Assembly: GCF_037042905.1 (NCBI RefSeq)
Contig: NC_087252.1
Location: 496,001 to 560,000, forward strand
Direction: 5' to 3'
DNA from: Lytechinus pictus
Lineage: Eukaryota
Length of the DNA: 64,000 nucleotides
The translations under genes and the position numbers were made by a program. Below are positions 1-64,000 of the stretch, piece after piece; within the stretch, counting starts at the first letter, position 1; the number at the start of each line of letters is the position of its first letter. The notes under the pieces are model-generated. The model saw nothing but the letters and a program-made list of their open reading frames with translations, ran no database searches and was not told the DNA's origin.

Positions 1-570
1 TAAAATTTACCAAAGTAATTACAATCATACATGTATCATAATATAAAGAAAAGTACCTGACAAGTATTCATGTCAACTTATTCCTTATGACCCTAGATAA
101 TTTTGGACTCCAAGAGATTTGACAACCAAAAAACAATCCTGCAAGGGTGATTTTCATAGGAAATATTGCTGCCGAGATGACACACATTCAATCTATCACA
201 AAAAAAATCAAGCAATGGCCATCGTGGGTTTCCGAACTGAAATTTTGACACCCTTGCAGATATGGCACTCTCTTAAAATCACACACCTCTGCCAAGTAAA
301 CTAGTAATGGCGCATGTGCACTTTCCAGAATGGAGGCACCCAGAGCTCTCTTTTGTTCTTCGCCAAGCTACAAGATGCACATCTTCTGAGCTGATATGAG
401 TCTTGTATCTTGGCAAAGAACAAAAGAGAACAAGATGGCAACGTAAATATCGGCAAGCTTTTCCCCATTTTCTCAAGATATTTTTCGTATTTTTTTGTTT
501 GAAAATGAATTCAATATCGTATTAATGTCGGAAATGAGTTCCCATTTAGATCTAGATCTTCATGATTTTT

Positions 571-903
571 AGGGCTAAAAAAGTTAGATCTTATACTCGA
601 ATGAAAGTAGAAATCTCGCCTCTCGGGGGCGAAAATTCTACTTTTTTTGTGGTACACGCAAATGAAATAATGGGACGCAATCCCTGCCTCGGTGGGCGTG
701 GAGAGTAAGCACACGTCGTCAGTGAATGATTTTTTTTATAGGGCTAAAAAAGTTAGATCTTATACTCGAATGAAAGTAGAAATCTCGCCTCTCGGGGGCG
801 AAAATTTTATTTTTTTTGTGGTACACGCAAATGAAATAATGGGACGCAATCCCTGCCTCGGTGGGCGTGGAGAGTAAGCACACGTCGTCAGTGAATGATT
901 TTT
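571..903. repeat. Tandem duplication, 2 copies, 169-bp period
   Basis: agggctaaaaaagttagatc...gtcagtgaatgatttt at 571-734 and again at 740-903, near-identical. Confidence 0.9.
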
Positions 904-2518
904 ACTCTCTAGGAAGTAGGAGCCTCCTGGCTAGCACAGCTCAGTCAGAGACACAGTCAGACTGACACACACCTGCACAGGCGCAGCGCAGAATGAAGAC
1001 GTCAGGGGCGCAGGCACTAGCCATGCCTGGCTTGGCAGTGTACCGGCGGATCCTGTGCCTGGCAGATACGGTTCTAGGCACCAAATCTGCCGGCCGATCG
1101 TGTTCTACTCCGGCGGATTCAGTACCAAAAAGAGGCCACTCTCTTTGGAAGATATCGTTCTTGCGCTATAGCGATAACCTTCAGTCACATCCGTTACGTG
1201 GTACGTGACATGCATTTGTTGATTTATTTTATACCTATTAATTTATTGCAGTATGAAAAATCCTTCTTATCACAATTTTAGGGATAAATTTAGTATCAAT
1301 TATGATTGATACAGAGTATTTAATGAAGGCAAACAATGGCAGTTTCAATAATTAAAATCAGGATTTTGTAATAAGCTTTCTAAAGGGAAGTGTAGATAAT
1401 GATCACTGCACTGAATTCTTGATTTGCGAAATTCCAATGTATTACTATTATTCCGCCACATTTTCTCGTATATTTTGTCTATTTTCTCTCCCTTCCCTTC
1501 CTCTTTCTATTTCTCCTTTTTAGGTGCTATATCACCCACGCGTATACGCTCCAGATATATTCATGTGCCAGAAAGGTTAGGAAACTGGAGAAGAGGCAAA
1601 AGGGGCTAAATGAGCAGGGACAGAAAGAAAGGCAAAAAATAAAGAGATGAAAACCAGGAGGGGGTATAGTAAGAAAAACAAAAGATATAAAGGAGAAATT
1701 ATATTTCATTAAAGATCCCATATTGATCTTAAAATTAGATGACTGAGAGGTAAATTAGGGAGCACCAAACAGTACGTGGCGTATCTAACTTTTGTCAGGG
1801 TGAACTACCGGTCCCTTTGATTAATTCAGATTCCTTAACAAAATTTAAAAAAAAGAATATTAAAAAAATGTAAAAAAAAAAGAGAAAATAAAAATAGGCC
1901 TACAATAAACTACATAAGAAATTAATCCTGTTTTGACATTCTTTTTTTTTTTTTGTTAGAAATGTCAAATTTATGTTTTCACAAAAAATAAACATTCTAC
2001 AAGAAATAATATAAGTTATAACAGCAAAACAAATTTTCATACACTAATTTGCATCATTTATTTTTAAATATGAAGATTTAACTTGTTGAAATTTTTCTAA
2101 ACATTTGTAGTTTTAAAAACCTATAGGCCTATATGGGGGTGCAAATTTTCGCCAAACAGTCTGGCAAACTGACACTAAATGACTAAACATGGTGTGAAAA
2201 AGCTCAGAACTTTAAAGAGATCGATGCATACTGCGGACTGAAATTAGTATAAAAATTCACAAAACAAAATGATGAAAATTTCATCAAAATCTGATAATAA
2301 TAAATCGCAAAGTTTTGGCGTATGTGCCAGGTCTATGTAATACATGAAATACTATTAATCCTCACCCCCATCGAGCCCTTTGTCAAAAGCTGTATGGATC
2401 TGCCCCTGAATAAAAATTCACTAAACAGTAGAGGCGCACGGCCAATATGGGAGACTCTCTCCAATAGGGGAGACAATCTCCCACATTGGAGACATGCTTT
2501 GCAAAAGGACAAAAGAAA

Positions 2519-3109
2519 TGAAAGGGTTCGCGCCGACGACCACACAACACGGACACGACTCACAAGGGCTGAGGTTTCATTGGGTTCTTTTATTTACCAA
2601 GGGAAAAACAGCCTCGGTCAGACACTAATTCCGCATTTTGCTTCGACATCTTAAGTACATGAAAGGAAGTCCTTGCAGAAGTCTTCTATACTTCAAAGTT
2701 AAACTTTCTTCTGTAGGGACAAGTCTCCTCCTCAACAACAAACAGTGGGAATGCCCTTGCTACTGCCAGTGTGTCATGAGTCACTGGACTCTCTCCCTAT
2801 CTAACAATAAAAGTGCAATGGTGCACATCAAAGTACAAAAGCATCCCTAAAGGGGGTACATGAATTGGCATTACTGCTACTCCTAAAAAGGCGGGAAAGA
2901 ATTAGCCAATGAGCAGAGAGGGAAAGAGTAAGTCAAAGTTGGTAGAAGTACAGAGAGGGAGAAAGAGTACTAAAGATAAAGTTGGCAGATATAATGTGAA
3001 ATATAGATTCATTTTACACATTATATACTGAAATGAAATAATAAAACAAAGTATCCTTTTGACTAGCTTTTTAAGGAAATATTATACAAGAAAAATCCAA
3101 TTTACAACA
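2519..3109 (-). repeat. 3' LTR (591 bp)
   Basis: tgaaagggttcg...tttacaaca; matches 9078-10748 once the insertion is removed (one mismatch seen by eye). Confidence 0.97.
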
Positions 3110-3119
3110 TCTTCCCCAC
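3110..3119 (-). other. Polypurine tract
   Basis: Minus strand GTGGGGAAGA immediately precedes the 3' LTR; a second copy lies at about 3176-3186. Confidence 0.75.
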
Positions 3120-3368
3120 GATTAATGTCATAATGTTTGAAACAAAGATACATGTAAAACACAAAAAATACAATATCTTCCCCACATTCCATGCAATAAC
3201 AGTTGCTATCTGCGGTAATTGCATGTAATTCAAAATGAAATTAAGTGCTTACTACAGTAAGCTAAACATGCAAAAAAAATTATGTCGAACATTATAGAAT
3301 ATTAATCACACTCTATATCAAATGCATACAAGACAAAAAGTCTCTCTAAAAGAAATAATCTTTTCTCT

Positions 3369-6300
3369 TCACTTTGGTAATACCGACACTGGGAGATGTA
3401 GTCGATTTCTGTGTTGTCCTTTGTTCACCCGACGGGACCTCCGACGCTCGACCTCATGATTCATATTATCATGTCGAGATCTGTCTTCTCCAAGAGGTTC
3501 ATTCTGTAGTATGGCATCTTCAGCCGCATTGGTTTCTTCACTGGGAACATTTCTACCAGTGGAATCATTCTCTCCGCAAGAGCCATTTTGATTAAGGGTG
3601 ACTGGTCTCTCTTCACCAGATGTAAGCCTATCAGGCTCTGAGGGTTCCCACAAGAAGGTGAAGTAGGGGGTACTGTTCTCTGAAGTGGGCAATGGTTGTG
3701 ACTTCACTTGGTCCTCTAGCTTATCCTGTGGAGTAGGAATTGCTATTTCCTCCCGTGGGTCAGGAATCAACAATCTCCTGTTGACTACCTTTGTTGGTCC
3801 TCCAAACATGGGTCGGATTTTATACACTTCACCCATCTCGTTCACTGCTGTCACGATGAAGGGGTCCCTTAAGACCTTGTCTTCAAGTTTATGACGTCCT
3901 TCAAATGCACATTTCTTCAGTAGTACCCTTGCGCCGATGCTGAGAGGTGAACTCATAGGGAGGGCGTCATGCCTCGTCTTCTCACTATTCTGTATCATCT
4001 CCATATTCTGCTGCGCTAACATGTGGGCCTGTTGGAGTGACTTAGAGTGTTCTGACACAAAGTCTTCATCCCAATCTGCATGTCCATTCCCTATGAGTTG
4101 GTCCAGTGGGGTGTTGGGCTCTCGTCCATACAGAAGTCGGTACGGTGACAATCCAGTTGTTCCATGTGGAGTACAATTGTACAAGAATACCAACTGGCCA
4201 ATAAGCCCAGGCCACTTCTTTCGACGGTCAGGATCAAGGGAGCGAATTATACCACACAAGGTTCGGTTAAATCTCTCTGTCTGCCCGTTTCCTTGGGGAT
4301 AGTAAGGAGTGGTATGTGTCTTTTCAATGCCATATAGCTTGCATAACTCTCGTACCAACGAACTTTCGAAATTTCGCCCCTGATCTGAATGAATTCGAAG
4401 TGGAGCACCGTAGTGAACGATCCAACCATCAATCAAAGCACGTGCTACTACTGCGGCGGTTTGGTTCTTGCAAGGAATGGCTTGAGCAAATTTGGTGAAG
4501 GCGTCTGTGATAACTAAGACATCCTCATATCCACCTTGGCCCTTGTCGAGCTTGAGGAAGTCTATCGCAATTAACTCAAGGGGTCTGAATGCCAACAGAT
4601 GCCGTCTTGGGGTCCGAATAGCTGGCGTTGGAGTCTTGGATGCAACACAGACAAAACACTTCCTGATGTGTCCTCTCACATCATTGCACATACCCGGCCA
4701 AAAGCACCTTTCCCGTAGGATTGCTAAGGTTCTATTGATGCCTTGGTGGCCCCATTGGTCGTGGGCCATTTCCATCATCTTTTCTTGGAGACTCTTTGGT
4801 ACAAGAAGCTGTCTTCTTTGAGGATGTTTTGATTCTGTTGGTTGCCTATACAGGACTCCCTTGTATTCTATAATGCTAGCTCGCTCCTTCAACCAGGACT
4901 TTATTTCTGCATTCTCTTGTTTGATTTCATCCTCAGACTTCCATTCACACCTGAGATAACGTCTGCACACAGAGAGTGCATTGTCACTCTGTTGAAGAGT
5001 TTTAAGTTCTTCTACTGAGTATGATGGGTACACGCCAGGAACTCTCGGCGGCTCCTCATCTGCCAACTGGTCCCCGGAAACTACAACTTCTGCCGGGAGG
5101 ACAGTAGTCACCGTCAGTGCTCCGATCATCTCTTTCACCTCGCCCTCGTTTCCAGGGCACCTGCTGAGTGCATCGGCACATCTGTTGAGTTTTCCAGGAC
5201 GGTATCTGATATCAAGCTGAAAGGCTGCCAGCTGTGCTACCCACCTCTGTTCAGTGGCCCCCAACTGTGCAGTTTGAAGGTGGGCTAGAGGGTTGTTATC
5301 CGTGTATACAATACACTTAGCACCCAACAAATACCCTTTGAACTTCTCGACTACTGCCCATTTAAGGGCAAGAAGTTCTATCTTGAAGCTTGAGAAATCT
5401 GGATAATTCTTCTCGGCTCCACGTAGGCTACGGCTTGCAAACGAGATAGGGTGTAAATGTCCATTGTCATCTTTCTGTGACAAGCAGGCACCAAGTCCCT
5501 TTAGAGATGCATCAACCTCGAGTATGAATTCTTCTCCAAACTTGGGATAGGCAAGAACTGGTGTTGAAGACAGTCTCTCCTTAAGCTCATGAAATGACTC
5601 GTCTGCCTCTTTGGTCCACACAAAGCTTGTGTCTGGAGCGATATCCCCTGTCTTCCTTCTCCTTTTCTTACACTTCTGTCCAGTTAGTGCATGGAGTGGT
5701 GCTGTTATTCTGGTAAAGTCAGGCACAAACCTTCTGTAATATGAAGCAAGACCGAGGAAGGAGCATAATTCTGATCCGTTTTGAGGTACAGGCCACGACT
5801 TGATCCTTGATACCTTGCTTGGGTCTACCATGACACCCTTCTCAGTGACAATGTGCCCGAGGTGAGCTACTTCTTTCTTGAAGAACTGGCACTTTCCTCC
5901 TTTAAACTTCAGGCCATGTGTTGTTAGGCGGTCAAAGACTTCTCCGAGTGTTTCGAGGTGCTCCTCAAACGTTCTGGAAAAGACCAAAACATCATCAAGG
6001 TAGAGTATGACTTTTGTAAAGTTCATGTCACTGAAAATTGCCTCCATCACTCTCTGAAATGTGCTTGGGCTGTTGCATAGACCCTGAGGCATTCTTTCAA
6101 ATTCATAGAGTCCCCAGGGTACACGGAAAGCAGTTAGGGGCACTGATTCTGTGTGCATAGTGATCTGGAAATATCCATGAGACAAGTCAAGGGAAGAGAA
6201 GTATTTGGCTCCATTCATTACTTCTAATGATTCGTCTATTCTGGGTAGCGGAAAGGAGTCTTTGACTGTTAATTTGTTCAATTGTCTATAATCAATACAT

Positions 6301-7721
6301 AAGCGTAGTGCCCCTGATTTCTTCCTTACAAGAACGATCGGACTGGCATAGGGGCTAGTTGACCTCTTTATAATCTTACGTTCCAGCATGTCTTGTAATA
6401 GATCACGAACCTCTGAAGTCACGTGAGGAGCTATCCTTCGATAGGGCAGACGCACTGGCTTGTCAGAGGTCACTCTGATTTCATGTGGTACCATATCACA
6501 ACATCCCAGGTCGAATTCATCTTTAGAGAATGCTGCTTCATGATCATGTAGGAGTTTAGCAATCCTAGATGCATCTTCATAAGCCATCCCATCTAGGCTG
6601 ATGCCCTGAGGAAGCAGTATTTCCGTACCACCAGTGAAAGTGAATCTCTCCTGTGATGCTGATGCTGTCCTACTGGGAGGCTTGGTATCCATTGCTTGCT
6701 CTGGCTCATGTCCGTCGTCCTCCACTCCCGGCTCTGTCTTGGTAATCAATATATCACAGATATTAACCTCTAGCTGGTCATCTTTAGTTTGTAGACAAAT
6801 TTCACAACGTTCTTCCACTTGTTTGGCAGATGCAATAGTTGAATGAGGTGGTACTATGAATTCTCTGTCTCTAGAATTCATCAGTAGAACATGCATGTCC
6901 CCATTTTCAGCACAACAGCCTTCAATGACTTCAACCTGGGAATCTCCAAACTGGCTGTTACCCTGGATAAGCCAGACACTTGACTCAGCATCTTCCCCAC
7001 CTTGGAAAGGCCTAATTGCGCACTGTATTTGTTGTATCGTCCTGGCAGGCAAAACTACTCTTGTTGCCCCAGTAACAACCTCTCGTACATGTGCACTACC
7101 TGCAGTCTCGATGTCCAAGCAATCCTTCACCATCTGGAATTCCCCTTTCGCTCTCTCCAAAGGAAATAGTGCTCGAAGGGCATTGCATCCCAGCAGAATA
7201 GGGAAGTCTCTTTGTCTTTCCCCGCATGACTCTCGTTGTACGATTAGAAATCCTATTGTAGCTTTTTGACCGTTTACAGAAACATGGGTTCGGATGAAGC
7301 CTTCCACTGGTACTTTAGTTGGCCCCACACCAACAATTTTCACAGGTTTATTAAATGGGCTCACTTCTCCTACCGCTGCTTCCAACTGTCGATGAAACAC
7401 GTCTGATGGTATAATGGATGCCTCTGCCCCAGTGTCGAGGATGCAGCCAATGGGTACACCAGCAACTTCTGCTATGACAGCTGGGCTTTCAGAAATCAAA
7501 TCAGCTGTGTCAACTATCTCATCCATTGCTGGCACAACCTCTGCCACTGAAGTCTGTCTGCCTTGTGCCACACTGGATTCATTGACATCCTCTGAATTAC
7601 CACCAAATGACACATCAGTTTGTGGATAGGTTGCAGTTCCTTCTATGGGCTCTTCTGTATAATATTGCTTTCTATTGTCCTCTGCCGTTTGGCCCTCAAC
7701 AACAGAGGGGTCTAGTTTTCC
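3369..7721 (-). CDS. pol: Gypsy Pol polyprotein (aspartic protease, RT, RNase H, integrase); the frame is open from the slippery site, upstream of the tracked start at 7613
   Basis: Motifs CILDTGAEAS (protease), LCIDYRQLN and YLDD (RT), VDAS (RNase H), HDQWGH...CFVC zinc finger, and DFL / HSDQGRNFES / ERFNRTL (integrase core). Confidence 0.97.
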   Translation of the reverse strand, partial: GKLDPSVVEGQTAEDNRKQYYTEEPIEGTATYPQTDVSFGGNSEDVNESSVAQGRQTSVAEVVPAMDEIVDTADLISESPAVIAEVAGVPIGCILDTGAEASIIPSDVFHRQLEAAVGEVSPFNKPVKIVGVGPTKVPVEGFIRTHVSVNGQKATIGFLIVQRESCGERQRDFPILLGCNALRALFPLERAKGEFQMVKDCLDIETAGSAHVREVVTGATRVVLPARTIQQIQCAIRPFQGGEDAESSVWLIQGNSQFGDSQVEVIEGCCAENGDMHVLLMNSRDREFIVPPHSTIASAKQVEERCEICLQTKDDQLEVNICDILITKTEPGVEDDGHEPEQAMDTKPPSRTASASQERFTFTGGTEILLPQGISLDGMAYEDASRIAKLLHDHEAAFSKDEFDLGCCDMVPHEIRVTSDKPVRLPYRRIAPHVTSEVRDLLQDMLERKIIKRSTSPYASPIVLVRKKSGALRLCIDYRQLNKLTVKDSFPLPRIDESLEVMNGAKYFSSLDLSHGYFQITMHTESVPLTAFRVPWGLYEFERMPQGLCNSPSTFQRVMEAIFSDMNFTKVILYLDDVLVFSRTFEEHLETLGEVFDRLTTHGLKFKGGKCQFFKKEVAHLGHIVTEKGVMVDPSKVSRIKSWPVPQNGSELCSFLGLASYYRRFVPDFTRITAPLHALTGQKCKKRRRKTGDIAPDTSFVWTKEADESFHELKERLSSTPVLAYPKFGEEFILEVDASLKGLGACLSQKDDNGHLHPISFASRSLRGAEKNYPDFSSFKIELLALKWAVVEKFKGYLLGAKCIVYTDNNPLAHLQTAQLGATEQRWVAQLAAFQLDIRYRPGKLNRCADALSRCPGNEGEVKEMIGALTVTTVLPAEVVVSGDQLADEEPPRVPGVYPSYSVEELKTLQQSDNALSVCRRYLRCEWKSEDEIKQENAEIKSWLKERASIIEYKGVLYRQPTESKHPQRRQLLVPKSLQEKMMEMAHDQWGHQGINRTLAILRERCFWPGMCNDVRGHIRKCFVCVASKTPTPAIRTPRRHLLAFRPLELIAIDFLKLDKGQGGYEDVLVITDAFTKFAQAIPCKNQTAAVVARALIDGWIVHYGAPLRIHSDQGRNFESSLVRELCKLYGIEKTHTTPYYPQGNGQTERFNRTLCGIIRSLDPDRRKKWPGLIGQLVFLYNCTPHGTTGLSPYRLLYGREPNTPLDQLIGNGHADWDEDFVSEHSKSLQQAHMLAQQNMEMIQNSEKTRHDALPMSSPLSIGARVLLKKCAFEGRHKLEDKVLRDPFIVTAVNEMGEVYKIRPMFGGPTKVVNRRLLIPDPREEIAIPTPQDKLEDQVKSQPLPTSENSTPYFTFLWEPSEPDRLTSGEERPVTLNQNGSCGENDSTGRNVPSEETNAAEDAILQNEPLGEDRSRHDNMNHEVERRRSRRVNKGQHRNRLHLPVSVLPK
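7678..7721 (-). promoter_or_regulatory. Putative -1 ribosomal frameshift signal (G GAA AAC UAG plus pseudoknot)
   Basis: Minus strand CAG GAA AAC TAG ACCCCTCTGTTGTTGAGGGCCAAACGGCAGAGG; stem 1 CCCUC/GAGGG; loop UGUUGUU pairs with AACGGCA. Confidence 0.75.
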
Positions 7722-8778
7722 TGCTGGGATGCGATATGTTGGTGAGGAATACTGGCAGCTCCTTGTGATGAGGACTGGTAGACTGTTGGCCTATTGAAAC
7801 TGTCATGGTACCTGATTCCGTGCTCCAAGTGGGGAAGCTTTGATTCTCCTGATGCCAGTTGCCAGCAGAGTAATTATAATCATGTGCAGGGTAACCGCTA
7901 GGTATGTTGGGGCAGTCACGTCGTAGATGTCCCTTATGACCACAGCTGAAGCATCGTCCATCAGTCCTCTTTCTCTGAGGCTTTCCTCCTTTCAGTCTGG
8001 CTACTTCTCCCCTAAGTTGCTCCAACTCCGTCATTATAGCTTTCTGTTGTTCTACTACCTGTTGCACAAGCATGGAATCTTTCATGACTGCCCTTCCAAC
8101 TTCGATATCTGCTTCTCGGACTCTGGGCCTCTGAGTGGTGGCAGTCTCCTGAAAGAGTTTGAGGGCTTCCTCACGAATCTTGGCGAATCCATTGGTTTCA
8201 TGCATCATCTGTATTCGCCTCAACTCTCTCCTCACCCAAGCCTCCCGGGCACCATTGACAAATTGATCACTTAAGGTCTTGTTTTTCAACTGGCTTAAAG
8301 CTTCTCCTTGAGCTTGTGTAGTGGCAGCTTTTTCCATCTTGTTGTAGGTGCGAATCAGGGCACGGCTGAAGTCACAAAGTGATTCTCCATCTCTCTGTAT
8401 GCGATTATGAAACTGACTACTGAGGGTCTGTGTGGTTTCCTGATAGCCAAAGCACAATTTCAGACGACTTACTATTTCATCAAAATCCTGTCTCTTTGAT
8501 TCACTGAGACACATTATTTCCTCTCGTGCTGGTCCTGAAAGGTGATCTAGCAACAGTCGAGCTTTGCTACTCATTTCCATATTTTGGTTAGCAGTTACTC
8601 CATTAAATTCTTCAAGCCATTCTGACAAGGACATATCATCCGCATGATGTGGCATCCCTCGGAATTTTGGTAAGTTGCTCTGTAATATACTTTGTAATCC
8701 AATTGAACGGCGGAAGAATTGGGACAAAACATCCATATTCTCAGTCGTAGCTGATGATGAACTCGATCTGGTTTCCAT
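7696..8778 (-). CDS. gag: Gypsy Gag with CCHC zinc knuckle; likely start ATG at 8778; C-terminus probably frameshifted
   Basis: LPKFRG...EWLEEF capsid-like N-terminus, QRDGESLCDFSRAL MHR-like segment, coiled coil, CFSCGHKGHLRRDC knuckle. Confidence 0.93.
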   Translation of the reverse strand: METRSSSSSATTENMDVLSQFFRRSIGLQSILQSNLPKFRGMPHHADDMSLSEWLEEFNGVTANQNMEMSSKARLLLDHLSGPAREEIMCLSESKRQDFDEIVSRLKLCFGYQETTQTLSSQFHNRIQRDGESLCDFSRALIRTYNKMEKAATTQAQGEALSQLKNKTLSDQFVNGAREAWVRRELRRIQMMHETNGFAKIREEALKLFQETATTQRPRVREADIEVGRAVMKDSMLVQQVVEQQKAIMTELEQLRGEVARLKGGKPQRKRTDGRCFSCGHKGHLRRDCPNIPSGYPAHDYNYSAGNWHQENQSFPTWSTESGTMTVSIGQQSTSPHHKELPVFLTNISHPSRKTRPLCC

Positions 8779-9058
8779 GATCCTAGATTTGAATTTGGCA
8801 CATAAAAAGAACTTTGCATACAGAATAGCGAAACCACAATACAATCACTGCACAAATCAGAGAAAAAAGAGCATACAAATGTTGTCCATTATTTTACATA
8901 CAGTCTGACCGAGGCTGTTTAGAACCAGTCTAAAGTCATTCCAATTTTATGTTGTGCACGATGACACCAGGATAAGACCACATACACGTAAGTTCTCAAG
9001 ATTTCTTCTAAGTCCAATATCTGCAGAGCCCGTACCAGATGGTCCCTTGTTGCTGATG

Positions 9059-9076
9059 ATCCCACTTCTGACACCA
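9059..9076 (-). other. Primer-binding site complementary to the tRNA-Leu 3' end
   Basis: Minus strand TGGTGTCAGAAGTGGGAT lies 1 nt after the 5' LTR; its complement ATCCCACTTCTGACACCA is the 3' end of metazoan tRNA-Leu(CAA/CAG). Confidence 0.9.
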
Positions 9077-9077
9077 T

Positions 9078-10411
9078 TGAAAGGGTTCGCGCCGACGACC
9101 ACACAACACAGACACGACTCACAAGGGCTGAGGTTTCATTGGGTTCTTTTATTTACCAAGGGAAAAACAGCCTCGGTCAGACACTAATTCCGCATTTTGC
9201 TTCGACATCTTAAGTACATGAAAGGAAGTCCTTGCAGAAGTCTTCTATACTTCAAAGTTAAACTTTCTTCTGTAGGGACAAGTCTCCTCCTCAACAACAA
9301 ACAGTGGGAATGCCCTTGCTACTGCCAGTGTGTCATGAGTCACTGGACTCTCTCCCTATCTAACAATAAAAGTGCAATGGTGCACATCAAAGTACAAAAG
9401 CATCCCTAAAGGGGGTACATGAATTGGCATTACTGCTACCGTAAGTAACGGTGTATTAACCGCACCTTTTTCTCGGCGGGATATAAGCAAAAGTCGGGGG
9501 TGCGGTTTATACACGGTGACGGGTCTGAGCCCGCCCGTGTAGCCCCTCCCGAACATGTAGGAAGTCTGCCAGTTCACAACACATCGAGTGGCCGGCCGTA
9601 GCCGCCCAGTGCAATGTCGTTTAGAGGGGTATGAGCCGCGGGTAATGGGTAGCGATTATTATGATCTTATGATCAAATACTGTCGTAACAAATGCACCCA
9701 CCTTCATGACACTAATTTCGACTTTATTCTCGATTCAAAGCAGCGAAGTTCCCTGGCTAAGTTCATAGAGACGCCAAGCATTCTCGGTAATAATTTGTCA
9801 CAGCTGAGCGAGAGCCAAGAGCTAGCTTGCGTTGTATTTTGGTTTTAGTGCGACTTAAGCTGGCGCTATTCATTTAATTTAACCCCTCAAAGTCCCGTTT
9901 CGCGCCAGCTTATTTTTTTCTTTCCTGTTTGCTTTTCATAAGATACCATGTACACCGTGCACCACGCACGATAGAGACGGCACGAAGCCGTCAAACAACT
10001 GGAAAAAATACAAATTTCTTTGTTTCTTGAACCTTCCTGTAATCCCGTATCCAAAATTCATGCTAAGACATCGAATGCTAGACAAATTCTGAAAGTGATT
10101 GTGAGGTTGTGATGCAAGAAATGTGAAAGACACAGATCACAATTTGATAAGATGTACTGGTAGTGGTACCGTATCGAAGTTTGAAATGTACATGTACAAG
10201 AAAGGCAGTGCTGTGTGTGTGTACACTGTGACTGTGAGGTGAGTGAGTGTGTAAATTGCCAATATTGGCGGGACCTTTCTTTCTTGCTAACATTTGTAGA
10301 TGAATTGATCAAGAACAGCAGATTTCTGCATACTGGTAATCTCTTTGAATACTTTGAAATCTTTAACTTAGTTTTTGTTTCTTCGTACCTCAAATATGCA
10401 TGTAAATGTGA

Positions 10412-10467
<56 letters not shown>

Positions 10468-10748
10468 TGGGGGTGCGGTTTATACACGGGTGCGGTTAAT
10501 ACACCGTTACTTACGGTACTCCTAAAAAGGCGGGAAAGAATTAGCCAATGAGCAGAGAGGGAAAGAGTAAGTCAAAGTTGGTAGAAGTACAGAGAGGGAG
10601 AAAGAGTACTAAAGATAAAGTTGGCAGATATAATGTGAAATATAGATTCATTTTACACATTATATACTGAAATGAAATAATAAAACAAAGTATCCTTTTG
10701 ACTAGCTTTTTAAGGAAATATTATACAAGAAAAATCCAATTTACAACA
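9078..10748 (-). repeat. 5' LTR interrupted by a 1078-bp DNA element
   Basis: 9078-9438 plus 10519-10748 equals 591 bp, matching the 3' LTR. Confidence 0.97.
9439..10516. mobile_element. Non-autonomous pogo/Tc1-mariner-like element
   Basis: Perfect 28-bp TIR CCGTAAGTAACGGTGTATTAACCGCACC, TA TSD, subterminal GGGGGTGCGGTTTATACACGG repeats, no transposase ORF. Confidence 0.93.
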
Positions 10749-12053
10749 GAAACAACACCAACAAAAGCATGATTTTTTCCACCCAAAATTTTGTCTCACT
10801 GAGGTCAGAAGCCCATTTGTTTTGTGTGTGATTGACAACAAAAATCCTTATCAAAACAAAAGTAGATGGTGAATTTTTAAAGTAGACGGTGAAAAGGGGT
10901 AATTTTTCATGAGGAATCTGATTATCACATTTTTATTTGCCGCCAAGGTAATCCTTTTGCAGCAAATGTAAACAAAGGAAATTGGTCTCCAAAACTGGAG
11001 ACTGTCTCTGAAATTGGATACCCAAATTCTTCACAAAAGTCTCTGATTTTGGAGATAATCTCCCACAATGGAGACAGTCTCCAATATTGGCCGTGCGCCT
11101 CTACTGCTAAAGAGTAAAGGCGGACGAAAATCCCCCCCCCCCATTGAGATCGACATTGCCACTATTGCCAGAGCTGCGCTAGACCAAAAGCTTCGGTCTC
11201 TGTTATGTTGGTTGTTCAGCTGAACTCCGTTGGCTTCACTCACCAAATACAGAGACCGAAGTTCTAGCGCGATCTGTACAGGGGACTCAATGGCCATATG
11301 TTTATGTACTTAAGATCGGATAAAACGGGGAAGTGAATTTGCGCGACAGCCGAGGTAAGTCACTGTTTTTGTTCCTTTTACCTTGATTTTTCTCCGTTTT
11401 TTGGCAATTAATGCCAAGAGGGAATATTAATTTGCATTTTGGTCGCGTTAATTTTCAAAATTTTTATTCATTAAAGACAAAAATTGAAAAGCCCCGACGG
11501 GGGGATTTTGCATTGCAAGTCCCCTAATGGTGGCTGCACGCTAGCGAGCCGTCTGTGTACGAGGAGAAATTAAAATAAAAAAAATGTTAAAAAACTCCTC
11601 GAAACAGACGGCTGCCAGCTGTCTAGAGCTGCGCATGCGCGCGTTGCAGAGGTTGTCTGTCCAAATCAATATTACACGTACCGTATAGTCAATAGTACTA
11701 AATAGAACCAAATCTGCAAACAATATGAAAGTAAACATCAAGCCGCGTCAAACCCGGCGGATATGGTTCCGATTAAAAACGATATCGGCCAGTTAGAACG
11801 ATATCTGCCGGTGGAACCAAATCCGCCGCTACACCGGCGGCCACCGCCGCGCTGCACAGTCACAAACCATTGATTGCAAACGGGCACCACACACAGACAG
11901 TGACTAGTGAGACATGGCATGAATCATGCCATGATCAACAGACGGGACGGGACACAGTGCAGTCTCACTCTCATCTCAGACTCAGTCAGAATCTCACCAC
12001 CAGCTCACTCAACACAAATGACAAGAAATGAAGAAAATACTGTTTTTTCTCAC

Positions 12054-12068
12054 CTTACGCCGTCCCAT
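12054..12068 (-). CDS. Probable first coding exon (MGRRK) of an unidentified divergent gene
   Basis: Minus strand caATG GGA CGG CGT AAG|GTGAGA, a strong donor, about 560 bp from the ABHD10 start in head-to-head orientation. Confidence 0.45.
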
Positions 12069-12630
12069 TGAAATGAGCGCTTGGATAGAATGGTTAACAA
12101 ATAGATCTTTCCACTTAAAATCTTCAAAATGTCGAGAATTCTTTTAAATATCGTTCAGATTGTGTGAAGTTTCGATACGGAAAGCGTAATTCGTCGAATG
12201 AATGAGTACGAAGTTGCCAATCTCGAATTAATTGTGTTACCTGCAAAATTTTGAAAATTATAGCCTAATAATATTATTATTTGATTAAAAATAAAATAAA
12301 ATAAAATATTTCTAACTTTTATAAATTTATTTAATTCATATAAGAAATTAATATAGTTATTATTGTCATATTTGTTACAAAAATCTTAATTCTTAATACT
12401 TCATCCGAAATTGGAAAACCTAAACCGCGGAAACTTGGCGTTGCAATCATAATTTTGATGAGATTTTAATAAAATTTGGGGAATGAATCACAATGATTTG
12501 AATTAAAAATATTATAATAGAAATAAATTTATATTAAAAATATTTTAGCATAAGAAACGAACACCTTATTCAGACATGTTGGTTGGTCCGCATTCAATAT
12601 TCTAATAAGTGGCTGTTTTCTGAAAACAAA

Positions 12631-12920
12631 ATGTCAGCGCCCTTGTGCTATTTTCGGTCTTGTTTAAATTTTCGCATGTTCTGTCTTTCTGCTCCCAAAT
12701 CTAACTCCCGTCTGCAAATCCAGCAGCGATTCATGATGACAGACGACAGGGAGAGTCTAGAACATTTACAAAGGACACACACGTCATCTATAGCTTTTCG
12801 TCAAACGCCCGGGAAAGATCCGGGCGTCGTGTTTTTACCGGGATACATGAGCAACATGACCGGCGGAAAAGCCGTGGCACTGGAGGGCTACTGCAGGCGG
12901 CGTGGGCATGCCTTTGTTCG
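12631..12920 (+). CDS. ABHD10: ABHD10-like exon 1
   Basis: aaaATGtca start; ends GHAFV-R at cg|gtacgt. Confidence 0.88.
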
Positions 12921-15900
12921 GTACGTGATATATTTATCTCGTTCCGCTTCAGTGATTTGTTAAGCCACTTAAGGTCCTGACTATGAATCCTGACTCGGGA
13001 GTCGACATAACATACAATGCAAGAAGAATAGGCTCCGAAGAATATGCCGATATCTAGACTATAAATGTATAATTGATTAGAAATTAATACAATTTATACT
13101 AGAGTAGGCTTAACTTTAATTTAATTTTACTATTTGTATTTTTAGAATCTTAAAAGTTAAACGTCAGTTTTTTGTTTTGAATTCTAATGACTGTTACTTG
13201 TCAAAATTAATTGGAAAATTATGACTGAACTTCTTTATTTTTCTTACATGTAAAAAAGTTAGATCTAGATCTAACTTTTTTTTGGTAGTATAGTGAGTGA
13301 TTGTATTACTATTACCGTAAATACCGACCAGCCTTGTATTACCGAACGCGCGCATCGTAGCATCAGAAAATAATTTTATATGCTCAAAACTTTGCAACAT
13401 TCTTCCAAAGGGAACTTGAATAGAAAGATTATGAAAAATGGTCAAAAACACATTTTCAAAATATTAATATTTCTAAAAGTGATAAAATATGGTAAAAATA
13501 GCTCATCACTAGACATCAGTAATTTTGTTGTTTTCTCAACTTATCCCATAGAAAACACACGTTCGGTAATACGATACCTTTATCAAGTGACCATATATTT
13601 CACATGCGAAGAGGGGTCCGATTGGAAGCTAATATCGTAAAAAGGAAAAATGATTTTGGCAAAACTTTTACATATTTATATTTTGAAGGTAATTGTGTAT
13701 TTAAGGTGAAAGTTTGGTGATTTTTATGAGAATAATGTGTTTGATATGATTGAATTCATGAAAAGTGTTCGGTAATACGATCCACTACCATACAGTCAGT
13801 GAGTCATGTACCAATAGCTAATTTATAACCAAACTTTCTTAACAAAATTTTGTTCTAAACTAAAGTTATGTCTAAATGTTCTGGAGATTTTTAGATTTAA
13901 ATGTAGACTAGTTCTACATTTAAATCCCCAAAACTTCTAGACCTAACATAAGTTTAGAACAAAATTTTGTTAAGAAATCGAATGTTTGGTCAAGAAATTA
14001 GCTACAACATGACTCATTGACTGTACTATACTAACAAAAAAAAGTTAGATCTATTCTAGATCTGTCTAAATGTAGTGTCTTTGAAATGAGTCTAGATGTA
14101 GTAGTACATGAGTACAGTGTCAAAATTTTAGTTAATTGGTCAGACATTTAAATAATACTAAGTACTAGCATGACTAGGTCTATAGAAGAATCAAATGTAG
14201 GCCTATTGTATATCTACATGATTATTTATTTACATTGTTGTGATTATTTGATGTCTAATCATCATTATTGTGAACAATTAATAATCATCATAACCATATT
14301 TTGGTCCATCAATTTCTCAGTAGTAATCATCATCATCTTGATTTGTCTTTGCTATCACCATCACCATGGTCATTGTCATCAATTTACCATCATCAGTTAC
14401 TGTAACCGAAATTGATTCCCATCATTGACATAATTGTCATCACCACCATTTGCCATCATCGTCATCTTCATATTCTTTATCAAAATAATAAACTCGTAGT
14501 GGAACTCATGCCATCAATTTATCACCACTATCTTTATCTTTATCATCATCATCATTACTGTACCATCATCAACATCAACACCACCACCATCTTTACAATC
14601 ATCATCACCCTCCTCATCTCCACCACCACCATCATCGTCATCATCATCCTCTCCACCATCCTTGTCATCACCATCATGTATAATTACTTGTAGTCATTGT
14701 CATGACGTCATTGTCATCAATTTATCATCATCATACTTGCCATATTTAAAAGTCTTCTTTTTTACCCACCAGCTTTGACTACCAAGGCTTAGGTGAGTCT
14801 ATTGGGGAGATGAGGAAAGGAGAAAAGATGTTTGACGTATGGAAGTCAGATGCTCTTGCTGTTCTGGATGAACTAACTGTAGGGCCTCAGGTGAGAAATT
14901 AAAAAAAAATGTTAATTCGACCAAATTCTCTATCTTACTCTGTCTGTTTGTCGGTTCCCCCCTTCTTATTTCTCTCACTTCACCTCTAATTTTTCTTCCC
15001 TTCACTTTTTCTTTTTTTTTTCCTCCTTCTCGCCTTCCCCCTCTCTATAATTATAAATCTCTCTCTCTCTGTCTCTTTTCTTCCTTCCTCTTTCTCTCTC
15101 TTCCCCACTCTACCTTACTCTCTTAATTTTTCTCCTTTCTTCTCTGTTGCTATTCATATGTCTTTTTACTTTCAAGGGGAGGGAGGGGGGGGGGGTGTTT
15201 TGCTCTCCCTTTTTACAATTTACAATTTTTTGTCAGGGTGAACTTCCCCTTTAATCGTTTGTATTTCTGTTGTTACTATTTATAAAAGCAAACAAGCTGT
15301 GTCAGATTAAGAAACAAAGTTCTGCTGACCACCCCCCCCAAAAAAAAAAAAAATCTTCTTAAATATGACTATTAGAACCTTTTCAATCCATTATCATTTT
15401 ATTTTAGATTCTTGTTGGTTCCAGTATGGGCGGGGCCATTATGCTGCTTTTAGCATTAGAGAGACCAGAACGTATCCACTCACTGCTTGGGGTAGCTACT
15501 GCAGTACAGTTTGACAGACCAATGTCTGAGCAGAAGAGGGGCCATGTCCATGAGGTAAGTAGTGTAGCCTTAAAAGTAAAATAAAGGGAAAAAAAACAAG
15601 GAGAAGAAGAGAATATTCTCTTCTTCATCTTAAGAATTACACAGGGGTTTAAAAAAAATCATGTTATTTATCCTTTTTAGAGACAAAGTACATTACTAAT
15701 ATAATAAAACAAAAAAAGGTGAATAACTATTCAAATTCTATAAAGAATAATACAGTTTATGTTGGAACGCCATTGTGAGCCAAACCTCAATGGTATTGGT
15801 TATAAAGCAAAATCATACAGCAAGGAAGAGGGTTGATAATGTTTTCTGCATGGTAAATGGCTATATTGAAGTTTTGAAATGTATTGCTGCCTGGGCGGCA

Positions 15901-16629
15901 AAGGGGAGGCATAAGCGTTAGAATCATCGCCTTCTGCCTGGCCAACAACAGGAATGGAAATTGATGTAGGTACATGTATAAATTCTAAGTAAAAGAAACC
16001 ACCCTTATGCCAGTCAGGCGATATCCATCCTAAGAGAAAGGTATGATTGATATTAAACATAATTAATTTTTTTTATGTCTATAATGTGTTTTTTGTATAG
16101 TATATTTCCATAAAGATGAAACTAGCTTTATTAGTTGTTTTCTGCTGCTTTGCTTTCATTCATTGTGAGAATGTATGTTTCATTTTCTAATTACCAATCT
16201 TGTTATTGTGAGTATGTAATGATAATCCTACTACTACTTTGGGATATAATGTGAATACAGAATGAGAAAAAAAATGCTTGATATATATTAAAGGACTAAA
16301 AGAGAAGGGTTTAATCCAATGATTTTCTTTCCTTGCAGGCCCGAGGTTCAATCCCCAGTGACTCATCCTACACCGCTCCGCACAACTTTGTAGATAAACA
16401 CTACACACGATGCCTCAATCAAAACCCTATGCCTGTCAAGCAGCCTATTCGGTTGATACACGGAATGAAAGATGATGTCGTTCCCTTCCAAACGTCGGTT
16501 TCCCTCGCTGAGCGCCTGGAGAGCAAGAACGTGGATGTTATCCTACGCAAAGAGGGCGCTCATCGCATGTCGGAACCTGAAGATATTCGCCTCCTTGTGG
16601 ATTGCCTCGAGGAGCTGTTGAAATTATGA
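12631..16629 (+). CDS. ABHD10: ABHD10-like alpha/beta hydrolase, 281 aa; exons 12631-12920, 14773-14890, 15408-15554, 16339-16629
   Basis: GT-AG introns join in frame (846 nt); motifs PGVVFLPGYMSNMTGGKA, VRFDYQGLGES, ILVGSSMGG (Ser nucleophile), LIHGMKDDVVP (Asp), GAHRMSEPEDI (His); basic N-terminus resembling a mitochondrial presequence. Confidence 0.9.
13793..14023. mobile_element. Foldback MITE with TA TSD in ABHD10 intron 1
   Basis: ta-cagtcagtgagtcatg ... catgactcattgactg-ta; palindromic over nearly its whole length. Confidence 0.75.
14310..14735. repeat. Degenerate (CAT)n microsatellite
   Basis: catcat/caccac runs. Confidence 0.8.
14773..14890 (+). CDS. ABHD10: ABHD10-like exon 2
   Basis: ccag|c ttt gac tac; encodes FDYQGLGES...WKSDALAVLDELTVGPQ; ends |gtgag. 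Confidence 0.9.
15408..15554 (+). CDS. ABHD10: ABHD10-like exon 3
   Basis: tttag| ILVGSSMGGAIMLLLALERPERIHSLLGVATA...HE |gtaagt. Confidence 0.9.
16339..16629 (+). CDS. ABHD10: ABHD10-like exon 4
   Basis: ttgcag| ARGS...PIRLIHGMKDDVVP...GAHRMSEPEDIRLL...TGA. Confidence 0.9.
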   Translation, partial: ARGSIPSDSSYTAPHNFVDKHYTRCLNQNPMPVKQPIRLIHGMKDDVVPFQTSVSLAERLESKNVDVILRKEGAHRMSEPEDIRLLVDCLEELLKL

Positions 16630-16659
16630 AGCCATCCTGATCCAGGTATGATGTTTATA

Positions 16660-17380
16660 TCCACTTGACTTGGTCTTAATGGCAGATGGTCTTAATTCTC
16701 AGACTGTCTAACATCACCGTGGCTTAATCCACTTGGTCTACTAGCAGATGGTCTAATTCTCAGATTGACTGTTAATTAGCATCTCGGCTAAACCTACTTG
16801 GTCTATCATCAATTCAGTTTGGTCCAACCGCCACTTTGTCTAATACTCACTTGGTCTAAATATCACTTATTCCAATGCCCAGATTGGTCTTATTTCTACT
16901 TTGTCTACATACATGTATTATTTTGCACTTTGTCAAATTAAAATTTGGTTAATAAACATTTCATTTCATTTATTTTCATATTTCTCATATTGACATCTGA
17001 TTCACATAAAAAGCAGCAACAATAATGTAAAACGATTAAATTATAAACAACTGGGAAGTATATAATTGCATAATATAATGATACAATCAGTTGAGTTATA
17101 AGGTAAAAGCTTAATTTAAGTTTAAGAAATGTAATGGGACCTACATGAAAGCAAGCTTGTAAAAATGAAGGCCCCGAATGTAATTTAATTTAATCATATA
17201 CATGTAGTAAGCGGTGTTAGATGGAATGGATATTTAGATGAAATGGATTATAGCCTAACTGAAAATTAGACAAAACAATAAATGTGCTCAGTGACAATCA
17301 GACCAAATTATGATTAGACCATATTGATGAGACCAAACGGGGGTAGACAAAGTGGGAATAAACCAAGTGACAATTTACCT
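16660..17380. repeat. Degenerate element with ccacttggtcta-type subrepeats, inverted at the two ends
   Basis: cacttggtcta repeats at 16660-16900 versus agaccaa repeats at 17200-17380. Confidence 0.55.
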
Positions 17381-17889
17381 TGTATGAAAGACCAGTGGAA
17401 CGTTAATTGCAATCAGAGGAATTATCTCTCTTGCTTGAAATAATTTAGATTGAAAGTATCAATTTATTATATTATTAAGGCAGGAACGTTTATAGTTATG
17501 CATGAAATATCTTGAAAAGATGTTCAAAATGAATGCTGCATATTAATGAATAGTATTCAAGGAATATTAGTGAGCAACGCCTTGAGCATTTCTAGTTACC
17601 AAAGTGGAAATGGCGCTATTAAGATATCATGTATTATTATTATTTATGAATTATTACCTTTGGTAAAAGCGATGTGTCTCTATTACTTCCTTGCCAGTAT
17701 GAAAATGCTTTAATTCTGGTTGGGCTTAACACCTAAAACCAATAAGTGACCAAATGGTCTCAAAAGTTATCCAAGACTTGAAGCAAAAATCCTTGAAACA
17801 AAGCAGTGCGAAACTTTGACATTAAAGATTTTTCACAAAAAATGTCAGGGGGGACTTAAAGGCTCCATCCTTGTCTCCAATAATGGGTT

Positions 17890-18065
17890 AGAGCGTGGGG
17901 GCAACTTAGTCTAGTGGTCATAACTCTTGTCTTTCAATCAGAGGGACGTGGGTTCGATTCCAAGCAATGGTGTGTTTACCTTTAACAAGAAATTGTGCTG
18001 CACTCAACCCAGGTGAGGTGAATGGGTACCCGGCAAGAAGAAACTCCTTGAATGCTTGAGCGCCT
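17890..18065 (+). mobile_element. tRNA-derived SINE
   Basis: A box tagtctagtgg, B box ggttcgattcc, core tgctgcactcaacccaggtgaggtgaatgggtacc. Confidence 0.8.
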
Positions 18066-18358
18066 ATATGTAATAATAGCAGTGTACCCTCAGCCCCCTA
18101 AAAAACACACTATACATTTAGATCCAAGTTTTATTTAATTTCATTAATAGTAGACCACAAAAAACTGTTTTATTTGGTAAATTTTAACTCTGTAGAGAAA
18201 AATTGCCTCAACCTGGGCAATTATTTGTCCAAAAAAAGGTGGACTACTGGACAGTATTAACTCATTTAATCCATTAAGTACTTAATTCTGTAATTTTGAT
18301 AGGCTTTGCACAGGAACCACCCAAATCCAGTTGGCAATGGGTTAAGTGCATAGTAATA

Positions 18359-19154
18359 CAGTGCGTCCCACAAAAAACGAAACCGAGATTTATCGATGAT
18401 TTATCATAACTTCATCACAAATACAATAGACAAGTGACCTACCATTGTAAAGCTTAGAATATCTTCATCTGATATTACTTAGATTATTCCTCATTCACGC
18501 ATGAGTGAGCAAAATCAATTTGAAGAAAGGATACCAAAAACTCATTTGGCGGGGGGTATCTGAATTTCAAAAAGAAAATCACATTCCTAAAAAGTTCAAT
18601 ATCTGCTCTTTTATTTGATACCTTAATCACAGAATATGGTCAAGAAGTGAAGAAGTTCTGTTCCCTCGAAACAATGCTTGTATTTCCATAATTTCATTAA
18701 ATAAACATGTTTTCAACAGTTTCCTACAGAAGCTATCGCACGCACGGTTAACAAAATACTTAATGCATGGCTGATCGTCAACAAACGGCGTGTCGAGTGA
18801 CTCAGAACGCTAGCCTGTAAAACCTCTTCATTTTATGAAATTACTGAAATTCAAGCTTTTTTTTAATAAGCAGAACTTTGTTATTTTTTAACCATTTTCT
18901 GTAATTGAGGTATCAAATAATGAGCAGATATTGAACTTTTTAAAAATGTGGTTTTCTTTTTGAAATCCAGATACAGCCCGCCAAGTGACTCTTTGGTATC
19001 CCCTCTCCAAATTGTCTTTGCTCACTCATGCGTAATTTAAGATGAAAGAGGAGATTCTAAGCTTTACAATGGTAGGTCACTTGTCTATTGTATTTGTGAT
19101 TAAGTTATGATAAATCATCGATAAATCTCGGTTTCGTTTTTCTGGGATGCACTG
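18359..19154. mobile_element. Tc1/mariner-like MITE with long TIRs and TA TSD
   Basis: ta-cagtgcgtcccacaaaaaacgaaaccgagatttatcgatg ... catcgataaatctcggtttcgtttttctgggatgcactg-ta. Confidence 0.88.
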
Positions 19155-19903
19155 TATATGTAGATTGATTGATTCTTTCTTGCCATTTAAGTGCCTTGAA
19201 TAGTGAGCTTCCAAATTCCTTTGTTTTTTATAAGATGACAATACACACATTCTAGTAGTTGCAGCAAACAATTATTTTATGAGAGTCTTTTAAATCAAGG
19301 TTGATTTTTGCCATATATAGATCTTGGACATTAATGTAAACTTGCCTTCGTGAAATCATGAAATCTTAGCTAAAAAAAAAGATAATTCTGATGATCACTA
19401 ACACAGAAAAACATATGTGGGAGAGTGTATCAATATTGATTGAAAAATATGCGACATTTATGGAATTCCGTGCTTATTTTGCTCATTTTCTTCTAGAGCT
19501 ATTTGACATATTTTTTTATTCATATATACATGTACAAACACTTTGGTGGTAATTTTATTGGATTCTGTTTGAATTAATTTTTTTGATCGTGACCACAACT
19601 GGTATTTATCTTTAATTACAATGTTGTAATTAAAGTTCATTCATTGCTCGTTTCTTTTATATTCACGTGTAATACCTTTATTTGAATACGATTCTTAAAA
19701 ATACCGGTACAAATGAAAATCCTGAATCTGCAATATTGCTTTCTTGTATCTGAATTTCTGTTATTCCTGAGTTGCCAACAATTGACATTCAAAACAATTT
19801 TCTTTTAAGATTTCTTTTCAACAACATGCTGAATATTATTTATGATGTGAGTTTTATGTATTTCAATCAATGTTTTTTTCTAATAAGAATCAAGTGATAT
19901 TAT

Positions 19904-20205
19904 GGGGGTGTTTCATAAAGCTGTTCGTACTTTAAAAGTGACTTAAAGAACTACTTGTGATCCTTTCTTGTGGTAAATGATATTCACCATTAATTGGTGA
20001 TTATTTAGCATCACCTGAGAACTGAGAAAGGTTCACCAGTCGTTCTTAAAATTAAGCGCGACTTTAAGAACGACTGGTGATGCTTTCTTGTGGTAAATGG
20101 TTTACACCGAAATGTTCATTGGTGATGGTTTAGCATGTGAGAAAGGTTCACCAGTCGTTCTTAAAGTTGCTCTTAACTTACGAACAGCTTTATGAAACTT
20201 CTCCC
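19904..20205. mobile_element. PIF/Harbinger-like MITE (other copies at 33438-33596 and 38375-38541)
   Basis: gtttcataaagctgttcgta ... tacgaacagctttatgaaac; shared gactggtga internal motifs. Confidence 0.75.
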
Positions 20206-20218
20206 AGTGCATACATGT

Positions 20219-20853
20219 AGGGGAAGGCGGGGTAAGTTGAGCATAGGGGCAAGTTGAGCCACCACCCCCAGGCCAATAATGAATGAGTCAGACATTGTGG
20301 TGGTGTCATTTATTGATGACCCTTTACATAACCATTTACCCCACCACATTGTTTTCGACTTTGAAACAAAAAGTACTTTTTTAGTGGGAAAAATACAAAT
20401 TTTAGCCAAAAAAGTAAAAAGGGTGTAAAATAGATCAGTGTTTTTTACCCACACATGTCTTTAAATATAATAAAGAAATAAGAACAATATTGTTAGTCCA
20501 GGTATGGATCTTCATTCTTGTCATAGTCTTTTACATGATGGATGCATAAGAAATGTGTGGATGTGAAAATATCGCATTAAGTTAGGACTGGGGTACTTTG
20601 AGCCAGCCAACATGGGGCAAGTTGAGCCATGGTAATTCGTATGGTAATGTATAATAGAAAAGAAACAAACCTTGAATAGCCATGATATGCAGGCAGAAAG
20701 GTGCAAATTTACATGACAGTTCTTTTACTTTTAGAGGATGTTAGTATTTATAGAGAATTAGCAAAACTTGTGAAAAGACTTGAAATAAAAAATTGACATG
20801 CTGGTTCTTCCCACATACATTTTGTACATAGTTTTTGTGGCTCAACTTACCCC
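20219..20853. mobile_element. TIR DNA element remnant
   Basis: ggggtaagttgagc repeats at the left end, gctcaacttacccc at the right end. Confidence 0.6.
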
Positions 20854-21557
20854 ACAAGGAACACAAAGGTTAGCGATTGATTGCTAATTTCAAAGAACAA
20901 TTCTGATTGGTTCATAGTCAGTCTACTTAGCAAGATGCGCATGCAACAAGGATTTTAATTGCTCATTTCATTAAACGATTAATCGCTAATCTTTGTGTTA
21001 CGGCGCCTGGATTGATTCAATCAATGCTCTGTATTGTACCTCTTCAAACTGTTCTGAAGTTTGGAAGATTTTAATGATCCCAAAAGAATTGGATCTATTG
21101 AGGCCACAGAAATCTGTTCAACTAATTAACTAGTAAGTACAACATACTTTGTGCTTTTTGGTCCGAAAACTACTTTTACTTTATTGTCTTAGAGAAGGTT
21201 GACTTTATAATCAGACTCAGGTGTGCAATGTATAGATGGACATGTATGTTTGAAAAAAATATTTATTCGCTATTAAATCTAACTAGTAATGATTACTGGT
21301 AATTTATAATCTTTATATTTGTTTTGCTATTTTTGTCATTGAACGTAGTCAATTGTTCATTACTTGTATTATGTGTTCTTACTTTGTTAAGGGTAAATGG
21401 ATCGAAATAATTTTCTGCATTTTAATAGTGATGAATCCCATTTTCTAACATTGAGTACTCTGATATTACATGTACATTATAACTTAAGAAACTTGTATGC
21501 TAATTTGTTTTCTACTAGAGCACAATAAAACCTTTTCACCAATTCGAGCCGCTTCTT

Positions 21558-21698
21558 TGGCCCGTTTCATAAAGAGTTACAACTATTGTAACTTCCATGG
21601 TAACCTTGATTTTGATTGGCTGCTGGGCCCTTTTACCATGGTAGTTACCATTATGGCAAAGTTACAACAGTTGCAAGTCCTTTATGAAACGGGCCCCT
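21558..21698. mobile_element. Palindromic MITE
   Basis: ggcccgtttcataaagag ... ctttatgaaacgggcc. Confidence 0.75.
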
Positions 21699-24600
21699 TG
21701 TCATCAAAGACAAAGATTACAAATATCTTTTCAATTATTTTTTGTAATGTTAGCTGCAAGCAAATTTAAATGATTCTGTGTGCATTTGCATTTTCCTATG
21801 AATTCTAAAAGGTTTCTAATTAAACATAAACAATACAGATGATAATATGTAGTAAGCGATAATACTGATCAATAATGTACATGTATGTAAATGTATAACT
21901 GAAATCCAATGCCATATAGCAATGTACATGTAGATGTAGTTGTAATTGATACTATTCCAAAAGAAACAAATTAATGAATTTTAAAGCATGAAACTTATGT
22001 GGAATATTTTTTGTCAAAAATTCATAACTCCAATTTAGCATAGTATAACTTTTGAACGTCCCTATTAAATAGCTTCATGTAGCACATTTTTGTTCCCGCA
22101 TATATTAATTCTTTAAATTTATGGATCTTAATCAGCTCAAAAAGTGACTGTCGTTTTATCACTGTAAATGCTTACATCGTGAAATGAGTGATGGATACAG
22201 TAAATTTAAGGTGTTAAAATGATGGGCGATGAGGAATATTTGGCTTATCTATTCATGAATAAGACACTTCTTTCTCCCTCTCCTTGATCTGTTATCTGTA
22301 TGCGTCTCTTAAATTGACCATGCAGTACCAGCCCAATATAAAGCTAATTAACTCCTTTAAAATGCATTTGAAGATTTTAAAACATGATGTATGTATCCCA
22401 TGCTTTTGTTGTTGATAAGATTTTACTTATATATTCAGAATGTATTAATTGGCAATAGTGCAATTTTCAAAGTAAAATATTTATGTTACGCAATAAGTGG
22501 ATATTGTGTGTTTTGTTCTGTAAACCCAGTATGTATATCAGGAGCTGCATATTTGGAAGTGGGTGTAGAGGGGGGGGGGGGGGGGCTGCAAGAAATTACA
22601 ATCAGATGGTAATTTCTGTATGTTTTTGTACACGGTTTTATTTTGGAAAAGTGTGTGTGGGGGATGGGCTAACATCGTTGGCTGATAAATGTTGTCCTCT
22701 ACACCAATCCACATCACAACTTTTCTTGTGCATTTGACCCTTTTTGGAGGGGGAGGTCAGTTTGGAGGTGGTCATTACTGAAGATTGTCATGGAAGCTTT
22801 TAGAAATATAATGCAGAAATCTGGTGAACTGTCAGAGGGAAAATGCAATTTACAAAATCTACAGACCCAATCTAGATATCGATCATATTCCTTGTAAAAT
22901 CCATGATTTGTTGTTATTATTGGAATTGGAAAGAAAAAGAATAGGATTATGAATCATTTAAATCGTAACATTGGAGAGCAGATTGCAGGAGACTTCACAT
23001 GCATTAAACTTTAAAGAAATTATAACTCTGTTGTTTCACTGACAAACTATCGTTTTGTAATGATAAATGAAGAAAACCAATTTTGACGTCATAATTTTAC
23101 ATTTATGGAGAGGATTTCTCTCTGCATAGATCAATAATGACGCACATGACCCCCTCTCTACTTTCACTTGGTATTTCAGACCTAAATGACAGGAACACAC
23201 TAAAAAGTCAAGTCAATCTTGACGTTCATATGCCATAATAATCAACATAATGATTGTGGGCATTAACGGGAAACGCATTAACGGAAAACGGAAAGACAAA
23301 AGTTAACACTGAAAAGGTCCTGGAAATTGAAGTGAAAATATATATTGAAAATATATACATAATCATGATAATGGGGATCAACTTTGGTTTCATCTATCAG
23401 ATGAAAGTATATTTTTTTTACAGTTTCTCATTTTATGGTCGATGGAAATAATAATAATTATTTTGTGCAAATCTTTTTCACAAACCTTCTTCAGAGTAAG
23501 TGGTGCTTACTAAAGTTGAACGTTTGTCGACGGCCATGAAAAGAGTCCTGTATCAATACATAAATGTGGAAAAAAATCAGGAAATTGCAAATATATAATT
23601 TTATAGAATTTTTTCAAAGTGTAAACTTTTTTGATACGCATTGTAGAATGCTTTATTAAGATGCAGTATGTTTGCTCTGAGAGATATCATATTCCGCTCT
23701 TCCTTATAGTTTCATTTCCTTTTTCTACAGTTTTGCGGCAAACCTCCGAATTCAGTTAGAAGATTAAATTCTAAAAGGGGGAGTGTATATGATATTTTGG
23801 ATCCCTCTTTAATGACATTGATTCAAACCACAAAATATGATCCCATTGTGTTGACTGTTTTGAATTCCAACAGTGCCGGTTCGGGGGGGGGGGGGCGGCA
23901 CATCCGGCCCCCCCCCCCTTGAGAGGCAACAAAAGTATTTTTAGAGGATTTAGAGGATTTTTAAGTCGTGCATAATTATGCTCGTAAGGACCATTTTTTG
24001 GCTTGCCAAGTTTTTCCTACAAAAAAAAAATGGCCTCGATTTGGCGGTGAAAACCATTTTTTTTTGCTTGTCAAATTGTTCCTGTACAAAATTGCCTCCA
24101 CCCCTTGCATATCCTGGATCCGCCCCCGAATTTCAAATACAGTTCCGTTGTGTTTTCAAGCTTGAGAAATGACGGTTGGATGGATATAGAGTACAAAAAT
24201 ATATCATTCAATTCATAAACTATGCAGTATGCACATTACGTAACGCCAATTGAACATTATTTTATTAGAGAAGTAATGCGCAGCGCGGTGATCAGACCCG
24301 AATGAAACTACAGGGTAAAAAATTGTTTACCTCCAAACGTGCCCGACAAATGTAGCTCCATTGGATATTTGGGCATGATATTTGATGCCATTGGTGATAG
24401 CATGGACCTATAGCGACACATTAAAACAGCAACGAACCAGCAATATTTAATAGCGCCACCTCAGGTTCACAACTACTCACATCTTGCCAGTGTATTACAG
24501 TCATCTGAGATGTGCAGTCTTGTGATAAGGCACATTTGAATGATAACATACTAATTCACCGCTGAATACAACTAATTATATTATATTACAACTAATTACA

Positions 24601-25254
24601 TTATATTACCAGGTACTGGAGTAGGAAAACACCTACTTTTTCTCCCGAAATTATTTCAGTTTTTTGTATCAATAATATCATAAAGATGCATATGTATTTT
24701 AAGACTAGTTAATTGGTTATTATCACACAGTCAATGAGAGACCACAAAGTGTTATTCAGTTCGCTCCCCCTTTTAGAATTAAAATAGAGAATGGTAAACA
24801 TTCACAGAAAATAGAGCAAAACGTCAAATGTAACACCATTGAGGCTGGTAGATAGCATCAACAATTATTATTCGTTTAAAGACGCTTGAAAGAGCAAAAT
24901 CGAATGAAATAATTGCCCTTTTACCTCGAAGGCCAATGCTTATACTGGTGTGATAGAAATTAGGGCACAAGCAGTACAACAGGTTTACGTCATTGGAAAG
25001 AGGTGTAAGTGTGTGTGTGTGTGTGTGTGTGGGGGGGGGGGGTTATATAACATTAGTCATAAAAGAAGAAATTCGGGTTTGGTGTCATAACTGTAATAAT
25101 AAAGAAAGGAAAACAGTTTTGACTTCATAATTTTACTTCTTTCTTTTGTACCATAATCGTCTTTGGCAGTGGTCCAGTTTGACCTCGCTATCCCTCTTCA
25201 GTACAATTGGTATAGTCAAACAGTTAACCTTGATGCAGGAAAAATTGTATCGTC

Positions 25255-25600
25255 ACACAGTATGTTCACAGTGTGTTTAGAGTGTGTTCACAGTGAGTGT
25301 GTTCACAGTGTATTCTCAGTGTGTTCATAGTGTGTTCATAGTGTGTTTACAGTGTGTCCACAGTGTGTTCACAGTGTGTTTACAGTATGTTCATAGTGTG
25401 TTCACAGTATGTTCACAGTGTTTTCACAGTCAGTGTGTTCTCAGTGTGTCCACAGTTTGTTCACAGTGTGTTCACAATGTGTTCATAGTGTGTTTACAGT
25501 ATGTTCAAAGTGTGTTCACAGTGTGTTGACAATGTGTTCCCAGTGTGATGACAGTGTGTTGATAGTGCGTCCACAGCGTGTTCACAGTGTGTACTCAATT
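25255..25600. repeat. Minisatellite, ~11-12 bp unit (cacagtgtgtt)
   Basis: Dozens of degenerate tandem copies. Confidence 0.9.
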
Positions 25601-27149
25601 CTGATGTGATTCACAGTGAGAATTTGGCAGTTTGACGATACTTTCACAATGTGGACCGTCTTTGCCAATGTGAGTACTTACAGTGTGCTCACTTGGTGGA
25701 TTCTGTGGATGTAATATTTCAACTGTGTAAAAATGATTTCTCTCTGTCTGTTCCACACGGTGAACGAAATGTGAATACACATGTAGAAACACTGAATTAG
25801 AACACACTGTGGAATAAACTATTTCTTTTCAGCAAGGGTTGTGTGGCAAATTATAAACTATATATGATTTTTGTAAGATTATTGATATGTATTTCACTGG
25901 ATTCTGTGGCTCTTCATGTATTTGTTAACTTTATCTGGCTTATAAATGGGGAGGGGGCTGGGGGACCTTCGATCATGCCACTTTAAGTTTCACCATAAAA
26001 AAAAATTAAATAAACAAGGAGAAATAAAAGAAAAGGTAAGAAAAGGGGTAAAATAATTATAACATTCCGTTTTGTTGTTAATTTTTTTCTAATCAGTTCC
26101 TTTCCGCTCGGAAGTTCCATCTCTCCTTTGTTATTATATGATTTTGTATCTTCTTTGTCTTGGTTTGTATCTCGTCTTGAATTAAAAAATATGCTATCAT
26201 ATTTTCTTCTCTTTGGGGAGGTAGATTTTCTAGGGCATTGATTCGCCCACGCGTAGCTGCAGTAGAAAGATTGCTACATTATTTCTCCTACCTGTAATTT
26301 AATACTTAACTTGTATTCCGATATTGTCGGGTGTTATCGATTTATCGCCCCCTACGGTGGCCTCGCCGTCACCAAACCGATTACATCGACTGATTTTATC
26401 AATGAAAAGGGAAATTTAACACGTGCTTAAAATGCCAATGTCCTTACAAGTTAGTGACTGTATACTGTAAGACGGATTTAGAAAAAATACTTTGGGGCGT
26501 CGGGGAATATTTATGGCTCAAATTTAGCCGCAATTCATCCGTATAACTATGAAATCGATTGTTGCCAGTTTGGAATTTCGATTAGGCCTGCCGGGAGGCG
26601 ATATCTAAAAATAACAAGAAATTGTTATGATTTTATCATCACTGACGTACAGAGGGAGGAGGTGGCGCTTGGGGTGGGCCATGGACCACCTCCCCCACAA
26701 GACAAAGAAATCAAAATGAGGACAAAACATAGAAAATAAAAGGAAAATCGGTTAATCATAATTGTTTATAGAATGTCATGTCAGAATTCATAATAACAAA
26801 ATATTTTTGTACCAAAAAGGACAAACATTTTGCTCGCCTGCTTCGATCACTCGCAGCTTGTTGGAAATGTTTTCCCCTTACGCCATATCCGACCCCCTTC
26901 AAATGTGTTACGCCACTTCTTATGGTTATTCAAGTCGTAAAGCAAAGAGAAGAGTAGGAAAAGGCGAAGAAGGGAAGAAAAAAGAAAGAAAGGTGAAATA
27001 TTGGCCGAGTAAATCTATCATAATTTTACCTGGATGAATTTCAAATCTAACAGAAAATTAGAAAGGTATTTTTTCCCCAATGAAATATAATAAAAATTCA
27101 TGTAACAAAGTGCCAATCGATGCAGGGGTTGCGACTATAGGGGACTCTT

Positions 27150-27370
27150 CGTCATCATCATTACCATCACCACCACCACAACCACCATCATCATCGTCAT
27201 CATCACCATAATAATAATCACCATATCATCATCATCATCATGATCATCATCAACATCATTATCATCATCATCATCACCACCATTATCATCATCACCAACA
27301 TCATCATCACCACCACCAACACCACCATTATCTTCATCATCATCTTAATCGTCGTCGTCATCGTCGTAAG
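27150..27370. repeat. (CAT/CAC)n microsatellite
   Basis: Direct inspection. Confidence 0.9.
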
Positions 27371-29041
27371 CAACCTCAATAAAAATAAAATCACATCATC
27401 TAAAAAAAGATTGCAGCAACACCTCAACATCAGGGGCTCCGCCAGATTTTACAGGGAAGTGGGGGGGGGGGGGGGTGGGCTGGTAGCAAGGAGACCTATT
27501 TTCTCAATTGAACATGGGAGTTATGCTCTTATTACTTCGCTCTCACCTTTTTTCCACTTTCCCTTTCATTTTTCACTTAAAAAATCAAAGGGGCCATCGG
27601 TCCCTTGCCCCCTCCTATCCTGAAGTGACGCCCCTGCTCAGCATAATAATCGCCATCATTATAATGGGGCTGTCTTCGATACTGTTATTTCATGTGATCC
27701 TCTACAAAGTTTAGAGTACCGGCTATTTTGGGCATCATTTACACCACCTCACCTCAATCCTATCTGATCTTATCATCCACGAAAAAGGTTTTTATTACTA
27801 TAGCTGCAGCTTTCACGTTAGTCTGGGTCGGAGCCTCTCACTCCATACCAGCTCAAGGGGGAACTCCAGGATAAAAAAAATGTATGATTTGTATTGAAAA
27901 AAAAATACGCAAACAGCAAATAAAAAATTGATTTATAAATAGAGTTTATTCGAAATCGGCCACCCGTGTGTGAATACTGGAGTGACTTTCGGGGGAAAAA
28001 AGAAAGATACGATACGAAATATGTAATTATCAGATAATACACAAAATAACGGATAATGAAATAACCAATAAAACCACTTTTCTAGCTGCGAGTCACTGTT
28101 ATGATAATGGAGTGTTAAGACATGATTTGAATATGAAATAGTTTTAAATCTAGGTACTTGCTCAAAAAGATAATATGTGAATATTTCACTCGCCTTTTAT
28201 TCCCTTTGGTAGTGACGTCAATGATTACTCAATTTGGAGTGAATTAAGAGTGAACATACGAACGTTTAACACAGATCTCACTTCAAAAAGGGTAAAATTC
28301 ACTCAATAACAATTGAAAGTCAGTGGAGTAAAATCTACTCATCCCCGGGGGAGAAAGTTATTAATTCGATTTGTTGAGAGAACATTCTAGTTTCTATTTT
28401 ATTAGCCTGTTTAATTTAATTATAGATATTCTTGCTTGGCGACTGCGAAGACACACAAACAAGGGTAACTCAAAATCATACCCGTATTGGAGGACTTCAG
28501 TATAACAGATCGATAATGATTATGTTTCTAATCCCCAAAATATTAAAAAATTAATGTACGCTTAAAATTGCCGAAATAGGCCTAAAGCCCCTCCCCTAAA
28601 AAGGGGGGAAAACAATTAAAAAGCAAAAATTCAATAAAAACCAAATAAAGTCGTGCTTTGGCATAAAATCTTGTTTTAAATGAGTCTTATGATAATTTTA
28701 TTACAGTAGTATCATCATGATTATAGCCATACAGACAGTTCATTGTAAACCGTTTCATCTATATCCATTCATCTTTACGTCCAATCAGATCCTTCAAAAA
28801 TATAGTTGATTCTTCAACGTGAGTGTGCATGTATTCGCTGGATGTGGTATACTAGATGATATCCCGTATTCCACATGTGGTGATATGTCGGGTTAACCTC
28901 GGGAAATCACAATGTGCATTATAAAAGCTCGATATTGTCATTGAGTTATCGACCCGTTCCGTAAAGGAACCCATTGTCCCATTCGTGAAGCCTTTTGGAA
29001 TTAGAGAATTCAGTAGATAAGTGTTGATTGTAGAGTCCTGA

Positions 29042-29737
29042 TCATACACCGATCCCTCGGATGGCCATCACAGCCGAAGGTCCCCTGAAACATCCCTTAA
29101 GCCGTCCTTGTAAATCACACACGCAAACAAGACTAGCAGAAGCGAAGCACATACGAGATTTACCTGAAGAAAACAAATGATAGTGATGTATTATTAGTGA
29201 TGATGAATGTAAATGATCATCAATAATAACAACAACCACTGTGTTACCACACTACATCTGACATGATATGATTAAGCCCCCTACCTGAATACACCAGTTA
29301 CTGCTATACTACTACAACTATCACCACACCTACTGCTACTACCTATAAGAACAGCAGCAACAACAATAGTAATAATGATAAAAATAATAATTATTATGGT
29401 AATGAAGATTGATGATTATAATGATGATAACAATAATAATGATAATGATAATAATAATGATAATACTAATAATATTTCATTTAGAGGCATATGAAATCGT
29501 GAAGTTAAAAAAAATTGATAAGCAATTTTCTTCTCGAATCAACACTATTGCATTACCTGATAATAAAGGATTTCTCCTTTCTGGTTGATGGCCCCTTGTT
29601 TCGACTTCAAACTGTGTTCTATCAGGCTCGCTCAGTGATAGTGCATTGAGATGATATAAAGGTGAGGCTGACACACGTGGTAATATGATAGTTAATGAGA
29701 CAAAACAGAGGACGAGGATGAATAGAGGATGTGACAT
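29042..29737 (-). CDS. Predicted 100-aa secreted prepropeptide; coding exons 29557-29737 and 29042-29163
   Basis: Acceptor tttctcttttctcctccctgtacag| before acaATG; signal peptide MSHPLFILVLCFVSLTIILPRVSA; phase-1 donor TCAG|GTAATG matches acceptor ttttcttcag|GT; 303 nt in frame; AATAAA at 28697-28702 on the minus strand. Confidence 0.72.
29340..29475. repeat. (AAT/GAT)n microsatellite in the intron
   Basis: Direct inspection. Confidence 0.8.
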
Positions 29738-30787
29738 TGTGACGTCAGAATAGGGACCTGTACAGGGAGGAGAAAAGAGAAACGGGAATCCCAAGTGTAT
29801 ATTATAAGCGCTAGTATGCGATAAGCCAAATCTGATCTGGGTTCCATTTCATGAATGTTGTTATACTAGCAACTCTTGCTGAAGTACAAACTTTCAATGA
29901 AACAGCCAATCAGGAAGCAGAATTTTCACTGCTGCCATGGGAGTTAATTTTCCAGCAAGAGTCACTATTATATCAACTTTTTATGCAATGGGGCCCTGGT
30001 CGCATTTAATTTCACACAAAAAAAATACAGATCTACAATACTCTTTGGCGGATTATCGTCTAATCTCCAATCACTGGCGTAGTGGCTTGGGGGTTATGGA
30101 CCCCCAAATATTCTACGAACAAGAAAAAAAAAAAAAAAGAAAGAAAAGGAACGGAAAATGATGATAATATAATTTCCTAAAAATTATATCAAATTGAAAA
30201 TCTATCACAAAATTAGATGTTAGTACTGAAAAAGTCAAAATTCGGGCTCGCTCGCTTCGCTTTTCCCCATACCTCATGTCTGACCCTCTCAATTTCAGTG
30301 GCATTATGAGTCAAAACTATACAGGGGCAAGATATGACGTATCAAGCAAACTTTATAAGAGTTGTGAGCGAGCAAAAGTTATGACTTTGTTTAGTACAAA
30401 ATCCAATTTTGTGATACATTTTTACATAATATTCAGAAAATATTATCACATTTCACCCTTCTTTCTTCCCTCTTCTTTCCTTTTTTCTCTCTTTTTTGTG
30501 TGGGGGGGGGGGCAAAAGCCCCCAATTTGTACGCCCGGCACTGCTTTAATTACCAAAGAGACGAAAATATACGTTCACCAAGCAGTGATGTGCAGAAAAT
30601 ACTGCCATAAGAACCATACCTCGGTCACATTTGCTCTACGTGTAACGGTGGCCGTACGGCGAGTCGAAAACAACCGTTTTATTCATCTTTATTCAAACCA
30701 CCATTATGTAGCTGGTACAATTTTTTTAAACGGCTGTTTTCGACTCGCCGTATACTACCGCCTCAGAGCATGTGACCGAGGTATTAA

Positions 30788-31391
30788 AGGTCAAGTCCAC
30801 CCCACAAAATTGTTGATTTGAATTGATAGAGAAAAATCAAACAAAAATAACGCTGCAAATTTCATCGAAATCGGATGTAAAATAAGAAAGTTATGACATT
30901 TTTAAGTTTCGCTTATTTTTCACAAAACAGTTCAATGCACAACTCAGCGATATGCAAATGAGAGAGTCGATGATGTCCATCACTCACTATTTCTTTTGTT
31001 TTTTATTGTTTGAATAATACAATATTTCAATTTTTACAGATTTGACAATAAGGATCAACTTAATTTAACCATAAAATGTTAAATTAATGGTAATTCCACA
31101 TGTTCAGGGAGAAATAAAACTTTGTGTCACTTGATGAGGAGGAGAAAATTAGAATATTTCATATTTCATATAATAAAATACAAAAGAAATAGTGAGTGGG
31201 TGACGTCATCAGTCTGCCAATTTGCATACCGACCAGGATGTGCATATAACTGTTTTGTGAAATTAAGCGAAACTTTAAAATGTCATAACTTTCTTATTTT
31301 ACATCCAATTTTGATGAAATTTTCAGTGTTTTGCTTGTTTGATTTTTCTCCTTTTTTTCAAATCAACATTTTGTTGGGGTGGACTTGTCCT
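30788..31391. mobile_element. Kolobok-like MITE with TTAA TSD
   Basis: ttaa-aggtcaagtccacccca ... tggggtggacttgtcct-ttaa; long imperfect TIRs. Confidence 0.85.
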
Positions 31392-32565
31392 TTAATGCTG
31401 ATATCATAAGTGAGCCAAAATTTGATTAAAATTATTTATTTTTTATTCTTCTTTTATCAAAGGGAAGGTCCCTGCTCGGGGCAAAAACACAGATCAGCGG
31501 ATTACATTTACATCGTGAAATGCGCGCTAACAGCCGGTGCAGACTCGGCTTCGCGTTTACACGGAGAAAAAATTGCAGTGGCTGCACCGTGAGCCGGTGC
31601 AAGTCAATCGCGTTTACACGCATAAAAAAGGCGAGGCTGCACTGGCTCTCGAGTCTGCACCGCCAGCAGATGCAGTGTGTAAACACGGTATATAATAGCT
31701 GTGATCGGCCTGGAGCCGGTTTCTTTGGTGAGACTGTATCATAAACCATTAATCATTGACTCTCGGTCATTCACCGTGCGACCCGATTGAATAGCGCTAA
31801 CCACATTCTCTCCGCGAATAGAGCGGGAAAGAATATACATCTCTATATGTATGTTGTCACCATTTATTTGATTGTTATCACTCAATTGATTAAGGCCAAT
31901 CGTCTTTTGATGAGTAGAGTCCTCTCACAATCAACTTCTCCCTTTAGAAAATAATAAACAGCTGTGAAATTAACCTCAATAACCATAAGCCCGATTGAAT
32001 TTAGATTCTCATTTGATTTTAATTTAAGGCAAACTATAAAAGTCAATATAAATCGCAGTTTTATTCTGGGGGACTTGTTTGTCTGCGGAAGTTGTTATTC
32101 CCTCTGCTCGGCACATTCTTGCAAAAGCCAAATAGTATTTTCACTGAATTCACATGCATTTTTATCAATTTTTTAGTTTCTCTTTCCCATTTATTTATTT
32201 TTAGCATTATTTTTGTAAACAATATTCGTTATTTACATTGACTTTCTATCTAAAATCTTGTTAATTCTTATCAGTAATTTTGCTTGAATACCTGATTTAC
32301 GACTACACGTACATACGAAATGAAGTGATGAATGATGTGAAAAAAATAATAAAGGTGATGTTTAGAGTATAGAAGAATGGTAAATATTGCTCTTTTGCAA
32401 GTTGTAGATAAGTTTATTACTATAAAAACGAGTAAATAATAACACAAACTTGGATCGATCCCTCCTGTTCAATCTATATTTGAAGGTAAATGTTGAGCAA
32501 TATTCAACCTTGAAGTGAAAAGATTTTGTAAATATCTCGACCTGTAGACTCACGTTTACCAATTA

Positions 32566-32762
32566 CACTCTAAAAAACGAAGAGATACGAAGAGCTAATT
32601 TAGGTCTTAAAGAGCGTGTATAGTGACTGCACTTCGGAGTGCTGATTTTTCTCGTTCAAATTTGAACTAGACAATTTAATGAGCGCTCCGAAGTGCAGTC
32701 ACTATACACGTTCTTTAAGAGCTAAATTAGCTCTTCGTAGCTCTTCGTTTTTTTTTAGAGTG
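32566..32762. mobile_element. CACT-terminated (EnSpm/CMC-like) foldback MITE
   Basis: ta-cactctaaaaaacgaagag ... ctcttcgtttttttagagtg-ta; arms about 80 bp. Confidence 0.8.
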
Positions 32763-33437
32763 TACCATCTGAATCAAGGCCTAACCTTTAATCTCTTATT
32801 GCAGTTTTTCAGGCCTTTTCCATCTTTCTGTGATTATCATAATAGCCTCCTTTACTCTAAATCGTAAACTCACCGTCATCAATTTTCGTCTTCATCCTCC
32901 CCTTCTCTTGATTACTTCTACCAAAGGGTTACCCTTAAACATCCCCGTATTTGTTTCCTTCATGGATACAAAGACAGTGTGATGAATCGAGTACTTAAAA
33001 CCTTTTCATCGTATACTCCTTCCCCCTCTCGCTATAATGACGTAATGAGGGTCATCTTTTATCTGCCCCTCAAGTCTCTAGCCCTAGTCGCCCCCGGGGT
33101 CGCCCCCCTCTCTCTCTCTGCATCCCGCTTCCTTTACCCCCCTCTCTATCTTTCTAGCACACAGTCTTTCTTTCTTTCTTCATAATACGCAGTTCCTCCT
33201 GGAAATTAGGTTGGTATGTCCTTCCCCTTCGTATTACTGTTTAGAGCAAACGTATTTTTATTTCCCCCCTTTTGCAGGTCATTTTTTCTGACCAAAATCC
33301 TCTTCATTTTGGAGTGGAACCCCTTTTTTTATTGAGGGGGGGGGGTGTTAACAAAGTAGCAGTCCTCTTGAATAGTCGTTCCCATGCCCATGCTCTCCTT
33401 ACATTTATTATACAAATCCAACCATTTCTTAATCCAG

Positions 33438-33596
33438 GGGGCCGTTTCATAAAGCTATTCGTAAGTTAAGAGCGACTGGTGAACCTTTCTTACGCGCTTA
33501 ACCATCGCCAATGAATATTACAATTACCAAAAGAAAGGACCACCAGTCGTTCTTAAAGCAGCTCTTAACTTACGAGCAGCTTTATGAAACACCCAC
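33438..33596. mobile_element. PIF/Harbinger-like MITE
   Basis: gccgtttcataaagct ... agctttatgaaacaccc with CAG flanks. Confidence 0.75.
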
Positions 33597-34584
33597 CAGG
33601 TCTTCTTTAATCAGCATCATCTTTTAGGTTGAGGCAGAAGATTTATTCATTTTCCATCTAAATGCATCGAGGTTTGATATAGAGGTAAACTTTCGCATCC
33701 GGGGTTTATTCCTACTAATTATTACTCAAGGGAGATCCATCTTTTAAGCAAGACTGATCTTCTATAAAGCCTGCATCCATCAACATCTCAACTCAGTTTG
33801 CAGTGGGGGTGGCAGGGCGGGGAATGGGAGGCACATAATACCCCGAGCGGGTGCCAGTGAAAATGCGATTAACATTTACTTTTAACAATCTGAATACTTT
33901 AGTTACATTTTCAAGACTGTAATCAATAGTGTTTTGATTTCAAAATTAGAATCGAAAGTAACTACAACTACGACTACTACATTTACCTACTGCTGAATAC
34001 AATACTATATAGGTTAAAGGTTATATATCATGCATTATTTGAAGAAGAAACGTATAGACAAATAAAGAAGACAACTCATGCACACGCCATGCCCATCAAC
34101 TTAAACTACGAAAGGGGATATAGGTTAACATTTACCTACTGCTGAATACAATACTATAGGTTAAATGATACCAGTTGTATAAAGTTTTAAACAACTGTTT
34201 TAAAACTTTAACCAATTAAAAAAGAAGTTAAAACAACTTGTTGTTAGAGTGACAGACTTAAACCTTTTTAATTTCAATGTTTATTAATTACGATTTTGAC
34301 ATTTACAGTCATCTTAAACTTTTTATTTATTCATTGAAGATGCAGTTTTGTACCTATGTATTTTCTCATCGTATATAAGATCCCGTGATTTGATATCACT
34401 CTAGAAAACAAACTGTAAAAAATATACAAAATTATACGTCCTATTTCTACCTCCTCAATTTTACTTCCTATCTTCCCAACTTTCAACTCAACTTTCCTCC
34501 CCTCCTTTGCTCCCCCTCTTTCTCTCTCTTTCATATCTTATTTTCTCTGCACCCCCCTCAAATCAAACAGTTCTTGCTCTAATG

Positions 34585-34856
34585 CCCCTTTCGCAGTTTA
34601 AGTTGATGGGCATGGCGTGTGCATGAATTATCTTCTTTATTTGTCTATACGTTTCTTCTTTAAATAATGCATGATATATTATGTACTATTTATCTAGGCG
34701 AGTTTGTTTATAGGGATCGTATAACTTTTTTGATTTGTTAACAATTACTTAATTATGTGACTTATTATCATGTTTATACTATTATTTTAAAAAGATTCTG
34801 AAATACAGCCTTTGGCTGCTACTGATTTTTCTTTAGATAAAACATTACCATTACCA
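34585..34856 (+). mobile_element. Probable LINE 3' end fragment
   Basis: Ends gaaatacagcctttggctgc...cattaccattacca, a hairpin plus short tandem tail. Confidence 0.5.
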
Positions 34857-36205
34857 AAATGAAAGCTTCTGCTTGGTGATAGAAACTTGTAATTTTCTTC
34901 ACAGAGAGTAAAATTCATTGTTCCGTAAACAAATAAATGAATAGATTAATAACAATAAATGAATACGATAGATAATTGACTGAATAATGAAATAAAAAAA
35001 ATAACATTAATAATAATTAATAAATAGATGAATAAATAAAATATATCAATAAACAAAAATGAATAATATAAATGTTGAAGAAATAGAGCTAAATCACTGG
35101 GGAAATATAAATATATCAGTAAGAGGCGCAACTGAGATGAGGTTTTGATAATCAAAATGATGAATGAAAGAAAAAATGAACACATTGATTAATAAATTCA
35201 ATACATTTAGATATAAACGAATGGTTAATAGATGCATGAAAAGTTATGGAAGAATAAATCATGAAATAATAATTAAATGAAATGAGAATAATCATCATAC
35301 TTTATTCTCAAAATAGGGACTTGATCGCTAAAAAAAAAAATCCTCTAAGTTGTACACAGCAAAAATGCTGGCTAAAATTTCTTTCCAACCCGGCGCTGCT
35401 TACTATATGAACCTTAAAATAGTACCTTTTCGGTTTAAACAAGTGTTTTAAAATATTAGGATCTAGTTTTAATATTTAAAGGGGGAGCTAACTTTGTGTG
35501 GTCTCTCATCGACTGTGTGTTATGAATACATAGTCTTAAAATATACGTTTTCAGATATCTACCAACTGACCAATACTACAGAGAATAAATTGACCTATAA
35601 TTGTATATGTATAGAGAAACTAAAATGTTCTTAGAGGATAAGTAATTGTTTGCTCCTTGGTGACATAATTATTGCGGTATAAAGGTATTGAGTAGTTAAT
35701 TAGCATGTTATCATTCAAGTGGGTCTATATAACTAGACTACACCAGCATTATGGGCAGGAAACTGGTCAGGTATGACAAGTTGAGGACTCGAGATGGCGC
35801 TACTGGTTCGTATCTGTATAGTTCTTACTAAATCAAGCGTGGTTGTTTAAATTGTTAAACAACGTTATAGTAAACAGCGTTGTATGATATTTCAACCAGC
35901 TTTACTGTGTAAGTGCCCTCCTGAAAGCTGGCTACGCCACTAATAATTATGCACCATTACCCAAAGATGAGAAAGGTTAATGAAAGAAACGACTAAACGT
36001 CTTAAAAATAGGACACCTAAATGACAAATCATTATAATCAGGAGATAAGAAAGACCTTTCCATCTTTCTTATATACTATATAGAGCAGAAGTACTTTCAT
36101 CGTGCGAGTCAATAATTATGCACATTCACTAGAAGTAAATGGATTAAAAAAACCGAACGATGATGTGCGCGCCAGTTGTAATAACGCATTAGCTTTGATC
36201 GGTCT

Positions 36206-36351
36206 GGGGTCCGTTGCAGAAAGAGTTGCGTTTAAACGCAAGTCAAAAATCAATCGCAAGTCCCAAATGCGCGCTGTTGATTGGTTGAAAATCAAGTTAC
36301 GCATGATTTTTAGAGATGCGATTGATTGCAACTCTTTCTGCAACGGGCCCC
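36206..36351. mobile_element. Palindromic MITE (second copy at 38990-39602)
   Basis: ggtccgttgcagaaagagttgcg ... gcaactctttctgcaacgggcc. Confidence 0.8.
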
Positions 36352-38374
36352 TGGAGTCGGATACGTTGGTGTAACCATGGTAACTATGCGTATAAATACA
36401 GCATATTGCTTTTTGGCGCGTTTATGGTGGACATCCTCTTCAGCGATACAGACACACCGACGAAACTGACTCCAAATCAACCAATGATGTGCCTTCAAAA
36501 TAATGTAATAGATTTAATAGGTCAGGGACGGGTTTGTTGGTAAGACTGTATCATTACTGCCCGTTATGAAAAGTTCGAAAATTATGCCCGTGAATTCGTG
36601 TTGGGGTGATCATTACATACTAAAACCATAGAGCTATGCTAAAACAGAAATAAAATGTAATTTGATTCTCTACAAATTCCTGAATGCGTTGAGTTTCTTC
36701 TTTCATTTTATCTTAATTTCAAGCTTACCTTTTTTAAAGAGACAAACGTATAAAAAGCGCATAGAGAGTAACTATATAACGCGCGATATAATTTATCTTC
36801 GTCGTTTAAATATCGCAATTACTAGTAAGGAAAGAATAGAAACACATTTTTATTTTAACCAATCATAACTATGCATTGCAGTTCCATGCATGACCACCAA
36901 TTGTGATAGTAGACCTATACATGTATAAGGGGGGGGGGGGTAAAAAGAGAATTGAAATCGGGAGAAAAGGCGATGAAATGTGTAAACGGCAAAACAGTTA
37001 TAATTAAAACAGTTTGCTTGATTGCGCAATTCTACAATTACCCTTAATTTTTACGTATATAAATGGTTCAATCACAGCTAGCTTTGGGCCATTTTGCCCT
37101 TCCCCATCATATGAAATCGTTTCTTTTATTCAAGCTATATCATTTAAAGTGTATTGAAAAGGGATTATTTGATTGTGTAATTATACAATTAGCCTTATTT
37201 TTTATTTATTTATTTTTCTATATAACAATTCAAGCTTAGATTTAGATCATCGTGCTCTACACACCTATAAAAACGGTCTCTGCTTTTCCCTAGACACCCC
37301 CTCTCCCCTAGCCTGCCTTCCCCTCTCTTTCCCTTCCTTTTGTCGTGTTTGGGATCGGTAATATATAAAGGGAAGCTTAAATGAACATAGATGATGAACT
37401 CTGAAGAAAGTTATTTGCAGTTCAAAATCACGGGGAATTTAATAATCAATAATCAGCTACAGTTTACAATAAAAAAATGTTGTGGTCCCCCCTTAAATGT
37501 TTGGCTTCCGCCGCCAATGGAAGTACATGAAGATATCAATGAAGATTCAGATAAAAACAGGAGACGATGAATATAATAATTTCGAAGTCTAAGATTAAGA
37601 TTCTGAAGTTAAAATAATATTGGATGAGCGTCTAAATCTTGAAGTCAGTCAGTCTATATGGATGAGTGTCAGTGGGTCTAGTATTATCTCTTTTCTCTAA
37701 TATTCAAGAAGTCTTATTTATATCATTGGTTTTGGGGTGTAACAATATAAGGTGGGAGGGATCTAAACTTGATCTGATTGGACTACATGTAACTGTCTCA
37801 AACTTTCTCTGTTATAAGGGGGTGTTATGTGATGATGCTCTGTGCAAGTGACTGGGGCTGGAAGTGTGAGTCATACATCTTTTGTTCCTTGAAGTTGGGT
37901 TGGTCTTTTTGAATTGAATTGAATTGAATTGAATTTATTCAAACCAGTCAAAGGAGATCAAAATACAAACAAAATAAATGGTTACATTATAAAGAACTAA
38001 AACAAATGACAGGTTTGGGACCCCAAAGAAGCACAGCTTGTAATCAGGGGCCCCTGCATAAGATATTTTACTCAAACATGGAATAACTATGAGAATAAGA
38101 AGAAAAAAAAAATACAAGGTATTTAAAGATCACAACAGGAACATTACCATTTATGGTCAGGGTTTAGGAATTAAATGGTATTGGGGGTTTTGGGATTCTT
38201 AGATGACATTGGGGAAGTTTGCAAACAAGTGAAGGTGAATGACTGAAAGGATAACAGAAAGTTAAAAACATACTACATGATACTTTCTTTCTCCCCCTTC
38301 CCTTTTTCTTTCCCTTTAGTTTATTTTCATACTCCTTTTTCTCGGTCTTCTCGCATTTAATCAGGTCATACCAG

Positions 38375-38541
38375 GGGGCCGTTTCATAGAGATGTTCGTA
38401 AGTTAAGAGCGACTTTATGAACGACTGGTGAACCCTTCTTACGTGCTACGTGCTAAACCATCGCCAATTCAATATACCATTTACCACAAGAAAGGATCAC
38501 CAGTCGCTCTTAACTTACGAACAGCTTTATGAAACACCCAC
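38375..38541. mobile_element. PIF/Harbinger-like MITE
   Basis: Same family as 33438-33596. Confidence 0.75.
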
Positions 38542-39015
38542 CAGGCATTTTAATTCTTATATGTTATCTCTCCATTTGCATGATATGCCAATCACAAATA
38601 AGAAAAAACATACAATATGTTTGAAAGATTGATAGTTATATCTTTTCATTTATCTTATCCCCTAATCCACTTTGATACGCGCTGATAAAAAGCGCGGAGC
38701 CTCTACAAAATATTAACTTAATAAATATCAAACCAAATCTGAAGACAAATCGGAAACAAGATTGCTGATGTTGCTTGTATAAAGGTGTGGGTTTCTTAAA
38801 TCTCATAGTATCTCTCATTAGCATTCCAAGTGTGAAGTTGAAATCCTTCCTAATTCCATAAAACGTATAGATTTACAATATATATAGACATAAAGAAGTA
38901 ACATTTAACGACAGCAGCATGACGGTGGTAGAATATCTAGATTCCAGAATCAATTGAAACAATTGATTGTCAAGGGGGTTATATCCACCTCTGCCGCAGA
39001 AAGAGTTGCGTTTAA

Positions 39016-39483
39016 AACCCCCGTCACACTAGAGGCGGAATGAGCCGGAATGCCGTCGGAATGAAAATTCTTGGTACATTCCTGGATATTCGAAGCGCAT
39101 TCTAAAAATTCTGACTGCATTCTGAGTGCATTCCAGACATTCGGGTCCATTCTTGTGACCGGCCCGAATGTTTTGCTCATGTTCAAAACTTTCGAAGTGC
39201 ATTCGAAGTGCATTCTGACTGCTCTCTGACTGCATTCTACATATTCTTACGACATTCTTGTGTTCCGACTGTATTCGAGCTGCATTCGACAGTCAATACA
39301 CCCGGAATGTGCAAGAATCATTCAAGGCGGGATCGAAGGACGTTCTAAGTATTTGATCGACATTTTTGCAAAAGTAGTGAAAATTTCAAATTCCCTCCCG
39401 AATGTGGCACGAATTTTGAAAGTTCTTCATTCCGGCTGGTTCTGCTCGATTCCTGCTGATTCCGAATAAGTGTGACGGGGGTT
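39016..39483. mobile_element. PIF/Harbinger-like MITE nested in the MITE at 38990-39602
   Basis: TIR aacccccgtcacact / agtgtgacgggggtt with TAA TSD; the empty site is visible in the copy at 36231-36240. Confidence 0.85.
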
Positions 39484-39915
39484 TAAATGCAAGTCAAGAA
39501 ATCGATCGCAAGTCCCAAATGCGCGCTATTGATTGGTTGAAAATCAAGTTGCGCATGATTTTTAGGGTTGCGATTGATTGCAACTCTTTCTGCAACGGGC
39601 CCAAGAAAAGGGTTATTTCTTTGTCGCATTTTGATACAGATCTTTTAAGTGCAGTTTGATGATATTAATTCTCAGAAAGCAGATTTTTAATATGATTAAC
39701 ATGGTCTAAACAATTCGGAATTTTTACAATTGTTTCTTGAGCGATTATTTTGACAGCGCCAACTCCGCAAGACAAAATCAATGTCTGAAAGATTCCTCAT
39801 CGGATATACTCTCTTCAAACAGTATGCAAATCTTAATCATGTTTATGGTGCTATCATGATATTCAACACTGCAAGTTTGACTCTTTGATCAGCTAAGTGT
39901 AGGCTTGCAAACTAT

Positions 39916-40403
39916 AGGGGAAGCTCACCCTGACGAAAAGTTTGTTGTAAAATTGCAAAAAATAATGATAAATATCGCCGAAGGTTTGAGAAAATCCATC
40001 AAAGAATAAAAAAACATTAGAATTATAATTATTCGATTTGTGACGTCATAATGCGAGCAGCTTTCCTACGTATCGAATGGTAAAAATCAATTAAATGTAA
40101 TTTTCTCAAAAAAAATTAAAATGACTTTTAATGTACGTTTAGTATGATCAATAGACAAATTATTTCACACCCATTCCTAGAGAGAAAACAAAATTAAGTC
40201 ATCACGAACCATTAAAAAATTGAAATTTATGCACTTTACATAACATATGGGGCAGCTGCTTGTTTATGACGTCACTAATCCAAAATGTAACATTCTTATA
40301 ACTTCCTTAATCTTTAATTGATTTTTCTAAAACCTTCATCAATATTTGTTTTAATTTTTTTCTGCTATCTTTACAACAAACTTTTCTTCAAGGTGAACTT
40401 CTT
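39916..40403. mobile_element. Kolobok-like MITE
   Basis: aggggaagctcaccctgacgaaaagtttgttgtaaa ... tttacaacaaacttttcttcaaggtgaacttc; terminal fragments also near 1795 and 15231. Confidence 0.75.
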
Positions 40404-40968
40404 AATCCACCATGAAATTTTAACTCCAAAGTGTGCAGTGTTAATATAAAAACATGGTGTTGTAAAATAACAACAAAGGGTATTGAACTAACACCATTAA
40501 TTCAACTTCGGTGTAAAATACACTCTTTTTGGCTAAACACCAACATGCCAGTGGTGTATAGTTTAAACACTGCCGCTATCTTTGAAGTTTCCAGGGGTAC
40601 CTTAATGAAGGTGCACAGAAATCTAATTGATTTGATCATAACATTTCTACCCCCTTCCCCGAAAACAATACAAAGGGAATCAAATATATGAAATATATAA
40701 ATTAAGAAATTAAACAAAAAACACGAAAATAAATATGTAAACCTAATCACTGTTTTTCTGAACAATGGAAGCTTTCCATGATCATTGATTATTTTCGTTT
40801 AATGAATAAGAAAAATATATTTCTTTCCAATTGTTTTAAGAGAAAATTTAATATAAAACTTAGGCGTCTGACGCATGTTTGCAAGGTCTGCATGTCAGCT
40901 GCAAATGGTTAGTCGAGTAATTCAGAAAACAATGACTTTTTTCTTTCAAAACACTAAGTTTAACTTAC

Positions 40969-41280
40969 CTGAATCAGTAGATAAAGAAGAAGGATCCACG
41001 AATATTATATGAGTGATGAAACTTGAAGAAAACAGATCGAGAAACTACGATGGATGAAGAACGAAGTACGAGCTATATACTTCTTGAACAAACTTTGATG
41101 TAAACAAAGTCAGAAAAGACGATGGATGAAGAACGAAAACTACAAAGTTATGAATATTTCTTCCTGAAATACTTGACGAAATTATTGATGGAGAACGAAA
41201 ACTCTGAGGTAATACTTCCTTAGTAACTAAAAGATCTCCTCTCTGGAGTAGCTTTTCGTTCGAAAGTGAAAATGGATGGT
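40969..41280 (-). other. Probable non-coding first exon (5'UTR) of the prepropeptide gene
   Basis: About 310 nt with no ATG on the minus strand, ending at a consensus donor CAG|GTAAGT; GATAAAA TATA-like motif about 30 nt upstream (~41306-41312). Confidence 0.5.
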
Positions 41281-41604
41281 TGCTAGGATGAGAGGATAGA
41301 GGCCGGTTTTATCGCATCCATTCCGCATCACTGGTCTCACCGTTGAATTAAAGATTGATGAGTGTATACTGTGTTTTTAAAGTCGTGTATGCGCATGCGC
41401 CAAGAGGGTTGACGGGAACTTTTTCCCAGGCAGGGGCGGATCTAGCTTTAACCAAGAAGGGGTTTGACCGAGAAATTTGAAAGGGGGGGGGGGGGTAACT
41501 GTATTTGAGGTTCCCTCTAACCCCCCCCCCCCCGAAGATCCGCCACTGCCGGGGGGGCACCCGTTCCATTCCCCTTTTCTCCTTCTAATTCTCCCTCAAC
41601 TTCT

Positions 41605-41712
41605 TCAGTCTTCTTCTTCATCATCATCATCATCATCATCACCATCATCATCATCTTCTTCTTCTTCTACTTCTTCTTCTTCTTCTTCTCCTTCATCTTC
41701 TTCTTCTTCTTT
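41605..41712. repeat. (TCT)n/(CAT)n microsatellite
   Basis: Direct inspection. Confidence 0.9.
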
Positions 41713-43111
41713 TCGTTTTTTCATCCTTCACAATCATTGAAGTATATGTAATACATTTTTTTCAATTGGATAAATACATTATCCGCTTGAAATTTTGAGA
41801 CGTTACTGAAGTGCAAGATATGGTCACACCCCACCCCCACGTGGAAAGACATTCAAAGTCAAGACGGTTTCTTTAAAAGGTCTTTTGGGGTTAAACATGT
41901 CTACTAATTTCGCACTTTAATATCTTTTTAATGCTAATTTTCGAGGAGGTAAAATGTTGACGGCCTTTTTTTTTTTTTTGGGGGGGGGGGCCGTCGACAA
42001 TGTTTGCTTCTCTCATTAATTTTTTGCGTAGGTATCGACCCATTCTACCTCACCTGTGACCGGTTTTTCAACGAGAACCAAACCTTTCACAAAATCAATT
42101 TGTTTATTGTTTGTTATTTTAGTTATCTTTTTTATCAAATTACTGTTTACATGGTGCTTTGATTGATACAGAAGAAAACTGTAATTTCCCCTTTTCCATT
42201 TTTGTCAAAAAATAATGCAAGCACGTATCCATTCGCCTTTGGAGGTCATGAACTGTAAATACAACACTACCGAAGCCTTGTTGGAGGGTAATTAGGTGAT
42301 TTGACGTCGTGATGGAAAGGATAAACGACTTCTCCTATATTCACCCCCTCCCCGGTAAATCTTTATTGTCTTTTCCCCACGTTTTGCCAATTTTATAGGG
42401 ACAAGGGGCCTAGTTCCCCTTTGTCGCCTTTATAATCAAGTAAGCAATCTTACGATATACGAACAGTAAGGCCAAGAAATGAATAACGAGTCATTGTCAG
42501 CGGTTTAAACAGAGCCCCCTGTCATTGCCTGTATAACGTAATTACTGCGGGAAAGATTTTATCATCATTCCAGGACCCGTCGGAAATTGATTTCTTCATA
42601 ATCGTCATTAAACTGCATGGATTCTGAAGAAATATGACAGAAAATCCCGCTGGGTTGTGAATAGCTGATATAGTAATTATTTTACCACAAAACAAGGTTA
42701 GTGTGTCGTTGGTAAAGTAGATCATTAAACTAGAGCGATTAAGTAAGTCACATAGTTATTAACAATATCGCTCTATTTTTCTAATTCATTCTGGAAATTA
42801 AAATCATTTTTTTATAAATCTTCTCGAACATATAAAATGTTGAATATCAGAGGCATAAAGATAAGTATATTTTGACATCCTTAATTAGTTCAAAGTCTGA
42901 TTACTTTATATTTTGTTCTTATTCTTTCATTCATTTAAACATCTCAACTTTGCTATTTTACGTTTGAATATACATATATATATGTCTGGCTTAATACATA
43001 TATATATTGGCGAAGAAGCTCAAAAACCATTGAAGCTAGAGACGTAGCCAGGATTTCTTCAACTTTTATTAGTACAAGCTTTCGGCCATTTAGTTCCTTG
43101 CTCATCACAAT

Positions 43112-43138
<27 letters not shown>

Positions 43139-43143
<5 letters not shown>

Positions 43144-44370
43144 TAGTAAGGTGTGGAGTGCCCCAAGGCTCAATATTAGGCCCATTATTATTTCTTTTAT
43201 TTGTAAATGACATGTGCAATATTTCTGAACAATTTGAGCCAATATTATTTGCGGATGATACTAGTGTGTTTATGTCCCACCATGATATCATTACTCTACA
43301 AAATAACTTTAATACTGAATTCGACAAACTGGTTGTCTGGCTTAATAATAATAAACTTGTGCTTAACCAAAAAAAAAAAAAATTCATGACTTTTACAAAA
43401 AAACATATTGATGCAACCCAAATAAAATTAACTATTGACAATAAATTAACATGGAATGAACACACTAGTGTCATCTGCAATAAAGTATTCAAACGTATTG
43501 GTTTATTTTACAAACTGAAATCTTTTCCTAAAGAAACTCTAATGATCTTATACAACACGTTGATATTGCCACATATGTATTACTGTATTCTTACATGGGC
43601 ATGCTCTAGTATGCAAAATACAAATAGACCTTTAGTGCTACAAAAGAAAATTATAAGACTTGTTTATCACAGCCAATACCTTGCCCATACCAACCCTATA
43701 TTCTTCAATCTAAAGACTTTGAAAATGCCTGATATATATGTATACCAATGTGCAATATTTATGTATTTATGTATCCATAAATTATTACCATCTATTATTT
43801 CATACTTCCAACTGAACAGAAATATTCATGAATATGAAACTAGGCATTCAAATAATTTTCACTTTCCTTTAACAAAAACTTTAACCTATCAAAATACAAT
43901 TTTTTATGAAGGTCCCTTTAATTTGTAATGAATTACTGATTACAATAAGACAGAGTCCAACGCTGGATACTTTTAAAAGAAAAATGAAATTTTTACCATT
44001 ACATAAGTACCTCTTAAATGTAACAGTTTGATATTTTAAATAAGAAATGTATGCGTGTGTGTTTGCGGGTGTTTGATTACGAATGGTGTATGTGTGTTGA
44101 TGTATGGGTGTATGATTTAAATGTACTATTTTCAATTAATTTTACTTTGCTACTTATAATCAACAATTCAAAATATAAATCTTCTGATCTGTATGGAGAT
44201 TGTCTTTTAATATAAGGCTCTGCCTTTCTGCCTCTCCTAATACTTTCATTTGTACATTTGTATTACTTGTTTTGATATATTTTCTTTATCTATACTCCTT
44301 TATATGTGTGTATATATTTACATTGTTATATGTTTTTTAATGAAAGTATTGAATAAATGAAAAAAAAAAA
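43139..44370 (+). mobile_element. 5'-truncated CR1/L2-type LINE (RT C-terminal half, degenerate)
   Basis: GVPQGSILGPLLFLLFVND, LFADDT, TIDNKLTWNEH, LQKKIIR motifs; AATAAA plus poly(A) near 44352-44370; (TA)n on both sides. Confidence 0.92.
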
Positions 44371-45394
44371 ATATATATATATATTTCCATTTTCGTACAA
44401 TCGCCTCATTGTCGCAATAGAGAGCAAAAAGAACGAATTCCGTGAACGAAGTATGCGCAGATGCAGATTATGTAGAAACTTTTATGCGCATTCCACACCT
44501 TTATTTTTATTGTTTTGGTATGTTATTTTTATATATTGTGTATAATTAATATTTGTGAAATTTTCTTTTATGCTATATGAGGACCCTTCGGTAGACCAGA
44601 AACAACATGATTGATGCTGCTGAGCAAGGCCATCCTCCCGTTTTCATTTATGAATTTCACATGCATCATCATATATGTAATGTTATTTGTTTTTAACGGA
44701 ATTAAATTCAACCAATTCAATCAATCAACCTGACACGTGCATGAGCAAACTTTATAGCCAGAACTTATCGCATGTACGCACTAATGCTCCTGGATTGTGA
44801 TTATCTATTAATCAATATATTTTATTTATTTATTTTTTCACAATGTCAAAAAAGTACATTAACATGAGTAAGGACAAAATGCTACAATAAAAGCTTAAAG
44901 CTTGGTTGCTTGAAACACCTTTAAAATTTATTTTTTATCATTCACGGCCCTGGGAATGATTTTTGGCTTGGAGTGCTGAAGTAAATTTGAAGCAAAAAAA
45001 AAAGCAAAATAAAAAAAGATACCACTACAAAGTGAAGACCATATTGGACCCAAGGAATTGACAAGCAAAAAAAAAAAAGGGGGGGGGGTAATTACAAAAT
45101 GTTTGTCTTTTTCCTTATATTTTTCCCATTTGCCACACCTAGAAGAATTCCGGGGGGGGGTGCTGCCTATGGAGAATAATGCACACAGCACCCCCTCTTC
45201 CCTGGGCCATGTATCACTTAAAATACAATAAACAATAAAAATAAGGAAAATGAGAGATAATACGGCGTCGGCTGGGGTGTACTGGGTGCACATGTACCCT
45301 CGCGCTGAGGCAGAGGAGTTCCGACACTGGCAAGCAAAACGAAATTCGCACCCCTTTCTTCATGTTCTTCTGCTTTCAAAAGCTGATTTTCCAA

Positions 45395-45487
45395 ACTTTA
45401 GTTCCACCTCCCCAAGATGTGCACCCCTCCCGATACCACTTTAGTTCTACCTCCCAAGATGTGCACCCCTCCCGATACCACTTTAGT
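45395..45487. repeat. 42-bp tandem repeat, about 2.2 copies
   Basis: actttagttccacctcccaagatgtgcacccctcccgatacc twice. Confidence 0.85.
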
Positions 45488-47624
45488 CATGTTAGTTCCA
45501 CCCCCCCCCCATTATGTGCACCTCCCCATGCTCAACCCAGCCTACGCCCTTAGATAAGAAGAACAAGGGAAAAAATGAAGGGTTGTCTTGACATTGAACA
45601 GTTAAGAATCAAGTTGTTATAAATATATGGCAATTTTGTAAATCAAACAAAGTTAGGTTTTTAATTCTCCATTTACAACGAAAAGTAAGGAAAAATATTT
45701 AAAATAACTCACATGCTTTTGCGCATTTGACCGATTCTGCAATTTTGACTGCAATTTTGACAGGAGAATGCTTTTTAAAGTTAATTTGAAAGAATGTGAG
45801 ATTTTCAAATTTCGAATATTATCTGGGTCCGGGAGAATTCCAAGCATCTGAACCGCGATGTCAGATTGTTTCATGTGCTAATGCGGTAAGGGATTAAATC
45901 GTGTACGTTCAATGATCAACGATCATTATCACATCAGTTTAGTTCGCTTTCATTAGAATGTGAAATGACAATCTGTATTACAATTGAAATTATCATTTTT
46001 ATCATAACTTAATTATCATTACTATTATCAAAACTGTTTAAATCATTTATAGTGATAGTGTTGTTCTTAGGAGTATAATAATAATAATATTTTAATGTTT
46101 ACTATATACTCTTTTGGGTAACATTTGTTTTTCTTATATACATTATATTTTTATCATAAATCATCGAGAATCCCAGTAATCAAAATTGAATTGAATTGAA
46201 AATTCATTATCCCTTTACGGAAAATTTGTCTTCACTGGTGTATTACAATAAGGTATAAGTTTACATATGAGATGACAAATATAAATCAGCATGTCAGCCG
46301 AAATAATCAATAAAGACTGACCTGATCCCAATATAAACTTAAAAAATTAGCTAAAATAAATACTAAGAATTAAAAAAAGCCAAGTATTATGTAAACATAT
46401 TGATTAAGAATAAGCTCCGATAGCAATAAAATATGAAGGAGTGTTTGATAGAGAAACCAACGAATCGAAATTGCCTCACAGCCTTACCCTATGGCATAAT
46501 GAGCCAAATATTTTTTTTGTGGGACAAGATATGGCGTTCCGGGCAAAATATATTGTAAAGAAAGTTGCAAGCGAGTCAACAACAATTTCGACATATTTTA
46601 TGACAAAAATCAAATTTTGTGATAGATTTTGGCATAATATTCAGAAGATAATATTACATTTTAATCTTCTCTTTCTTTTTCTTGGTCGTGATTTTTTTTT
46701 TTTAGGGGGGGGGAGGGGGGGGGGCAAGCGCCACAGTCCCCCCTTCTGTTCCCATCTGTCTCTACCAAACCATAAACCAATTTTATTGTAGTAATTGTGA
46801 TGTTTATTAATTTTTTTTTAGATATTGCTTTACATCTTAGACATGTCATGCACGTCGTAGCATGGGAACAAAAGAAAAAATATATACAAATATACTAAAA
46901 GTCCCATTTTTTACTGTTTCGCTTTTTAGCCAGGTCATTGACCAGAAGTGGAGTTATTTGAAAAAAGGAGTAATCTAAAAACAATTCTTAGAATCAATTC
47001 GACATCGATCATCATGATAATGCGGTGTGCCAATCATTTAATTTTCTGAGAAAGGTTTTAAAAGCTTGAAGACTGTGATTAATTAGATGTGGTTTGCACG
47101 CATAGATTTACAATAACCCGTTATTTATGAGAGTTTTTATCACATATGTTTTGGAATATTACCGAGTATTCCAGGGGGAGATGATTATTGGAACCAAACG
47201 GAAAATATCCTTTAACCACTAAAGGACTAAAATTCGTGAAACTGTAGTGACCAAACTCATTTCTTTGTTTGCAATTGTTTGAACTTTCATGATTTCAACA
47301 CAACCCGGAATGTTGTACAGTGGTAAAAAAAAAAAAATGAAAATGTAGAATTAAGGAATGAGATTGGTCACTTACAAAACCAATCATTTAACGTTTTGTT
47401 GGTCAAACTATTGACTTAAAAGATTTAATAAAAATAAAGAAAATCCTGGCGCACTGATGTATATACTAACGGAGAGGGAGCGCTTGAGGTGGTTATCCCA
47501 TGTCCAATTCAATGGAATTCTAAATTATTTGAACGTGCAGAATTTTACATTTCTATATTCGATGCCAGAGACTTTGAAACATGCAGGAAATTTCAAAACA
47601 TTCCATTCTTTCTTTATTTTTTTT

Positions 47625-47732
47625 TCTTCCTTCCTTCCTTCCTTCCTCCCTCCCTTCCTTTCTCCCTCCCTCCCTCCCTCCCTTCCTTCCTTCCTTCCTT
47701 CCTTCCTTCTTTCTTTCTTTGTTTCTTTCTTT
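47625..47732. repeat. (TTCC)n microsatellite
   Basis: Direct inspection. Confidence 0.9.
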
Positions 47733-49333
47733 GATAATCAAGTAAGGTATTCTGGAGATACAGGCATGGAAATTTTGTCTTAGAACTGGACAAGATATTC
47801 ATTATGTAGTCATGACGTAATCTATTAAATTTAAAGTAATTCATATCGCCTTTCTCAATCACAAACACAATATCGTATCAAGTAATCGCAAAACTCAATT
47901 ACACGCAAATTAAGCATATTCCATGTGTAATCAAGAAGGCCGGAAAGCATCCTGGGTAATTGAAAACATTTGCCATTTATTTTCTCCACATAATATATAC
48001 GCTGTTGATTATGTAATTCATTCTTTATTGCAACATGGAATTAGCTACAGCGAGGAATCGTCATTCTTCGAAATGCTGGGTATTTGCTCACGTTTATCTG
48101 AAATTAATGTTACGCATTATTTGGCTTCAGCTGGTAGGGATGATTAAAATATCATTCATTCCGTTCTAGGAACATGAAATTGAATCTGCAGCGAGAAATC
48201 TACCTTCTTTGATATGATTGTATTCACCGTGTAAGAAATAAAAGCACTTTGGGTGGTTTATTTTAGATCTAAACTCTGTCATAAAAAAATAGCCTCTTCC
48301 GTTGATCGTCTTGTGTCGATATATTTCAATGCAGGCCCCAATATTAATGAGGGGCGGTGATACCGACCCCCCCCCCCCAGAAAAATTTGTCATTAAGGGA
48401 GAAAAAAAAGGAAAGACAAGGGGATGAAATAATGATATCATATTTTGTATATTATCTTTAAAATCTATCATAAAATTAGATAAAAGCTATAGCAACCAAG
48501 AATTTGAACCCTATTTCGTGACGTTTCAGAAACATGTTATCTGATTTGTCCCGATAATTTGTAAAAAACGGGTACAAACTGACCTCATGAAAAAAATCCC
48601 CTCTTTTTGAATTACTATAACATAGAACATTCTACCTGGTTTTTAAAACTATCCCTTTATTTTCGAAAACTCAGAATACTATTACTGATTGAAAACAAAA
48701 ATGCAAAGGAAGAATACACTCTTTGATTAATTTCGAATAATGCCCTTTGCCCTCTTCAAACTCGCGTACTTTATATTTATGCGAACATTGTTTAACAAAT
48801 GACACATATTAAAGCGAAATTTTGGACTACCGTGAACACACCTTTGAATAGAGACTCGCAACACAAAGCCCTTTCCAAGTCATATTTGTTTTCATGTTGA
48901 TAAAGCTGCTGGTTATAAATCTTGATTAATATCTTTATTTGTATTTCGTCTATTTAGTGTGTGTTAAAGGATCTTACCCTCAGTCTGCCAGGGGGGGGGG
49001 GGGGCAGGGAGCAATCACCCTTACGGTTTTCAAGTAGATAAAGAATAACTAGGGGAAATGCCTGGGTGGAAGAGGACATGAACGAGCAAGACCATATCAG
49101 ATATGGTCTTGCTCGTGTAACTTGGGGGATTAGAAACCAATACCATTACCTAATGTGAAAAAATCTTGGAGTCATCTTTGGGTCGAATTCTTCAACCTCT
49201 ACCAAAACACACTGGATCTCTGTATATTGTCTCCAGTAAGGTATAGAGGTTGAGTCACATGAAAAACCATAATATAGCCAAATAAATCATTAAACATTAT
49301 AGGCATTGAAAAATGTCTTAAGGATATCCTTAA

Positions 49334-49920
49334 AGGGATGGTCCGGGCTGAAAAAATTAATATCTTTATACAGAGTAGAATTCACTTTATTAGCAAAATG
49401 CCGAAAATTTCATCAAAATCGGATAACAAATAATAAGGTTATTGAAGTTTAAAGTTTAGTAATATTTTGTGAAAACAGTCGTCATGAATATTCATTAGGT
49501 GGGCTGATGATGTCACATCCCCACTTTCCGTTTTCTTATGTTATTATATAAAATCATAATTTTTTTCATTATTCCATACTTGTGTGAATAATATGTCTCC
49601 CTTATAATGACATAAGTTGCACCAATAAATATTTAATGCACTAAATCAGTTGTCAATCCAATTTTTCTAGTTCTTGGAGGATAAAATTTGAATTAATCTA
49701 ATTTCATATAATAAAATACAAAATAACAATACAAGTGGGAATGTGACATCAGCCCATCCAATGAATATTCATGACGATTGTTTTTACAAAATATTGCTAA
49801 AGTTTAAAATTCAATAACTTTGTTATTTGTTATCCGATTTTGATGAAATTTTCGGCATTTTGCTCAGTGAATGCTACTCTATTTACTAAGCTATAAATAC
49901 TTTCAGCCCGGACCATCCCT
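49334..49920. mobile_element. Kolobok-like MITE with TTAA TSD
   Basis: ttaa-agggatggtccgggctgaaa ... tttcagcccggaccatccct-ttaa; inverted arms about 190 bp. Confidence 0.88.
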
Positions 49921-52900
49921 TTAAGCAATGGGTGTAGACCATTCTGGCCTCTCCATAATAACGCAAATTAGTAATATATCTCTATGGGCCTTCCGTGCTC
50001 TCTGAGAGGGGAGGTCCACTTTCCAAAGCCCAAAATAGAGGGAGACACACAAGACCGCGCTCACCTACTGACAGGAGTGCGATAACTCAACCTGAACCCC
50101 TACCCTTCCCCAGACAGAATATTCTATAAGTAGGTAAACAGAAAGAACATGGCCATGTGAACTGGAGGTGATGGGGTGCTGCTCATTTTATTTATCGTTG
50201 GCAGCACCCCCTGGAAATCAGGTTGACCAAAAACAAGTTTATTCCTCCCAAATCTTTGTCATGTGGGAGCAATAGCCTTTTTTTCTGAAGACAGTTCCTG
50301 AATAAGCCCCCGGCAGCCCCTATTAAAATCGTTCGCAGGGCCCGGTACTAGAATGATTTTGGAGAAAACGAAAATCACAACTGAATATTGTTCTCAATCG
50401 TCTAGATCGCATTGTGACGTCACAGTTTCTTTCCCGCGCTGGCTAACTGAATATTTACGATAAACTCCACTCTATTAGTCAAGTGTTTGCATAAATTATT
50501 TACCAAAAGGCAGAAGGCAAACAGTTTTTTGAAAATTTTGACTAATATTAGCATTATAGTAGACATACAAGTCAATAAACTCTTTTGCCAATACCATAGG
50601 TCCTATAAAGGGTCAAGACAGAGTAAGCAGTTTGGTAGATGAAAAGGTGGGGGGAAACTACCAAGAGATATTTCAAGATATGCGAATTTTTAATCACCTA
50701 TAATTATAATCAAATGTTTTATCATTAACTACTTCAATAAATGATGAATAAATAAATAGATATACGCCGTTTTATTTCATTGTAAAAATGGTGTGGGTTT
50801 ATCTTTATTCATTCCCCCCTCTCTATACATGTGTATAAACAAATCAAACAAAGTCTGGCAATCTTGAAGTGCATTCAGGGTTGGTGTATGCACTCACGTA
50901 CATTAATATCAATTCAATTCACGAATGTAATTCCAGTGGGAGTTTTTTTTATTAATGATACTCACCATGTTGAGTAAATTGTGATGCACTTTGATCAGCG
51001 TCTAGTCTCGTTCTTAACATCTAATCTAGCCTAGCAACATGACAGGGATCTACGGGTGGGGTGGCTTTAGGGGACATGTCCCCCCCCCTCATTTCTGCTC
51101 AATGTTTTACATAATTAGCATAATTAGTAGGCTGCTTGTTTTTGTTTAATTTGACTAGTTACCAAAACATATAAACAGTAGTAGATAAATCAGTAGGCTT
51201 GAACAGGATAAACCGTGAAAGCTCAAATTTAAGAGGGGTCCCCTTCTCTGCAAAATTGCCCTATGCCCCATGGGACACGTGGGGGGCTGTCCTTGCCCTT
51301 CTGCAATATTACTCCCCCTATCATTCCATTTCCTACCCCCCCCCCGCACACTTCCTTTACTCGTATGTTTGTATTGCATTGCTCCATAACCCCGCCACAT
51401 CGAATGAGGTGTTAGAGAACTAATTAATGATTAATTCAGACGCTCTTGAAAGGAGAGATAATATTATTATACTTATTTTCTAGATGGGAGCGGGAGTGTC
51501 GAAGGGGATCAAAGTCAAATGATATGCATGTTCCATTATAGAGATATAGGTAGAGTTCGCATATTGTATAGTGGGAAGATTTAAGAGTTAAGCCACTTGA
51601 TAGTGACAACCCTCGCAATGATATGTAATTCTGATACTTTTTCTTTAAAGGTCAAGCCCATCCCAACAGAAAGCTGAATATATAACTTCTGAAGGTTTCC
51701 ATGGTTTTTTCACGATACACAATGGCGTACCGTGAAACCACTACCACTAAGTAGGCTGTATATACCAAGAAATTTCCTATCATTAAGCTGGATGTCTTAT
51801 CGAAATTGGATTTAAAATAAGACCGTGAAGTGTTGCTTAATTAAAAAAAGATATTTACGCGTATTAGGGCGTCCAAGTGGGATGTGACACAAAAAAAAGA
51901 TGGAAAAGAGAAGCAGAAGAAGCGAAAAGAGAAGAATACAAACGAACGAAAAGGAAAGGATAGAAGAAGAAAAGGAAACTTGTCTCTTTTCTTCTTTCTT
52001 TCCCTCTTTTTTTATTGATTGATATACATATATATTATACATTTTCTTTTATATTTCTTGGTTTTTTTTTCTCTCTCTCTGTCTTTTTTCTTACTGCAAA
52101 TTTCGCGCTAGTACTGTAAAAAAAACCTTCCTACACGCTCGCTCGCTGTCGTCTCTCGTATAATATCTTAAACTATGTCTGTTATACTTCTTCTGGCTTT
52201 TTGTATAAGACGTAACATAAAAAGACCACATGACTTCAATGCAATGGTTATGGAATGTAAGAAAATTTTGCTGTGACTGAATATTTCCCTGATTTCATTA
52301 CAGGGTGGTTTTAAACCTTGGATAATCCGAAAATGAGGGGGCGCGAGATGATTGAGGTGTCTTTTTTAAAAATCTTTTAACTGATAATATATTCCACCCT
52401 CGATCAGATTTAAAGGTGCACACGACATTATGACGCGTGTGAAAACAAGAGAAATTAATTGGGGAATTGAATGCTAAAATCTTTAAAATACTATTTTTTC
52501 TACTTAATATCTTAGGTTTTACGATTCATGAATCTTTATTAGTTACGATGCATTTAGCGCTACTTAAAAACTGATTATTAGTATAATTCTCATATGTAAC
52601 TTAGAAATAATGATCGTTTACTCAACCTGTTTTACAATTATTTTAATCATATTTTGTTGACTGCGTAAATGTTTTTCATGACAAACTTATTTGTTTTTGT
52701 CTTTTGATTAAGTTTTACAATTCATCGTGTTAATTTAGTGGTCTAGACTTAATTGATGTAGTTTGCAGATTTCTATAGGTGTTTTTTCATAGATGTACAT
52801 TGTCTTCAATTACTGATGTAAGGACCCCATTGGAAATAAGCCATCTCGGCTTTCATGGGCAATCCTGTCAAGGTATACACTTCTGTTCATATTTTCTTGT

Positions 52901-53074
52901 ACTTGTTCATAGTTACCTGACAAATAAAATCAATCAATCAATCAACAGGCGATACATGACATCTTGCAGCTCATACTTTAAAATTAATCTGATGTCAATT
53001 ATGCGCAGCTCTTATTGTTTAATCTGATAAGTGATTGACGTATAGGGATTACTCTTTCCATTGTCGGATTAGTA

Positions 53075-53313
53075 CACTGTAAAAACTGTGGTGTTAAAAC
53101 TGACACCAATTGGTGTTAATAGAGGACCACACCCTGAGGTGTTAAAATAACACCCTAGAGATTGAACATAACACCAAAGAGTGTAAATGTAACAACCATA
53201 GGTGTTGTAATAACACCTGTAGGTGTAAAACTAACACCACCAATTTAACACCGGTGTAAAATAACTGGTGTGGTCCTCTATGTACACCGGTTAACACCAC
53301 AGTTTTTGCTGTG
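53075..53313. mobile_element. CAC-terminated (EnSpm/CMC-like) MITE
   Basis: ta-cactgtaaaaactgtggtgttaa ... ttaacaccacagtttttgctgtg-ta; taacacc subrepeats. Confidence 0.8.
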
Positions 53314-53419
53314 TATTTATTTTTTTGACTTAACACTTACTGAATACCCAGTCAGCCTACTTATCTCATAAGATTCCGCGAGCCCGTTCATAAAAAATAA
53401 TCTCACTTGAGAAATCCCA

Positions 53420-54917
53420 TTTGATTTGATTTGATTTGATTTGAATTTATTTTTCCACTTTCGTTTACAATAACAAATCATATATGACAATAATACATAT
53501 CAATCAAGAAATAGTTACACAAAATCGAAAAATTAACAATAATTTGTCAAAAAAGATAACAAAAGTGGGGGAACCTAAATTAAAAGCAAAGCTTGTATTG
53601 CTTAGGACCCAGTGAAATAACATTTTTTATTTATACAACATTAACAAAAAAAATAAAAACAAATTTGTTGGTTGGAAAATACTTGATTTTGTAAGAAAAG
53701 GAAAAAAAAATAATAATGATAACGGTGACAATATTTATAATAGCAATTATTATGCTATAGTAACTATAATCCTGCGAAGACGGACATGTAAAATAGAATA
53801 TGGGACAGACAAAATTACAAAACACAAACATATAACAAGAACAAAAAATTATAGCACAAAACTTAAACGAAAATTAAATATTTCATACCCTGAAGAATTA
53901 CTGTCGAAATAAAATTGTCATAGCATCAGATAAAACATTTTAAAATTTAAATATTTAAATAAGGTAACACTGCGCGTATGGAATAAATAATAAAAGAAAG
54001 CAAGAGTGATAATGCAAAATCATTCAGATGATCAGGACAGATAATGTATGGGTGCGCGCGTAGCAGGAACAATAACTTAATCTTTGTATTTTAAGAGTAA
54101 CGATAATTTCAATCTTTTTTTAAATACATATAAAGAAGGATAATTTTTTAAGTAATCAGAAAAAGAATTCCAGAGGTTTGGACCTTCATATATAGGCCTA
54201 AACGTATTTTTAGCGAAGAGAGTTCTAAGCAAAGGCAAATGAAACTCTTCTGATCGTCTCGTTGGGTAATAATGAATTGCGCGATTTCTTAAAAACATAT
54301 TATCGAAAGAATTTGGCAACAAATCGTTAGTATACTTAAACATAAATTGACCTAATTGAAGCAGATATAAATCTTTTACTTTCAGAATACTACTATCATA
54401 GAAAAATGGATCAGTATGAGCACGAAAATCTACTTGATTAATAATTCTAACCGCTCTTTTTTGCAACAATAAAAGTTTGTCTAAGATAGTTTGGTGAGCG
54501 TTGCCCCAAGCAAGTAAGCCGTAATTCAAATACGGTAATGTTAGAGAAAAATATAATGTTAGTAAGGCAGAAGGTAGAAGTTGGATCTTTAGTCTATTTA
54601 GTATACCTATGTTGCGTGAAATCTTTTTAGAAATATTATCGATATGAATCTTCCATGAAAGCTTATTGTCAATTATTACACCAAGAAACTTAGAATATAA
54701 TACCTTTTCTAAGGGAGTGTCATCAAAAACTATATCAGCTGGTAAGGCATCAATTGAATTACTAAAAAGGATATATTTGGTCTTTTCTAAATTTAGAGAT
54801 AATCTATTTGCTCGAATCCACTGAGTAATGTTTTTTAGTTCAGTATTCACAATTTCAACAAGGGTGTTTGGATTTGAATGAGAGAAAAACAAGTTTGTAT
54901 CGTCAGCAAATAATATA
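53420..54917 (-). mobile_element. 5'-truncated CR1/L2-type LINE (RT C-terminus ORF at 54077-54916)
   Basis: ILFADDTNL, RANRLSLNLEKTK, KFLGVIIDNKLSWKIHI, LQKRAVRII; 3' AATAAA followed by a (TCAAA)n tail. Confidence 0.93.
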
Positions 54918-55171
54918 AGTATTAAATCATATAAGTATTAAATTTTCGTACAACCTTAAAAGAATTGGGTTTAAAGCAATCTTTTTTGTCACGTCATTTA
55001 CATACCGCAGTCAATTCAATCCACGCAACCATCATATAAGTATTAAATTTTCGTACAACCTTAAAAGAATTGGGTTTAAAGCAATCTTTTTTGTCACGTC
55101 ATTGATATTGTGGAAATTTTTTTTCGTTTTGTCATTTCAGGTGTGCTTTGAGGTTTTTCCTCCTTAATGGA

Positions 55172-55578
55172 AGGCCACCGCACACTTTACGATTGGTCTG
55201 CGATCCTATTACGGAATAAAACGTAGTAGAATATGATATTGAGACTTGGAATGTCTTGCCGGTAATGTTTGTAATCATCGTACGAATAGATGTTCAATTT
55301 TGTGACTATCATCCTTATTAGAATAAAAGCGAATTAATATCTAGTCGTAATGACGTCATAGCAATCGTACGATCGGCTACGATTTGAAATTAATCTATCT
55401 TTTACTCCAAAATAAAGGCTTGCAATCATTCAAAATTATTCTCTCAGTTTTCTTTCAGTTTAAAAATTTGAATCTCCCAGTAAAAAGATAATTTTCATTC
55501 ACATTTTCAGAAAAATTAGAAAAAAATGCGATTTGCTCCAAATAGGACCGTGGACCAGTCGTAAGATGTGCTGTGGCC
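55172..55578. mobile_element. PIF/Harbinger-like MITE (paralog at 57914-58330)
   Basis: aggccaccgcacactttacga ... tcgtaagatgtgctgtggcc; colinear with 57914-58330. Confidence 0.8.
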
Positions 55579-55807
55579 CGTTAACATAATTAAACATGCT
55601 TATCCGTTAACTCCGGCTTCTCTAATGTTACACCGGTTATACCGACTCGAGACCGACAACAGCTATAACGTTTTTACCATTGACATACCATCGATCGGTT
55701 TGGAATCGGTTTCTTTTGAATGTGTGACTCTAACATGAATTACAATCATCGTCATTGTACATCATCAGGCAAGTTCCCTTAATTTGTCCGTGTTGTGCAT
55801 ACAACTT

Positions 55808-56854
55808 AAACAAGAGGAACGCCCATGGCAGTCTCGCCTGCATTACGCAATTCGATATAGCAGCAGTGCTTCCTTTGAAAACAGCTAATGAATAATTATT
55901 CACAGAAGAAAACACTAATTTGATAATAAAATATTATGTCCGTTGACCCAAAATGACCTTTGACCATGATCATGTGACATAAGACATGTGCAAAACAACC
56001 ATACTTGATTACCCTTATGTCGATGTTTCATGAGCTAGATCCATAAACTTCTCAAGTTACATGTATGATACCAATTCAACGCATACTCCCAACACGGCCA
56101 GATTTAATCATTGACCTTTAAATGACCTTTGATCTTGGCCATGTTCCTGAAACACACAAAGGGTATTCAGGGATACATTGCTGCTGTTATGTCCATGTTT
56201 CATGAACTAGATCCATAAAATTTAAGTTATGATGACAATTCCTCAAATACCCCCAATATGGCCAAAGTTCGATGACCCTAAGTGACCGTTGACCTTGGTC
56301 ATGTGATCTGGAACTCGCACATGATATTCAGGGATACATGGTTGCTCTTATGTCCAAGTTTCAAGACCTAGATTTATAAAAATTTTAAGTTATGATGGCA
56401 ATTCCTCAAATAACCCAAAATGGCAAAAGTTGACCCTAAGTGACCTTTGACCTTAATCATGTGACCTGAAACTCATGCAGGAACTTCAGTGATACACTAT
56501 TACCCTTATGTCTAAGTTTTATGAACTAGGTTCAGACACTTTTGAAGTTATGACAACATTTCAAAATCTTAACCTTGGTTAAGATTTCGATATTGACTCC
56601 CCCAACATGGTCTAAGTTCATTGACCCTAAATAACCTTTGACCTTGGTCATGTGACATGAAACTCTGGCAGGATGTTTAGTAATACTTGATTACCCTTAT
56701 GTCCAAGTTTCATGAACTAGGTTCATATACTTTTTAACATTATGATGACATTTCAAAAACTTAACCTTGGTTAAGATTTCAATGTTGACGACGCTGCCGT
56801 CGCCGCCGTCGGAAAAGCGGCGCCTCTGGTCTCGCTCTGCTATGTAGGCGACAA
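55808..56854. mobile_element. Helentron/Helitron-like non-autonomous element with internal ~125-bp tandem repeats
   Basis: aacaagag start; subterminal inverted repeat gtctcgcctgca / tgtaggcgac; GC-rich hairpin near 56795-56825; repeated tgacctttgacc...catgtgac units. Confidence 0.7.
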
Positions 56855-57913
56855 GCAACAACTGTGATTTGTCTTAACTTTCATATTATACATCCGATTT
56901 TAGTGGATTATTTTTGCATTACTCTTTTTTAATGTCCTGTTTTTATCCAAATAAACTTATTGATGGTGAGGAAGTCACCTCAACAAAGTTAAAGTAATAA
57001 ACTGTATGCCCCCAAACAGCTGTCATCACAATAACGTGGACGAGATGAAATAACAATTTTGAGTTCACAAAAAGACACGTAGCATCTACCATGGCTATCT
57101 TTTGATTTTCTTATTTATTTCTTATAACGATCATGACTCATTTGAAATATCCAAAGTATAATATCTTATTCACTCTATTTTTCAAACATGACTCATTACA
57201 AATATCAAAGTCCAAAAGTATTTACGGGTTTCCCGCGCCAACATTCAATGAACAACGTCTCCCTGTCCCCATCATTTACAATCATGATAATCGAAATATT
57301 TGAAGGATATCAAATGCGATTGGTAGCTATCAATAACATAAAATGGGGATGAGTCATGCATTAAATATTAGCAATTGATAACCTTGTTTAAATAAAATTC
57401 TTTTTATTTCAATTATTGATTGAAAGTGTTTGAATGGGGTGACTCACGATGTCGTACCAGTAGTATATGCCCACGACTGATTCGAGAACATAGAAAATAT
57501 TTTGTCAAATGCCCTTCATGACAATGAACAATCAATACGTGTTTGTCGAAAATTAGTTAATCGAAACAGCAGTTTGAAGGGCATTTGACAATAATTTTCT
57601 ATGTTCTTGGATTCGTCGTGGGTCGTGCTGCGGAAAACCCCTATTAAACGACACTACTTATTTGCAATGGTTCGTCAGCTCCTAATCCCAGGACGAAACT
57701 CTCTGTTCTAAGGAGCGTTTTATGAAAGGACTTGTCAGACGTTTTATCCGACATGGTAATGGTGCCTCTCAGCCAATCATAATCAAGTAAAGTTGTCAGA
57801 GCTGAAAACTTGTCGGCGAAAATGTTGACGAAGCCCTCCCCCGGTTCACCAATTATCGACAAAGACCTCCCAGCTGTTCATTGTCATTTACCGGGTATTT
57901 TCTACACATCTTA

Positions 57914-58330
57914 AGGCGACCGCACACCTTACGAATGGTCTGCGACTCAATTTTGGAACAAAACGTAGTATAGAATTTTATGCTAATATTGAGACTTGGA
58001 ATATCTTACTGCGTAATGTTCGAAATCATCGTACGAATACTATGTTCAAATCTGTGACTATGCTATCATCCTTCTTAGAATAAAAACAAATTTAATATCT
58101 AGTCGTAATGACGTCATAGCAGTCGTACGATTGGCTACGATTTGAAACTAATTTGGCCTTTACTCCAACATAAAGGCTTGCAAACTTTCAAAATGGTTAT
58201 ATTAGTATTTTTATCAATTAATTTTAACCTCAAATAAAATAATATGTTCCATTCACATTTTCAGAAAATGAGCAAAATGCGATTTGTTCTAAAATCGGAT
58301 CGCGAACAGTCGTAAGGTGTGCGGTGGCCT
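57914..58330. mobile_element. PIF/Harbinger-like MITE
   Basis: tta-aggcgaccgcacaccttacga ... tcgtaaggtgtgcggtggcct-taa. Confidence 0.85.
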
Positions 58331-60339
58331 TAATATGTTCTTGAATCTGTCCTGTGTGGCAGAGTGAAAGCTTCCTAGCGATACACCTCACCGAGGGTAT
58401 TCATCTTGTAAATTTTCATTACAAACAAGATATCATTTGAACAGCCCTACCCATGCTAACAGGACATGGACTGTTTCAAAAGTAATAAATGCCTGTAGTT
58501 ATTCTTATGTCCGAGCAAAAAGATGTGTTTCATAATTATGTTTTATAGGAATATCCCTATTTATAATCATCCTTCCTTTTCCAACCCTTATATCAAAATG
58601 TATTATTTAAAAAAAAATATAATGTCATAATCCTCCAACATGAACAACTTAACTTCACTTTCCAAAAGCAGACACATTCACTAACATAATCAGTGGCATA
58701 CAGATGGGGGGGGGGGGGGGGGGCTTGGGGGCCCACCCATTTTTTTACGAGCAAGAAAAAAAAAGAACAGAAAAAGAAAGAGTGTAATATTATATTATTT
58801 TCTGAATATTATCTCAAAATCTCTCACAATTTTTTTTGTATTTCGAAATTTTAACAGATTTTGCCCGATATTCAATAATAGCCCCCTCAAAATGTTTTGC
58901 TCATTACACCACTGGTATAACCATACACACCATTTACTATTATAGTCCTTTTCTGTTTCTTTTCTATTTCATGATCACAGCTGTCATTTCAAACAAAGCC
59001 TGTTGTAAAAATTCACATGGAACCATAAAAGCACGCCAGTAACAATGGTAATTTATTGAAGAGCTGGCGCGTGCAAGAAATTGATAATTGCTTATTTTGT
59101 TCAATATAGCGCGGCTCTGTGTCTCCCCATACGGATGATTTATTCAAATGATTTCTCTACAAATTCTGATCCCAGAAGCGTAATGAACAAAGAAAAAAAA
59201 ATAGAGGAGGTCAGGTATGGCAGGTAGAGCGATTTCAAGTTCTGAAAAAAATGTTAGCGAGCGAGTTGCTCAGGCCAAAAATGTGATATTATTACCATAG
59301 ATAGTCTCTTTTTTTGGAAAGATTTTAACATATTATTTAGAAAGTATTATAATGTTTTAGTGATTCCATTTCCCCTTTTTTTCTTCATTGCCCTTTTTGT
59401 CCCAATGCATCCGAACGCCAGAGCTTGAACCCCCCAAAGTGTACGGCTTGCAATCAAATGCAAATGTATACCCCCTGATTCCTCCCTTCTTGCATTAACG
59501 TTACCAAATGTGAAGAAAATTGCCAAAATTTATAATAATAATTGCAATTCAATTGCAATTATGTTCACTGCATTGCCATCTGAATAAAACACCACTGCAA
59601 AACCAGTCAGTGAACGTGTCCCTCGTTTCTCGTCTCTCGTCTCAGTCTCAGGCGATATATTGATCTCGCCGGCAGACAGAGGAAAGAAGCTAAATTTTGA
59701 CAATCCCTCTGCTATACCCCCACGCTTATATTCAATTCAATTCAATAAAGGGTTTATTCAGCAATAAAATTCAATACATGATATACAGCCATAAGACTGA
59801 ATTTATTCATGTTCACAATAAAAATATATAAAGTTCACCAAATGAATGGGCAACATCAATATAAGGAAACAAGCTAATTATATACAAGTACATGGAAGAC
59901 GTTATGGTAAGCTTAAAACATAAATAAATACATTTATCAAAAGTCTTAAAATTAAGCTATTCAAAATAGAAAAATGTGAATGTACATAATTACAATATAC
60001 ATAAATAAATACAATTTAAAAAGTGATAAAGATTAAAATTTGATTTAAATAGAATTGAATAGCGACCAAAGGATTAAAAAATTGTATAATTATAAGACTG
60101 TGAATATGTAATTTGATTTGAATTAATTAAATCTATAAAAATATGGTATTGCACTTTTCCTAAACGGATCTGTTTGCATCTGAACTGTTCAAAATTTCTA
60201 TCCCAAGTCATTGTTGTGTGTTTTGAGACATGTAAAGGTTTGTGATAAATCAATATTTATCAAGAAAGTGATTGTGTGTCTCGGATCTTGTCTCATTTGG
60301 CGAGTATTCGCAACGCGACGCAGGACAAATTCAAGAACA

Positions 60340-60855
60340 AAGTAAATATATTGAAGATGTCTGTCAACTGACAATAAACAGCTGGGAGGCCTTTGACGAA
60401 AATTAGTGAACCTGAACAGGAATTCATCCTAAGTTTGGGAGCTGACAAAACGTTGCAAATTTGTCGTTCGTCCAGAGTCCAGGACGAAACTGCTGTTTTG
60501 ATTCACCAGTTTTCGACAAGTACTTTTTTGTTCTTTGTCAGGAAGGGCATTTGGCAATACAATGTCATGTTCCTGGATCTGTTCCGCGTCACGGTGCATA
60601 AACTTCATAATCTTGGCTGATTCTGGACATGAGTTTTAGAGGTCTCTTTTTTGGTGTCGAGTTAGGGAGTTTTTGCATCGCGACGTAGAGCGGATACAAA
60701 AACAGATGAATGAAATATTGGCAATTTTTCACCAGGTCCAAAACTTATTAAGGAACTGCTTTCTGGTTCACTAATTTTCGACAAAGACCTTTCTACTGTT
60801 CATTGTCATTTGACGGACATTTTCAATGCATTAATTTACTCTATTCTTGAATTCC
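60340..60855. mobile_element. Degenerate inverted-repeat element (related fragments at 57460-57900)
   Basis: tgacaataaacagctgggaggcctttgacgaaaattagtgaacc is inverted relative to ggttcactaattttcgacaaagacc...tgttcattgtca. Confidence 0.6.
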
Positions 60856-62066
60856 ATATGATCGTAGTGAGAAAACTGCCTCAGTATCGGCCTCAGTGAT
60901 AGTAAGCTAGTATGTGATACAAGGTGGGAATATTCTTGTAAACAGTTGATTCTACAACACGATTCATGAAACAAAACTGTTGAATTATAGATTCCCCTTC
61001 CACGTGCCAGAACTTCTCTCTTATTAAGACAAAATTATTTTAAAAGCACAAAAAAGTTTAGGTACGCCTGCCAGAATGTTAAAACTGCATTTATAAAAGT
61101 TAAACAAACAAAAAGTTTGATGTTCTGATTTAGTGGATTATGAAAAACGAATATTTGAGGAAAGAAAAAAAGGTTAAAAATTGTAAGAGATTGGGAAATG
61201 GTTTCTAATGGAATATCTATGTCCCACCCATCGCAGTTTTAGGCCTATAGCTTAAAACTGCAGAAATGAAACTATATAATTCATGATACATTACAATAGA
61301 ATGAGTTTATCAGACTTATGTGTATTGTACATGAAATGTAAACTGTGTGGTGTTTAAATTACCCATCATGCTTATACTTGAACTCAGGTTGGGCGAGGAC
61401 AAAAGCGAAAGAAGCTAGACCTGTTAATGGACTTTGAATCCAAACCAAACGCTATTTTGCCGCCATTGAATAGGACCGAACGGGCACGCACGTCTGCGCC
61501 AGACTAAGTTGGGCGGAAGATCGGGACACTGCAGTATCCAGCGAGTTTGAAAATTTTTGAGATAGTTCTGGATTAGGGCAAACGTCATCTCCCCAAGATG
61601 GATAATATTTGGAAGAAAGCCATCTTTATCCTTCTAGTGAGCTGGATTTCATTTAAAGGTGAGTTAATATAATCTTGCTTGACGTTGTCCCTGATGATGA
61701 AGTATAAGATAGATGTTGGTATAGAGACGAATTAGGAATGATGTCGGATTAATACTGTGACATCTATATGGTATTGGTACTAATCTATCTCCAAAGTGCT
61801 CCTTAAATTCAGCGAGATTTCTCTCTCGATAGGAGCATATTCCATCTAGGAATTGAATATGGATTATACACTGTCCATTATACATATAACTTTGCAAATT
61901 TATGTAATCTAGATCAGGTAGCCTCGTTATTCTTCTTGAATGGACTATAACGTCACTTTTGGGGGATATCTTGCTCTGAGCGTCTTGTGAAATGTTAAGC
62001 TGACATTTTATGTGATTTTCTTTTTACCATCAACGTGATTAATACTGCCGCTGACGTACAGGTAAT

Positions 62067-62341
62067 AGGGAGTTTTCGCGTTTACTACGGAGACACTCTC
62101 TACAACTCACCAATTCTTTTTAAAATGCAATTAAAATATCAAAAGAGAGCTATCATCCGAAGATTTGCACCGGACGAACAATTGCAAATATGTCGTTGTC
62201 CAGAGTAAAAAGATCCCGATGCTGTCCCGGTACACCAACCTTCGAAAAAAAGCCTCTCAGGTCTTTATGATTTTTAATTGCATTTTCAAAGAAGTCGATG
62301 CTTTGTAGAGAGTTTCTCCGTAGTAAAAACGAAATCTCTCT
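62067..62341. mobile_element. Palindromic MITE
   Basis: agggagttttcgcgtttactacggagacactctctacaa ... ttgtagagagtttctccgtagtaaaaacgaaatctctct. Confidence 0.75.
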
Positions 62342-62929
62342 ATGGTAAAAGCTGACCCTAGGTTATTTAGATCATGAAATCATAATTATATTCATAAATT
62401 CAATTGGTTTCTTATTTCCCCCCTTGATCTTTCATTATGCTACCTTGTCGGTTTGTTGCCCATTTTTCTTTCTGAAGGCGATTAAGGATGCTGTCATATA
62501 TCTGTCATTTCCGTATCTGCCCCTGCCCATTAATTCAATTTTTCTGCCTCTTCATTCACTAGTGTCCCCATGCTTACCTTCTTTTTTCCCCTTTAAATAT
62601 GTTAATCTCTTGCTCTCATTCTACTTCCTAGATTTTTCATCAAAATCGTCCTTTCCCTTTCCCGCAGCATGCTTTACCAATATTCGTTGTCTCTCTTTAT
62701 TCTTTAACTTTTATCTCGCTATGATTTCAATCCGTTAAATCTAAATGCTAATATACAAATATCGGAATAATCACCGTCATCGTCTTCATCGCCGTACTGT
62801 TAGTTGTAGAAGTACATGAAGTAGCCATTTGATCATGCTAGTGGCGATAGAATAGTCGTTGTCATGGTTGTTGAAATAATTATATCATCATGATTATTAG
62901 CAATACAAGCTTTATTTATTCTTAGTTCT

Positions 62930-62971
62930 GTAGTAGATGTAGTAGTAAAAGTAGTAGTAGTAGTATTAGTA

Positions 62972-63028
<57 letters not shown>

Positions 63029-63213
63029 TAGTGATAGCAGTTGTAGTAGTAGTAGTAGCAGCAGTAGTAGTAGTAGTAGTAGTCGTAGCAGCAGTAGTAG
63101 TAGTAGTAGCAGCAGCAGCAGCTGTAGTAGTAGTAGTTGTTGTTGTTGTAGCAGCAGTAGTAGTAGTAGTAGTTGTAGTAGTAGTTGTAGTAGTACAAGT
63201 AGTAGTAGTAGTA

Positions 63214-63257
<44 letters not shown>

Positions 63258-63362
63258 TAGTAGTGGTGGTGGTAGTGGTAGTGGTAGTGGAAGTAGTAGT
63301 AGTAGTAGTAGTAGTAGTGTAAGAAATAGAATAGAAAGTAATATTGCTAGCAGCAGTAGCAA
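62930..63362. repeat. Long (TAG)n/(CAG)n microsatellite
   Basis: Direct inspection; it explains the poly-T/L/V/Y ORFs. Confidence 0.95.
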
Positions 63363-64000
63363 TAACTTTTGTAGACTGATAGATGTAGTATTTATAGTTG
63401 TATCCGTTGTAGCATGATAGAGGCCTTAGTTGATATTTTATTGTCATTGGGATGCATTTCTATAATTACTCTCTATTTTAAATCTTATAGCATGGTAACA
63501 GCCTTCTTGTGATTGGTTACAGTTTCTCACGTGATAAGAGGTTGTTTGTTTCATTGATTAGTCGAGAGAAAAGAAAGTTTGATGAACTACATTTCGTTTT
63601 CTTGCCCCTAAGACCTCAGGCATAATATGCCAATACACTAATACAGGGGCAAAGGGTCCTTCTACATTAATAAAACAAAATAGTCCAAAAGGAGCTAACA
63701 AAATTATATCTTGTATGGGGAGCCAGCGCCGGAGCCAGATTATTTTTTAAATGGACCATGCTGATTGGTCGATTGGTGATGCATAAATAGCTTACGTCAT
63801 CGCACAATAAAAATGAGCTCGGAAACATGTGTTCTGTAGCAAACAAATTATGGTACTGCTGGCTGACCATGCAGAAAAAATGAATCAAAATCATGAAATA
63901 TACATTTATTAATGAAACATTTAATAGCTTCTTCATCCAGTCTGCTAGAAGTTAAGACCCAAATTCAAAACGATTCAATTTTGGAAAGTATGTAAAACAA

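Follow-up and report, generated by a model that had tools for sequence, protein, structure and literature searches.

A spliced three-exon sea-urchin gene for a four-cysteine precursor, likely of a new signalling peptide and possibly of a defence peptide

The window that we analysed, a stretch of 64,000 nucleotides, carries on its minus strand a three-exon sea-urchin gene that is spliced and encodes a product of 100 residues. Exon 1 (40969..41296; 328 nt) is a non-coding 5'UTR exon that lacks an ATG, contains a 13-nt motif three times, and is followed directly after position 40969 by the donor GTAAGT. Intron 1 (29758..40968; 11,211 nt; GT..AG) contains several inverted-repeat (MITE-like) elements, and its pyrimidine-rich acceptor ends at 29758, 20 nt 5' of the start codon, exactly where an earlier interpretation of this DNA (the sequence-only reading) had placed it. 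Exon 2 (29557..29757; 201 nt) contributes 20 nt of 5'UTR, the first 60 codons and base 1 of codon 61; intron 2 (29164..29556; 393 nt; GT..AG) is a phase-1 intron; and the coding part of exon 3 (29042..29163) specifies the four-cysteine core and the hydrophobic tail of the predicted mature peptide, followed by the stop codon TGA (29044-29042). The two coding pieces, 29737-29557 (181 nt, beginning with the ATG at 29737) and 29163-29042 (122 nt), encode 100 amino acids with one stop; splice sites, frame and product all agree with the earlier claim that two minus-strand ORF pieces are united through canonical phase-1 sites. The complete 5'UTR (348 nt) is free of ATG triplets, and the ORF starts at the first ATG, a weak point given that 12% of dinucleotide shuffles are equally ATG-free.

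This gene structure is directly reflected in contigs from sequencing runs, of which four out of 19 entered the comparison; the run listings carry no tissue, and none of the runs listed as containing the sequence is recorded as RNA. Contig 8 of run X13, 1696 nt long, aligns without a mismatch and at contiguous record positions to 41296-40967, 29755-29553 and 29159-28300, the offsets of 2-4 nt at its joints being letters common to both sides of each joint. Its positions 1-330 correspond to exon 1, intron 1 is skipped within it, and both junctions that the sequence-only reading had predicted (40969>29757 and 29557>29163) are joined, so that the ATG-free exon postulated some 11 kb upstream is indeed connected to exon 2. 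The 393-nt intron is skipped in three of the four runs (X13, X1 and X5), including one that carries a second organism label, and contig 7 of X1 covers 41037-41296 of exon 1. Two details of the earlier proposal had to be revised: the X13 and X1 contigs start at 41296 and not at 41312, and the AATAAA at 28702 does not mark the end of the transcripts observed, since contigs of X13, X1 and X5 extend past it. The 3'UTR (27997..29041; about 1 kb) is aligned as far as 28300, and its last 303 nt are deduced from the length of the X13 contig, which runs on contiguously beyond 28702 and at least 303 nt further than 28300; AATAAA is present at 28702, 28403 and 28201 within this 3'UTR and at 27950 just past its end. 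Contig depth, a poor measure of expression, is uneven: it is 7-16 in organism A but reaches 514 in a run of organism B. Zero depth over the exons was found in the approximately 6/100 of the raw RNA reads of run X17 that were examined.

Under the second organism label (organism B), the gene is present with its frame intact. Five letters differ there over the 204 of the exon-3 piece, compared with 13 over the 208 of the exon-2 piece (p = 0.09, counted per letter and not by codon); no gap falls within the ORF, while both UTRs contain gaps, although these are few events.

The encoded protein has the layout of a secreted prepropeptide. Residues 1-24 (29666..29737, minus strand) constitute a predicted signal peptide that ends in V-S-A, agrees with the -3/-1 pattern and has a hydropathy peak of 3.22 over 11 residues; a signal-like filter was passed by two of the 91 ATG ORFs in the window, this ORF being one of the two. 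A polar, mildly acidic pro-region follows (residues 25-53; 29579..29665, minus strand), with five D/E versus two R, a pI of 5.05 and a charge of -3.4, and then an Arg-Arg pair (residues 54-55; 29573..29578, minus strand) that is predicted to serve as a convertase site. As P4 is not Arg, the pair is not a site of the furin type. Cleavage here would release a 45-residue C-terminal peptide whose first five residues are still encoded in exon 2 (29572-29558) and whose cysteines at positions 11, 19, 21 and 30 form the framework C-x7-C-x-C-x8-C. The predicted mature peptide has a pI of 9.7, a charge of +4.7 and 42% hydrophobic residues, contains 13% K/R and no Trp, and ends at the stop codon with no amidation signal. 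At the sequence level, both the architecture put forward earlier (signal, acidic spacer, dibasic site, C-terminal cysteine peptide) and the cationic 45-mer with this cysteine spacing were found as described. When the transcript was shuffled by dinucleotides 2000 times, an ORF of at least 100 aa arose in 135 shuffles, seven of these had a signal-like start, and none had the full architecture, by criteria fixed post hoc after the sequence had been seen. In the AlphaFold prediction, a hydrophobic tail extends loosely from a confident three-stranded core (pLDDT 80-90); the mean pLDDT is 77.9, versus 51.0 for one Cys-rich non-coding control.

No homologue was found in the collections searched. In a word-index search against longer proteins, the exon-3 peptide gave five candidates, none at E up to 10, and exon 2 gave none; the first codons of the exon-3 query (P0001) were read from the intron end, which makes its residue 1 foreign and leaves residues 2-3 as in the spliced product. 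A full phmmer search of 1.84 billion representatives yielded three matches, which we rejected as long tandem-repeat proteins with scores summed over the repeats. The PDB sequence search was blank, Pfam gave one sub-threshold row for the peptide and none for exon 2, EGF, orexin and hormone families all being absent at E up to 1, and none of the 600 and 596 pattern matches in metagenome contigs was confirmed. The ESM Atlas returned no match for the mature peptide; for exon 2 it offered bacterial hypotheticals (0.82 at best) and then pigment-dispersing-hormone precursors (0.78), all below 0.9 and hence discounted. With a 42-residue model, which has little power, Foldseek gave no match with E up to 0.001, and the best Z of the VIA fold search (2.8 among 48,161 chains) lies at background level. 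Within the 64-kb window there is no paralogue and no Rfam family. The neighbouring ABHD10 is present in the protein collection (the match is named from Lytechinus pictus), and the precursor is absent from the same collection; because the collection lacks this species' own precursor, the blank reflects missed annotation and not range. A search of main texts for a 7-residue string of the peptide returned no paper; an earlier description elsewhere is possible.

Judged from its sequence, the cysteine spacing fits no echinoderm family that we checked; as the sequence-only reading had held, the peptide differs in its cysteine features from strongylocins, centrocins and the orexin- and MCH-types, and has no database match. 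Eclosion-hormone-type precursors (Spnp11/Spnp15, Arnp15a/b) are alike in length (about 100-110 aa), in layout and in their Cys-rich C-terminal peptide of about 50 residues, the starfish Arnp15a/b comprising a signal, an acidic spacer, one dibasic site and a C-terminal Cys peptide of 47-53 residues (PMC4772807); however, six cysteines are conserved there versus four here, the spacing is another, and there is no sequence match. Strongylocin precursors (22 + 16 + mature, 89 aa) likewise combine a signal and a short pro-region with a cationic Cys-rich C-terminal peptide (PMC4805251), but this has six Cys, three disulfides and 5.6-5.8 kDa and is more cationic, compared with four Cys, 4.67 kDa and 13% K/R here, and EeStrongylocin 2 carries a brominated Trp, a residue absent here; positive residues make up 23-29% of the urchin antimicrobial peptides described there (PMC4805251). 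Centrocins have a heavy and a light chain, one interchain disulfide and a second pro-sequence, none of which is found here. The crinoid orphan candidates PCNP6 (C-x-C-x4-C-x3-C) and PCNP7 (C-x3-C-x8-C-x3-C) also have four Cys (PMC9793003), but in an amidated peptide near the signal, whereas ours is C-terminal and not amidated. Ambulacrarian orexin-type peptides resemble the predicted peptide in a disulfide-rich N-terminal part and a linear C-terminal tail, but they have six Cys and end in an amidation Gly with a dibasic site behind it, none of which occurs here; the echinoderm MCH-type has two Cys enclosing conserved D, W and R, as against four Cys and no Trp. None of the three forms of the gamma-core (GXC-X3-9-C or two levomeric forms; PMC6062912) occurs in the predicted peptide. 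Insulin/relaxin peptides pair an A-chain of CC-x3-C-x8-C with a Cys-bearing B-chain, whereas here no two cysteines are adjacent and residues 25-55 contain none. Vertebrate LEAP2, a cationic antimicrobial that is also a receptor ligand, and endothelin, whose hydrophobic tail extends freely from a disulfide core, are two-disulfide products of prepropeptides; their Cys spacings differ from ours, neither gave a Pfam or PDB sequence match, and they serve as working analogies only.

We regard the product as probably a new signalling peptide, with a defence peptide as a possibility. More specifically, we propose tentatively, and at a little under an even chance, a prohormone that is cut at Arg-Arg to give a disulfide-cored cell-to-cell signal. 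The predicted signal peptide would direct the precursor into the secretory pathway, where a regulated-pathway convertase of the PC1/3 or PC2 type would cut after Arg-Arg and release the non-amidated 45-mer (monoisotopic mass about 4,663 Da if two disulfides are formed). The two disulfides would lock the predicted three-stranded beta-sheet core, which may dock on the surface of a receptor, most likely a GPCR, while the free tail engages it, by analogy with endothelin. We favour a prohormone because both introns are spliced and the frame is intact, because the layout is that of Arnp15a/b (PMC4772807), and because the mature exon diverges less in organism B, the direction expected of a receptor ligand (p = 0.09); the low K/R content and missing Trp, the lack of a gamma-core and of a paralogue in the window, the confident AlphaFold model relative to its control and, weakly, the ORF at the first ATG point the same way. 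Running against it are the lack of a homologue in known neuropeptide families, the missing amidation signal, the antimicrobial-like charge and hydrophobicity, a contig depth that would suit an inducible or gland product equally, and the lack of an RE1-like site near the promoter (window matches at chance level). Were the gene truly lineage-restricted, defence or secretion roles would be favoured.

A host-defence function is possible, if on the unlikely side: the cationic beta-sheet peptide, locked by disulfides, masked in the precursor by the acidic pro-region and released from coelomocytes or epithelia, would attack microbial membranes, and urchins would have a third antimicrobial family in addition to the strongylocins and centrocins. 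The strongylocin-like layout, a pro-region whose charge roughly balances that of the peptide, the predicted beta-sheet, the missing homologue and the uneven depth among runs agree with this, but the peptide is poorer in K/R than urchin antimicrobials and lacks Trp and a gamma-core, there is no tandem paralogue in the window, the mature exon is no more variable than the pro exon, and no kappaB-like site lies within 1.8 kb of exon 1 (seven matches in the window versus 6.0 expected). Many venom peptides are made as small disulfide-rich prepropeptides; this format, an apparently restricted expression and the missing homologue would also suit a product that pedicellariae, spines or tube feet secrete against other organisms as a venom, antifouling agent or deterrent, a role that we consider improbable. 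Globiferous pedicellariae bear venom glands in many urchins, but the urchin venom components noted from that source (PMC4280546), namely contractin A, the haem protein peditoxin and a lectin, are not peptides of this kind; moreover, the gene is single-copy in the window, divergence of the mature exon is low, and no toxin fold matches above background, a comparison of little power with the 42-residue model.

It is quite improbable that the precursor is a highly diverged member of a known family, for instance an EGF-like module that has been truncated, or an eclosion-hormone- or orexin-type peptide in reduced form. Its last three cysteines (C-x-C-x8-C) are spaced as in the EGF C-terminal loop, the Cys core sits on a phase-1 exon, and the reach of a single 42-residue query, with no alignment behind it, is limited; yet two of the six EGF cysteines and the Gly-aromatic-x-Gly loop are missing, the corresponding Pfam families are absent at E up to 1, such folds are absent from the Foldseek and VIA results, and the echinoderm orexin- and eclosion-hormone-type peptides have six Cys. 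We consider it very improbable that the transcript is a spliced non-coding RNA, or the gene a young one with an ORF that serves no selected function. The lack of a protein record beside that of ABHD10, the frequency of 100-aa ORFs among the shuffles and a translation that is putative would be compatible with it, but the full architecture never arose by shuffling (post hoc criteria), gaps in organism B (few events) spare the ORF and not the UTRs, the predicted fold is confident relative to one control, and no Rfam family lies in the window.

Returning to the signalling peptide, it is conceivable, though we would sooner doubt than assert it, that the precursor is the founder of a peptide-hormone family of echinoids, so far undescribed, that has escaped both genome annotation and the neuropeptide catalogues, is set apart by the framework C-x7-C-x-C-x8-C and has a three-stranded fold locked by disulfides; its peptide would then be a candidate for binding one of the orphan receptors of the sea urchin. 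No new kind of system is involved, as prepropeptides are textbook and orphan echinoderm candidates are regularly reported (PMC9793003; PMC4772807); the Strongylocentrotus purpuratus peptide catalogue lists 38 genes (PMC6209648). The gene belongs to a laboratory sea-urchin model, is absent from the protein collections searched, and illustrates how an ORF of 100 codons that is interrupted by introns can be overlooked in annotation; its 45-mer is defined, synthesisable and of predicted mass. Should it prove to be a signal, the catalogue of deuterostome peptides would gain a ligand family, and receptor de-orphaning a new candidate; as a defence peptide, it would be the third antimicrobial scaffold of urchins.

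The splice sites and frame of the minus-strand gene proposed in the sequence-only reading, two coding pieces joined in phase 1 into a 100-residue product, were recomputed and agree with it. As read from the sequence, the ATG lies at 29737 (-), 20 nt past a pyrimidine-rich acceptor, while a donor follows 29557 and the next acceptor precedes 29163 (-); coding pieces of 181 and 122 nt, separated by a 393-nt phase-1 GT..AG intron, give the frame, which stops at a TGA (29044-29042, -). Both predicted junctions (40969>29757 and 29557>29163) are present in contig 8 of sequencing run X13. This 1696-nt contig aligns to 41296-40967, 29755-29553 and 29159-28300, pieces that are contiguous in the contig with no other letter, so that a single contig lacks both introns; for intron 1 the joint is taken from these piece positions and is not among the joint rows listed. 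The 393-nt intron is also skipped in X1, which stems from a different study, and in X5, which carries the second organism label (organism B). The spliced gene is confirmed, and the case for it gains strength from spliced contigs under two organism labels.

Part of the window sequence is contained in 16 of the 19 runs listed (five studies, two organism labels), whose records do not label them RNA; transcript alignment covered four of the 19. Since depth over unique intron bins is slight or nil and the assemblies comprise 99-158 million letters, we infer that those with exon contigs look like transcriptomes and not like DNA carrying a processed copy. In X17, the sole raw RNA run aligned, the 8.7 million reads used make up about 6% of the run; exon depth was zero, and the gene went undetected in this sample. 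Intron 1 holds MITE-like inverted-repeat elements (30783-31396, 32572-32753, 33434-33601, 34023-34679, 36203-36351, 38368-38548 and 39920-40401), most of which are deeply covered, in each of the four runs aligned, by sequence from other loci. Retention of intron 2 would give an 86-aa product (29477-29737, -) that keeps the signal and the RR site and loses the four-cysteine core; no sign of such a product was found.

The proposed 5'UTR exon, about 11 kb upstream, has no ATG, ends in a GTAAGT donor after 40969 (-) and is joined to the coding exons in the X13 contig; its proposed start at 41312 did not hold, as the X13 and X1 contigs begin at 41296. Within this exon, a 13-nt motif occurs three times (41053-41065, 41125-41137 and 41187-41199, -; spacing 62-72 nt) and nowhere else in the window, against 0.24 expected for a pattern derived from these same sites; it may have arisen by a small tandem duplication or may serve in translation. 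The predicted AATAAA is present at 28702, but the transcripts seen continue past it in X13, X1 and X5. X13 contig 8 runs 303 nt past 28300 and, if colinear, would end near 27997, close to an AATAAA at 27950.

The gene is real and its kind is known: it encodes a predicted secreted-type prepropeptide. Residues 1-24 end in V-S-A and are hydrophobic, with a hydropathy peak of 3.22 across 11 residues; next come a polar, mildly acidic stretch (residues 25-53) and a dibasic RR (residues 54-55). The C-terminal 45 residues carry cysteines at 11, 19, 21 and 30 (pI 9.7; charge +4.7). A signal-plus-polar-tail filter was passed by only two of the 91 ATG ORFs of at least 55 aa in the window, the precursor and a retrotransposon antisense frame. 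Shuffling the transcript 2000 times by dinucleotide gave 135 sequences with an ORF of at least 100 aa, seven of these with a signal-like start; none added a dibasic site followed by an even number of cysteines, four or more (criteria chosen once the sequence was known). As evidence for coding the ATG-free 5'UTR is weak, because 12% of the shuffles were ATG-free too.

Neither half of the precursor (exon 2; exon-3 peptide) found itself or a relative in the protein collection, and the three hits obtained were rejected as tandem-repeat artefacts. Pfam, PDB sequences, the ESM Atlas and metagenome contigs yielded nothing usable. The convergent four-exon gene ABHD10 (12631-16629, +) is 97.5-100% identical, per exon, to a protein listed by NCBI under Lytechinus pictus, and the S. 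purpuratus protein shows 87% identity over the last exon; urchin proteomes are therefore in the collection. As even the precursor of L. pictus itself is absent from it, the blank result suggests that annotation missed the gene and is hardly informative about its distribution. A 7-residue string of the peptide occurred in none of the main texts searched, which were those of papers available without subscription.

AlphaFold2 modelled the exon-3 peptide alone with a mean pLDDT of 77.9 (68-78 across five models), reaching 80-90 over residues 1-30 with a low-confidence tail; all four cysteines sit on predicted strands (5-10, 14-19, 24-29). A single, only indicative control, a Cys-rich non-coding 42-mer of the window, gave 51.0. 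Foldseek returned no match at E up to 0.001, and the best Z of VIA among 48,161 chains was 2.8, by which a fold is neither assigned nor excluded. The last three cysteines share with the EGF loop only their spacing, C-x-C-x8-C. Judged by sequence, the framework C-x7-C-x-C-x8-C is matched by nothing tested. As had been claimed, strongylocins (six cysteines) and centrocins (heterodimers; both in PMC4805251), orexin-type peptides of echinoderms (six) and MCH-type peptides (two; PMC9793003) differ from it. So do the insulin A-chain with its adjacent cysteine pair and crinoid PCNP6 and PCNP7, with four cysteines in other spacings (PMC9793003). Further literature consulted comprised PMC6209648, PMC11868395, 10.1101/129783, PMC6586643, PMC4280546 and PMC11574069.

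Our best explanation, held at somewhat less than even confidence, is a predicted prohormone. The precursor layout is like that of echinoderm eclosion-hormone-type precursors, whose peptides have six cysteines instead of four (PMC4772807); the 64-kb window holds a single copy of the gene and no paralogue; and the mature exon diverges less than exon 2 in organism B (5/204 versus 13/208 letters, counted per letter and not per codon; the 204 letters take in 86 nt of UTR, and p = 0.09 by Fisher's test). Against it, no family matched, and a cationic, hydrophobic, predicted beta-sheet suits an antimicrobial peptide, for which urchin strongylocin offers the identical signal-pro-mature order (PMC4805251). 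An antimicrobial role is nevertheless rather unlikely: cationicity is low and the gamma-core forms defined in PMC6062912 are absent, points that also favour the prohormone. Scanning the promoter for motifs did not tip the balance either way; roughly 120 nt upstream of where the contigs begin, an imperfect palindrome (41414-41427, -) is similar to a Rel-type site without matching the 10-nt consensus. An appendage or venom secretion appears improbable, and a diverged member of a known family slightly more so. Least probable is a non-coding RNA; no Rfam family was found in the window, and a 419-nt organism B contig crosses the ORF ungapped; the gaps seen in organism B, which probably reflect just two or three events, fall in exon 1 and the 3'UTR.

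As a prohormone, the chain would enter the ER through its signal peptide, and two disulfides would lock the three-stranded core. Cleavage after RR would fall to a regulated-pathway convertase; the site lacks the Arg that furin sites carry at P4. The product would be a free, non-amidated 45-mer of about 4,663 Da (oxidised). By analogy with endothelin, a rigid core with a free hydrophobic tail may suggest a receptor ligand of that type.

Elsewhere in the window, a Ty3/Gypsy-type LTR retrotransposon (3369-8844, -; domain names read by eye) looks intact; it has two open reading frames that overlap in different frames, one gag-like with a CCHC knuckle (382 aa) and one pol-like (1473 aa). Two truncated LINE-type reverse-transcriptase-like fragments (42939-43928, +; 54077-54937, -) were likewise read by eye. 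ABHD10 provides a usable synteny marker for the peptide gene, and the precursor, whose kind is itself no surprise, offers echinoderm peptide biologists a good candidate that can be tested directly.
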